From NCBI RefSeq assembly GCF_000143415.4, contig NW_003314323.1:810499-874498 (forward strand): 64,000 nt of DNA, written 5' to 3'. The notes beneath the pieces are model-generated. The model saw only the letters and a program-made list of their open reading frames with translations, made no database searches and was not told where the DNA came from. This DNA comes from Selaginella moellendorffii (Eukaryota > Plantae > Lycopodiophyta). Positions 1 to 64,000 of this stretch are shown here, piece by piece. Made by a program: the position numbers and the translations under genes. The first letter of the stretch is position 1. Each line of letters opens with the position of its first letter.

Positions 1-32
1 ACAATATTTAATTTATTTGGTAACAATTGGTT

Positions 33-315
33 GATGGTAGATCCTAGAATAAAATCATTCCTATCTTTCATATTATGGCACATGCTTGATGTGATATTTC
101 TTTCCGTTCTACCAAAAGTTAGTGCATATAATAAATTTGAGTATGTTTTTGAATTCAATGTATATAGACAATTAATATTGTACAACATAGTCCTATATAC
201 TTCATACAGAATTTATTATAACAACATTATTCGATGTTAGATCCTAGAATAAAATCGCCCTATCTTTTCACATAATGGCATAGCACATGTGAGGTGACAT
301 TTCATTATAAAAGTT
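33..315. repeat. ~200-bp-spaced degenerate direct repeat upstream of the transposase, possibly subterminal
   Basis: TAGATCCTAGAATAAAATC..CTATCTTT..ATGGCA..GTGA.ATTT occurs at ~38-100 and again at ~238-303. Confidence 0.6.
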
Positions 316-343
316 CAGAGTTCCAAAACCTAAAGGCAACAAA

Positions 344-3300
344 ATGGAGGGCTTCCTTTTGCATTACCAAGATCACCCACCGCTTTCTATCTCCCAGAGT
401 CTTATTTCAGAAAGTTTTCTTTGCCGACATTTCGATCTTTCTCTCGGTTCTATTTCATTGGAAGCTGTGATTCGCAACAACATTGGTGTAGTTGAACGAT
501 CGGAGTTTCTTCTTTCGGGTGTAGGTGAAGGTGGACAACATTGGGATTTGCAACATTCCAAGTCGAAAGAGATTCGAGTTTTTGGATCTCCAATCAAAGT
601 GCGAGGCTGTGATCCTGCTAAAGTCAATGTGAAGCAAGAGTCGGTCGTCATCATTTCTTCCTCTTCTAGTTCTAGTGGAGATGTTAGTCCAGTGCGAGCC
701 AAGAATTTCCAAACTCCAACTTCACTGATATTCCAAGCTGTTTGCAACGCTTTCCAGTTTTCCCGCCTCTCTATCGATGTGCGTTCCTTTCTGCATAGGC
801 TCGTTAGCGAGCTCCCATCTACATACAATGGCAATATCTTCTTTGAACTACCACCTCTTGTCATCTCAAAACGAANNNNNNNNNNNNNNNNNNNNNNNNN
901 NNNNNNNNNNNNNNNNNNNNNNNNNNNNNNNNNNNNNNNNNNNNNNNNNNNNNNNNNNNNNNNNNNNNNNNNNNNCACACATTTCCAACATTTCGAAGGC
1001 ACAGTGTCCATGGTTCATTGTGGTGGGTATTTGGATTGTGTGAATAAAGCATGCAATCAAGAGCGTGGTAAAAACTCCATATTTTTTGAAGGATCTGCAA
1101 CCAATCCTCCCCTCTGTGACACCATTGGTGTTGGATTCAAGTGTCGGTTTTGCAAGAATGCTCCATTGTGTCGTGCCATCTGCGGGGCCAAGATGTACTA
1201 TTTTCTTCCACGGGATGGAGAGGTTGGTAGAGCTGCAGTACATATTGGCACGCACACACATCCAATGCAGGAAGGGATACAAAGGAGTTCAGTCAACCAT
1301 TTCAAAGATGCAGTGCAGATAGAGACTGTGAGAAACTCATCTGCAACTCCGAAGCATGTTCAGAAGATAGTGCTCAAGGATTTTATCGCAAATACTTTAC
1401 TTGATCCGGACTACAAGAATACTCAACTGGATGAGGCTAGCTTGCAGGAGTTACTACGACATGTGCAACCTGCAACTAGCCTTAGAAGGTATGAAAATAT
1501 TATTACATACTTTTCAATAATATCTCTCTTACATTTTGTTTTATTTAGGATAAAGTCTTGGATGTGTGAATCTCGAGAGGGGAAACTCCAATCAAAAATC
1601 GACTCAATCCTTGAACTAAAACGGACTTGTCCCTATGAGTTTATCCATGGGAGTTTATTTCCAGATCAAGTCGTTAGTGAGCAAGAGCGCCCCTTCGTTT
1701 TCAAAATGTCTACCATGGGCCCTGCCTCTTGTGTGGATCTTGTTTCCCGAATGGATATGTCTGGGTCAAGTGACCTTGCTAATGCATGGGTACATTTTGA
1801 CCATATGGAGCGGGTGGCAGGTTGGACAACCATGGGAGCTCATGTGTATGATCCAAGGTAGTTTTTTTTCTCATTATCTTAAAATGGTTTTAAACATTGC
1901 ACTTTTCACAGGCTACGTTGTAACTTGACAATTGCAACGGTAGAGTTTAAAGTACAAGACCAGATGGCTCAAGAAATATTTTGGAAGTCCCTCTCCGACA
2001 TTGTATTGAAGCGAACTGGTAAGCCTGCCAACTTTCGCGGTTTCATGGCAGATGGGGCTGGGGCTAATTGGAATGGTGTCCGGGCAGTCTTTGGGAATGG
2101 TCTACCCCTAGAAGGTCGTGAGAGGACATGTGAGTTCCATTGGGCTCAGAGCCTAAACCAACACTGCCACCTTATCAAGCCAGATTTCCAATTAGCATTT
2201 AAGGAGTTGTGCAAACAATGGCAAGCTGCACCTTCTGAAGAAGAGCATGAGGCAAAAGCAAACGAGATTCGAATGTGGTGGTGTGAAGATGGCCATACTG
2301 ACGTAAGTTGTCTACCACAACTTGAGTCATGGTTGGGGTGGTGGGAAGTTAGAATGTTCCAATGGGGACATCACTCTTTTCAGGTTGGTTTTTCTTTTTT
2401 TCCTCTCTTTTTATTGCTTTTTAATATCATCTTTTTATAAGGATCAACCACTTGAGGATCTTGCATACACCCCAACTGTGAATCTCTTAGAGAGTAAACA
2501 TTGGAGTTGGCGTTCCTCTGAGGCAGGGAAAGGGAAGATGAGTCTATATGAAGCATGTCTATCAGATTTGATATGCGCTGTAGAGCAGTCTTCAAAAGCC
2601 TTGGCATTTGAGGAAGGAAGATACATGGGAACAGGACCTTCGGTTGAGATGTTACACGATCGGATGAAGAAGAAAGTGACTCCACCAGCACGAACAATGG
2701 CAACTGCAGTGGAGGAAGTGGTCCCCGGCACATCTATGGAGTACACTCCTCGGGCTTCTATTGGTGATATGAAGACCGTCCGCTCAAAGCGTCGATTTTC
2801 TTTTGCTGGTGAAGATGTTGGCACGGATCTTGGAGCAAAAAGCTCTCACAGGCCTGATGTTGAGTATCATTTTGCTCCAAGACATCGCCCCAGAACCGAA
2901 CCACATCAAGTGGCTGATGAAGAAAGTGCATCACAACAGGTTGAAATTGCTTATCGTAGTGTGGAGCCGAAGCAATGGGCAATCCGTCGAGTGCCAGCGA
3001 AATCAAATGTAAGGTGTGTGGGGATGCTTCCAAGGGGCAAGTGTTGAGCTTGGATCCGTGGTGATAAGTCTGCTTCTGTTCCAGCCCCATGTTTCCATGG
3101 GGAACGAAAGCAAGCAGGATTTTCAAGATGGTGTTGGTTATATTGCTACAACTCTGATGTCAACCATACAAAGCGGCTTGAAGACACTATAGTGACTAAA
3201 CCTGATGCAGTACCTAAAGAATGGCCGGTTGCTAATGGGGTTGCGCTCACATCGGATGAGATTGAAAACCTTGAGAAATCTGGTTTCAATCTTGAGAGGA

Positions 3301-3718
3301 GAGTTGGAAATATGAGTGACAAAACCAGGACTATTCCTACAGAGATGCACAGGAGGCCAGCACGAAAAGGTAAGGCAGTTAAATTTATTGGTACCGTCTC
3401 CAAGCAGAAGCAAGGTAAAATAAACTTGGCTCAAACACTTGAGTGTGAGATTCTCTCCACGAAGTACATCACTGCGCTCGCAAAGGAGTACACAGTCAAA
3501 CAGAAGGTGGAGAGTACACAATTGCCATTCAAGACTTTCCTTCTTGCACATGTTCAGACTTTACGAAGCGCGAGGAACATGGGAAGGCATATGCTCCTTG
3601 CAAGCATATGTACTACATCTTCATCAACATCTTGCACCATGATCCTAAAGTGGATATTCATATACACCAAGCAAGCCTTACTATTGCTGAGTTGCAGAAA
3701 ACTTTTGGAGCTAATTAG
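344..3718 (+). pseudogene. Mutator-like (MULE) DDE transposase with N-terminal GCM/WRKY-like zinc finger and C-terminal SWIM; disrupted
   Basis: GT-AG introns at 1489-1548, 1858-1911 and 2384-2441 join the ORFs in frame. Motifs: HCGGYLDC..C...CRFC...C..HIGTHTHP; catalytic-like HFDH, MADG, CEFH and NLLESKH. In-frame TGA at 3045-3047. A 1-nt frameshift near 3498 precedes the SWIM motif CTC...PCKH, which ends at TAG 3716-3718. Confidence 0.75.
876..975. other. assembly gap (100 N)
   Basis: run of N. Confidence 1.
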
Positions 3719-4858
3719 ATTTTCCAGCACTATCGATGTTTATTCTCTATCAATAATATAAACTAATTATACCTTATATAATTAATAAAAATATTTTATT
3801 ATTTCACTTTTCATTTCATATACTTGTAAGGTTCTTTTCGCAATACTACCCATAGTATTTGTGAGTCTCCATTTTTGTCTTTACCTTCTCAAAAAATATT
3901 TCGTGATAGTCTTTCGGGTGTATGATGTTACAATGTATTGTGAGAGCATATGTACCATCACAGTTTTTTTTTTCCTTTCAAATGGTTATATGGCCTTATA
4001 TAGAATCTTAATTCAAATTTAATAATTTAAAAATTCTGATGAACCTGACATTTACTAGCTAGAAAGCACAGAGTACAAATTTAAAGAAGTGACAAGAATA
4101 CTCTTTTTGCAAACATTTTATTTTATATTCTAACAAACGTCTTTATTATTGCATGTAGTAAATATTTAAATTATTAGAACAAGAAGTGTCCTTTAGAACA
4201 TTTTTATCTATATAATATATAGAGAGTTATGAAATTATTAAGTTCGCCATAACTTTAAAATTTTAAAGTTTATAATGTTTGTACTAAATTACAATTGAAA
4301 ATTGAGCTCAACTCGTGAGCTCAACTCTTCAGCTCGTGAGCTCAAGTATGGTCCACGCTCAGTGAATAGAGATGGACAAATGGGGTAACTTGGTGAAGTG
4401 TTCAAGAGCCAGTTTTAGCTCCCCTAGGAGATCAAATGGTTAATGTTCATAATCCAAGTGTGGGTGGCACTATCTACTTGGATACCTGGTATAGTTCATT
4501 GGAACCTCACTCTAACCACATGGCTAGGGCACCTAAAGGCTTAAGGTGGGGAGAGTACCCACAAGGCTCACGTAGGGATGCAATGTTTCAAAATGTCACC
4601 CAAAAGTCTTGGATTGTAAAAAAGAAAAGGAGCAATCCTCTTGTATAGTGACCAAAGATATGGTGTTATAAAAGTCAATGGGACTTAGTGGGCAGGCTTT
4701 TAAGCCCTGACTCAATAGTAGTGTTGGCGAGCATAGTTATGGATAGAAAAGGATTTAGTGGGGATTGAAGAAGGGATATTAAAGAAGGGTGTTCACCATA
4801 TCTTTGAGCATTATAAGATGATGAAGTGTGGTCATGGGATGACCACTCATAAACCAAT

Positions 4859-5909
4859 TGTCGCGAATGTGATTTCGGGTATTGAAAGATACTTGTCGGC
4901 TAGTCCTTACGAACACTCTTTCTTTACTGCCATGACAGCAAAAGGTCGGTATTGCTGAACTTGTTATCAATTCCCACTTGAGCTAGTTGAGAAACTGGTA
5001 AATGACCATGCACTTAAATCGGATAAACATAAGGTAGGAACCCTATGTGTTTCTTGTTGAGCATACTCTGCCTAATTTGAGAAACTCCTATCATTAGTTT
5101 ACACTTGCTAGTGTCAAAAACCCTGGCAATATTGAGCTTGGTCCCTCAATATTGCTAGATGATAGCTTACCGTGTCTGCTAAACACCCTCGCTATCATGC
5201 CCTTTGTGTTAGTCTCATTTCGGTCCCAAATGTTAATTATGGAAAGTGTCTAGATTCGCTCATTTGGCATATCTACGGAATGTAGAGATTAGCCTAACTC
5301 CTGATACTAAGGGAAGCTTGGGGTGAAAGCCCAAAGCGGTTCCTCAAGGGGGGGGGGGGGGGTGTTAGGGGGTTTCAAATGTATAGTTGTATAGTAGGGA
5401 TAGTGGGTAGGTCGGGTATGGCCAACCTAAGGCATAGTTTAGCTCTTATTTGCGTGCTTGTCCTTGTTCTACGTCCGGCTTATGTCTAAGCCCAAGTTCT
5501 ATACTATGCTAGCTAGTGGAGTACCCATGTCCTTGCGTTAGGCCACAGGTATGCCGAAATAGCGCCAAACTCTGTTTGGCTTCGTTTTGCGTGCTAGTCC
5601 TGGCATTGGGATACTAGTTGCTCTAGGACTGTTCTAAGTCGCTCCGGGCTTCTATCCCTTTGCTCCTTATGCTGCATGCTAGGGAGTTGCTCCGCGGTCT
5701 AGTTCCATCACTCTTTGGCTCCATACTTGGGAGTTTGGCACCGTTCCTTTGTTCAATGGCCCAAGGCCTTGAACCTCGGGTTCCACACCACTGTCCTTTG
5801 GACACGTGGTATATGACACATAGCACATGGAGGTTTAGGTTTCGCTTCATGGTGTGATCCTATGGTAAATCACCATAGGATAAAGGGTAAAAAACCCACG
5901 TGCGCTACA
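4859..5909 (+). repeat. 5' LTR
   Basis: TGTCGCGAAT...GCGCTACA, followed by the PBS. Confidence 0.9.
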
Positions 5910-8164
5910 TTTGGTATCAGAGGATATGTCTTAGTGAGTACTATTCAATGAGATTGGGCAACTAGTCTCGTTGCATACGCAGAGATGAAAACAATGATAT
6001 GAGTGGGTACACGTTTGGGTGCAATGACTTCGTAATCATTCCTTGGGTATGGATTTGGTTATCTTGTTGTACCTTATGATGTGAGCTTGCTCTTGGGTTT
6101 ATAAGATGGATTTGAGGTATACCATTTTGCACGAGTTTGCACTTGGGCTCGTGAGTTAGACACATTAGCAACTCAAAGTCACACTTTGGGTTGGCAAGAT
6201 TAATAATAGCCTATCGATGGTTCCATGAGTTGTTCTTTGTACCATGGGAAAAAGTAAACCTTCAATGGGTTTGCTATGAGTGGCAAATATGCTGGTCCGT
6301 AGCTGTTTAGCACGGCACTAGTGGATCTTTCCTAGGCATGATTATGAGTGGAGAATCAAGATTGTAGGGATTAATATATTAGTTCGAGTAGTCATTGCTG
6401 TGCTCTCTCATAAACTTTTCTTGGATTGGACTAAAGGCAGTGCAAATGCAAGCTTGAGGTTTAGTCAAAGATGAGACTGAAAAGAGAGTTGTTAGGGACG
6501 AAGGATCAAACACATAAATCATTTTCTCTTCTTGGAGAAATAATTTGCAACGAGGTGTTGACTCATTGCTCATGTTCACATCATACAATCAAGAGTCCCT
6601 ACCTTGATGCATGTTAGTTATGATGGTCTTACAAATGGCGAGTTATGAGATGGATAGTGGTGAAGTGCTAATCCATTTCTAGGCTTGCTATTGAAGACTT
6701 GGGTTGCAATGCTCAATTCTTTTCCGGGGAACCTTGCTATTGCTCCTTGAGTAACTTGGTGTTGGATTAGTTTTGAGTTTGGTCAAAAAGAGAATGGCGT
6801 GAGCTTGTTCATGTTGTGAATTAAAATTAGTGGTGTTGGGTGTTGTAAAGCTCTATTGGTGGAGTGTGGCATTTATGTTGCATTTTGTCGAATTGAGTTA
6901 GCACTTGATAGTCACATAAACCTTTGAAGTAATGATATGGGTGTTGCTCGTAGTGTTGCTCAATTGATGATCAAGTCATTGTGATACTTATATTATATCC
7001 ATGTGATAGTGAGCAATATGTTTATGAAGTTTTTTGATTAAACGATAATCATCCCCAAATTGGTTGATGGTGAAACTAGTTTACTTGCACATAATAGCAT
7101 TGTAGTAACTTTGACTGGATTCTCGATGGTGATCCATTATGCTAAGTTTAAGTTGGTTCTTTAGTTCTTTGAGTTTGCCCATAAGGTGTTGATAAGGGTT
7201 ATAGCATTCACTTGCTATAGCTTGTTGGTTTATCCATTAACACTTGGAGTAGATTGTTGGATGGAGAAGATGTGTAGTTAAGGCATTGACATCACTAGCA
7301 CTTGTGTTAGTGGAAGTGGCATTGTTGTTCGAGTGATGAGGAATTTTCCTTAGAGTTTGATTTTCCATGTCATTTTTTTTTGTTAATGGTTTGGCTTCAC
7401 ATTGGATCTTAAAGGTTGTTGAAAAAGAGTGTTAGTGCAATATGGATATCTGAAGATATAGTTTTCGTGATCAAGCCTTGGATGTTCCATTTGCATTTTG
7501 CGGATATCGGTGTTGGATATCAGAAAAATGGGCAAAGATGTTCGAGGCTTAAGTATACTATGGGTTATGAGAATTGGTGTTGAAGTGAACCTATGTGAAG
7601 TTGTACGTAGGAGGAAGTTGGTTAAGTCTTAAAAGTTTGTATTCCTGAACTAAGAGTCATTCTTTCTCTGGGATGGAAAAAATTTCCACAAATTTTCTTA
7701 TATTTTTCTAATGGCTGATCTATTAGTCACTTTGTTCGAAAACCATTCCGTTTTCATAAGCCAATACAAACTAGTGAAGGGGTTGGAGTTGACTTAGGTT
7801 AGCTTAGACCTTAGTAGGTAGTTTGTATGATGCAACCCGAAAGGGATACTAACTTTTAGGGTTAAGACAATTGAGTTGGATAGAATTTGGAGTTGGTGTA
7901 GAAGAGTGGTTATTGCACTTTTCTAAGAAAGGTGATCCTTGTGCCTTTTTTTTATAGCATTGTGCTTGGTGGCAGGTTGCACTTTGCATTTCATTAGACT
8001 CTATGAGAGTAGTGAGCTCTCACTGATCTTGACTTAGTCTTGGTAGCCTTGTGCCTTGGCTAAGGATAGTGATGTCCAAGTTAATTGTTTAAGGTTGAGA
8101 TGTTAGTACCCGTACTAAAGCCTTATTTATGAGGAGGTTGTGTGCTGATATGAGTTCTTCTCAT

Positions 8165-8451
8165 ATGCTTTATTTCGTTAAAGTGGAATTTATTCAGTAA
8201 AGTGGGACATTAATTAGCATGTGTCCACATGCCATTTCCTAGTACTTAATTAATATTTATTAATATTTCTATCAGTTTTTTAATTTATTTTTTATATTTC
8301 ACAATATTATAACACAAAATCATATGAAAATTTTTTAATTTATAAATTATAAAGCTAAAACTTCAATTTTTTATTGTTGTTATAAAAATGGCATGTGGCC
8401 ACACACCATAAGTGGGATAATGAAAAGTTCCACTTTAACGAAATAAAACAT
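8165..8451. mobile_element. MITE inserted in the LTR element's internal region
   Basis: ~30-bp TIRs ATGCTTTATTTCGTTAAAGTGGAA / TTCCACTTTAACGAAATAAAACAT; inner inverted pair CCACATGCCATT / AATGGCATGTGG; AT-rich core. Confidence 0.8.
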
Positions 8452-11131
8452 TTATGGTTTTCACTTTAGTTTCGGCTGAGTATTGATCATGCATAGTTAG
8501 CCTCTTCAAAAGCATGTTCAGAGCTATTGGTTAAACGTGTCGATAAACTTATTGCGGTTGAGTTGAATTCAAGTGGTTATTTAGTTTGTGCTTGTCCATG
8601 AACCTTTATCTCACACTTAGGGTATTACGTTTATATTGGAGAAGCATATGACTCAATGGCACGAGTTTAGTGTTTGGGTCTCGTGAAGGCAAGTTGAAAG
8701 AGTGATTGTTAGTTGCTTTGCAACTAGTGATTGCTTGTAGAATTTATCAGTGATGGGTTTACTTTACTGAATGGTATTGCGGAGGATCGTGTTATTAGAT
8801 TTACATGGTTTCTTTCCATGTTGGCATATCAATTTCTTTATCGATATCATTTGGTTATGTTTAGTTCATAGTGTTGGATTTCATTGAGTCTTGGACGTGG
8901 TGAATTACTCCTTGATGAAGTGTTATTTGTAAATGAGTTTTGTTGAAGGATTGGTCTTGGATATTAGGTATAGTATCTTCGACTTTGGTTAGCTTGGTTG
9001 CAAAAGAGTTTTGAGTGGTGATTCACTCTTGCTTTCTTTTAGCTTTGTTATGGTGTTGATAGTATTAAAGTGATGCTTTGTTGTTGACATTATTTGATGT
9101 TGAGATTCAAGTGAGATGGGATGTCTCTCTTTAAGATTAATATTAAGTTTCATTAGTCTTGATAAATATAGTGTTGATGGTTTAATTGTAGCTTGGTGTT
9201 ATTAGCATTTGTACAATTGCTAGTTAGCAACTGTATTGACGTTCAAATGAACTGAGTGGCAAGTTTGAGTTAGTTGTGTTCTAAACGAGATTATTTAGTA
9301 GGGGTTGAGCTTTAACTTTTCCTTGAAAAGTGATTTAGTCATGGACTATGTTAATTCTACAAGAGGAAGAGTTAGTGATCAATATTAAAGTGATTGAATT
9401 CTTATTAGATTTAAGTTGGGATATATTGATCATTGATGATTCTTCTTGTGCTTGTTATAAAGCGAGTTACATCTTGCTATAGATGGATTCATGGAGGATC
9501 GTTTAATGATCACTTGTTGAGCATAACTTCATTGTACTTGACTTTTCGATTGATGCAAATATGCTCTTCATTAGCTTTGCATTATGAAGTTTAGCTTATG
9601 GATGTGTTAAGGAGGATGTTGTGGGTTATGCCATGATTTCTTCTTTGGCATTGAAGTTAGTTCATGTAAGACTTGTGATCATTATTAGGCAAAACCTAGC
9701 TATAGACTTCTTTGAGCTTTTAGTTTTTTGAGTTATCATGCTTTTGGTCCATTTGTTTGAAGTTGTTGGGGAGGCATTCTAGCTCCTAAGATTCGATGAA
9801 GTTAGTATTTGCATCTAGCAATTATTGGTGATGATTGACTATCATTTAGAATAGTTTATTATCTTTGTCGAAGGTTTTATTTGATTATTGTTAATATAAA
9901 ATGATTTGATGTTCTTCGGGATGGTGGATTCCTTTTTTGACGATAATTATGCATATCTCTTATTGATGGGATGATTGATGATCTTTCATGATAGTTAGTG
10001 GTTTTCCTTGGTGGCTTATGGCTTTTCGCAATATCACATGTTTTTTGTGGTTTGCTCTAAATTGGTTTCTTGGATTTGAGATATCAGTAGGATGTTGCTG
10101 ACACTTGCTTGAGCAACTTTAGTTCCTTGGTATTATTGACCAGGATCTATTCAAATTGACTAGTGCGATAGTTGGCATGAACGAGTGTTTGTTGGTTTTA
10201 CCACATTCATTCTATTCTGTTGATTATTACTTGAGTTAGTTTTGATAGATTGGGATGTTATTTCCTTCAAGTGATACATTCACAAGCATTTTGCTTGTCA
10301 GTCAATAATACTTTGTGTTCTTTGAGTTATCTTTGGTAAATCGCTTGGCATTCTGTCTGCTATCTTTGATAGTTAAGCTTTATCATTGAGCTTATTTGAT
10401 AGTATCCTTGCTCTTGAATTTTGTTGGCTGGTACATCTTGTGTTTGCCACTTATGATGATCTTGGTGGTTCATATACTATACTACTAGTTTATTGAATGA
10501 TAACTTACTTGGAATAATAGATGGACAATATTAAAGTCAGAGACAATGATATCTTAGAGTCTTAATTATCAGTGAATAAATCTTATATTAGAACACCCTT
10601 TGAGTTTGGGCTAGTATAGGTAAACTGGCTTCGGCACTTCGTATGCATAGTGAAATCTTTAGTCATGGGGTAGCTACTGTCGACTGGTCACATAACCCGC
10701 CTCTTTGTTGATGTTCCTTATTCTGTTCAAAGGGTGTGACCATGTAAACAACTCTAACTGCTTGTTTATAGTAGTCTATCTAAACCTTACTGACAAGTTT
10801 GGTTTCTTTGCTCATGAGGGTTGGGGCCTCTACCTTCTCTCTCTATGCCACATGCGGGCAGGGGCATATCACACTTTTGTAAGTTGGGTGACAACTAGAG
10901 CAGCAAGGGTGGCTAACTCCGTTAGTCATTTACTTGTCGGCAATGGCTAGAAGGTGTTTGAGTGGGTAGCACATCCGCGTTAGACAAAGAGGTTACCCTA
11001 ACTCATTTAAGTTTGTGCATTTCTCACATAGTGTGAATACTGTGAACTTTTTTCTGGAGTTGTTTCTTTGGTAGTATTCTAGACTGGAGTATGCATCGAC
11101 GAGGACGTTGATCTTCCCTAGGGGGGGAGAG

Positions 11132-12571
11132 TGTCGCGAATATGACTTCAGGTATCGAAAGATACTTGTCAGTCAGTCCTTACGGACACTCTTTCCTTAC
11201 TGCCATGATGGCAGAAGGTCGGTATTGTTGGACTCGTTATCAATTCCCACTTGAGTTAGTTGAGAAACTGGTCAATGACTGTGCACTTAAATCAGATAAA
11301 CATAAGGTAGGAACCCTATGTGTTTCTTACTGAGCATACTCGGCCTGGTTTGAGAAACTTTTGTCATTGGCTTGCACTTGCTAGTATCAAGAACCCCTGC
11401 GATATTGAGCTTGGTCCCTCAATATTGCTAGACGATAGCTTACCGTGTCTGCCAAACACTCTTGCTATCATGCCCTTTGTGTTAGTCTCATTTCGGTCCC
11501 AAATGTTAATTATAGAAAGTGTCTAGATTCGCTCATTTGGCATATCTATAGAATGTAAAGATTGGCCTGAACACAATGCTATTCGTCCTGTGTCCAAATT
11601 CGCAATTTAATGCCATTTCATATTTAATAAGTTTTGAGCTTGTCCCAAAGACTAACTCCTGATACTAAGGGAAGTTTGGGGTGAAAGCCCAAAGCGTGTG
11701 TTGCTTAAGGGGGGGGGGGGGGATGTGGAGGGTTTCAAATGTATAGTAGGGTATAGTAGGGATAGAATTTATATAAGTTGGAAATTTAAATGAGCTCTTT
11801 AAAATATCAATAGTAGGCAAGGTCATTAGTGTATATATAAAATGCATAACTCTAATAAATTATTAAATTTATTTCTTTAATAAAGTTAAAATGTTTAATT
11901 AAAATTTTAATTATATATTTTACAAAATAGAAAAATAACCTCAAAGATATGATACAAGTATAATATATGGGTAGGTTGGGCATGGCCGACCAACCTAAGG
12001 CATAGTCTAGCTTCATATTTATAAGCTAAATGTATAAATATACATTTGTGATACATTTGTGTTTTGGTTGAGATGTCTCTATTGCCTAAAACCTGCTTGC
12101 ATGTTTGTCCTTGTTCTGTGTCCGGCTTGGGTTTAAGCCCAAGTTCCATACCATGCTAGCTGGTGGAGTACCTATGTCCTTGTGTTAGGCCACCGATATG
12201 CCAAAATAGCACTAAACTCAGTTTGGCTCTGTTTTGCGTGTTGGTCCTAGCATTGGGATGCTGGTTGCTCTAGGACTGTTCCAAGTCACTCTGGGCTCCT
12301 GTCCCTTTGCTCCTTGGGCTGCATGCTCGGGAAATGCTCCGTGGTCCGGTTCTGTCACTCATTGGCTCCATGCTTGGGAGTTTGGCACCGTTCCTTCCGT
12401 CAATGGCCCAAGGCCCTGAACCTTAGGTTCCACACCACTGTCCTTTAGACATGTGGCATATGACATGTGGTATATGACACGTGGCATGTGGAGGGTTTAG
12501 GTTCCATTTCGTGGTGTGATCCTATGGTAAATCACCATAGGATAAAAGGTAAAAAAACCACGTGTGCTACA
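11132..12571 (+). repeat. 3' LTR (about 390 bp longer than the 5' LTR)
   Basis: TGTCGCGAAT...GTGCTACA after the PPT; extra blocks at ~11568-11652, ~11765-11968 and ~12015-12095. Confidence 0.9.
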
Positions 12572-14181
12572 CCAATAGCCCAGTCTTGGAGAAACGGGAC
12601 TATGGTACGGGTGGTTTTGGACTACCAATGAGACAAGGGTAAATGGTCATAACTTTAATGTAATAGGTTGAGATGTTAGTGGTACCCTTGGGGTGTTGTT
12701 CATAGGATCAGACATGTGGAGCATTTGAACAAAGTGCAAAAGGTGAGTGGTATAGATGTTATTTATAAGGCTAGTATGTCCTTAATTTGGGAATAAGACT
12801 TATGGAGGTTGTGAGTAAGACTTCTCCAAATTATCAAAGATGTGGTTAAATAACTAAAGTAGAGAGGAAAAATTAGTTCCTTACACTTTGGTCACTATAC
12901 TTTTTGAAGCCTTTATATGCACCCTGCCGCCCCGCCCCCCTCGGGCTCTCACCATCTCTAGCATCCCATTCCAAGGAACCTAGGCCCAGTCTACTGCAAA
13001 GGATGCTTCAACCTACAACTCAAGGTGCATGCATACCACAATTTCCAATCTGGATCACTTGCTGTTACTATGGAAATACTTGGTTTCTTCTCCTCTGCTT
13101 AGTGATATGCTTAAACTTAGCAGGTAGCCTTGCCTGACCTGATGTCTTACTCAAGATTTCTAGCCACTTAATGAAACCCACCATGCACATGTGCACATTA
13201 GTCCACCAAAGTGTCAATACACACAAGGGAGTTCAGCCAACCAAATGAAAGTCACCATGGACAGCCAAGTGCACACCCTACATTGGGCACGAGAGGCTGA
13301 ATATAAGGTCACTCAAGCAGGCATGCCCTTGGGACTAGCCCTTGTGCGCAAATCATATTCAAACTGATGATTCACAGAATTCTTCAATTCACAGCAGCTC
13401 AAGAATACTTTGAACTTTGTTCTCAAAAAAAGAAAGGTGTGTGTTCGGTCGATTGTTATACAACTTGCTTGATTTGTGCAGGAAGTTACAGAAAAAATGA
13501 AAGACAAAGTCGATGAAGATTCAAATTTGTTCAAGTACTACAAGCAACACTAGGGAAACAACACTTGGATGAAATGTGAGTGACTACGTGTGAGGCAATG
13601 CTGGAGAGACAACACTACAAAGGCATTGTATGGAGGTAACATATAGAAACACTTGGAGGTAATATAGAAAGACAACATTAGAAACACTTTGAGTAAATGC
13701 ATGGCAACAACAATGGAGACAATAACAGAGGTAAGGCTTAAAGGCAATGAAGGTAGTGCTTGGAGAAAATGCATAGAGGTAACAACAAGAAAGGTGACAC
13801 ATGGAAGTAATATATAAAGGTTGTTGTGCTTGAGATAGTTTTGCTTGAGAGTTTCACTTTGTATTTTTTAGACTTTAAGAGACAGGGGAATAAATATATA
13901 TACATTACATCAAATCTCATCTATTAAACATTCATTTTGCATGGTTAATAGTATAAGTAGATGAGATGTTTATATGATAGTTGGTAAAAAGTTTTTAGAA
14001 ATCTAACATTCACACTTAGGTTTTATTTTAAAGCTACTTTTATAAACATTTCTTTTGTTATTTAGAAGAAGATCTTCATTGTCCCTATTTGTTGTATGTG
14101 TTGACAATTTAATCAATGTTTTTTTTCAATAACTTCCCACTTTTGTATGTGTTAAAATTTTCAATGCATACTTTCTATTAT

Positions 14182-14831
14182 TGTAGCGCATGTGATCATG
14201 AGATGAGATTTAGATATATTATCGCCGTGGATCCTTGGAACCTTGGGGGATAAATAGGGATAAAATAACCACTAAGGGCTCTCTCATCAAATAATTGCTC
14301 TTTTTCCAGTTGGCTTAAGGGGAGAGAGATAAGGTGTGCTACATGTGGTATCGGAGCAAATAGCACAGATTCGATTTCCATTGATTAGTGGCTACTTAAA
14401 AATGTAATATACCCTTGAGCAAGGTATATTCCTACCCCTAAATTTGAAATCATACATATTGGGCATCCATGCGTATGTCCTTCCTCTTGTGTGGAGTATC
14501 CACGGACGAAGGTATCCACCGTGGGACTACAGTATAGGTGGATGACTAGTTGCCTCACATGGAATAGCTAGTCTACACAATAGAAGGATTGGTAAATTCA
14601 ATGCGGAAATGGAGGTGTTGGTTCCCCTTGGCTCAATAAAGACATTGACATCTTTCAAGGGGGGGTGAGTGTAACGCATGTGACCATGGGATGAAATTTA
14701 GATATACTGTCACCGTAAATCCTTGGAACCTTGGGGGATAAATGGGGATAAAATAGCCACTAAGGGCTTTCTCATCAAGTAATTGCCCTTTTTTCAGTTG
14801 GCTTAAAGGGAAAGAGATAAGATGCACTACA
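14182..14831 (+). mobile_element. TRIM (terminal-repeat retrotransposon in miniature), copy 1
   Basis: 162-bp LTRs 14182-14343 and 14670-14831; PBS TGGTATCGGAGC at 14346; G-rich PPT before 14670; TSD ATTAT on both sides; no coding capacity. Confidence 0.93.
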
Positions 14832-16537
14832 ATTATGGTTTGGAATCTTGTAATGTAAGGATTTCCTTCAATTGGATATATATTTCATTTCTTGTGGTTG
14901 GAGTTTTATTGTGAAGGATGGGACTGAAGAATTGAGTCTTGATAACCAAATACTTGTAGTGTCATGTGATCTATTACTTGTGCCTTTGCAGTCAAAATGC
15001 CAAGTAGAGTACACATTTGAACAAACTAATCTTTAACTAGGATGGGTTTTATTACCATTTGCATTTGACCTTGTCATCCATTTGAAACTTGAAGCATAAA
15101 CTTTACTTTATTGAGATTATATAACTCTTCAAAGTTGATCACTATAGAATTAAAAGGCCTAGAATGTTTTAGTGTCTTTGTATATCTAGAAACATATCAC
15201 ACTTGGTACCTTGGAAATTCCTCTATACATATTCTCTTTTTGCGTTCCAGATAGCAATAGCATATGACCTTTCTATTTAGTATACAATGTAAAGCCTAAT
15301 ATGACTCATGAAGTTCCTCCTTGACAATGTTGGTTATGACATTTTATTGTTATGGTTGAAATTCAAAATGTTTTGCAATAATAAATCTTGCTTTTGGGAT
15401 GTTGACAATGGTGAATTTTGGCTCATACATGTTATCCATGCTTATTCCTACCCACTTGATATACATCATCTTTTGGTTTCCATTCAAACCACTCTAATCT
15501 GACATGATTATGATTGTTTGAGGAATTATATTGAAGTTTGGAGCATTAGCTGCACGTTTCTTTGTGCTTCCTAGTGTACCACTCCTATTATAAAACTTCT
15601 GCAAACTTGGACTTGAATTTAATGTTTTTACCTCTAAAAACAATTTGTAATTCATGCATAATTATTAGTTCCTTTGACATATCTTGAGAGCACTGGTTGT
15701 ACCAATTTTTTTATAGCACTCATGTATTCCACCTCAACTTGAGACAAAGGAAACAGATGGGAACAGTTCAAGACAAGATTTATCTATCTTACCCAAGATG
15801 GGAATAGTCAAAGACAAGATATATCCAGGTCTCTTGTGTTGTTTGCATGGAGTTTTTTCATTCCGCCAGACGATTTACACACGCATTTGTGCAAACTTTG
15901 GAGTGGCAATGGTTTTTGCAACTATAAAACCTCCAGCTTTGGGCCTGAATCAGGCCTGAATTCATCCAGATAAGTGTTTTTTAAATACTTCTAAGCAAAA
16001 TTCTTTTGAGATAGATATGGCTTGACAGCGTGAAGGAAATATTTAACAAAAAACAGTGCTGGCAAAACCTGAGTGCCATTTGTTTGCAGACTGATATCCA
16101 TTCCAGTTGAAGAATCTCAGTGCTTCAACCTAGTACACAAAGCTACAAGTCAGCCCAAAGAGAGTACCTTCCCGAAAAGCTTATTGACCTCCCATCTGAA
16201 CAAGGAAGTCCTGCGAACTCGGAAACAGCGTTAAGCCGTTGCTTGCTCTGCTGCCTTCACCTCCAAGTCCGCAACAGCGTTAAGCCGTTTCGCTCCTCAC
16301 CATCTGACTCCAAGTACAACTCGGCCCCTTGCCAGGAAATCAGTTTTCTGGCAATTCTGGTTAGCCAGCCCAGGATCCGCTGCGCAGCAGTGAGTGCATC
16401 CTGAACTGGCACGCAAGAAGAAGATAAGCTTCTTATACTCGGGGATCCCCCCAGATCGCCCTGAGCAAGCAGCTCTAGAGTCTTTTTCTGTTTTTGTAAG
16501 TTTTCGTTGTTTAATCACAAACTTAACTTTTTCTAGT

Positions 16538-17431
16538 CTACACAAAGCGCTTGAACGCCTCCAAGCACTGTGCAATATGAAAGCAGTGGCTCTTGAAAAG
16601 CATGGTATCAGAAACGGTTGCAGGTAGCATGGGAAGCGCGTACTTTCGCACAGCAGTGTCGAAGCTCGGTTGCTCTCCCTGCCTCACGGCCTCAGCCAAG
16701 GCTTTGGTCAAGGGGATCAAGTAGAAGGTTGGACAGGTCCCTGAAATCGAAAGTGTTATCCCTCAAAAAACAGATAAAGCGCTCGAATACGTACCTAACA
16801 TAACTATACCAGGAATTATCTGTTGATCAGGATATTCGCCCATCGACAGCCTTTCGTAAAGCCTCGAATTCTCCTGATAAGCGGCAATTGCCTCGGCAAT
16901 CAGCTGGGCTTCTGGATGGTGACCTTTCAAGTTCCCATCGTAATTTTTGTCTTCCTGAACCAGCATTTTCACTGCAGTGTCCAGCCGCTCCACAACGACG
17001 TCAGGAATTGCTTGCTTTTTGCCCCTCGACATGAAAAGATCGAGAATGGTTCTGCTACGTACTGCTGTGTCATCGTTGTCGTACTGAAAAAGCTCCAGAA
17101 GAGTCAGGGACATGTCATCCACTGCTGATTCTTCATGCTGGTGTGTTCTGGTCACTGCGAAGACACGTTTAACCAGGGATTTCACATACCGAGATCTTAT
17201 GGATGAAAGTTTCAGCTTTCCGAAGGCGTACTCTTGCAGATCCAAACTCACGAGCTCCGCGACATCAGGATTGCTGAATTCAACCGGCATGTTTACCCCA
17301 AAGAAATCTCTGAAGGAACTCTCCTTCGTGACCTTAATGTTGAAAGACCGCAGGACCCCATCATCCCAATCGGAACCAGATTGTTTTGCAATCGGCCTCA
17401 CTAGCCCTGACCTATCACCTGGAGGCGCCAT
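16538..17431 (-). CDS. 279-aa PD-(D/E)xK / restriction-endonuclease-like protein resembling a fungal family; exons 17431-16795 and 16740-16538
   Basis: A 54-nt GTACGT...TTTCAG intron (16794-16741) joins two ORFs into ...IPGIVMLGTCPTFYLIPLT...CLEAFKRFV*. Motifs: SGSDW, ESAVDD, IPDV, LVQEDK and PEAQLIAEAIAA. No internal stops. Confidence 0.8.
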
Positions 17432-19629
17432 GTGCTAGATCGCCTTTTTATTGTTCCAGGCCAGCATTTAGGGTGTTTATTTTTTCAGGACAAAGTCATT
17501 CATAATTTCACAGCATAATGGTTGATCATAGGATCAAATTCTGAATTTTGTTTATATATATATGTAAACATATTTGTATACATATATATGTAATATATAT
17601 ATTCTCATTCAATTGATACTTTGGGGGTTTCAATCATGGTATTTGGTTTGCTCATCTGTTCATGCAAGAGCGAGATTCCTTAGAATATTCCACTGTCGGA
17701 ATATTCTAGGGCGTGAGGAGATTCCAGGCTGTGGGGGTATATATTGGCTAGGATTGTAAGGGAAAACACTTAAGAGTGTTCTCCCCACCCCCTCCTCACC
17801 ATCTGTGGGGAGGATTGATTCCTAGCCAATCCTCCCCAGATTTTTCTTAGTTTTCTTGGTTTTAGCTCAGGGAATCTGTGCTCGGGTGATGGAGTGCGTG
17901 GCTGGGAGGTCTCTGGGACGTGGATGAGTTTGCCCAGCTATACAATTCCTGGTGCCATGCATGAAATCCTGGGATTTTTAGTGTTTTCTTTCTTTTAGAC
18001 AGAAAAGAGGTTTTCTTCTCTTGGTGGTTGGTTCAGTTCAAGAAATGGTGATTGTGGGCTTATAGATCTCATCGAGATACCTGTTTTAGCATCAATAGTT
18101 TCTCAATTTGGCACAAGAACCAGCACATGCAGGCTTTAGCTCACACAACAGCAACTTTGGAAGCATGGCATGAGCTGGATTCATCACTATTTTGATCTTT
18201 CTTGAGCTTATCTAGTAGATCTATTTAGGGTCTTTCTCTAGAGGGTTTGCATGCACGATTTAATGAAGTTTGGAGCACTTTTTGAGTGATTCTTCTCTTG
18301 CACTTTTTTATCTCAAGCATGGGGATTATAACACAAATGGTCACTCATGTAGTAAACTTATTACTAAAATAGGATGGTTTCCCTGATAAGATGTTATTCT
18401 TATAATTGCTAATCTACTTGCACTTTTTTGCAAGCTCATCTCATTGTGATTTATATTGTTTTTGTGTGCGATGAAATCCTTATGAACATAAGATGCCAGA
18501 AATACATCACCACTTCTCTAGTCATTTCATCAATTTTCTATAGCCACTGCCTTTTTGATCTTTTTCCTTCTTCATCCTCTTTGCATACTGAAAAGTTATA
18601 TTCTCATTAGTAGACCATTTTCCTTTTTGTTTATCATTTAAAATTAGTTAATTTTAGGAAAACAAGTCATGCAATCAAAAAATAAACAGTAATAATATTT
18701 CTTGTACCTCTGGAATATTTGTTGCTCTATCAAAAGAGTCAATTTCTAAAGGAGGTAGTGATAATAAAGTTGTGAAAGAGGTATTTCCAATTCCTACACT
18801 ATAAAATCCATGCTATTGTAAAAATGCATTCAAAAAAAAATAAAAATGAAAACAATTGGAAAAAAGTATCTAGCTCAATAACTTGAAGCCAACTTACATT
18901 GTAAGGATACTTGGAACAAATCCAATTATCAAATTGAATGTAGAAATGCCAAGGTAAAAACTATTGCAAACTTTTGCTATACAAAAGAGAAAAACTAAAG
19001 AGAAAATGAAAAACACTTGGATCATTATTACATTTGGCATAAATCCTATGCTAGCACTAAAAGATGAGCCCTCTCTTCCCTAAATATTAAGAAAAACAAA
19101 TAAAATTTTAAAACTACAAAATTTCATATTTACATGAATTTGAGCTATTAGTAAACTAGAATAAAAGCTAAATTGCGACTATGGATAAAGTGAGGGTGAA
19201 AAATTTTCCATTTTTTGCAAACTTCTTTCTCAAATTGTTGCAAAAATCCCCCTTAAAGCCCTCCAAAAACTTGCACGCTCACATGGCTATAAAATTAGGG
19301 TGGGCAAAATTTTTAGATGATGTGGCAATTTAGCCACATGGCATTATTTTATTTACATAGTTTACCAAGTTTTAGGCTCTGGGAAAAATTTACAAAGAGG
19401 ACACCAAATTCCCCCCTTTCCCCCTATTTTTGGTGCTATGTCACCAAGGGGGGGTATTTTATTTCTCCCCTTGGAAATTCTCCCCCCAAGGTGGAATATG
19501 AAACCCCACCCTTAGGCACATATTAGGCATAGGTATATGGCAGACAGTTATAGGAGTAGTTACTAGCAATGGGGAAATGGTTAAACTCTTTTCCTAAGTT
19601 AGTTTTACTCAAGTTTGTACTTGCATCAT

Positions 19630-20750
19630 TTGCAACTTAAGTAAGTTTTAAATGATTGCATGTGTGAACTTCTTAAAGTTTTTAGGATAAGACAGTTAAT
19701 CATCCTAGTCCTAAAATTGACTCAGATGTGACTTAAGTTTATGTGTGAGTGGGTCAGTGTGTATAAAATTCAATTCCTTTGTCCTAACTTAAGTCACCTC
19801 TTGGGCATGACTTATTTTAGGACTAGGGAAGCTTATTGCATCATCTCTACATCGTCTTTGGTATGTATCATTTAGGTGAGAGTTTCTGTAGCAATTGCAC
19901 CTAAAATGTAGAGTAAAGGAGGATCAAGCATAGTGTCTAACAATCGGGAGTAGCAGTTAATGGGAGATGGTGGAGGCAACAGTGAAGTAGTAAGCCCTCA
20001 AACAAATCAATTATTAGGGGCAATAGGTGCAAGAACAAGGTGGATTTTCTCATTCAAGCTCCAGATGTTGCAAATTATCTAGGATTCATAAGCCATTTAT
20101 ACTGCCTCCAATTGTTCAGATTTGGCACATACTCACCCAAGGTGATCAAGACGGATGCCAAAAATTTCATATGGCTTTCCTCACTAAATCAATAGACATT
20201 CTTCTCCACTATAAGGTCAATAAGCTTGCAAGAGTTGATTTGAGTTGATCTAATGCTTCTCTCACATTCATCCATCTCTGATTCATGTTACAGCTCACTT
20301 CTGCTACTGCTTCTTCTCCTCATCATCTTTTTCAGTTCCCTTTGTCACCAATCCTAACTCTAAAGGGCTTATCTCACGACATCCACTTTGAGAACAACCA
20401 TGGCTTGATTTGTTTTTGGAAGTTGAGTGTGAAATAAACTTAGGCTACATCATCTTTTTTGTGACTTAAGACAAATCATGTGAAGACATTCTAAAATATA
20501 AAACTTAAATCAAATTATGTGAGCATATGCTTTAGGGATATACTTTTACCTAACATAACTCAAAAAAAGTTAAGCTAGTTTAGGATATGTATTACCCATA
20601 TATACACTTAAGTCACACCTAAGTCTAATTTAGAATGAGGATGCCCTCACACATCATGAATCTTACATCAGGTGTCAGATTTTTTAAGAAAGTTGAGAAG
20701 TTATGTAGTGTTCACACATGAGGTGTACTTAAAATTGACTTAAGTACATT
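19630..20750. repeat. long imperfect inverted repeats flanking ~800 bp; possible foldback or non-autonomous DNA transposon
   Basis: CATCCTAGTCCTAAAATTGACTCAGATGTGACTTAAGT (~19701) is mirrored by ACTTAAGTCACACCTAAGTCTAATTTAGAATGAGGATG (~20606). CATGTGTGAAC (~19659) is mirrored by GTTCACACATG (~20710). Confidence 0.5.
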
Positions 20751-21099
20751 CCCAACTTAACTTCTAAATCCTTATACCTAAGTTAAGAGGTGACTTATTT
20801 TAGGAACAGAGGGGCTTCTTGGTGTCACATTTAATATGGGTATATGATGTGGCTTGTGGCTTGGATGACTTTTATTTATAATTTTAGGAATGATGTATAA
20901 AAACATCTTAAGTTGTAAAACTTAAGCTAAATTCTTTGAGCATATACTACTATGGGTATATGTTTTTAAATTGGGGACTTAAGTTTTAAATATGAATTGA
21001 TATTGGCTTAACTAAAAAAAATTAAGTTGAGGTGGGAATTTCAGGTTAGGAATAGGCCCATGTGCAAATAGGCTCACTAAGTTTTTGAATTTGAATCAA

Positions 21100-21308
21100 A
21101 GTAGTCAAGCAATCTTGACTCTTGGGACTTCTTAGACTCTCTAGATTACTCAGACTCCTAAGAGTCCTCCCAACCCCCAACCGTTGCTCTGCCTGGGTCA
21201 CTCGCTCCATGCACCACATGATTTAGGCTGCAATACAATACAACATGTCAGGAGTCCAAGTAATCCTAGGAGTCCGAGAAGTCCGAGAAGTCCAGTTGCT
21301 TGACTGCT
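21100..21308. repeat. short foldback (GACTC/GAGTC-rich inverted repeat), MITE-like
   Basis: AGTAGTCAAGCAA...GATTACTCAGACTCCT at 21100-21160 versus AGGAGTCCAAGTAATC...TTGCTTGACTGCT at 21250-21308. Confidence 0.6.
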
Positions 21309-21352
21309 CCCACTATCAAGTAGTCGGACTCCCGGGACTGAAGATGCTGTTG

Positions 21353-22989
21353 AGGGAAAATCTTGGAGACAAAAGGATGAACTTTAGCAGATCGTAGCAA
21401 CAAGGCTACTCTGCCACTTATAAAACCCCATCCTTTATTTTAAGTCGTCTGCAAAGGATTTATCTCCCAAGTCATTCAGTGTGTAGCGCACCTTATTTCT
21501 TTCCCCTTAAGCCAACTGGAAAAGGGGCAATTGCTTGATGAGAGAGCCTTTAGTGGCTATTTTATCCCCATTTATCCCCCAAGATTCCAAGAATTTATGG
21601 TGACAATATATCCAAATTTCATCTCATGATCACATGCGCTACACTCACCCCCCCCCCCCCCCCCTTCAAAGAAATCAATGTCCTCATTGATTATTGACAA
21701 ACAACCCCTTTTGAGCCAAGGGGATTTAGCACTTGCATTTCCGCACCGAATCTACTAATCCTTCCACTATGTATTCTAGCTATTCCATGTGAAGCAACTA
21801 ATCATCCACCCATACCGTAGTCCCACGGTGAATACTTTCATCTATGGATACTCCATACAAGAGGAAAAACGTATGCCTAATATGTATAATTTCAAATTTA
21901 GGGGTAGGAATATACCTTGCTCAAGGGTTTATTATATTTTTAAGTAGCCATTAATCAATGGGAATTGAACTTGTGCTATTTGCTCCGATACCACATATAG
22001 TGCACTTTATCTCTCTCCCATTAAGCCAACTAAAAAAGGGGTAATTGCTTGATGAGAGAGCCCTTAATGGCTATTTTATCCCCATTTATCCCCCAAGGTT
22101 CTAAGAATCCATGGTGACAGTATATCCAAATTTCATCCCATGATCACATGTGCTACACAGTGTATGTTTATAGGTTCAACACAAATAGCAAACTTAGTTG
22201 TAAGTACATGTTTTCAATGCACAAGTCCCCCAGGGTGCACATGCCACCCCTATCCAAGATCAAGTAACAACATGGGAGGTAGATGGCACCATATCTAGTA
22301 TGGATTTTGACTTAGAGTCATTCAGTTATAATCCCATGCACAGTAGCTTTGCACCACTAGCTTTTCAACCAAGTGCAATGACCAATTGTGCGAATCAATA
22401 GTTCCTCTCGTACTAAGTTCAATTACTATTGGGACACAAGGCATTAGTAGGGTATAACTAACCTATCTCACAATTCTCTAAACCCAGCTCATGTTCCCTA
22501 TTGGTGGGTGAACAATCCAACACTTGGTAAATTTTGCTTCACAATGACATCAAAGGATCAAAAAGCAACATCGCTATGAACACTTAGTTGCCACAAGCCA
22601 ATTATCCCTATAGTAACTTTTTTGACACATCTAGCTTCAAACTTAGAAATACTAAAGGATTGATAGTTTATACTTTCACAGTTTGTATCTAAATTGAAGA
22701 TCAAAATCAAATGAGTTTTTACCCTTTTGTTCCACATAAGATTCCTATTCTCATTAAGCTCATCTTAGGACACCTATATTATCTTTTAACTGATGTGCCG
22801 CCCCAGCCAAACTCCCCATCTAAAAATGTCATCTGCCTAGATCAGCCAATAAGTTGCTTGCCTTAAAACTAGAAGAAGGGGCAAAGCCCAACTTCCACCT
22901 TACAAAGTAAATAAAATAACGTTAAAAGTAGTGGTATTTCACTTGTGACTTATATTACACCTCTCAAGTCATTTGACAAACTCAGACTA
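21353..22989 (-). pseudogene. degenerate fragment of the 3' ~1 kb of 25S/26S LSU rRNA, interrupted by TRIM copy 2
   Basis: Reverse complement of conserved LSU blocks: AAGTCGTCTGCAAAGGATT, CCCTATTGGTGGGTGAACAATCCAACACTTGG, GATGTGCCGCCCCAGCCAAACTCCCC and AATAACGTTAAAAGTAGTGGTATTTCAC; many C>T/G>A changes. Confidence 0.92.
21482..22157 (-). mobile_element. TRIM copy 2 (same family as 14182-14831)
   Basis: LTRs 21482-21643 and 21996-22157; PBS (GCTCCGATACCA on +) near 21982; poly-C PPT; TSD CAGTG on both sides. Confidence 0.93.
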
Positions 22990-23252
22990 CCCCCTCTCTC
23001 GTGGTAATACACCTCCCAAACACAGCATGCAATCTATGCGGAGCAAAAGAGACACAGTGACATATCCTTTGGGTATGCTTGGCAACACAAAAAGTCTAGG
23101 AGGGAGCCATGGCAATCCTCAAACAAACCTCACAAGGAGGCACAACTATCATCTACGAATCCGCACTTTGGGGCAGCTTCCTCCAAGGGAAGACCAAACA
23201 CTTGGACGCCTAGAAATGGAAGCACAACGAAAACCCCCACTTTAACCAACTC
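22990..23252 (+). mobile_element. LINE ORF2 C-terminal fragment joined directly to the rRNA fragment
   Basis: Aligns with ~25700-25963 (CCCCTCTCTCG...GGCAATCCTCAA...CAAGGGAAGACCAAAC...ACCAACTCAA). Confidence 0.8.
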
Positions 23253-23489
23253 AAAAGGGGGGGGGGGGTCATGGTCCATGTGGTTGAAGTCCCTGATGGG
23301 AAGTTTAAGGGACTCAAGGAGGTACATGTTTTGTCGCTCCTAAGCAAGTGATGCCAAATCCATATTGGTGGTTTCCAAGTCCATTCATCTTTGCCAGCCT
23401 CACCTCCATATCTAAAGAACTGCTAGATAGCACGTTCCTGAGCAATCTTCCCTTCGTTTCCTCTTTTTACCAGCATATGGCTGGGTCTA

Positions 23490-25990
23490 ATGGTCCTTAA
23501 GATGTGGGAGGAAGTCATGCTTAGTAGACAATGGCCAGACGGTGCCACAAACAACCTCATAGCGCTCATCCCTAAAAAGGGAGGTGACATGTCCCTGCTC
23601 AAGAACTAGCACCCCATCAATGCTGAACACAATGTACAAGATTGTAGCCAAGGCACTAGCCTCCCAAATCAAGCCAATGCTCCTAGAGACCATTAAGGAG
23701 ACATAGAACAGGTTCATTGATGGTAGGTAGATCAAGGACAACCTCCTCATAGTCCTATTGGCACAGGAACACACCAAAGACATGGCAGGCCAAATCGTGA
23801 TCATACTACTAGACTTTGAAAAGGCCTATGACAGAGTAGACTAGGAAGTCCTTCAAGCCATAATGTGCAAGATAGGAATCCCACAGGCCTACATCAACTG
23901 GACAGCATCCCTATACCACTCAGCATCTAGCCGAGTCACCATTAAAGGCACTCTAGGCCAATCGTTCAAACTTCAAAGATCCGTGTGCCAAGGCTACCCC
24001 CTCGTCCCCTACCTCTTCCTATTTGTTGCAGATGCCCTGGCGTACTACCTCGCACAACCTGGTGGGCCGAAAGGGATGTCCCTCCTAGGATGCCAAAACT
24101 CATTACAAGACATGCTACCAGCAACCAATGAGGACCTTCTCTCCTCAACATTCACGAATGACACAGGGATCATAGTAGAGGGCTCACCAGCAAATCCTTG
24201 GCATCTCAAACTAGAGCTTGACTTGTTCAATAAGGCAGTGGAATCAAAAGTGAACTGGTCCAAATTGGTGGGGCTCTAGCTACCTCAGGACCAACCACCC
24301 ACATGGGAAATGGAACTAGGCTTCAAATGGATACACCTAGGTGAGACTACTTGATACCTCGGTTTCTAAATAGGATGCCATTATGATCCTGAATCTCAGA
24401 ACCACAAGGCAATCACAAAACTATGGGACTAACTCAAAGTTTTGGGCAAGCAGAAAACTGTCCTTCTCGGCATGCTGTGTGGTAGCCAACATCCTCCTTA
24501 AAGCAATCTGGTTTCTTGCGTCCTATTGGAACCTAGATCAAAGGACAATCCAAGAGATGAACCAACTAATCAGGACATTTGTGTGGAAAGGTTCCTCTTG
24601 TGTCTCATGAGGAGGTGCCAAAGTGGACTGGTGATCAGTCACATTGCCCAAACATGAAGGAGGACTAAACATAATTGATATAGAGGAACAATGCAAGGCC
24701 CTCCTTTTCAAGATCTTCATGAGGATGTTAATGCTAGGGAACCTTGGAGACTGCTACTATGACACCAGTTCCTCAAGGTCCTCCCAGATCACCAAGAACA
24801 CACATGATAGGACTGGGAACCAGACAAACAATGGATGTTCTCAGATGCCAAACTCAAAATGTCGGGTGCCAACATTTTCACGGGGAAACTTTTCAAAGTC
24901 TGGTACCAACTTAAGCCTAAATTACAGCATAAACAGCTGCAGACCAAGGAACAGTTGGACTATCAGCCAATGTTTCTCAGCAAATGGTTCTAGGTTGAGG
25001 GAAAAATGTTTGGTGAAACAAAAGATAGAGGCCTAGACCAAACCTCTAGGGACCTACATAAAGTGGGCCTACACATGTACATAGAAGCTAATACTATGAT
25101 CCAAGAGCACCAAACATCCAACAATTATGACCAGATCATCAAAACACAGGATGTGAAAATTCCAAACTACCTTCCACAAAGCCCACCAAACATGCCTTGA
25201 GACACTATAGATAACTGACACATCACCTCATCAATGCTATCATTTGTACACTCCCAAGCAAGACCTCTGACCTGATCTTTGAGGTGGGACACATAGGACA
25301 ACTCCTTCCCATCTTCACCCCTGAATATGAGGATCTCCTAGATATGACTACCACCCAGCCTATATGTGTCATCCAGATGGAGAAGAAAACAACATGCATA
25401 GGCCTAGCTATTCTAGAATGATAGTACGCCAGACTCTAACGATTCTGCCACCAAACTCTAGGGGAATTACAATGGGACCCAGCAAAGTAGGAATGGAAGG
25501 ACACATGCAAAGGGTTCTTTCAATATGAGACCAAGCTCGGCCGACGAATGTTTTGCCCCTTGGTTCTTTCCACTTTTATCCAAAAAGTAAGAGCCCAATA
25601 GATCTTCCCTTGGAACCACCCATAGTGTGTGAACCAGATTTAGAGAGGTTGTTGGTTTGCCAAAACTTGCTATTTCATGTGGCTAGCCCAACAAGAACGA
25701 CTCCCCTCTCTCGCGGCAAAACACCTTCCGAACACAACATGCAATGTCTGTGAACAAAAGAGACCAAGTGACATATACTATGGGAATGCTCGGCAACACA
25801 GGAAGTCTGGGAAGGAGTTATGGCAATCCTCAAGCAAACCTCACAAGGAGGCATGGCTGTCACCTACAAATCTACACTCTGGGCAGCTTCCTCCAAGGGA
25901 AGACCAAACGCCCAAACGCTTGGAAATGGAAACACAATAAACACCCCCACTTTGACCAACTCAACTAAACATGCACTCACCTCACACATC
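23490..25990 (+). pseudogene. L1/Tx1-like LINE ORF2 (reverse transcriptase and C-terminal region), 5'-truncated, many stops
   Basis: LIPKKGG, YKIVAKAL, LDFEKAYDRV, QGYPLVPYLF, PKHEGGLNI and a C-terminal CNVC remnant. Confidence 0.88.
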
Positions 25991-26029
25991 TCTATTAAGA
26001 ACTCTTTGATGTTTTCAAGGGATGGATAA

Positions 26030-27520
26030 CTACAAAATCGCAATCTGCAATAGCAAATGTCTGTGTGTGCTTAGGCTGTGGTGGTGCCAGTTGTTGCTGC
26101 AGATTGCAGTGTAGCTCAGCAAGTTATTGTAGCTCAGTTGGCTGCTGCGGCAAAGGTGGCTGCTCCTCAGCAGGCTGATGTAGCTCTGCTGGTTTCTGAG
26201 GTAGAAATGGTTGCTCCTCAGCAAGCTACTGTGGTGGAGATGGCTGCTCGATAGGCTGTGGCAGTGAAGGTTGGTGTTGCTCGATGGGCTGCAACGGTGG
26301 AGGCTGCTGCTGCTTTGCAAACTGCTGTGGCATGGCATGTTGCTGCTAAGGTTGGTGTTGCTCGGCGGGTTGCTCCTGCTGCATGGGTGGTTTGTGAAGA
26401 GCGATGTGCCCTTGCACAATGGATGGTGGAATTGTAACCGTCTAAGGATTTTTAAGAATATCCTGTGTCGGCTGAAAGGGATTGTCCACCGGAATTGTTG
26501 TCGTTGGAGATGGAGGTGGCGCCGGTTTGTGCAGTGGCAATGGTGGCAAATTCGGCTGCAATGAGCTCGGAGGCTGCAAGTTCTTTGTTGATGGTTGTGT
26601 AGGTGCCAAACTCTACTGCCATTTTATTTTGGAGCTGGAGGTTCTCGTTGGTTGTTGTCCTGTCAACACCTTGTGCTGGACTACTTGCACATCACTGTTG
26701 TCACTGTCAATCTATGGAATCCCAACATTTCTTCGGCCTTGTCCCCATGTCTTTCTTCGTGGAGTTGCTGCTGCCTTTCACTGGACCTTTTTCTTCTCGG
26801 TGTTCATCAAGTTGTCTTCAGCTTGGCACTTTGAACTTTCCGTGGCTCTGTGTTGTAGAGGCAGAGGTGGTGGATTATAGATCACCATGGCTTGACTCCT
26901 ATGCGTGATGATGGCTCGGACATATGGTAGCATCAGCATCCTCACACATCTCCCCGCATTGAGATTTATTGTCACCTTCTTAAGTTCCTTGTGAAACTTC
27001 GGGATCACATATCCTGCTAAATCTACTTTCTTCCCAGCTTGAAGATCCTTGCAAATGGAGGCCACGGATCTGCTCATTATCGTTGCAGTCTTCTGAAACT
27101 CTAGGTTGACAATAAGGAACTTGAAGATCTTGTAGAGCTTGTCTTTGATGTTGGAGAATTGCAAACTAAAAGTTGAGTTGTAGCTCCCAAGATCTTTCAT
27201 GATGTTGTGACTTAAAGCCCGTATGCGTGGAGCAGAGACTTGCTTGCCTTCGGCAGACTTTGGGAAGGAATTCTTTGTTCAACTTGCGATGGTTTTGTTT
27301 GATCTTGGGTGTGTTGGATAGGTCTGGAGCTCCTCTTTCCAGCAAGGTATGGCGCTCATCAAGCTGTGCAGTATTTGAAGAGATACAATGTTTCTTGGCT
27401 CGGTTTAAGGAACAGTTTCGGGTTTTCACTTTTTCGCTTTATTTCTCTTTGTCACTGGCATTTTGGGCAACTTTGAGCAACTTGAGCACTAGCCTACAGT
27501 CTTCTTGCTCCTGTCAACCT
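26030..27520 (-). pseudogene. decayed ORF of unknown function with a Gln/Pro-rich C-terminal part, antisense to the adjacent gag
   Basis: Fragmented minus-strand ORFs (26778-27200, 27166-27429) and a CAG/CCA-rich low-complexity tract at 26070-26420. Confidence 0.3.
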
Positions 27521-27729
27521 AGTTGCCTTGACCAGGCATTTGCAGTGTTTAGGGTATTTGATGCCGGCACAAACTAAACATGCGATAAATTGGCACCCTT
27601 TTACCATACCTCAAGGCCCTAAGGTATAGAGTAAACTTTTTAACATCCAAAAGCAACTTAGGTATGACACAACACCTTCTCTGACCGAGTCCTCTTCATC
27701 CTCAATAGATTCTAGTGACTTAGATCTAT

Positions 27730-29530
27730 GAGCTATGGCGCAGCCACCTTTAGCTTGACCTCAGCTCCATGTTTTGCAAAGAGGGAGTGATCTACCGACC
27801 TTCTCAAGTGTTGGAATAGTCTCTCGAGCATCGCATATCAGTCGTTTTGATTACTACTACACCACAAACATGATCATTGACGATGATCGTATGTGCCCTA
27901 ACTTCTTGTAGTCTCTCGAAGGCAAAGCAGCAACTTGGGCAGATTCTCTCTTCCCAGAGGACTAGACAGACTTCCAGACACTACTTGCTTCTTTCAAGGA
28001 ACGTTTCGTTGAAGAAAAACCCACAAATCGGCTACTTGTCGACCTCTTTTTGTTCCGGTAAGGTGCTCACAAGTTTTTTTCTGACTATATCACTCAGTTT
28101 CGAGCATACTGGAAGCAGTGTTAGGATCATAGAGTGGTCCAAGATGAGCAACAAGGGATCACGGCATTCACAGCAGGTCTACATGGGGACTTGCAACGGA
28201 AACTTCTTAAGAAGACATTCAAGTCTTGCCGCGAGGCATTTTCCTTTGCCACGAAGCTGGAAAGAGAGTTCCTTGTCGACCTGGGGATTTCTAGAGTTGA
28301 TTTTGACCAAGCCATCACCCCATCAGAGTCACCTTGTGTAGCTGTTCGCCTGCCCACAACAAAGGCCATCACTATTAAGCATACACCTCTGGCTATTGAG
28401 AACTTTGCCAACGAGATGTGGCAGTTGAAGGAGATCATTCTTTAGCAACAATCACACCATGACAAACTGCTCCAGAAGCTGGTGGAGTCCAGGAAAGAGG
28501 CCACTACATTTCGGGAATGCAGATTTAAGTCCCATTGGTGCACTCACTGCGAGACGAACATACACAACACGCAGCATTGCTTCAAGCTTCACCTAGAACT
28601 TCGGCCTCCATCTTCTCAATGTGTCCAACAACATCCTTTCGCTGATAATTCCACATCATCTCAGAGTCCAGAGACATATCAAGAGCAGTTGGAGCGACAA
28701 GCAATTGAGGCAGCCCCTTTGTCAAGCAAAGGCAAGGCACCAGCCCATTGGTCAACACAATTTTGGTAGCTGAGGAACTCTATAGACAACAGCAGCAAAC
28801 TGCAGCTAGTTGAGCCCAAGCGAAGAAGAAGGCAGCCGCTCAGTCTCCCATAGATCCCCCGATGTCGGTTGAGAGTGAATCTCTATTGGCACCAGATCCA
28901 GTGACACAAATCCCCTTGTAAGCTCCCCTTCAAGTCATTACTCTCTTCTCCTTTTGAGATCTCACCAACAGCTATTCTTGTTCTGGAGCTAGTTCTTCAA
29001 TAGCTGGTTGACACTCCCATCACCTTTTCACTCCAAGACATGTTATGTCTTGTCCCGAGATTTGGCCAGCATTTAGAGGAGTTTGCATGGTCAAGAACAC
29101 TAGAGAGCACTCTCAAGAGGACTCCTCAAGAGGTGCATATTGTCGACATGATAAAATATGGTGGAGATCCTAGTCCATTCTTCGTCTCAGTGTAGATTAG
29201 TACTTCCTCTTGTAGGGTGGATGCTTTGGTTGACTCCGGTTTTGGAAGTAACATTATCTCTCTCAAAGTGGCCCTTTCAGCACAACTACAGATCACTGAG
29301 AGCTCCTCCATTATGCTCAAGACCTTCGCCAACCACGCTATTCCTCCAACGGGCATTTGCTGTGGTGTCAAGGTCTCAGTGTAAGATGTTATTTCTGAGG
29401 TGGATTTCCTCGTGGTTGACTACCAATGTCTTGGAACGTCCTCTTTGAAGGACTCTATCATCCTTGGCTGCTCATGGCAAGTCACAGCCCATTGCACCAT
29501 TGACAGTACACAAGGCAAAACACTTGCTTA
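27730..29530 (+). pseudogene. Ty3/gypsy gag-protease remnant
   Basis: Retrotransposon gag-like FKERF segment, zinc knuckle CTHCETNIHNTQHC and protease-like ALVDSG near 29225; many stops. Confidence 0.7.
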
Positions 29531-29629
29531 TCATTTTACACACTATCATACACTAGGTATTACATCAATTGTTGAAACTATGACAATAATGTCAAGTCCA
29601 TTTTTAAAGAAGCATTTTGAATTGAATCA

Positions 29630-30020
29630 GGAAAAAGACAACGATGGTTGTAGTGAGTGAAACTTTGTAAGGTGCACCCACTAAACCCTAAACCCTAAAC
29701 CTAGGGTTAAATAGCTGAGTCTAAAAATGGATGACGTAGTGTGCGAACCACTAAATCCTAAACCCTAAACCTAGGGTTAAACAGTTGAGTCTGGAAAAGG
29801 ATGACGGTAGTTGTAGTGTGGAACACTTTGCAAGGTGCAGCCACTAAACCCTAAACCCTAAACCTAGATTATTTAGACAAAAATAGTTCGATAATTGTAG
29901 TGTGCGATACTTTGTAATGTGCACCTACTAAGCCCTAAACCCTAAACCTAGGCTGTTCAGACAGAGACAAATGATTCTGGAAAAAGATGACGATAATTGT
30001 AGTGTGTGACATTTTGTACT
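29630..30020. repeat. minisatellite of ~70-95-bp units, each containing plant telomere motifs (CTAAACCCTAAACCCTAAACCTAG)
   Basis: Four telomere-motif blocks near 29681, 29751, 29844 and 29928, separated by conserved GATGACG/TGTAGTGTG spacers. Confidence 0.8.
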
Positions 30021-30189
30021 TGTCAATGATTTTGAATACTCTCTACTTTAAATGTGATATGATAATAAGCTTTCAACAATGTGGTTTTTCTGTGAACCAA
30101 GGTACAACTACTCTAGACCTTCCCAACTAAAATCAAGTTCTCAGCAGAACCTACTTTCTTTTTAAAAAAAAAAATTAATTTTCAAATTT

Positions 30190-30580
30190 GTTGACGTGGT
30201 GAAGTAGCGACATGGATGGACTGATGACATGTCACTAACGTGGAAGGACTGATGATGTGTCACTGACATGGAAGGACCAATGACATGTCCCTGACATTGC
30301 AATGCCACCTTGCACAGAAACTTGGCAAATACTAGGTGTGCCACTTGTTAACATCTGAGTCCACCTTGACCACACTCCTTGGGATGAGGAACTCTACAAA
30401 ACCCACTTTTTTTCCTTGAAGCTTCCCACTTTTCAGACTTATTGATGTGTCAAGAGTCTGTCAGGTTGCTGATGTGACATGAAAAAGATGTGCTGATGTG
30501 TCTAAAGTCTGTCAGTTGACATGCTGATGTGGCACAGAAAACATTTGCTGACATGTCAGGAGTCTATCAGTTGACATGCA
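30190..30580. repeat. cluster of TGACATGTCA/CTGATGTG motifs, like DNA-transposon subterminal repeats
   Basis: About ten copies of TGACATG/TGATGTG within ~400 bp. Confidence 0.45.
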
Positions 30581-31849
30581 TCCAACTCAAAGTGGAACGA
30601 GGGACACATTACAGACCTTGCATCACATGAGAACAACACACTGCTCTTTGGAACAGGTGGAAGACATATTCCATATCCTCTACCAGTGTCCCCATTACCA
30701 GCATCTCATCAGTCTTCTTTGGCATGAGCAAGCCCAGAGCGTCCATGCTCAATGATTGTTAACACGTGCCACGTCCGTACGGCACGTCTCTCTCTCCTCG
30801 AGCACCTCGAGCCCTGTGATCCTCTCCATCAGCTGCCAGTTACTTGCTTCTCCAGGCTTGCCTTTGCGCTTCCAAACTCTGCCATCCTCTTCTTGACGTG
30901 CTCCTGGCCGAGAGCTCCACCTCGTGCAGCAGATTCGACTCCGTCAGCCATTATCCCCTGGGGCTCCTGTCCGAACACTTCCCTCATTCCACCAGATGAC
31001 AGAGAACGTCTAGCATAGTCTGCCTTATAGTCTCCGCAGCCATCTGAAACTCCGGTCACAAGCAGCTTCAGCTATATTGTCTTCTTGCCATCTTGCAGCC
31101 ATCTGGCACTGGTTTACGTCGTTCCTCACTACTATCATGGACAGCCTTACCGGATCCAACTTCTGGATTTGACTCTTGAGAGTTGGCTTTTCCGATGCTA
31201 GAGTCCGAGCACTGGCCTCCAGTTGACCAATCCTTGCAGCCAACTTCTCGAGCTAGGAACCAGCTTCATTTCTCGTTTCTTCGACGTGCTTAGAACAGTT
31301 TGCTCATGTTCTCTTCTCAGGTAAACCCAGGGTCTAGTCGTGTTAGAGTTCGCTCCAGCCCGGCCGATCATCTTCTCGCCATCATGGTTCCGACAAAACA
31401 AACACTCATCGTTCACTCCAGCTCTCTACAACAAACACGTTATTAGCTAACGGCCATCTGGAATCTGGAAGGTATATCAAACTTACCTGTCTCCTCTTGA
31501 ATTCGGCAACAAAATCTCTCCCCGCACGATCATATAGTCCTTTTGCCTCCTTCGCGAAGACCACCTCGCCGGACTGAAGCTTCTTCCACGGTTTCCTCTC
31601 ACTCGGGATCCTATCCAGCATTTTCTGGAGCCTCATCATCTTCCGCGCTCGCTTGATCCTCTCTCAGTCGCTGGATTTGCCGTTGAGCCCCTCGTAAAGC
31701 TGCTCGGTGAGTCTGATCAGAATCCGGAGCGCGCTAACACTCCAAGACTTTTCCTCGTACTTCTCCTCTTCTGTTTCCTCGCGCTTTTCCTCTTCCAAGC
31801 TGCGGATCTTCTTCTCGGTTTTTCCCCTGTGGTTTAGCGACCGGTTTGC

Positions 31850-32270
31850 CTTGTGGAAAGCTTCGAGATACGTGAACTCAACATATCCCCCTCGGCCATC
31901 GCTAAGATGGGTTTCACTGCGATTTGGGAGAAGATCCACCACACCTCCGCAACATCCACAATCTGGGCATACACATCGATGATCGGGATTGTGGGCATTT
32001 GCGCAAGGCAAAGATCCTCCTCTCCATGGCGAGTGAGAGCAACGCAGTGTCCTGGAACACCATCCTCACGAGCTACATCCAATTCGGCCATCTTGGCTCC
32101 GATCGCGATCTTCCGCGCCATGCCGGATCCAAATCTAGTCTCCTGGACAGTAGTGATCACTGGCATCGCCCACAATCCCGAGTTGCATTGATCGGCATTG
32201 GATTTTCTCCGCAAGCCCTAGTAAGAGGGCTGGAACTCCAGCAAGATCTGCTACAGAACACATGCATGTG
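31850..32270 (+). pseudogene. PLS-class PPR gene fragment
   Basis: Frameshifted motifs GHLRKAKILLSMASESNAVSWNTILTSYIQFGHL and AIFRAMPDPNLVSWTVVITGIAHN. Confidence 0.65.
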
Positions 32271-32703
32271 ACACGCGTAGCTGCGCCTTCCTCTCCTGCC
32301 CCACGCGGCTTGGCCGCTTCCCATTGGCCGGGAGCAAACATCAGCGCAATTATTCGCTAACACGTGGTTAAAGAAATAACCCTTTTACAGTTACCCCCCA
32401 TCGGACGGCTGCGATTAGTTGGATCCGGCGGCCCAGAAAGTTCGGCAACTCCTCCTTATTGTGATAGATGATTGTGGACCATGCTCATGGGCTCTAGAAA
32501 GTCCAACAACAATCCTTCAAAACTCTTTTCATGCCCTTCATTGACGTTTTGACTTAGACAATAGAAGGATCGGCCTTGAGGGCCAGCAGAGTCTAGTCCC
32601 CATGTAACAAAACCGATACTTTCTCTTTCTGCTCAAGAAGCCATAACGCAGGAGCCAAGATCTTTCTAAGCCTGTTCAAGACTAGCCGAGGTATTTCCTT
32701 AAA

Positions 32704-33156
32704 ATGCATTTGAGCGAATCATCTTCCAGTTCTCGCGGCCCCAACTCCAGCGACGATGACAATCGCACCATGAGCAGCGGTAACATCCACTTCTTTACTC
32801 GCTCCTCTCGTGAAGCCAGATGGCGTCGACGGGATTGACACCAGATTGCCCAGCAGCTCCACGAGCTCCGGGACGACGATGGCACACAACCTGGAAAGGG
32901 ATTGATTCTCCTGCTCCCGAAAATCAATCAGCGCTTCTGGCGTGGGTCTTGCAAGACGCCAGCTCTGGGCGCTGCGTCTCGCAAAAACCACGTCAGCACG
33001 ATCTTTGCGATGAATGACTTGAATTGCAAAGCTCACGTATGGTTCGGTCGGGAATCCGGCACGACCCCACTGCACCCCATACACTTTGCTCACTTGCTTG
33101 CCTTCTTGATTCAGCGCAGCAGCGAAGGGCCAACTACATTCACTATTCTTGCCTAA
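32704..33156 (+). pseudogene. pseudogenised tandem paralog of the B3 gene's N-terminus, possibly with an AP2 remnant
   Basis: MHLSESSSSSRGPNSSDDDNRTMSSGNIHFFTRS matches MTSESSSSSQRPRGAASSDDDDDDRTISSGAIDFFARS. AGCAGCTCCACGAGCTCCGGGACG and the upstream CCATAACGCAGG are shared. Early stop codon. Confidence 0.7.
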
Positions 33157-33728
33157 AGAACCATCTCTTGGCTCCAAAACTCTTTTCTTTTCCCCAGCCC
33201 GACTAACCATTCCAAGTGATGAAGTCCTCCTTAGTGGCAGAAACAATAGCAGATCGGCAACAAATCTTTCTTGCTAGAATCTGATCCACTCTTAGAAGAT
33301 CTCCTGCCCATCTAAAAACAAGAAAACCAGCTAAAATCAACGATCACAAACTCTACCAAATATCACCACTAAGCCTTCATCACCCAAGTCAATGCGTGTC
33401 AAAATCTCTATTGGAAAACAAAAACAATTTCACAGCTGCATCGCTACATACTCTTAACAAAAAATTCAAATCTTCCATGTTTCAGCTCAAAACTAACCAT
33501 GTGGTGCTCTTTCATTCCAACACACCAGTTGGTTGGTGCAAACTTGTTTGTCTAGAAATTGCATTCTTGCATGCGGCATTGGTTGGAGTTTATTCGTCCA
33601 AAACAAAATGAAAATTGCAAGTTACCTTCTCCTCTCTAGAGCTCATTCAGACTCTTTGGAGTGTGTCCTTGAGCCAAGTAAAAACGAAAGAACAAGAAAG
33701 CAAGTCACACAGACACACACACAGAGAC

Positions 33729-33732
<4 letters not shown>

Positions 33733-33776
<44 letters not shown>
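33733..33776. repeat. (GA)n microsatellite
   Basis: direct observation. Confidence 0.95.
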
Positions 33777-33778
<2 letters not shown>

Positions 33779-34384
33779 CTTAGAACCACCACATTCACCA
33801 AAGCTAGACATCAAAACACAGTATAATGCTCCATGGTGATCGATCCTTGCTGAAATCCTCACGAACAAGAGCAATCTAGGCTTGAAAGAAGGTTCAATTG
33901 TTCCTCGCCACCCTCAACACCTCACAACGGTCGTGACGTGATGGTCTTGAGGAGTGCTGTAAACATACTCACCTGTGGTATGGTACGTCCCTAGACTTTG
34001 CAAGGCCCGCAAACTCGACAAATATTTGGTCGTCACGTAGGCATGCCATTCATATTCACACAGCCTACATTCCACACGCTCTTCAGAGGTTTTCCCGTGG
34101 ACAACACCAGAAGCAAGCCAAGACCTGTGACTCTCGACGCTCGTCACCAGCTCATGCAGCCATAACGCAGGCCTCCCGATAAACCGGTTCAAGAAAAAGG
34201 TGGCTAGCAAAGTATCAAGCTACATCAGACTTAAGATACTTTCTAAAAATATCTGCCCAAATAGCTTTGACCCGGGCATATTCATCAGGAATGCCCCGCC
34301 ATACATGGCTTTTTGCAGTGGCTTTTTCTTAAAGAGCAAAAATACATTTCTTCATTCCATTTAGTCATTTCGCTGCCCGGAGGT

Positions 34385-35092
34385 ATGACGAGTGAATCGT
34401 CTTCCAGCTCTCAACGGCCCCGCGGCGCCGCCTCCAGCGACGACGACGACGACGATCGCACCATCAGCAGCGGGGCAATCGATTTCTTTGCCCGCTCGGC
34501 TACGCACGGCAAGCGCGCAAAGATTGCAGGCGATCGGGACGATGGCGGCGACGGCATCGATTTGAGGCTGCTGCTAGCGCCTCCTAGTCTGCAGGGGAGC
34601 AGCTCCACGAGCTCCGGGACGTCGATCGCGCACAGTGTTTTCAGCCAGGAAAGGGATCCCGGGAGGAAGGAGGCCCTCGCGCACAATAGTTTCAGCGATC
34701 CCGGCGCGTCTAATCACGCAAGAAGCGCGGATAACTTCCTGTTCTCCAAGCTCCTGACGAACAGCGATGTCAACAAGCTCAATCGCCTGGTCATCCACAA
34801 GAGGCACGCGCGCGAGTGTTTCCCCAAGCTCAGCGAGGCGGCCAAGCCCGGAAATCCGGATTCCTCCATCCCCGATCCCAACGAGACGGTGCTCTTCTTC
34901 CACGATCACGAATCCGAACAGTGGGCATTCAACTTCAAGTACTGGGGGAGCAGCAAGACGTACGTGTTTAGCAAGGGATGGATCCAGTACGTGAAGCGCT
35001 ACAATCTCGCCTGTGGAGACGAGGTCTCCTTCTTCCGGGAGGAGCCATCCGGGAAGCTAAAGATCAGGCACAGGAAGCTCTCTTCTTCTTAA
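34385..35092 (+). CDS. B3 DNA-binding domain protein, RAV/NGATHA-like, intronless, 235 aa
   Basis: LFSKLLTNSDVNKLNRLVI...WAFNFKYWGSSKTYVFSKGWIQYVKRYNLACGDEVSF matches the RAV-type B3 consensus. Confidence 0.88.
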   Translation: MTSESSSSSQRPRGAASSDDDDDDRTISSGAIDFFARSATHGKRAKIAGDRDDGGDGIDLRLLLAPPSLQGSSSTSSGTSIAHSVFSQERDPGRKEALAHNSFSDPGASNHARSADNFLFSKLLTNSDVNKLNRLVIHKRHARECFPKLSEAAKPGNPDSSIPDPNETVLFFHDHESEQWAFNFKYWGSSKTYVFSKGWIQYVKRYNLACGDEVSFFREEPSGKLKIRHRKLSSS

Positions 35093-35106
35093 GGTAGAGC
35101 ATTTTT

Positions 35107-35121
35107 TAGGGTTTAGGGTTT
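35107..35121. promoter_or_regulatory. tandem telo-boxes just upstream of Gemin2
   Basis: TAGGGTTTAGGGTTT ends a few nt before the ATG at 35126. Confidence 0.55.
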
Positions 35122-35125
35122 TCCG

Positions 35126-36453
35126 ATGGACGAGACAGCTCGCGGAGGCGATGATCTCCTCTCTGGCGGCGGCGGCGGCACCGTTCGCGATGATCCAGGT
35201 GACGTAGCGGCTAGCGAATCCAGGCAGGTGAATGGTTTCTTGGCCAGTGCAAAGGCGGCTCTATCTCCCGCTTGCGCTTCTCGACCGGTGGTCAGGTACC
35301 GGAGAGGCGAGCTCTTGAAGCTGAGGTTCTCCGACGAGCGATCTTGCGAGAAATGGCTGCAAATTTGCGAAGGACTTGGCGATGTAGCTTTGGAGCTTGA
35401 TAGTATCTTCACTCACAACGATCAGGAGCACTTCGATTGGAGGGATAGCCACACCTTGCAATCAGGTAAAGTTCTCGATGATCTTTATCCCTGTCTAGTT
35501 TTTCACTTTTCTTTTGCCGCAGCTGAGAAAAGTGAGGATGACGTGAACCTGGAGGAAGTGGAGTATTACTCTGATAGCAGCGAAGGTGAAGGCCTCCGAA
35601 AGCCAGCATTATACGTGGAAGGGGAGCCGGATTTCGACTCGGGACCTCCTCAAGACGGCTTCGAGTTTTTGCGTCGTGTGAGGTACGCATCGAGTGTCTC
35701 TCTTCTCGTGTTTTTCCTCATTGTTTGGAACTATTCTTGCTGAAAGGTGGGAGGAGGCACGGTGTGAGCGGGTTAAGGTGGCGGCTGTGGCTGCAAGTAA
35801 GCTTTGCTGCGAACAAACAGCGTACATGCCAGATATTCCCCCGATTGCACACTGTGACCCGGAGTTACTGCCATTAAGGAGCTGGGAAACCGAGTTTGTT
35901 TCGGACTTCTCCAAACTACGGCTGGTAAAAACACTTCTATCCACGCTTTTTCCTTTGATGTTTCTAAAGTGTTTGCTTGTTTTAGAAACTACTGTCGGAC
36001 ATTCCTTCCGGTGAGGCCTGCTGTCAGAAAAAACTCCCGCACTTCAGGGACAGAGATGCCTGGAGAGTTTACTGCTTCGGGACTGAAAGCAGAAGCTCGG
36101 ACAACGATAACGGGGAGACTAGTGATTACGAACAAGAGCACACCGGCCAGCTGCCGTCTCTGAGTACTCTCCTCAGCATGGACGAGGTGTCCCGTGCAAC
36201 TCTCTTGCGCCATCACATCTCGTGGCTCGACGACCTGGAGAACTTGGCGGAGGAGCGTGCGTTATGGCTCTACGCTCTTTCGGCGGTGGTGGACGAGCCC
36301 CTGGACCTGGACACGAGTGCCGCTGTCCGGGAACTACTAAGGAAGTGCGCTCTCATCAGGGCCTCGAGGAACTTCCGTGGAGAGCGAGAGCTTGAGATGC
36401 TCAACATCATAATTACGATAGCAGGGAACTATTTCGGCCAGGCTGACAGGTGA
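35126..36453 (+). CDS. GEMIN2: Gem-associated protein 2 (SMN-interacting protein SIP1); exons 35126-35465, 35523-35682, 35747-35924, 35986-36453
   Basis: GEPDFDSGPPQDGFEFLRRVRWE, WLYALSAVVDEPL and LNIIITIAGNYFGQ; three short GT-AG introns keep the frame. Confidence 0.9.
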
Positions 36454-39257
36454 TCCAGTTGCGGAAGGTGGGGGCTCTTTACGACACCCCTGGATTGGAC
36501 ATGGCGTGGCAGCCTTTGCATGAGACAAGTCGGGAGAATGCTATTACAGAGATGGAACTGAGATCTCGGGGGATCGCCAGCGAGTTGAAGGGCGGACAGA
36601 AACAAAACAAAGGAGAGAACAGGAAAGAAAATAAAGAGAAGAGGAGAAACAAGCCAGTGGGCCTGCTGCAAGCTGGTGTATGATAAGGACGCGAGAAAGG
36701 TATCAAGTGGGGGTTGCGTGATTACTCACTCGTTGCGCGAGCTGGAAGATCTCTAGTACGGAAGTTGGGGGTCTTGTCTCGACACTGGATCGAGAGGATT
36801 GGATTGAATGGGATTGAGGCCGAGTTAACGACACTGGTGGAGAGGAAAGCAAGCAAGCAAGCAAGCAAGCAAACAGGGAAAGCAAGCAAAGCAGGGAATT
36901 GACAGTCTCCAACAGGGACACCACAGGCACAGGCACGATTAGCAGAGTTTTTTTTTTTTTCTTACTTTTGTACTGGGGCCTGGACCCGCATGGACGCGAT
37001 GATTGGGAGGGAGAGCACTGTGAAAGGCTGAAGAACTGTGAAAGATGGTCGAGGGTCCATCCTGCACATGGAAATGCACATGGCTGGCCGGGAGAGGAAA
37101 AAAAAAAAGATCACGAAACAGAAAACGTACGAGATTGGCACGCTGGATTACGGAAAGAATTGTGATCGCCACCGTCATGAGCTGCTTAAGTACGAATGGA
37201 TTTTTGCGGGGATCTAGCGGGGAGGTGCGAGTTGTGAGTACTGCAGAAGTTCTCTCTTTTTTTTATAAGAGATCCTTTTGTGTACATGTAATTTTGTTTT
37301 GCTAGTTTTGGACTTAGTTTTTGGTAATGTTTTCGGGTCCCAAGCATTGAATTTCTCCTCTATTGAGTGTTGAGGTTGTGTGTGTTGAGTTGTCATTTGT
37401 AGTAAAATCTCAACAAGCTAAGTGGGAGCCCAGTGGGAGTGGGGCCTCTTGTGTGTCATTTGCGGGCCCCCCTTTGGTCTTCTTTACACTGGCTTGGTTG
37501 ATTGGTCCCAACCAAAGCTTTGGAGTGATATTGCATGTTCACCAGTGCATGTTTTAACTTTAGATTGGCAGAAAATTCTAGTTAACGATACTGTTTGGGC
37601 CCCTGCGAAGGTCATGTCTTGATTGATTTGCATTAGTTTTGATTAATGACAAAGGTTTAGGGTTTAAAAGGTGGCCTAGGGCTACATTTGATAGCCAAAA
37701 CTGGCATATGACTCTTTTTTGTTTTCTTTTCAACGTTAGTGGCCTGCCTGCCTGACACAAGCCAGGTCTTGGGATTAATGACAGCACTGCCACCTCAGTG
37801 CATTTATTTCACATGTCAGAAACAAATACAACAGAAGGAAAAATGTAGGGAGTGGAAGTGGCCCCTCCCTTCTTTTGGCTGGCAGGGCAGGGCAGCTTGT
37901 GTTGTAGTTGCATGAACACCACTCTTCACATGATGGAACAATTAGCTACAAATCATACGAGTGTGATGCAAACCACCATCAAGCAAGCAAGCATGAGCAA
38001 TCTGGGTTGTTCTCTCCTCCTTTCACCAAAACAATTAGAGGTTCTCATAAGAATCAGTGATGATTTGGATTGACTGAAGTTTTGCTGTTGCGTGTCTCCA
38101 AAAACCTTTCATGTCTCTGTCTGCACAAGCAGGAGGGCTTATCTAGAAAATAGTTTGTGTTTTCTTTTTTGGTATTTCTACAGCTTTAATGTGGGGAATG
38201 GACTGGTGTCCGCATCCAGGATGATCTCACACACACGGTGGCCTCTGGACAGGAGCAGTGATCGGATCGGGCATCGCCAGTGAATCCCACGATTCCATGC
38301 CGTCCTAACGAAACGCATGTTTTCTTGAAGCTTAAGGAAAAAGGTGGCGGAGTTTTTGGAATTTTGACGAACTTGTTTTATTCCACTGGAGAAAAGAATT
38401 CCGGCGCGACGAGAGAAACAACACTCTGCTGTTTGCAATGCAAATGCCTGCCTGCCTTCCTGCTGCCTGGCTCTTGCTGCTAGATGTATAGAAACAAAAA
38501 TTCCGAAAGAAAAAACCAAAACAAAAAGGAAAAAGGAGTATAAAAAACCGTAGCCTATTTTCCTTGGACGAAGAGAGAAACTCCAGCAGCAGACAACGTA
38601 TGATCGAATCAATCGACGAGGCCCCCCAATCCCCGATTAGGAAAAAGGAAAAAACTTTTTATACACAAAGCTTCTACCGCTGCTGATGTTGATGCTGCTG
38701 CTGCTGCTGCTGCTGATGCTTCTTTCACACACAAAAAACCGGACTGAATTCGAAGAATCCTCCCATATTCACAAACTTGGCTGAAAATCCCAAACTTGCT
38801 GGAGCGAACCGATGATCCTATGTACCTCTCTACAAGCTATAGTATATGAAATATTTATAGTTTCCTCGCGACCAATCCATCCCCTGAAAGATTCCAAGCT
38901 TGTTCCACACCTGTTTGAATTCCCACCACCTTGCCTGGCTTATTGTTATTCCCCCGAGATAACCGAGAAAACGGACCCTGGTTGCCTGCTGCTGACGACA
39001 CTAAAAGTACCACCACTAGACTGTACTGATACAGCTAATGTACACTCTTGGTGATCGAAGAAAAGAACCCCCCTGTACTGTTGGGCGACCGTAACCTGTG
39101 CTGTGCGTGTGTGCAAAGATGAATCGTCGATGCTTGCATCGAGCCGCGAAAGAAAGAAGTCGAGTCGAAAGCCCTGCAAAAGCGCTTGGTTAGTCCAGGG
39201 AGACGATCCAACCGAAGTTGGCTATGCTGCAAACCTTGAAAGATGGCGGAGCTTTCA

Positions 39258-41488
39258 TCATCGCCTCCCGTTTTGCTGTGCCGCTTGCTCGCGCCTCTCA
39301 AACTCTCCCAGGATGCCGCTGCTTGAGGAGAAGAGGTCGGCGGCCTCGAAGCTCATCGCCAGTGGCGTCGGATGCTGCTGGTGCTGCTGTTGCTGTAGCG
39401 AAGTTCCAGAGTGGTGGCCATTGGAAGGATCGAGCAGCGACCCCATCAAAGAATGCTGCTGCTGCTGCTGGTGTTGCTGCTGCTGCTTGCCATTCCCATT
39501 CCCATTGTTTCCATGCTGCTCCTTGTCACCGCCACTCGTGGAGTTGGAGTTATCATCCTCCTCCTCCTCTTCCTCCTCCTCGGGCCCGGAGAAGCAATTC
39601 TCCCCACCATTGTTTGCGCTTGGGCTCGCCACCACCGGCAGAGCCGCCGCCCCCGCCGCCGCCGCGTTGCTCTCCCTTCCCGTCGGGACGATCGCCAGCA
39701 TGTCCGCCGCCTGGACGATCAGCCCCGCGCCACCGCCGCTAGCCGAAGTCGCCGCCGTACTGTGGCCCGAGTTGACCAGCTCGTCCCGCTTGCCACCCCC
39801 GGCCCCGGCGGCGCCGCCTGAACCGCCCGCGGTAAGCAGCCGCGTACCGCCCAGCACCCCCTTGCGGTAGAGCGCGTCCAGCTGGTGGAAATACGGGCAC
39901 GTCTTGGAATTCTCGGGCCGCTTCTTGCTGCTATCCTTGGTTTTGCGGAAGTACTTGTTGATGTTCTCCCATTTCTCCTTGCACCGCTTGGCACTGCGGC
40001 TGTATCCCATGCACGACATCCCGGAGGAGATCTCCTCCCACAGCGGTCCCTTGGGCCCGGTCTCTTGGAACTTCCCCTCAATGCTACTCCGGAGCTTGAT
40101 GAGCGCAAGGACCTCCGGCTTTGGCCACCTCTTGCTGGCCGGATCAAAGCCACCGTGCTGCCCGGACTCTCCACGCACCGCCACAAGTTCGTGCTGCGCG
40201 GTACCGTCGGGGTGGTGGTGGTGGTGGTGGTGGTGATCCTCCACCACCTGCTGGCCTGGTGATATCTCCGCCGTCCGATCAGCCGCGGCGGCGGCCGCGG
40301 CGCCACTGTTGCTCACGATCGACGCCAGAGTCGCCAGCAGCTGCTGGGTCTGCTGCGGCGGTATGCCGCCGCTGCACGCCTTGTGGAGAAACGCCACCAG
40401 AGCCGAGTCGCGCGTCGCAATCCTGGCCTGCTCCTGGGACCGCAGCTCCTGCTCGCGCCGCACCCGCAACGCCTCCTGCCGCTTCCAAGCATCGTCCCGC
40501 GCGGTGCGCTCCGCGTCGCGCTTGTCCATGGCCTCGAGGAACCGCCGCTGCATGGCCTCCTGCCGCTCCGCCATCTGCCGCATCATGGCCTCGAGGACGC
40601 GCCACCGTGCGGTACCGCCGGCGTACCGCTTGCGCTTACGGGAGCTCTCCTCGGTGCCCTCTTCATACTCGTGCTCGTCCTCCTGCTCCTCCTCCACGTC
40701 GTCGGAAGTCTCCGAAGTGTCCCCCAGGTCGTGGAATGCCGCCGCGGCGCCGGCGGCGTTTGGCAGCGTACCGCCGGCGGTATGGATTGGATGGTGGTGG
40801 TGTTGTTGGTGGTGGTGCTGATGGCCGGAGGGGTTGATCATCGCTCTGGTGGTGTTGGCGGTGACGGTGGGATTGGCGGAGTGAATTGGCGAGACGATGT
40901 TGCTGCTTGGGCTTCCGCCGCCGCCGCCAGCAGTGCCGCCAGCGGCGGCGGCGGCGGCGCCGCTAAAGAGAGCTTCCATGTCGGCGAAGAACCTGTAGCT
41001 CTTACCGTCTTGCCGCCCGGCGCGCCCGTCCTTGGATTTCTTATAGTACTTGTACACGTTCTCGAATTTCTCCTTGCATTTCTTGGAGCTCCTCTGGTAT
41101 CCCAGCTCTGCAAGTTTCCTGGAACAAGAACAAAGAATTCACATCTCAATTGCGACAAAACAAGCTAGAATCCAGCGAGCAACCACTCCACTCGAGAATG
41201 CAGCTAGAATTCTCTTCCAATTTCAATGGGATCACGAAGAACCGGGAGAATTCAGCAGGCCTGCCAAGGATCGGCGCCTCGGATTCGCGGATTCACGCAA
41301 ACTTGTGACTGCAGCTACTAGCTACAGGAGCGATGGAAAAAGTTTACGCAGCCAAACAGCAAAATTCCCACCGACGTGACAGGAGGAGGGCTCCAAGAAA
41401 TCAGGAACAAAAATGCCGCCACCCAAGAACAAGAACGAAGACCACCCAAAGATCACGGAGAGGGAGGAAGAGTGCTTCTAGAGAGAAT

Positions 41489-41532
<44 letters not shown>

Positions 41533-42550
41533 TGGAGAATTGCCCAAGAAAGAGATGGAACGATCAAGCGCAAGAGAATTGGAAGAGATCATACCGAGAA
41601 ACCTCCGCCCATAGTGGTCCCTTGAGCGGCGAGTCTCGAAAGCTCCGATCCATATCGTTGCGGATTTTGATGAGCGCGCTCGTCTCCTCCTTGAGCCACC
41701 GCTGCCCGCCACCACCCCCGCCACGATCGCCGTCGTCCACCCCGCCCTCCTCATCGAATTTTTGCTGGTGGTCTTGCTGCGCCAAAGGAGGAGGTCCAGG
41801 AGGAGCAGCGCCGCCAGGCTGAGATACATTGATCTTGGGCGGAGCCGCTGGCGGTGGCGGTGGAGGAGGAGCTACTGAATTTCCATCTCCTCCTGCAACC
41901 CCGCCAGGATCCGGCTCCTGATCGCCGGACGATCGCGCCAGGCCGAGCTGCTGCATCAGCTGCTGGTGCTTGCTCAGCTGGTGGTGGTGGAGGAGGATCG
42001 AATTGGGCGGAGCAGCAGCGGCGGCGGAGTTGCTAGGTGCTGGTGGTGGTGGCGCTGGCGGAGAAGCGAAAGGAGAGTGAGAAGGAGAAGAAGAAGCGAG
42101 GTGGTGGTGGTGGTGGTGATCCGGCGGCCTGGAGAGAGTGAAGTGGTGGTGGTGGTGGGAGGAGGGAATATGAGGGGCGAGGTGGTAGCCAGCGGCGGAG
42201 GAGGAGGTCGCAGTAGCGGCGCCGGCGGTCGCGGTGGTGGCGGCAACGCTAGCGGCGGCGGAGGAAGAAATGGAGGAGAGTCCTCCTCCTCCTCCTCCGC
42301 TAAACATGAGCGAGGACGTGGAGGAGGAGTTGGGCAGCGGCGGAATCGCAGCTCCGCCTCCTCCACCACCCGATCTAGACGAGCCCAGGAGCTGCTGCGT
42401 CGTCGTCGTGGCGATCGTCGTCGCCGCCGCCGTCGCGAATGGTAACTGCGATGGTGGCGACGGCGATGGTCGATCTTGCTGCTGCTGCTGGGCGGAGGCG
42501 GAGGGAGAGGAGGAGGGCATGCCATAGTGGTGGTGGTGGTGGTGGTGCAT
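39258..42550 (-). CDS. GT-2-clade trihelix transcription factor (GTL1/DF1/PTL-like), ~938 aa; exons 42550-41595 and 41118-39258
   Basis: Two trihelix domains (RWLKEETSALIKIR...GPLWAEVSR|KLAELGYQRSSKKCKEKFENVYKYY; RWPKPEVLALI...CKEKWENINKYF), a central coiled coil, and an intron at the position typical of the clade. Confidence 0.93.
41491..41529. repeat. (GA)n microsatellite in the trihelix intron
   Basis: direct observation. Confidence 0.95.
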
Positions 42551-44468
42551 ATGGATCAAGGAGAAGAAAAAAAAGGAAAGAAAAAAAGAAATGGAAGAAC
42601 AGGAAAAAGAAAGAAAAGATCTAGAGCGAGGAGGAGCAGGCGGCGATGATTGACGACGAAGGAGGGATTTCTCCAAGAACAGTTCTTCGTCCTCGTCGTC
42701 CTCTTTTCTTCCTCATAGCTGCTAGCTAGAGCCTCTCTTTCCTTTTTCTAGCCGAGAAGAGAAGCGGCGCCAAGCCGACCACCATTACCACCAGTGCCAT
42801 AGATCCTCCTCCGAGTCCGTGGCGCCGCCATATCTCAATCCTCCCCAATTCTGGCGGAATTCCGCCAAATTCCTCACACCCCCACGATGGATCTGCCTAA
42901 ACAAACACCGCTTCCATGTGCGATCCACCCAGCCGCGAGCTTAGAATACTCGATTGTTTAATCGCGCTAGTGGAAGGGATCACACACTGCCCAAATTTGA
43001 TAATCATCCACCACTTCCACAGCACCAATTCTCCAGCGCCGATGGATCGCTCGCCCTCGCCTGAAAATTCCTGGATTGGTCCGAGGATTGGAACTGTGTC
43101 GTGGTGTTCTTGCGCGCTCGCGATGCCGAGAGACCCAATTTCTACACTGTGGATGGAATGGACCACCTGATCATGATCATGCTCTCTTTCTTTCGCCCTT
43201 TGCTGGAATATGCCGCCGGCATATGCCCCCGTCGGTAGGGCTGTGGTGGCCGGGCGGCGAGATTTTATTCAATGGCTGGGATATCCCCGACAAAGCTAAC
43301 ACTTAGAGAAATCAACGGCTGCGCCTCACGCGCCATATTTTAATCTTGAAGTTCGATTATTAAAGTAATTACTTTCTATTATCAAATAACCAAGGTTTAA
43401 ACCATGATTTGGCCAAGAACCATTGGGAAATAAAATACCGTGATAGAAAGTGTTAGTAGAACAAGTAGTAGTAGTAGCATACATGTGCAATGTGGGCCAT
43501 ATTACAGTGAGTGATGAACCAAAAGACAAACCACGATGGGCTTAATGACATTTTGTACAACACTATGGGGGTCTCCATTTCATAAATGTTTGGTGAGTCA
43601 CAGTGACCCTTTCCCTGTATGAACAAGAAAAAAAAATATCCAAAAAGCCGCACATACAACAACACACACACACACAGAAATTGAAAAAAAAAAATAACCA
43701 CATATTTCTAAATAGCTACAAAACAAGCCATGAAAGGAGGCCAAAAAACAAAAACCATATAAAAAAAGGAGAGATGTAAACAAACCAGAATGACATGAAT
43801 GGATGAATGATTCCTTGCCTGCATTCTTGCCTTTTGTCATCTCCCTCCCCTCAAAAAAAGGAAGGCCTGCGCGCACTGCACGTCTGATTCCAGCTTGAAA
43901 CCACAAACCAAAAAAACTCCCCCCTTCTTCCTTCCAGAGTGTGTACTAGTGTTTTCCACCAAAGTCTCCTCACCAAAGGCGTTAAGTAGTCCCATAGTTT
44001 AATCCAATTCCTCTCGCTCCCAGAGAGCACGCCTAAAGAGCCAAACGACGAGTGAGCAAAGGATAAAAGAACGGCGAGAGAGAAAAGAGAAAAGCTCGCT
44101 CTTACTGTCGCTATATACGCACATATTTTTGTTTCTCCTCATCCTCCTCTGGCACGCTATAAAATCCCGTGACAGCGATCGGTTGGTATCAAACGCCAAT
44201 GAGTGTAATCTGGAGCTGGAATGATCGTAGAGCGGAGTGGGATGTGTTTGTGCATCACTCGCAATCACCACCAGCTGGGAAGGAAAACTTAACCGAAGGC
44301 ATCAGTCCAGTTCACCTGTAAGTGATTGATGGAGGGACGGGCTCGCTTTTGGAATGTGAGCACGCACAACAGGGTGACGATTATGCGATTAGTGGCAATG
44401 ATTTAGAAAGAGTGTTACCTTTTCTGCGGATTTCTTCTCTTTCCGTTTGGGTTTTACACGCGAGAACG

Positions 44469-45143
44469 TTACGTGTTTTGCGAGAACTTGTGCCGGCACT
44501 TGGGACACTCGTAGAACACTGTTTGGCCTTCATCAGCAGAGCGCAGCTGCGGGTGGAAAAAAAAGTGTATAAACAGTGTAGAAAAAAAGCGAAAGACAAA
44601 AAAAAAACTATCAATCTATATACCTGTCTCGTGTAGTACTCGAGCTGCGGATTTTTGCATTTCGGACAATCCTCGTTCACCTACAGTGCGTAGCTCGACA
44701 TTTATAAAAGAGAAAAGAAGATTCTCCGGAAGAAGAAAGACAAGAAAACTTACGACAGCCTTCTTCGGGCCTTCGTCAGTTTGATCCACGGTTTTGAGAT
44801 CAAGTTCTGGTAGAACGAGAGGATCGATTCCAAGCCTCCGGGCCAAATCCTACACAGAAATAAATGCCGCAAATACACATCCTCCATTTAAACAGCAAAA
44901 GACAGCATTGTACCTCGGCGTTGATTGTACACCACACCTCCTCCTGGACCACTGTGTAGAATATATATAAACAAGAACACCAAAGAGAGAGTTTATGAGC
45001 AAAACATGAGCGATCGATCGATGGATCATACCTTCGGCGTTGCGCTGCGCCTTACAGAGTGCACACGATGCGGTTGTAGCAGACTCGTAGACGAGCATTG
45101 TGCCGCAGAGGGCGCAGAAATCGCAGTCGCTTCTTCCCCCCAT
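44469..45143 (-). CDS. RPA12: RNA polymerase I subunit RPA12, 126 aa; exons 45143-45032, 44951-44914, 44849-44754, 44680-44624, 44546-44469
   Basis: N-terminal [13 protein letters not shown] zinc ribbon and C-terminal TFIIS-like CPKC...[22 protein letters not shown]; four GT-AG introns in frame; telo-boxes upstream (~45153-45175). Confidence 0.92.
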
Positions 45144-46509
45144 TTCTCCGTGAAACCCTAGCCCCAAAACCCTAATCCCTTGTCTGCAAAGATTAGTGAG
45201 TTTGCGAGAAATATACTTCTTCCAATGCCACGGCAATGCTTGATAAATGTATGATTCTATTGACACGCTTGTGCAAAGGAATTAACATTAAAATCTACTA
45301 AAATCAGCTCTTCTAAAGGAGTATTTTGGATCAAAGGAGTGATGTAATATCTCTAGTAAGTATTTTGTAGTCTCCTGATTTCTAATCCTGAAGGTAATAT
45401 CTTCTTCACATCAATTACGGTTTAATATGAACCATAATATAATCTCCTAGGAATACTCTCAATCTCTCTTGGCAAAATAGAGCAAAATAACAAAACTGAA
45501 ACATATACAAATCTATTGTATGGTGTCAAAGACTTGGTATGTATTAGCTATAAGCTATGTTATTAGTGTTGAAATCAATTAATCATTTCTACTACTTGCT
45601 CTTGCATATTGAAAGTTCTGATTTGCTTAGAATACGTGATCTCCATTCATGAAGTGAATTAGTCAATTTTAGTTAAAGCTGGATCAAAGTTCAGAAGGAA
45701 AGAGGAAAAAAGCATTTAGATAAAAGATAATAATCAATCAAACTTCAAGTTTTTAGAGGAGAAAATCAAAAATCATTTGCTAATGCAATAATAAAAGGCA
45801 TTTAAATTAAAGGAATATTTCTGTCTTTTATTTATTGTAGGAACCAAGACAAAAATGACTAGAGGAGCATGTTGGTTATGCATCTAAATTTAGAGTAATA
45901 GTAGGGCTCTAAACCATTGTTGTATTTCATAAGATGGGCTGGAATGAATAATTTTATGTGTGTTGCATGAAATAATACTTGATTTGTTTAATAGTAGTGT
46001 TTTCCTGATTGGTATTATTTACTGATTCAACCGATCAATCAGAAACCTATAATTATAAACATGTGTGAGGGCCAAGTGTACGGTTACAATGTTGTATACT
46101 AATATTAGCGTAGTGGGATTTTGGTAGCTATCGGATTGGTTTCAATCCGGACCACTCGCTTCTGTATATAAGCTAGGGTTTTTGGGCTAATTGATATGCA
46201 CATTTTCTGTATTCCCTTTCCATATTCCAAACACTCACATTGGTGGAGATGAGGGGCACCTTTGATTGTCCCTGAGGAGTGCTTGAATTTGGAATTTTGG
46301 TTTAGATCTAGCTTTTACATTGTCTAGATCTAGCTTTTTCCATTTCCTTTCTTTTTTTTCCCTTTCAGGATTTTGGTTTAGATCTAGCTTTTTGCATTGT
46401 CTAGATCTCCCATTTCCTTCTCGTTTTTTGTCCTTTATTTCCTTTTGCTCTTTCTTCGTCCATCTTCATAGTAGATCAACAATCTCCTCCTTTGACTCTA
46501 GAGCAGTAG

Positions 46510-47400
46510 TTGGTCCAATTGCTTGATGCTATGTGCTTGCAATTGAACAATCAAACTCAATTGATGGCAGCATTCACGGCACGTGGTCCAACTCCTCCTG
46601 CTCTTGGTGCCAATCCTCGCGTTCGGCGGGAGATCTTTCGTGGGAATCCTGGGGATGATGTGTACCATTGGTTCGATCACTTCACGGTGATTGCCACATA
46701 TCATTCTTGGGATGATGCTCGATGTTTGCGTGAGTTTCCCACGTGTCTCCAAGGGATGGCGTTGCAGTGGTACAATGGATTGAGTGCGGCCACTCGTGGG
46801 GATTGGAGTCTTCTTCCGGACGTCTTCAAACGCACCTTCGGACATGCTGACGATTGTGATGATGCCTTCCAACAATTGCATCGTCTTCGCCAAGGGCCAT
46901 CTGAGTCAGTGATGCAATTTGGCGTTCGTTTCCGAAGTCTTTTGCTTCGTGCGGAGCCCAATATGTCGGAGCGGATCAAGTTAGGAATGTTGTGGCCAGC
47001 ACTTTGTCAAGATCTTGTCGGCCTTGTGCATGCACTTGCTCTTGCCACCCTTGACGATGCTCTTCGCTTGGCACAACGTTATGAAACATCGCCTCTTCCA
47101 CTTCTCGCTGCACGTCCTTCCGCTCCACTTCCTATGAGTGATGGTCCTGTTCCAATGGAGGTTGATGCTGCTGCTACTCGAGTCCAAGGACAAGGGCGAG
47201 GACATGGTCGTGGCCGTGATGTTCGTTGCTGGGCGTGTGATGAAGTTAGTCATACTTATCGGCGTTGTCGGCGCTTTCCAGATTGGCGACCTCCATTTCC
47301 TGGGTGGAGACCTTGGCGTCAACAACGTCCCGTTGGTGCTATTGCAGTGGAAGGTTTGGACACCGAGGTGCATCCGGGAAACGAAGAGTCGCACGAGTAA
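46510..47400 (+). CDS. gag: retrotransposon Gag
   Basis: Open ORF with retrotransposon gag-like core, PVPMEVD motif and zinc knuckle CWACDEVSHTYRRC; exact start uncertain. Confidence 0.85.
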   Translation: MVQLLDAMCLQLNNQTQLMAAFTARGPTPPALGANPRVRREIFRGNPGDDVYHWFDHFTVIATYHSWDDARCLREFPTCLQGMALQWYNGLSAATRGDWSLLPDVFKRTFGHADDCDDAFQQLHRLRQGPSESVMQFGVRFRSLLLRAEPNMSERIKLGMLWPALCQDLVGLVHALALATLDDALRLAQRYETSPLPLLAARPSAPLPMSDGPVPMEVDAAATRVQGQGRGHGRGRDVRCWACDEVSHTYRRCRRFPDWRPPFPGWRPWRQQRPVGAIAVEGLDTEVHPGNEESHE

Positions 47401-47440
47401 TGGAGGGACCTTGCGCGAATAAGTTAGTGACCCCTCCATT
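47376..47440 (+). promoter_or_regulatory. -1 programmed ribosomal frameshift signal (slippery heptamer plus pseudoknot)
   Basis: G GGA AAC in gag phase at 47376-47382; 6-nt spacer; stem 47389-47397/47410-47418; loop AATGGAGGG pairs with CCCTCCATT (47432-47440). Confidence 0.75.
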
Positions 47441-50400
47441 TTTCTTTCGGGAGTATCATCAAAGGGTTCACTCGGCACCAGTTCATCCAATGTTTACTTT
47501 CCAAGCTCGTTTTTATAACAAAAGGTCTCCTATTATTCTCTCCGTGTTGGTTGATACAGGTTTGAGTTTATCTTCTATTGCTCGACCTGTTGCCACACGT
47601 TGTTGTCTACACTTGCGTCGTGCGGCGGATCCAGTTTTCATTCTTTATGGTAACGGCCGTACACATGCATGTGCACGAGATGAGGCGGACCTGGTTGTGC
47701 GTGTGGGTGATTTCGAGCTTGAGTTGCAGTCGTTGCGGGTGGTGCCGAGTTAAGCTTTTGACCTCATTCTTGGTATGGATTGGTTGCAGCACAATCATGC
47801 CAAGTGTGACTTTGAGGCTTCTCCCCCTTATCTCATACTTCCTTATGTTTCATTCATTCCTCTCACTTTTGTACCTCTTCGTCCCTCTACTTCTACCTCT
47901 GCTTCCATTACTTTTGTTCCCCCACTATTTCCTCCTATGTTTCCATCTTGTTCTGCTCTTCCCTTTTCCGATCCCTCCAATGATCTTTGTGTTGCAGTTG
48001 TTGACCGGCTCATGAAGGAGTATTTTGATCTCTTTGATTTTGACCTATCGTCTGGGGCCAAGATTGCCACACGTCATCCGATTCCAACTGGGGATGCTCG
48101 TCCAATCAAGGTTCCTGCTCATCGTCGGTCACCCAAGGAGATCAAGATTTTACGTGCAAATATCAAGGAGATGTTGGAGAAGGGTGTTATTCGGAAGTCG
48201 TGGAGTCCTTGGGCATGTGAACCTAGTCTTGTGACGAAGCCTGATGGGAGTATTCGTTTCTGCATCGACTATCGTCCGTTAAATGAAGTGACGATCCCGG
48301 ATGTGTACCTTCGTCCTCACACTGCTGATCTCTTGGATCGTCTAGGGCGAAGTCGTTGGTTCACCAAGCTAGATCTTGCTTCTGGGTACTAGCAAGTACC
48401 GATGGCTGCAGAAGATATTCCTAAGACTGCTTTTCGTACACCGTTTGGTTTGTACGAGTTCTTGGTGATGCCGTTTGGTTTGAACAACGCTCCAGCAACT
48501 TTCCAACGGATGATGGACGAGGTTCTTTGTGATATGCCAGAGGTGACTGCCGATTTCATTGATGATGTCTTGATTCACTCAGAGGGGACGTGGGAGGAGC
48601 ACGTTCGTGATGTTTGTAAAGTGTTGGATCGGCTACGCGATGTTGGTTTAAAGCTGAAGCGGTCGAAGTGCGTGTTTGGGTCCAAGGATACAACTTATCT
48701 TGGGTACTATATTTCTTGTGAGGGTTTGCAAGTTGATCATGACAAACTTGTGGTTGTTCTAAAGTTCCCTACTCCGAAATGTGTGAATGATGTGCAGCAC
48801 TTCTTAGGCAAGGTGCAATATCTCGGTCGTTTTGTGAATCATCTTTCTGATCGCACTGCACCATTGCGAGCGTTGCTGAAGTCATCAACATCATCTTTCA
48901 TCTGGTCTCCGGATTGTGAGCGGGCGTTCAGGGATCTCAAAGAGCTATTGACGACTCCTCCGGTTTTGGCATATCCTGACTACACTCGACTTTTTATTTT
49001 GCGTGTGGATGCTTCTGACATTGGTCTTGAAGGTGTGTTGATGCAAGAGAGCTCGAGTGTGCCTGGTCAGCGCCATCCTATTGCATATATAAGTTGTACA
49101 TTACAACCAGCGGAGATGAACTACTCCACGACGGAGAAGGAGTGTTTAGCAGCAGTTTGGGGTTTCGAGAAACTTCATGCATATCTACATGGTTCTCGGA
49201 CGTTACTTGAAGGTGACCATGCTGCTGTAACTTCATTATTGAAGCGGAAGAACCTAGTTGGTCGTACTGCTCGGTGGGCTTTGAAGCTTCAGATATATGA
49301 TTTTGAGGTTGTTCATCGCCCAGGGAGTTCTATGGCTGATGCTGATGCCCTTTCTCGAGCTCCTCTTCCTTCTTCACTCACTTCTCATGTTTCTGACGAG
49401 CCTGTTGTTCCAGCATCTATGGATTTTCTAGACGAGGATTCTGTGCCGTTGGCGGTTGCTGTCCTTAACGTTCAGTGTCCACAAGGCGCAAAGCAGGATC
49501 TACCTTCTCTTGATGATGTTCGCGAGGCTCAAAAGATTGAGCCGTGGATTCAAAGGCTTCGAGATGGGTTTGAGAATCCTGCATCACTTGCTGATGACTT
49601 GCCTTTTCGGCATTTACATTCTCAATATCGCCTTGAAGGTGGCCTTCTTTATTTTGTGGGGACGGATCCTAAGGATCATTTACGGCTGGTGGTGCCTTCT
49701 GTCTTTATTCCGTGGTTTCTCCATGCCTACCATGATTCTCTTGTTCTAGGTGGGCATATGGGACAACGTCGTGTAACCAAGAAGCTGCATAGGTCTTTTT
49801 ATTGGCCGGAGATGCGACGTGATGTTATCCGGTATGTGCGTAGCTGCGTTTGGTGCCAAGCTCGTAATACTCCCCCTCGTGCTGCGGAAGGACGGTTGGA
49901 GTCAATTGCGGTTTCCCGTCCGTTTGAGTTGGTGGCGTTTGATCTTATGGGACCTTTTCCATGGTTAACTGCTGGCAATGAGTATGTTATTATTGCTTCT
50001 GACTACTTGACTCATTGGGTGGAAGTTGGTGCTCTTGCTAGTGCCTCTGCAACTGCTGTTGGCTAATTTCTCCTCAATCGAGTGGTGTTCCAGCATTCTT
50101 GTCTAGAGCGGATTCTTTTAGATAATGGTCCCGCATTTATGGCTGAGGTATTTCATGTTTTGATGTCTCGGTTGGGGATACGCCACACTTTCACGAGTGC
50201 TTATCATCCACAATCAGACAGTCTGGTGGAGCGGCTTGTTCGGACATTCAAAGGGATGATTGCGAAGTATGTGAACTTTCAGCATTCGAATTGGGATGGT
50301 TATTTGCCGTCTCTTCGGTATGCATATGTCATAGGGGTGCAAAGTTCTGTTGGTGCTTCACCATATAAACTCCTATATGGTCATGATCCAATATTACCAA

Positions 50401-50825
50401 CGGAGCTGGGTTTACCTTCGCGATTGCCGCGAGCTGCCGATGCTAGGTCGTGGGATCAGTATTTGACGAGCATTCTTCCACTTGTCCGAGCAGAGTCTGC
50501 CGAACACTTAGGCCACGTACAAGTAGGACAACAATGGCGCTACAACTCTCATCATCGTCCACCTACGGAGTACAAAGTGGATGACTTGGTGTTAGTCCGT
50601 TTTCCCCATCTTACGGTACGTGGTTTATCTAAGAGACTTCTTGCGCAGTGGAAAGGACCGTATCGAGTGTTGCGGCAAGTTGGACCACAAGTTTATAAGG
50701 TTCAGCATGATGTTTAGCAGGCCGATCCTCTAGAGATTGTGCATGTGCAGCGGCTGAAACACTTCGTACAAAGGGATCAGGAGGAGTTAATACCACCTAC
50801 AGATGCACCGATGCCTCCTCCTGAT
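47382..50825 (+). pseudogene. pol: pol (protease, RT, RNase H, integrase) in the -1 frame, with four premature stops
   Basis: LVDTG, FIDD, DAS, H..H..CVWC, D-D-E and WKGPY. Stops at 47751, 48390, 50064 and 50715 all lie in one frame. Confidence 0.92.
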
Positions 50826-51819
50826 TGTAAGCGACTAAATTTTCCATTTTACTTTAGTCACTTAACCACGCCTCCGACCACTTGGAGGAGTCTCATTCAC
50901 AACCTCCATAAGTCCAACTCAGGACTTGGGGCTTGCTAGCCCCGAGAATGGCATCCATGCCACTCAACCTTAGCACTTGGTCCAAGTGCTCCACGTGTCC
51001 GATCCCATGATCGACACCCCAAGGTACCACCGACATATCGGCCCGTTACGCTAAGGCCAATTACCTTGGTCACACTGGGGGTCCAACGCCACCTGCATTC
51101 CCATCCCGTCTCTCAAAGACTAGGTCATTCGTCCATGAGGGATCATCCCAGATCCACTCCTTAACATCCTTAGGATGCCTACAGACATGGGGAATAGCCT
51201 TCCCCAATATCTCTGTTCCGGTCCCCACCAAGTCCCTTTTTGTCCTTGGCTGTGTTCGCCAACACTGCCACTAGATCAAGGCCCACCGGCCCGACCACTA
51301 AGTCCCACTATCCTCTAGGACTTCCTCATTGTGTGACTGTGTCCTTGGTCACCCTACCAGAGGGCTATCCCTCTTCCTTCCCATAGTCTGGGACTTTGGG
51401 ACACCATTTCAGAACACCGTGGCCCTACGCGGGCCTCATGGGTACTCTCCCCGCCTTCCGCCTTTAGATGCTCTAGCCATGGGCTTAGAGCGAGGTTCCG
51501 TTGAGCCACGACAGGTATCCAAGTAGGTAGTGCCACCCACACTTGGACTGGGAGCATTGGCCAGTCGATCTCCCGGGGGAACTAGAGCCGGCTCTTGAAC
51601 ACTTCACCAAGTTACCCCACTTGTCGGTCCGTGTTCACCCTAGTCTTGGACTTCCCAGTGGGCAACTCATCACTCAACACTGGGTCCGGCCTTCCTAGGC
51701 CAAACTGGCCTTTCCTGGCCAAACTAGCTCCACTGCAGTCCTCCCCCTACTATACTTTTGGAGCTCACCAAACCCCCCAGGGTTTGGGAGACGAACGCTT
51801 TGGGCTTTCACCCTCTCAG

Positions 51820-52445
51820 ACTCGAACTCGGACTCGGACTCGGACTCGGACTCGGACTCGGACTCGGACTCGGACTCGGACTCGGACTCGGCCTCGGCCT
51901 CGGCCTCGGTCCCGATCTTCGTCTCGGTCTCGGTCTCGGTCTCGGTCCCGGTCTCGGTCTCGACTTCGGACTCCATCTCGGGTCCATCTTGGACTCCATC
52001 TCGGACTCCATCTCGGGTCCATCTCGGACTCCATCTCGGGTCCATCTCGGGTCCATCTCGGACTCCATCTCGGACTCCATTTTGGGTCCATCTCGGGTCC
52101 ACCTCGGACTCCATCTCGGACTCCATCTCGGGTCCATCTCGGACTCCATCTCGGACTCCATCTCGGGTCCATCTCGGGTCCAGCTCGGACTCCATCTCGG
52201 ACTCCATTTCGGGTCCATCTCGGGTCCACCTCGGACTCCATCTCGGACTCCATCTCGGACTCCATCTCGGGTCCATCTCAGACTCCATCTCGGGTCCATC
52301 TCGGACTCCATCTCGGACTCCATCTCGGACTCCATCTCGGGTCCATCTCGGACTCCATCTCGGGTCCATCTCGGACTCCATCTCGGACTCCAACTCGGGT
52401 CCATCTCGGACTCCACTTCGGACTCCAACTCAAGTCCATCTCGGA
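51820..52445. repeat. minisatellite in the 3' LTR: (GGACTC)n, then 12-bp CTCGGACTCCAT/CTCGGGTCCAT units
   Basis: direct observation. Confidence 0.95.
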
Positions 52446-55400
52446 CACTTCCACGTGTCATGTATTGGTCCTTTTGGGTCCTTTTTTGGAGCCTCGCTTT
52501 TTGCTCGCTTCGTGCTCGTTCCTCGAGCACTTCGTTAGGAGTTCCACTCCCGCTCTTGACTTTTCAAGTCGGAGCTTTTGGTCCAAATGTGTTACGTTCG
52601 TTTGGCTCTTGCTTCAGCCACTACCACGTGGCACCCTTCCGGCTCCACTTTGGGGCCTAGGGATTTTGTGTCTCACAACTCCACCACCCATAGACGAAGT
52701 TCGATGTCCTCATCGAACGGTGAACCATTTTATAAAGTAACACCCGCATGTGTTACCATTTCCATCCTTGGCGCGTAGCCAATATTTGTCAATTGTTTGA
52801 CATTAAAGGCTCACCATGCCTTTTGCATATTCCTCGATGGTTTGACACCAAAGGCTCACCATGCCTTGCCTATCCTCCAAGGAGGGTAGTCTCTCCAACT
52901 TAGAGACTGATTGGACCACATATAGTGGTTCTCTCCTTTTATTGGTTTAGTTCTTGCTAAACCTCTTAGAGACCCTTCTTTAAGTCAATCCCACTACTCC
53001 TTCTTGAGTAGTCTCAATTTCCATTTATTGAACATTTGCACCTTGGAACTTTCACTCTTTTGACTTTTGGAAGTCAATTTCCTAGGTGTCTCCAACACCT
53101 TGCATTGCACAGATTGTGCAATTCCATTTCCCATCCTAGGAAGTTCATTACTTGAGGGCACTATCATCCTCTCTTCTATTTTGTGCCACCTTGGGCACTA
53201 AGTTCCATTTATCATACTTTGTGCTAGGGCTGTCCATGGCCCTATCATTTGGCTACCTTACCGCTCCCTTCCTTGGAGCTTCCATTTTCGCCAAATCGGA
53301 GCAATTCGGAATCCATCCTTGGAAACACACTTCCTTTCCCGCAATTTGTTAGCGTCCAACACATTAGTGTTCCTCGCCTAACTTTGTCACTTGGATTCCT
53401 TCCAAGGGATTCCACGGCCCTATCTTGGCCACTCATCTTTTGCTCCTATCCGTTGATTATTGCACCAAGCAACATCGAATCTCTACCTCCCTCCTTGAGG
53501 TATTCTTTTGATTCCATAGCAAAAGCTCTGCTTTGCCAAGACTAGGGTGTTCACCCCTAGTAAGTCTCTTTTAGCATCTTCTGTTGTGGGCTTTATCCAC
53601 GGCCTAAATTTGTGACCCTCCCATGGGTCTCTTTAGAGACTACTTTCCTTGGACACACTATGCCATCGCAATGACATAACTCATTTCCCTAAGGTGCTTT
53701 TCCCACTTGGTCACCTTGACCAAGCCACACCATCATCAATAGTTCAAATCAACATTTTGAACTAGGAACCTTATTCCTTAACCCAAACAAGAACCTTGTC
53801 CTTATTTAGCCACAAGATCACCTAGTGATCTCACCTCGGCACCTTAACAGGTTTGCCAATAGGTACTAGGTCTTCCAGACCTTTAACTTGTTAACTACAA
53901 CCCCGGGGGCATCCCCCACACTTGGCGGTGCGCCCAAGCCAGCCCTTCCGGCCAAGGGTCCATAGCAACTGAGATTAGGTGTCCCCATCTCACTCACCAC
54001 GTCCTTGGTGCCACTTGCACCAAAGCGTTCAAGTTAGATATGCCGAGCTTTCACACTAAGCAATCTAACCGTGCATCACGACTCCGAGGCATCCCTCGCT
54101 TGGCGGTGTGCCCAAACCAGTCTCCCCACTGAGAGTCCATGACCACCGAAATATGAGTGTCCTCATATTCCAAACCATCACCACGCCCTAGTGATTTGGG
54201 ACTCGAACCCAAGCACTAGAGGGTCGGGACTCGAACCCAACCTCCGTATATGCATCTACGGACGGCATCACACAAGATGCCTGGCGTGACTCCCCACGCC
54301 GGTGCACCAACTTATTTTTAAAGCGCGCTACAGATCATAGCTTAGGAACCTAGTTCCCCCACACTGCCAAGTCCTCTCACTTGACATATCTATGATCATG
54401 CATGGACTCCTCCATGCTTGGCCCCATGGGCCACCCTTTTTGAAGTTAGCACCTTCAACTAGGGTATTTGTTCCCCCCAACTTGCCAATCTCACTTAGCA
54501 AGTCATCCGGCCACCGTAACATGGTTCATGCATAAGCGTGATAGTCCTTAACCATCAACTTTCGTTCAAAGCCTTCTCTTTGAACACTCGGGAACTACTT
54601 CCCTAACCTTGATAGCCTTGCCTCATGGCAAGTTTCAAGACCACGCTTCTGCTGCGCCACTCTGATTTCGCGCGTTCCTTGAACCATTTACGCTTGGCCT
54701 CTCTAGGTACTAAGCTACCTAGAATCCTCTTTGGGAACCTTGAAGGAACTCTGTCCCTCAGCTTGCTAAGGCCCCCCTTTTTGCAAGCTTTCCAATTACC
54801 ATATAGTCTAACATGGACAATTCCATATTTTAGACTCTCCATGGCATCACGGTTGCTAGCGGCAACACCCTCGAGCCCCCACTTGATTCTCCACTCCCAG
54901 CTGGCATAACCAACCTTGGTTATGCCCTTCGATTCCTATGGTTTGGTTCTATCCCCTTACTTCTTGCTTTTGGCTTCACACCTTTCCTTCGGTCATTCTC
55001 CTCCAGACCAGGAGGATAGCTTTGCACTTTCTATCATACCTTAGCAAGTATTCTTAGGGATGAACCTACCCGATAGCCTAGGGAGTGGTTCCTCAATCTT
55101 GGGCATGCTCACCTTATAATCCCACACATCGGGATTAACGTTGCTGCTTATGGGCCTTTACATGCCCATCACTAGCCTTGCCAAAATTCCATTTTTAGCT
55201 TTGTCCAATTCGGGTAGACAGTCTTCTCTTGTCTCCACAACCTTGGACATTTGGATAGCACCTACTATCCATTATTCGCCAGGGACTTAGTCCCTTGGGC
55301 CTTATCTACTGCCCTCGCGACATCAAACACCACCTCCTAGTGTTCTAGAGTGTTCGGGTGTCCCAATGACGGCTTCCTTGACAATGAGTATTTCCTTTTA

Positions 55401-57609
55401 TGACATTGACTTACTATATCGCAACATAAGCAACTTATCCCCCGCAAGGGTATATCTAACTTCTCTATGCCATTAGGAAGGCTTGGGTAGCTACCTTCTA
55501 CCCCTCTTGCTTAGTTGCCTCGTAGTTGTCAAGTTCTACAACTCATTGTTGGTGCTTCCACACCATCGGCTCCACGAGCCTACCTTTATGACACTTCCCC
55601 TTTGTGTTTATGTCTTTGCCAAGACCAACACCGCTCTTTCTCATGCCAACCATCTGTTAGCACTGCACCATAGAGGTCACACACAACTTTGTGTCAAAGT
55701 TGTTTTCTTCTGGAAACACCTTTCCTATAACTTTAGCATGGCACATTTTGCCATCGATGAGATACCCTCTGTTCTCATCCTTGGATCCTATGATCCCCCC
55801 CCATCCTTTGTGGGGTACAACACACCTCAGTCCAAATGCTTTCATCAGTCCTTTTAGGACCATCCCTTGACTCTATTTGAATCATCTAGCAGTTTTGGAC
55901 TTGGTTAATCCATAGACCCGTAAGGTCCTACTTGTGAGGCACTAGCTCACTGGAATACGCTTCTTGCATTCCTGTCCTACTCAGAAAGACTATTTTCACA
56001 AGTGTTACTCTGACACTTGATTTTGTTCTCTGGGGGCAACCTTTGCCCCTTAGGACTACTTGTCCATGTGATGAGAATACCAACTCATCCGCTTAATACA
56101 CCCCCAACTCCTTGGGTTGTTCCAGCATTTATTAGAAGTAGCCCCGGCTACCATTTCAAGGACTCGTGTCCTCATCCACCCTTGACCTCTCACGGTCATC
56201 CATTCCGGTCTCACCTTCATGAGCACCAGCCTCAACTATATGAGGATAAACTTGTGACTCCTTTATTGTTTTTGGAGTCTCTATCTTCCCCGTGATCCCA
56301 ACTATAGTTGTTTACCCCAACTACATTAGCCCGTTTGCTGAGTCAAACGCTTATCTGGATCACCTCCTCAACTCAATGAGGAAAACCTTGCACTGTTCCC
56401 AAGATCCCAAAGTCGTTCCATTATTGGCCCCTTTTCTATCCACCACCTTGTCTACAAGTTCACACATGAACTGTAATGGAGAGCCATGTCTTCCCGACCT
56501 GCTACTCCTCAAGGATAGGCCCACTTCTCGGACCTTCCGTTGCCAACACTAGTGGTGATATATTTAAGCACCAATAAAAGTCGGACTAAGGAACAGCTCC
56601 GATACCAAATTGTAAGCGACTAAATTTTCCATTTTATTTTAGTCACTTAACCACGCCTCCGACCACTTGGAGGAGTCTCATTCACAACCTCCATAAGTCC
56701 AACTCAGGACTTGGGGCTTGCTAGCCCCGAGAATGGCATCCATGCCACTCAACCTTAGCACTTGGTCCAAGTGCTCCACGTGTCCGATCCCATGATCGAC
56801 ACCCCAAGGTACCACCGACATATCGGCCCGTTACGCTAAAGCCATGCCCAATTACCTTGGTCACACTGGGGGTCCAACGCCACCTGCATTCCCATCCCGT
56901 CTCTCAAAGACTAGGTCATCCGTCCATGAGGGATCATCCCAGATCCACTCCTTAACATCCTTAGGATGCCTACAGACATGGGGAATAGCCTTCCCCAATA
57001 TCTCTGTTCCGGTCCCCACCAAGTCCCTTTTTGTCCTTGGCTGTGTTCGCCAACACTGCCACTGGATCAAGGCCCACCGGCCCGACCACTAAGTCCCACT
57101 ATCCTCTAGGACTTCCTCACTGTGTGACTGTGTCCTTGGTCACCCCACCAGAGGGCTATCCCTCTTCCTTCCCACAGTCTGGGACTTTGGGACACCATTT
57201 CGGAACACCGTGGCCCTACGCGGGCCTCATGGGTACTCTCCCCGCCTTCCGCCTTTAGGTGCTCTAGCCATGGGCTTAGAGCGAGGTTCCGTTGAGCCAC
57301 GACAGGTATCCAAGTAGGTAGTGCCACCCACACTTGGACTGGGAGCATCGGCCAGTCGATCTCCCGGGGGAACTAGAGCCGGCTCTTGAACACTTCACCA
57401 AGCTACCCCACTTGTCGGTCCGTGTTCACCCTAGTCTTGGACTTCCCAGTGGGCAGCTCATCACCCAACACTGGGTCCGGCCTTCCTGGGCCAAACTGGC
57501 CTTTCCTGGCCAAACTAGCTCCACTGCAGTCCTCCCCCTACTATACTTTTGGAGCTCACCAAACCCCCTAGGGTCTGGGAGACGAACGCTTTGGGCTTTC
57601 ACCCTCTCA

Positions 57610-58110
57610 GACTCGAACTCGGACTCGGACTCGGACTCGGACTCGGACTCGGGCTCGGGCTCGGTCTCGGTCCCGATCTTCATCTCGGTCTCGGTCTCGG
57701 TCCCGGTCTCGGTCTCGACTTCGGACTCCATCTCGGGTCCATCTCAGACTCCATCTCGGACTTCATCTCGGACTCCATCTTGGACTCCATCTCGGACTCC
57801 ATCTCGGGTCCATCTCGGACTCCATCTCGGACTCCATCTCGGGTCCATCTCGGGTCCATCTCGGACTCCATCTCGGACTCCATTTCGGGTCCATCTCGGG
57901 TCCACCTCGGACTCCATCTCGGACTCCATCTCGGGTCCATCTCGGACTCCATCTCGGGTCCATCTCGGACTCCATCTCGGACTCCATCTCGGACTCCAAC
58001 TCGGGTCCATCTCGGACTCCATCTCGGGTCCATCTCGGACTCCATCTCGGACTCCAACTCGGGTCCATCTCGGACTCCACTTCGGACTCCAACTCGAGTC
58101 CATCTCGGAC
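57610..58110. repeat. the same minisatellite in the 5' LTR, shorter array
   Basis: direct observation. Confidence 0.95.
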
Positions 58111-61100
58111 ACTTCCACGTGTCATGTATTGGTCCTTTTGGGTCCCTTTTTGGAGCCTTGCTTTTTGCTCGCTTCGTGCTCGTTCCTCGAGCACTTCGTT
58201 GGGAGTTCCACTCCTGCTCTTGACTTTTCAAGTCGGAGCTTTTGGTCCAAACGTGTTATGCTCGTTTGGCTCTCACTTCGGCCACTACCACGTGGCGCCC
58301 TTCCGGCTCCACTTTGGGGCCTAGGGATTTTGTGTCTCACACTGATGTTCCTCCAAATCCCGGCCCATCTACAAGAGAACCCTGATGGTCTTCCATTATT
58401 CCGAGAGGAAGGGATGATGTGAGGGCCAAGTGTACGGTTACGATGCCGTATACTAATATTAGCTTAGTGGGATTTTGGTAGCCATCAGATTGGTTTCAGT
58501 CCGGACCACTCGCTCCTATATATAAGCTAGGGTTTTTGGGCTAATTGATATGCACATTTTCTGTATTCCCTTTCCATATTCCAAGCACTCACACATGTTA
58601 ATAACTTATAAAGATAATATAGTAGTGTTTAGGAAAGTATATAAATTATAATACAATATTAATATAGATAAATAACAACTGTTCGATATTAGATGATAAA
58701 ATATCCAAGAATACCAAAGCATATTCTAGAAATATCCCCTACAAACAGATTTTTATTGTTACATGATGTAATTATAGACTAGTGGCTTTTTTTATAGAAA
58801 CAAAAAACATGTGGTTTAAATTATAAACATTGACAAATCAAAAAGAGAGATAAGAAAAATACCATTATATAGCATTATATTTAAAGAGCAACATTACATA
58901 TAACAAATCATGAATAAAATATTCCAACATTTTATTGTGTAAAAATGCCTATAGCAGCGAGAATTCTCTTCTCACCCTCATATGGAGTTCCATCTCATCT
59001 TTCTCTATGATATGCTCATGAAAAATATTAAAAGCATCAATATTTTTTTCTATAATGTCTTTGGATATGTAAAGTAATGGTAATAAGTATTACAGAGATT
59101 TAATTCTACTATTAAAAATTACCACATTGATAACATAATAGTTCTTCTTTTTATCCATATGCACTAGAATCTATCAATGTGTGCATCAAATTTTGTATCT
59201 AGAAGATAGTAATCCAGTCCTTTATATAGATTAAACAACACATTTGGTATATTTGTTTACTTCATTTCAAGAAAATTTAATCATTGTTGAATCTTGTTAA
59301 GGCTATGCATATACATAATTTCTACATGAACATTGCACTAAGAGCTTAAATATTTATTTAGCATAAAAAAAGTTATAGTTGAAATTGAGAAAAAGATTAC
59401 TCATAAATGTTTTCATATTATATATCCTCATCTCTTAACATTGCAAGATTACTCTAATGTGTTGAAATAAAAATGCTGTGCAACTTCAAATGACTTTTTG
59501 AAGGTATATAGATGTGTGTAGCATGTACATAGTTTTCTTTACATAGTCCACATCTTAATTGTAACAACTTTATCAATGTGTTTCTCAAATATTAAAAGAT
59601 TTAATTAACTCTTTGTTAATATGATAAAATGTTGCATGCTTCTTCAACTCCCTATTTTCTTATAGAAGTTCCAAACAACACTTTAATTTATAAAAAATTT
59701 AATTCCTAATAACCATCTAGTATTCAAAGCCTTACAAAAAGAAGTTTTATAGCTTTATCCATCATTTCTCTAGCAATGATGCTCTTCCATAGTAGCCAAG
59801 ATCTTATGAATTGTTTTCCATTCTTAGTCATCCCATCTCAAAGGTATTTAAAAAAAATATTTTCAACTGTCTTTTATTTGAATCGAATGAAGATCCAACT
59901 TATATATTACTTCTAATAAGTCTTCCTTTGTAAGAAGAAATTTCATATAATATTAAAGATCTATTTATTTTGAGATTTTTCTCCTTTTACCTATATTACC
60001 TTTTCACTAGATCGTATGTAAGAAAAATGAACTATTTGAGTATAAACATTAGTGACAAGATTAACAATGAGACAATGCAAGGAGGTCAAAGATCTCATGA
60101 TAATGATCAAGAATTACCTTGACAACACTTAATTCAAGAAGAGTTTCTAGCTAAATACTAGCAAAGGGTGTATAAGGAATAACTTGATAAATAGTTTATT
60201 AAAGCTTAAATATAGAGAAAAAGGGTTTATGAATATAGATAAATATTTGATCTTATATATCTTCCTAGAAAGAGTAGAAGAGGGAAGTTTAAGTGAAATG
60301 AAATTATGTTTAAGTTTAGGCATCCAAATAAGAAAGACTCGACCTAGGTGAGAAGTAATTAGGAACAATTATAAAATCATGTAGTATATAAGTAGCACTT
60401 AAATGTGTTAAAAAACAACCCCCATTCATTATTGTATGCATTTGTATTAAATTAACTATCTTTCCTCCCACTTATGACTATTAGTGCAAAATAGAGTTGA
60501 GAGTGATATATGCTTATTTTTACTCACACTTTTGAGGTTTAAGATTGAGATTTATATTATTTTTTATGTTCTTATTTTCTTCTCCTATATTTTCATCTCT
60601 ATTTATTTGTCATTGTTTTGTAAGCTGGGGTGAGAACATGAGTACAAGTAGAAAAAGCTTTACCCATAGCCTTTTTTTTAACTTCAGACACTTGAGATTA
60701 AAGATGCTTAAGTTTTAGTAGTATTGGGTTGAGTGGCATCTTGAAAAATTTAAATTTAAAAGTTTATTTTGAATTTAAACTTCTCAAGAGGTCATCCAAC
60801 TCAATACTGCTAAAACATTTATTTTTATAAAGTGTTAAGATTGCAAGATTTTCAATATATAAATTTACAAGGAAATATGATAAATTATAAACAAAAACTT
60901 TGAAAGATAATCCATTCAAATTCAAATATATAAAGAAAATGTTAATGAACAAAAATGAACCCCATTTTTTATATTATTAGGTTAGATAACCTTAAGGAAG
61001 TCAAAATTCAAAACGTTACATGGTGCTTCATTTGTACTTTATAAACTTTTTCTCTCATAATTCTCACCAAGGATTATCATATCACATTTGATCTACCCCA

Positions 61101-63199
61101 TTCCTGACAAGACACAAGATATAACTATGTACATAGAGATTGTTACACTATGCTAAATCACTAAAGCTTCTAGAATTGAATTAAAAATACCTATCTCAGG
61201 CTTCATTAATATTCACTAGAGTGATCCATATCAAACTGTGAGAGACAATTATAGAAAAGATTAAAAAAATAATTCTAAAATAATATTATAAACTAAAAGA
61301 AATTGTAACAAAAAAAAAATATTATTATTATTTTAGTATAAAAATAAAATATATACAACAGTTTATAAGCTCATTTAAAATTGAGTTGTCACTAATTATT
61401 TCTAATTAATCCTAGTGAGACAACTAAGATTTCTATTTTTAATAAAAAATTTAAATTATATTATGAATCATATCAATAGTGACTATAAACATTAACTACA
61501 ATAGAACTAAATCACAGTTTATAGTGATAAAATAATTATATAACTTTTTTTAATAAAAAGAGTTTACTTAAATTAGGAGAGCTAAAATGACTATCTATAT
61601 CTTGTCATGCCTTTTCAATATATTGTTTCTTCAAAAGTTAAGTTTATAGTTTTAAATTTTTTAATAATTTTTACCTCAATTTTATGTATTGTAGTACCTT
61701 TTGGGAAGATTTTAAAACACCAATATTAGATAAACTTACAAACAATATATAATTTAAATTTGCTCACATTAAATAGCTTTAAGTAAATTACTATATCGTT
61801 TTTCCAAAATTGAAATACTTCTAAATTTGGTATAAACTATTTTGAATACTAAATTGAGTATTATAATAATTATGTTTTACTATTTATTCTCAGAAATTTT
61901 AAATATCTTATAAATTTGGTTTTCATTATATTACAAAATCATTATTATTAAATAAAGAATAAATAGTTTAGTGCTTAACTAGGAGATGCATTATGAATAT
62001 AAATTTAATTCTTTATGCTCTATATTTTAATTTTAACATTCTAAAAAATCTGAAAGAAAATATTTCTTTATATTGTGTTTATATCAGTTTTGGACAAAAG
62101 GAATTTAATTTCTAGAATATAAAATAATAGAAAATTATAGAAAAATATTTAAATTATTTTGGAGTAATTTTTTAAAGCACATAGGCAAAATTATTAGTAA
62201 ATTTAGAAATGAATTTTCATTCGCCTTTTTTACTCTAAATAAAATAAATAAATATTTAATGGAATATGTATTTCTTTTAACTTATAAATAGATAATATAA
62301 TTTGGATGTAAAGTGCAACTCTTTGTTTCTTTTATTCATTTTTTTGTTTTTGGTTTAACTCAAACATATTTTATAGAGTTTTAATTTATTTGTAATATTT
62401 ATTTGAAATTTAAATTTTTTTAATTATAAATTAAGATTATTATAAAATATATAATTTAAATAGGGTATAATATGGCTTTATTCCTATATATTTTAAAGAG
62501 TTTATATATGGGCATATTAATTTAAATTTTATATTTATTAAGAATGATAATTTAATTTAATTATCTATATTTAATATAAAAAGAGCTTAATAGGTATTTC
62601 TGTACCTGAAGAATTTATTTCCTAACATATTAAGTTTAATAATATTTCTCATTAACCATTACAAATTAATATCCCGTAAAGCTTAAAACTAATTAAGTTT
62701 TTGAATGTTATGACCATATATTTTTAAACTTAGAAAATTTAATTATTAAAGTAAATTTTCGTTAATTAACAGTTTCTATTTTAAACAATATGGGTTACAG
62801 TTACAACTTTTAGAAAAACTTAAAAGCAATAGATATTTTTCTCTTTTTTAGTTTTTTTTACCTTCTCTAAAAAAATGAAAAGAGTAGATGGGAGGAAGGG
62901 TTTAGGGAATCTAAAGTATTGACTTAACGAGCATAGTCAGGTAGAAAGGGGCTCCTAAAGCTCCTTCATCATTGCCCAGTAAAAAATGCTTTATAGTTAA
63001 TGGTTAATATAAAAGAAAGTGATTATTGTTTCAACATTGTCAAATTCTTCCTTTTATATTTATCAATGATTCTTCATTTACTCTAGGTACAACACAATAA
63101 GAACATGTAAAGAAAAAAAAAAAATTTCACAAAATGGCCTCTTCAACAACTAAGTGTTGTGTTATGCCTAAAAATGCCCTTCAACACATGTCACTTAAA

Positions 63200-64000
63200 G
63201 AGCCGCTCACTACTTCCCAATGTTAAACATTTAAACCATACAGTATTATCCAGAGTCACAATTAATTTTAGAGATGACTCATAACACCAAGACAAATGCC
63301 TTGAACTCACTTACTTGCATCACCAGGCTCATTCATGCACATGCTTATTGCCATGGCACTAGATCTAGAGGGAGAAGATACCCAAGCCACAAAAGCTAGA
63401 GCTCCAAAAATAAATTGCCATCATGTAAATTGTGTTCTGCACATATCTTAGGGTGCATCACCCACATCTATTGCCATGGTGCCATTCAACTCTAAAACTC
63501 ATCAATCTCCCAAACCGAGTATAGTTCTTCCTAACAATTTACAACCTTGCATTGGTGAAATTGTGGTTTGTGCTCTTGTCATGCTTGTAAGGCTATGTCC
63601 TATACTACTCTTGAAAAAGCACTCATTACTGCCTAATGCTAAACATTTAAACCATAGTTGACCACCTTACAATTAGAGTGCCAAAAAAAATATCTTGCAT
63701 TGCTATGGCTCATTTGTGCTTGGGCACCTTGCATTGCTAGGCTCATTCATGGCTGCTTGCTGCCAAGCTCATTCATGGCCATGCCTACTTCCATGGCACT
63801 AGACTGCAATCCTGTATACCACTAAGCAATGAAGCCCTAGAGAAATCTCTAATCAGGACATAGTGAAAGTCTTTGAGATGCTCATTGCTTCCCTACCATG
63901 ATATCATGGAGAGCAAGAAAACACCTAGTCTACAAAGCTAAATTGCATCACTACACTCTCTCACCAACCCCAATTATGGTGCTGCTTACATACCATGAGC
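63200..64000. repeat. degenerate tandem repeat with ~420-540-bp units
   Basis: AAACATTTAAACCATA (~63225, ~63641), GGCTCATTCATG (~63326, ~63740) and CCATGGCACTAGA (~63351, ~63791) recur in the same order. Confidence 0.5.

Follow-up and report, generated by a model that had tools for sequence, protein, structure and literature searches.

The 279-residue protein encoded at 16538-17431 of the window (the whole 64,000-nucleotide stretch of Selaginella moellendorffii DNA that was analysed) is predicted to be a nuclease of the PD-(D/E)xK restriction-endonuclease fold, and its gene very probably reached the Selaginella lineage by horizontal transfer. The reading that we prefer, and that we hold to have about an even chance, is an old transfer from a giant virus, or a related element, that resides in soil fungi or protists, followed by domestication of the gene product as an intracellular conflict nuclease, its activity being predicted.

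Gene structure, transcripts and flanking DNA

The gene runs on the minus strand from an ATG at 17431 to a TAG at 16538 in two exons, and the spliced frame of 279 aa has no internal stop. The first-pass annotation had read two open reading frames as one stop-free gene joined by a 54-nt intron, and this model is borne out both by splicing and by the annotated protein: the spliced product is identical in every letter to S. moellendorffii SELMODRAFT_445933 (EFJ14584, annotated protein P0003). The gene is shown as two open reading frames because the in-frame intron contains a TGA. Its features are as follows.

16795-17431 (-), exon 1: 637 nt, codons 1-212 and the first base of Gly213; contains the predicted active site
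17131-17129 (-), E101: exon 1, predicted active-site residue
17002-17000 (-), D144: exon 1, predicted active-site residue
16954-16952 (-), E160: exon 1, predicted active-site residue
16948-16946 (-), K162: exon 1, predicted active-site residue
16906-16904 (-), Q176: exon 1, predicted active-site residue
16894-16892 (-), E180: exon 1, predicted active-site residue
16741-16794 (-), intron: 54 nt, GT-AG spliceosomal (GTACGT...TTTCAG), phase 1, in frame, with one TGA
16538-16740 (-), exon 2: 203 nt, the remainder of Gly213 to the TAG stop
16489-16537 (-), 3' untranslated region: spanned by a likely-RNA contig (run X11) that derives from a paralogue

Contigs from sequencing runs were compared with the window, on the upstream side up to 17540; the run type 'RNA' is a computed guess, no run being recorded as RNA. 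At the 16794-16741 junction an exact 54-nt skip with CT..AC ends was present in 3/3 likely-RNA runs, from three studies, and in 0/1 DNA run, where the contig spans the intron. The 18-residue insert that corresponds to the intron is missing from all 18 of the close homologues compared (alignment A1), and read-through of the TGA, or its decoding as selenocysteine, was ruled out because the stop sits in a spliced intron that the homologues lack. Most of the likely-RNA contigs match the paralogue SELMODRAFT_413451, which is recognised by a 3-nt deletion and a start of its own, and just two, both short and of low depth, fit the window copy without a difference: a spliced 119-nt contig (X9, depth 2.4) and a 122-nt contig (X5). 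Thus, expression of the window copy itself, as opposed to that of the paralogue, is suggested but not proven. Against the loose end of run X5, positions 17413-17431 suggest that the start of the paralogue differs by a short inversion around the ATG.

Three features flank the gene.

15497-16493 (-), downstream flank: also inside the gene model of the near-copy SELMODRAFT_406833, with 61-92% amino-acid matches
14182-14831 (+), TRIM retroelement 1: two 162-nt LTRs (TG...CA), primer-site-like TGGTATC, purine tract, target duplication ATTAT
21482-22157 (-), TRIM retroelement 2: same family in opposite orientation, two LTRs, primer-site-like sequence, its own target duplication CAGTG

Because the downstream flank lies within the model of the near-copy, the window copy was either duplicated together with its flank or belongs to the other haplotype. 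The two TRIMs are about 88% alike, lie in opposite orientation and retain intact LTRs; since each is complete with its own 5-bp target duplication, they are independent insertions. A transposon with terminal inverted repeats around the gene was therefore ruled out, the inverted arms being the two TRIMs with different duplications (ATTAT versus CAGTG), and the TRIM at 14182-14831 has no part in the mobility of the gene. A repeat search of the window found no terminal repeats close to the gene other than these arms, and the earlier proposal of a mobile-element endonuclease at this locus falls with the recognition of two independent TRIMs. The locus also does not fit an endogenous giant-virus region (a viral gene cluster, intronless and silent), the gene being intron-bearing and spliced. 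A family profile search found no second copy of the gene within the window.

The CpG observed/expected ratio is 0.79 over the gene versus 0.15-0.43 in the repeat-rich flanks. The first-pass annotation had called all neighbouring elements decayed, which is apt for the immediate flanks with their low CpG ratio but not for the TRIMs, which keep their LTRs and target duplications, nor for the host genes B3, SIP1 and trihelix, which lie ~17-25 kb from the gene. Ty3 elements also occur farther along. One, at 46064-58593 (LTR pair 46064/58418), apparently holds a younger nested element; within this region, long repeats at ~50824-52536 and 56609-58200 are nearly the same (98-99%) and contain many tandem units of 11-12 nt. 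Elsewhere in the window, 311-3758 (+) has long open reading frames with no Pfam match and a FMADGAGANWNGVR motif, which we take to resemble MULE-type transposases of early land plants, and 29622-30018 consists of short tandem units containing telomere-like TAAACCC repeats.

Predicted fold and active site

An AlphaFold2 model built from a 34-row alignment (pLDDT 91.2, pTM 0.89) has a mixed β-sheet core with flanking helices, its elements being helices 101-114 and 173-194 and strands 145-149, 154-160 and 203-212. In VIA-align, the restriction enzymes matched include DrdV (Z 9.1, 137 residues, rmsd 3.0), BpuSI (Z 9.0), TT1808 (Z 7.6) and HsdR, and rows 3-49 are restriction-fold nucleases almost throughout. 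The top two rows are human mitoribosomal chains (Z 12.8 and 12.4 over 213-218 residues, rmsd 4.6-8.8, 8% identity), which, from chain names and entry conventions, we take to be mL37 and mL65. Foldseek agrees with the restriction fold at weaker scores, and PD-(D/E)XK proteins dominate the viral-library matches. The restriction-endonuclease fold proposed from the motifs is thus what the model and both structural searches return. Mitoribosomal proteins of the mL37 and mL65 type are called repurposed endonucleases in PMC8998825. Because the best structural matches are non-cutting proteins of this kind, the fold alone does not show activity.

PD-(D/E)xK enzymes bind Mg2+ and hydrolyse phosphodiester bonds. 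The motifs on which the first reading had rested, PD...QEDK followed by a helix, are present as PD144, QEDK159-162 and PEAQLIAEAIAA173-184, the last within a modelled helix. Conservation was counted over 277 near-full-length distinct proteins of 230-430 aa, shorter and longer rows being excluded. D144 is kept in 246/273 relatives, E160 in 243/273 and K162 in 248/273, with all three together in 211/277 rows; Q176 (259/277), E180 (223/277) and E101 (253/275) are likewise conserved. In the model, the acidic D144 precedes core strand 2 and E160/K162 lie at the end of strand 3, which would be the positions expected for the superfamily. Fold and residue positions together predict a PD-(D/E)xK restriction-endonuclease fold for the 279-aa protein, and we consider it probable that the protein is an active metal-dependent nuclease. 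Pfam (no match above the cut-off), PHROGs and PADLOC gave no family for it, and a PDB sequence search gave no match at E 10.

Family range, phylogeny and origin

Clustered at 50% identity, the matches of the family profile number 1425 at an E cut-off of 0.001 and 705 at one of 1e-10. Look-alikes in the atlas are unnamed clusters, Basidiomycota being the most frequent, and the named members come from Agaricomycetes, Mucoromycota (including arbuscular mycorrhizal fungi), Zoopagomycota, chytrids and S. moellendorffii. No other plant appears among the named matches, many matches carrying no name, in keeping with the earlier remark that the family is not associated with seed plants. Its description as a fungal family is right in that the family is largely fungal and unnamed; the host here is a lycophyte, however, and a grouping of the protein with the mushroom-type sequences suggested by its motif string is rejected (AU p=2e-73). 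Members are stand-alone proteins: 139 of 140 new representatives have ≤430 aa, and a search for longer forms, which is weak evidence, found four unrelated fusions with no common partner. A scan of bacterial and archaeal genomes with one pattern, also a weak test, gave 66 pattern matches and no relatives, and a second viral scan with the nearest clade gave none in 26. A literature search of main texts found no paper naming the identifiers of the gene and no description of the family, which large HGT tables or Zhang et al. 2016 may list.

S. moellendorffii has ten annotated family proteins on seven scaffolds, some in tandem (copy number and synteny being based on annotated proteins), and these likely form one clade. 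The assembly contains two haplotypes, and some of the ten copies may be alleles. Among the nine proteins examined, PD...ExK is kept in four (445933, 413451, 406833 and 418717), ExK is lost in 406237 and 403783, and both D and ExK are lost in 429820, 429821 and 444057, so that 5/9 are degenerate.

A quick tree of 72 rows agrees with a careful tree of 58, for which 26 rows (near-duplicates, fragments and unstable ones) were removed and 12 were added. A branch with support 94/91 (not starred) separates the eight Selaginella rows from all others. It lies within a starred group of 25 rows (95/99), whose remaining members are 16 unnamed environmental rows and the chytrid Clydaea, a fungus and the only named organism in the group besides Selaginella. 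The Selaginella proteins are 42-52% identical to the intronless environmental genes of this group. A neighbouring group holds the giant-virus loci L001 and L004 with mycorrhizal copies, and the Agaricomycete copies are set off by a long branch (100/100). AU tests under LG+G4, with four long rows removed, rejected an Agaricomycete (mushroom) donor (p=2.4e-73) and an arbuscular mycorrhizal donor (p=0.0005); the grouping of Selaginella with Clydaea (support 76) was neither shown nor rejected. Tree position and AU tests thus bear out the earlier suggestion of horizontal transfer, which we regard as highly probable from these sequence comparisons. Because the trees are unrooted, the direction of transfer rests on the absence of the gene from other named plants and on the intron.

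Thirteen relative loci were fetched, and the gene is uninterrupted in eleven (L001-L011) and broken in two. Viral or mobile hallmark neighbours occur at 5/13. The closest fetched relative, L002 (52% identity), adjoins a protein-primed B polymerase; this polymerase and a 403-aa open reading frame without a family occupy L002:30-1238 and 3226-5988. The polymerase has no close relative in the viral collection, so the element stays unclassified. L001 (41%) shares its contig with genes for Rpb1, MutS-HNH, dUTPase and a GH18 chitinase, L004 (39%) lies amid a capping enzyme, Rpb5 and two helicases, and L006 and L009 (35-36%) adjoin divergent Rpb1/Rpb2-like genes, with PolB also at L009. MutS-HNH together with such a gene set (Rpb1, dUTPase and others) marks giant viruses. 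For L003 (50%), L005, L007, L008 and L010-L013 the neighbours give no element class. Within the starred group, context is available for 2/16 unnamed rows (L002 and L003), neither with a giant-virus core gene. The contexts are biased towards viruses, since the collections are without eukaryotic genomes and the scan favours intronless genes. On balance we think it likely that a virus or mobile element was the carrier.

Several fetched contigs carry a second, more distant superfamily member. L006:7-8164 and L009:50-9694 are syntenic, sharing a divergent Rpb2-like gene (~820 aa), an Rpb1-like gene (~600 aa) and four unknown genes, and possibly represent an unclassified large DNA virus. L005, L007 and L008 are gene-dense intronless islands with several family copies, of which L007 has four to five and which form tandem arrays there and in L008, next to APH-like kinases, a lipase, and DUF6914 or WD40/SesA genes. 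Besides the GH18 chitinase, the giant-virus-like contig L001/L015 encodes a truncated globin and several small proteins of secreted appearance, and this content suggests a chitin-walled host.

The four Selaginella subfamilies are mutually 41-51% identical, and the GC3 of the gene (0.55) lies between that of five relatives (0.17-0.47) and that of three host open reading frames (0.69-0.80; approximate values, from stop-to-stop frames). This divergence and the intermediate GC3 point to an old acquisition, and the recent origin that the first-pass annotation had considered is unlikely given four diverged subfamilies. The intron was likely acquired after the transfer, because the relatives L001-L011 are uninterrupted. 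Compared with the paralogue transcript, the gene shows 8 synonymous and 14 non-synonymous differences (pN/pS 0.51, p=0.10); compared with DNA-run variants, it shows 6 of each (pN/pS 0.29, p=0.03). Purifying selection between near-copies is weakly shown by these counts.

The alternative with most in its favour, though in our judgement unlikely, is a direct transfer from the chromosome of a chytrid-like or other early-diverging fungus, with viruses merely co-carrying the family. The overwhelmingly fungal membership speaks for it, as do the named early-diverging fungi throughout the wider subfamily and the presence of Clydaea vesicula in the starred group; the quick tree also puts Selaginella, Clydaea and P0025 together on one side of a branch (support 76). 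Against this, Clydaea is 39% identical whereas the unnamed intronless group reaches 42-52%, and the AU tests rejected the Agaricomycete and mycorrhizal donors. Giant viruses that infect zoosporic fungi and insert into their genomes are described in PMC13533422; the copy in the chytrid could therefore be of viral origin too, and a fungal route is difficult to tell from a viral one. A term search of that paper found no mention of Clydaea, nucleases or Selaginella.

That the gene is instead a selfish or neutral passenger, either a mobile-element endonuclease or a segmental-duplication copy without benefit to the plant, would accord with the spread of ten annotated copies over seven scaffolds, partly in tandem, with the weak pN/pS signal, with the transposon-rich flanks and with the tandem arrays in L007 and L008. 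We consider it distinctly improbable, because terminal repeats or a target duplication of the gene's own were not found, none of 149 open reading frames of the fetched loci has a match elsewhere in the window, and the gene has gained and splices an intron and escapes the CpG loss of its flanks. Vertical descent from an ancient eukaryotic gene akin to the mitoribosomal pseudo-endonucleases, with loss from the other plants, would explain why human mitoribosome chains are the best fold matches. It is very improbable, however, given their 8% identity and rmsd of 4.6-8.8, the lack of a PDB sequence match and of any other named plant, and a 50% identity to environmental genes that fits poorly with descent from the last eukaryotic ancestor. 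The gene does look foreign, yet contamination or misassembly of fungal or viral DNA is scarcely credible: it sits on a 1.16-Mb scaffold with plant genes and retroelements, the DNA run covers the gene and both flanks in 30/30 bins at similar depth, splicing is seen in three studies, and paralogues lie on six other scaffolds.

Proposed role and comparison with known systems

Under the preferred reading, in which the nuclease of a giant virus or of a related DNA element was domesticated, a single transfer into the Selaginella lineage would have been followed by intron gain and a drift of codon GC towards that of the host, and duplication would have produced four subfamilies, two of which lost catalytic residues. 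In the intact copies the active site, made up of D144, E160 and K162 together with E101 and the Q176-x3-E180 helix, would hold Mg2+ and cleave a phosphodiester bond by hydrolysis, the substrate likely being DNA. Viruses might use the protein as a multi-copy accessory nuclease that degrades host or rival DNA, and Selaginella might use it against invading DNA or as a cell-death effector. The N-terminus is without a hydrophobic stretch (best 10-residue hydropathy 0.64); with no evident export signal, the protein would act inside the plant's own cells. We propose a defence or cell-death role tentatively. The degenerate paralogues could be non-cutting binders, or dampeners or regulators. The fullest version, in which a plant-captured giant-virus nuclease acquired an intron and expanded into active nucleases and dead restraining paralogues that form a DNA-cutting defence or cell-death system, is rather improbable.

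If the preferred reading is true, a spliced, multi-copy and catalytically intact gene with giant-virus relatives would indicate domestication and not a fossil. The family is large, has no Pfam model and is common to fungi, large DNA viruses and one lycophyte, and a demonstration of cleavage would give the whole family its first function.

Restriction-endonuclease toxin domains of Crinkler/RHS-type (CR) effectors are reviewed in PMC5289972. According to that review, they resemble the Selaginella family in being eukaryotic conflict-type domains of this fold found in fungi and in a non-pathogenic land plant, with a predicted nucleic-acid target. The Crinkler/RHS architecture raised by the first-pass annotation was not recovered: the Crinkler header (ubiquitin-like LxLFLAK or helical) is absent, the conserved domain begins at ~residue 7, and the protein and its relatives stand alone. 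Unlike the CR effectors, with which it was compared by architecture, the Selaginella family is without an N-terminal header or an NTPase or kinase partner.

In Maumus et al. 2014 (PMC4083422), NCLDV-like genes are reported in S. moellendorffii and Physcomitrella patens. Those of Selaginella are similar to the present case in host and in being isolated genes with giant-virus relatives and no viral genes nearby, and for one of them, EFJ10148, a few fungi and a single virus were also reported to have relatives. By accession, EFJ10148 and EFJ26844 are not among the ten family proteins. The viral regions of P. patens are silent and methylated in that account, whereas the Selaginella gene is intron-bearing, spliced and diversified.

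The type IIG/IIL and type I enzymes (DrdV, BpuSI, HsdR) and DUF820-type proteins share the core fold (Z 6-9 over 116-147 residues) and the order of PD...ExK followed by a Q-bearing helix, but are only 6-14% identical, and the Selaginella protein is without their methyltransferase or motor domain. The mitoribosomal proteins mL37 and mL65 give the best whole-length structural match; they are non-cutting rRNA binders, whereas the window protein, at 8% identity, keeps the catalytic residues.
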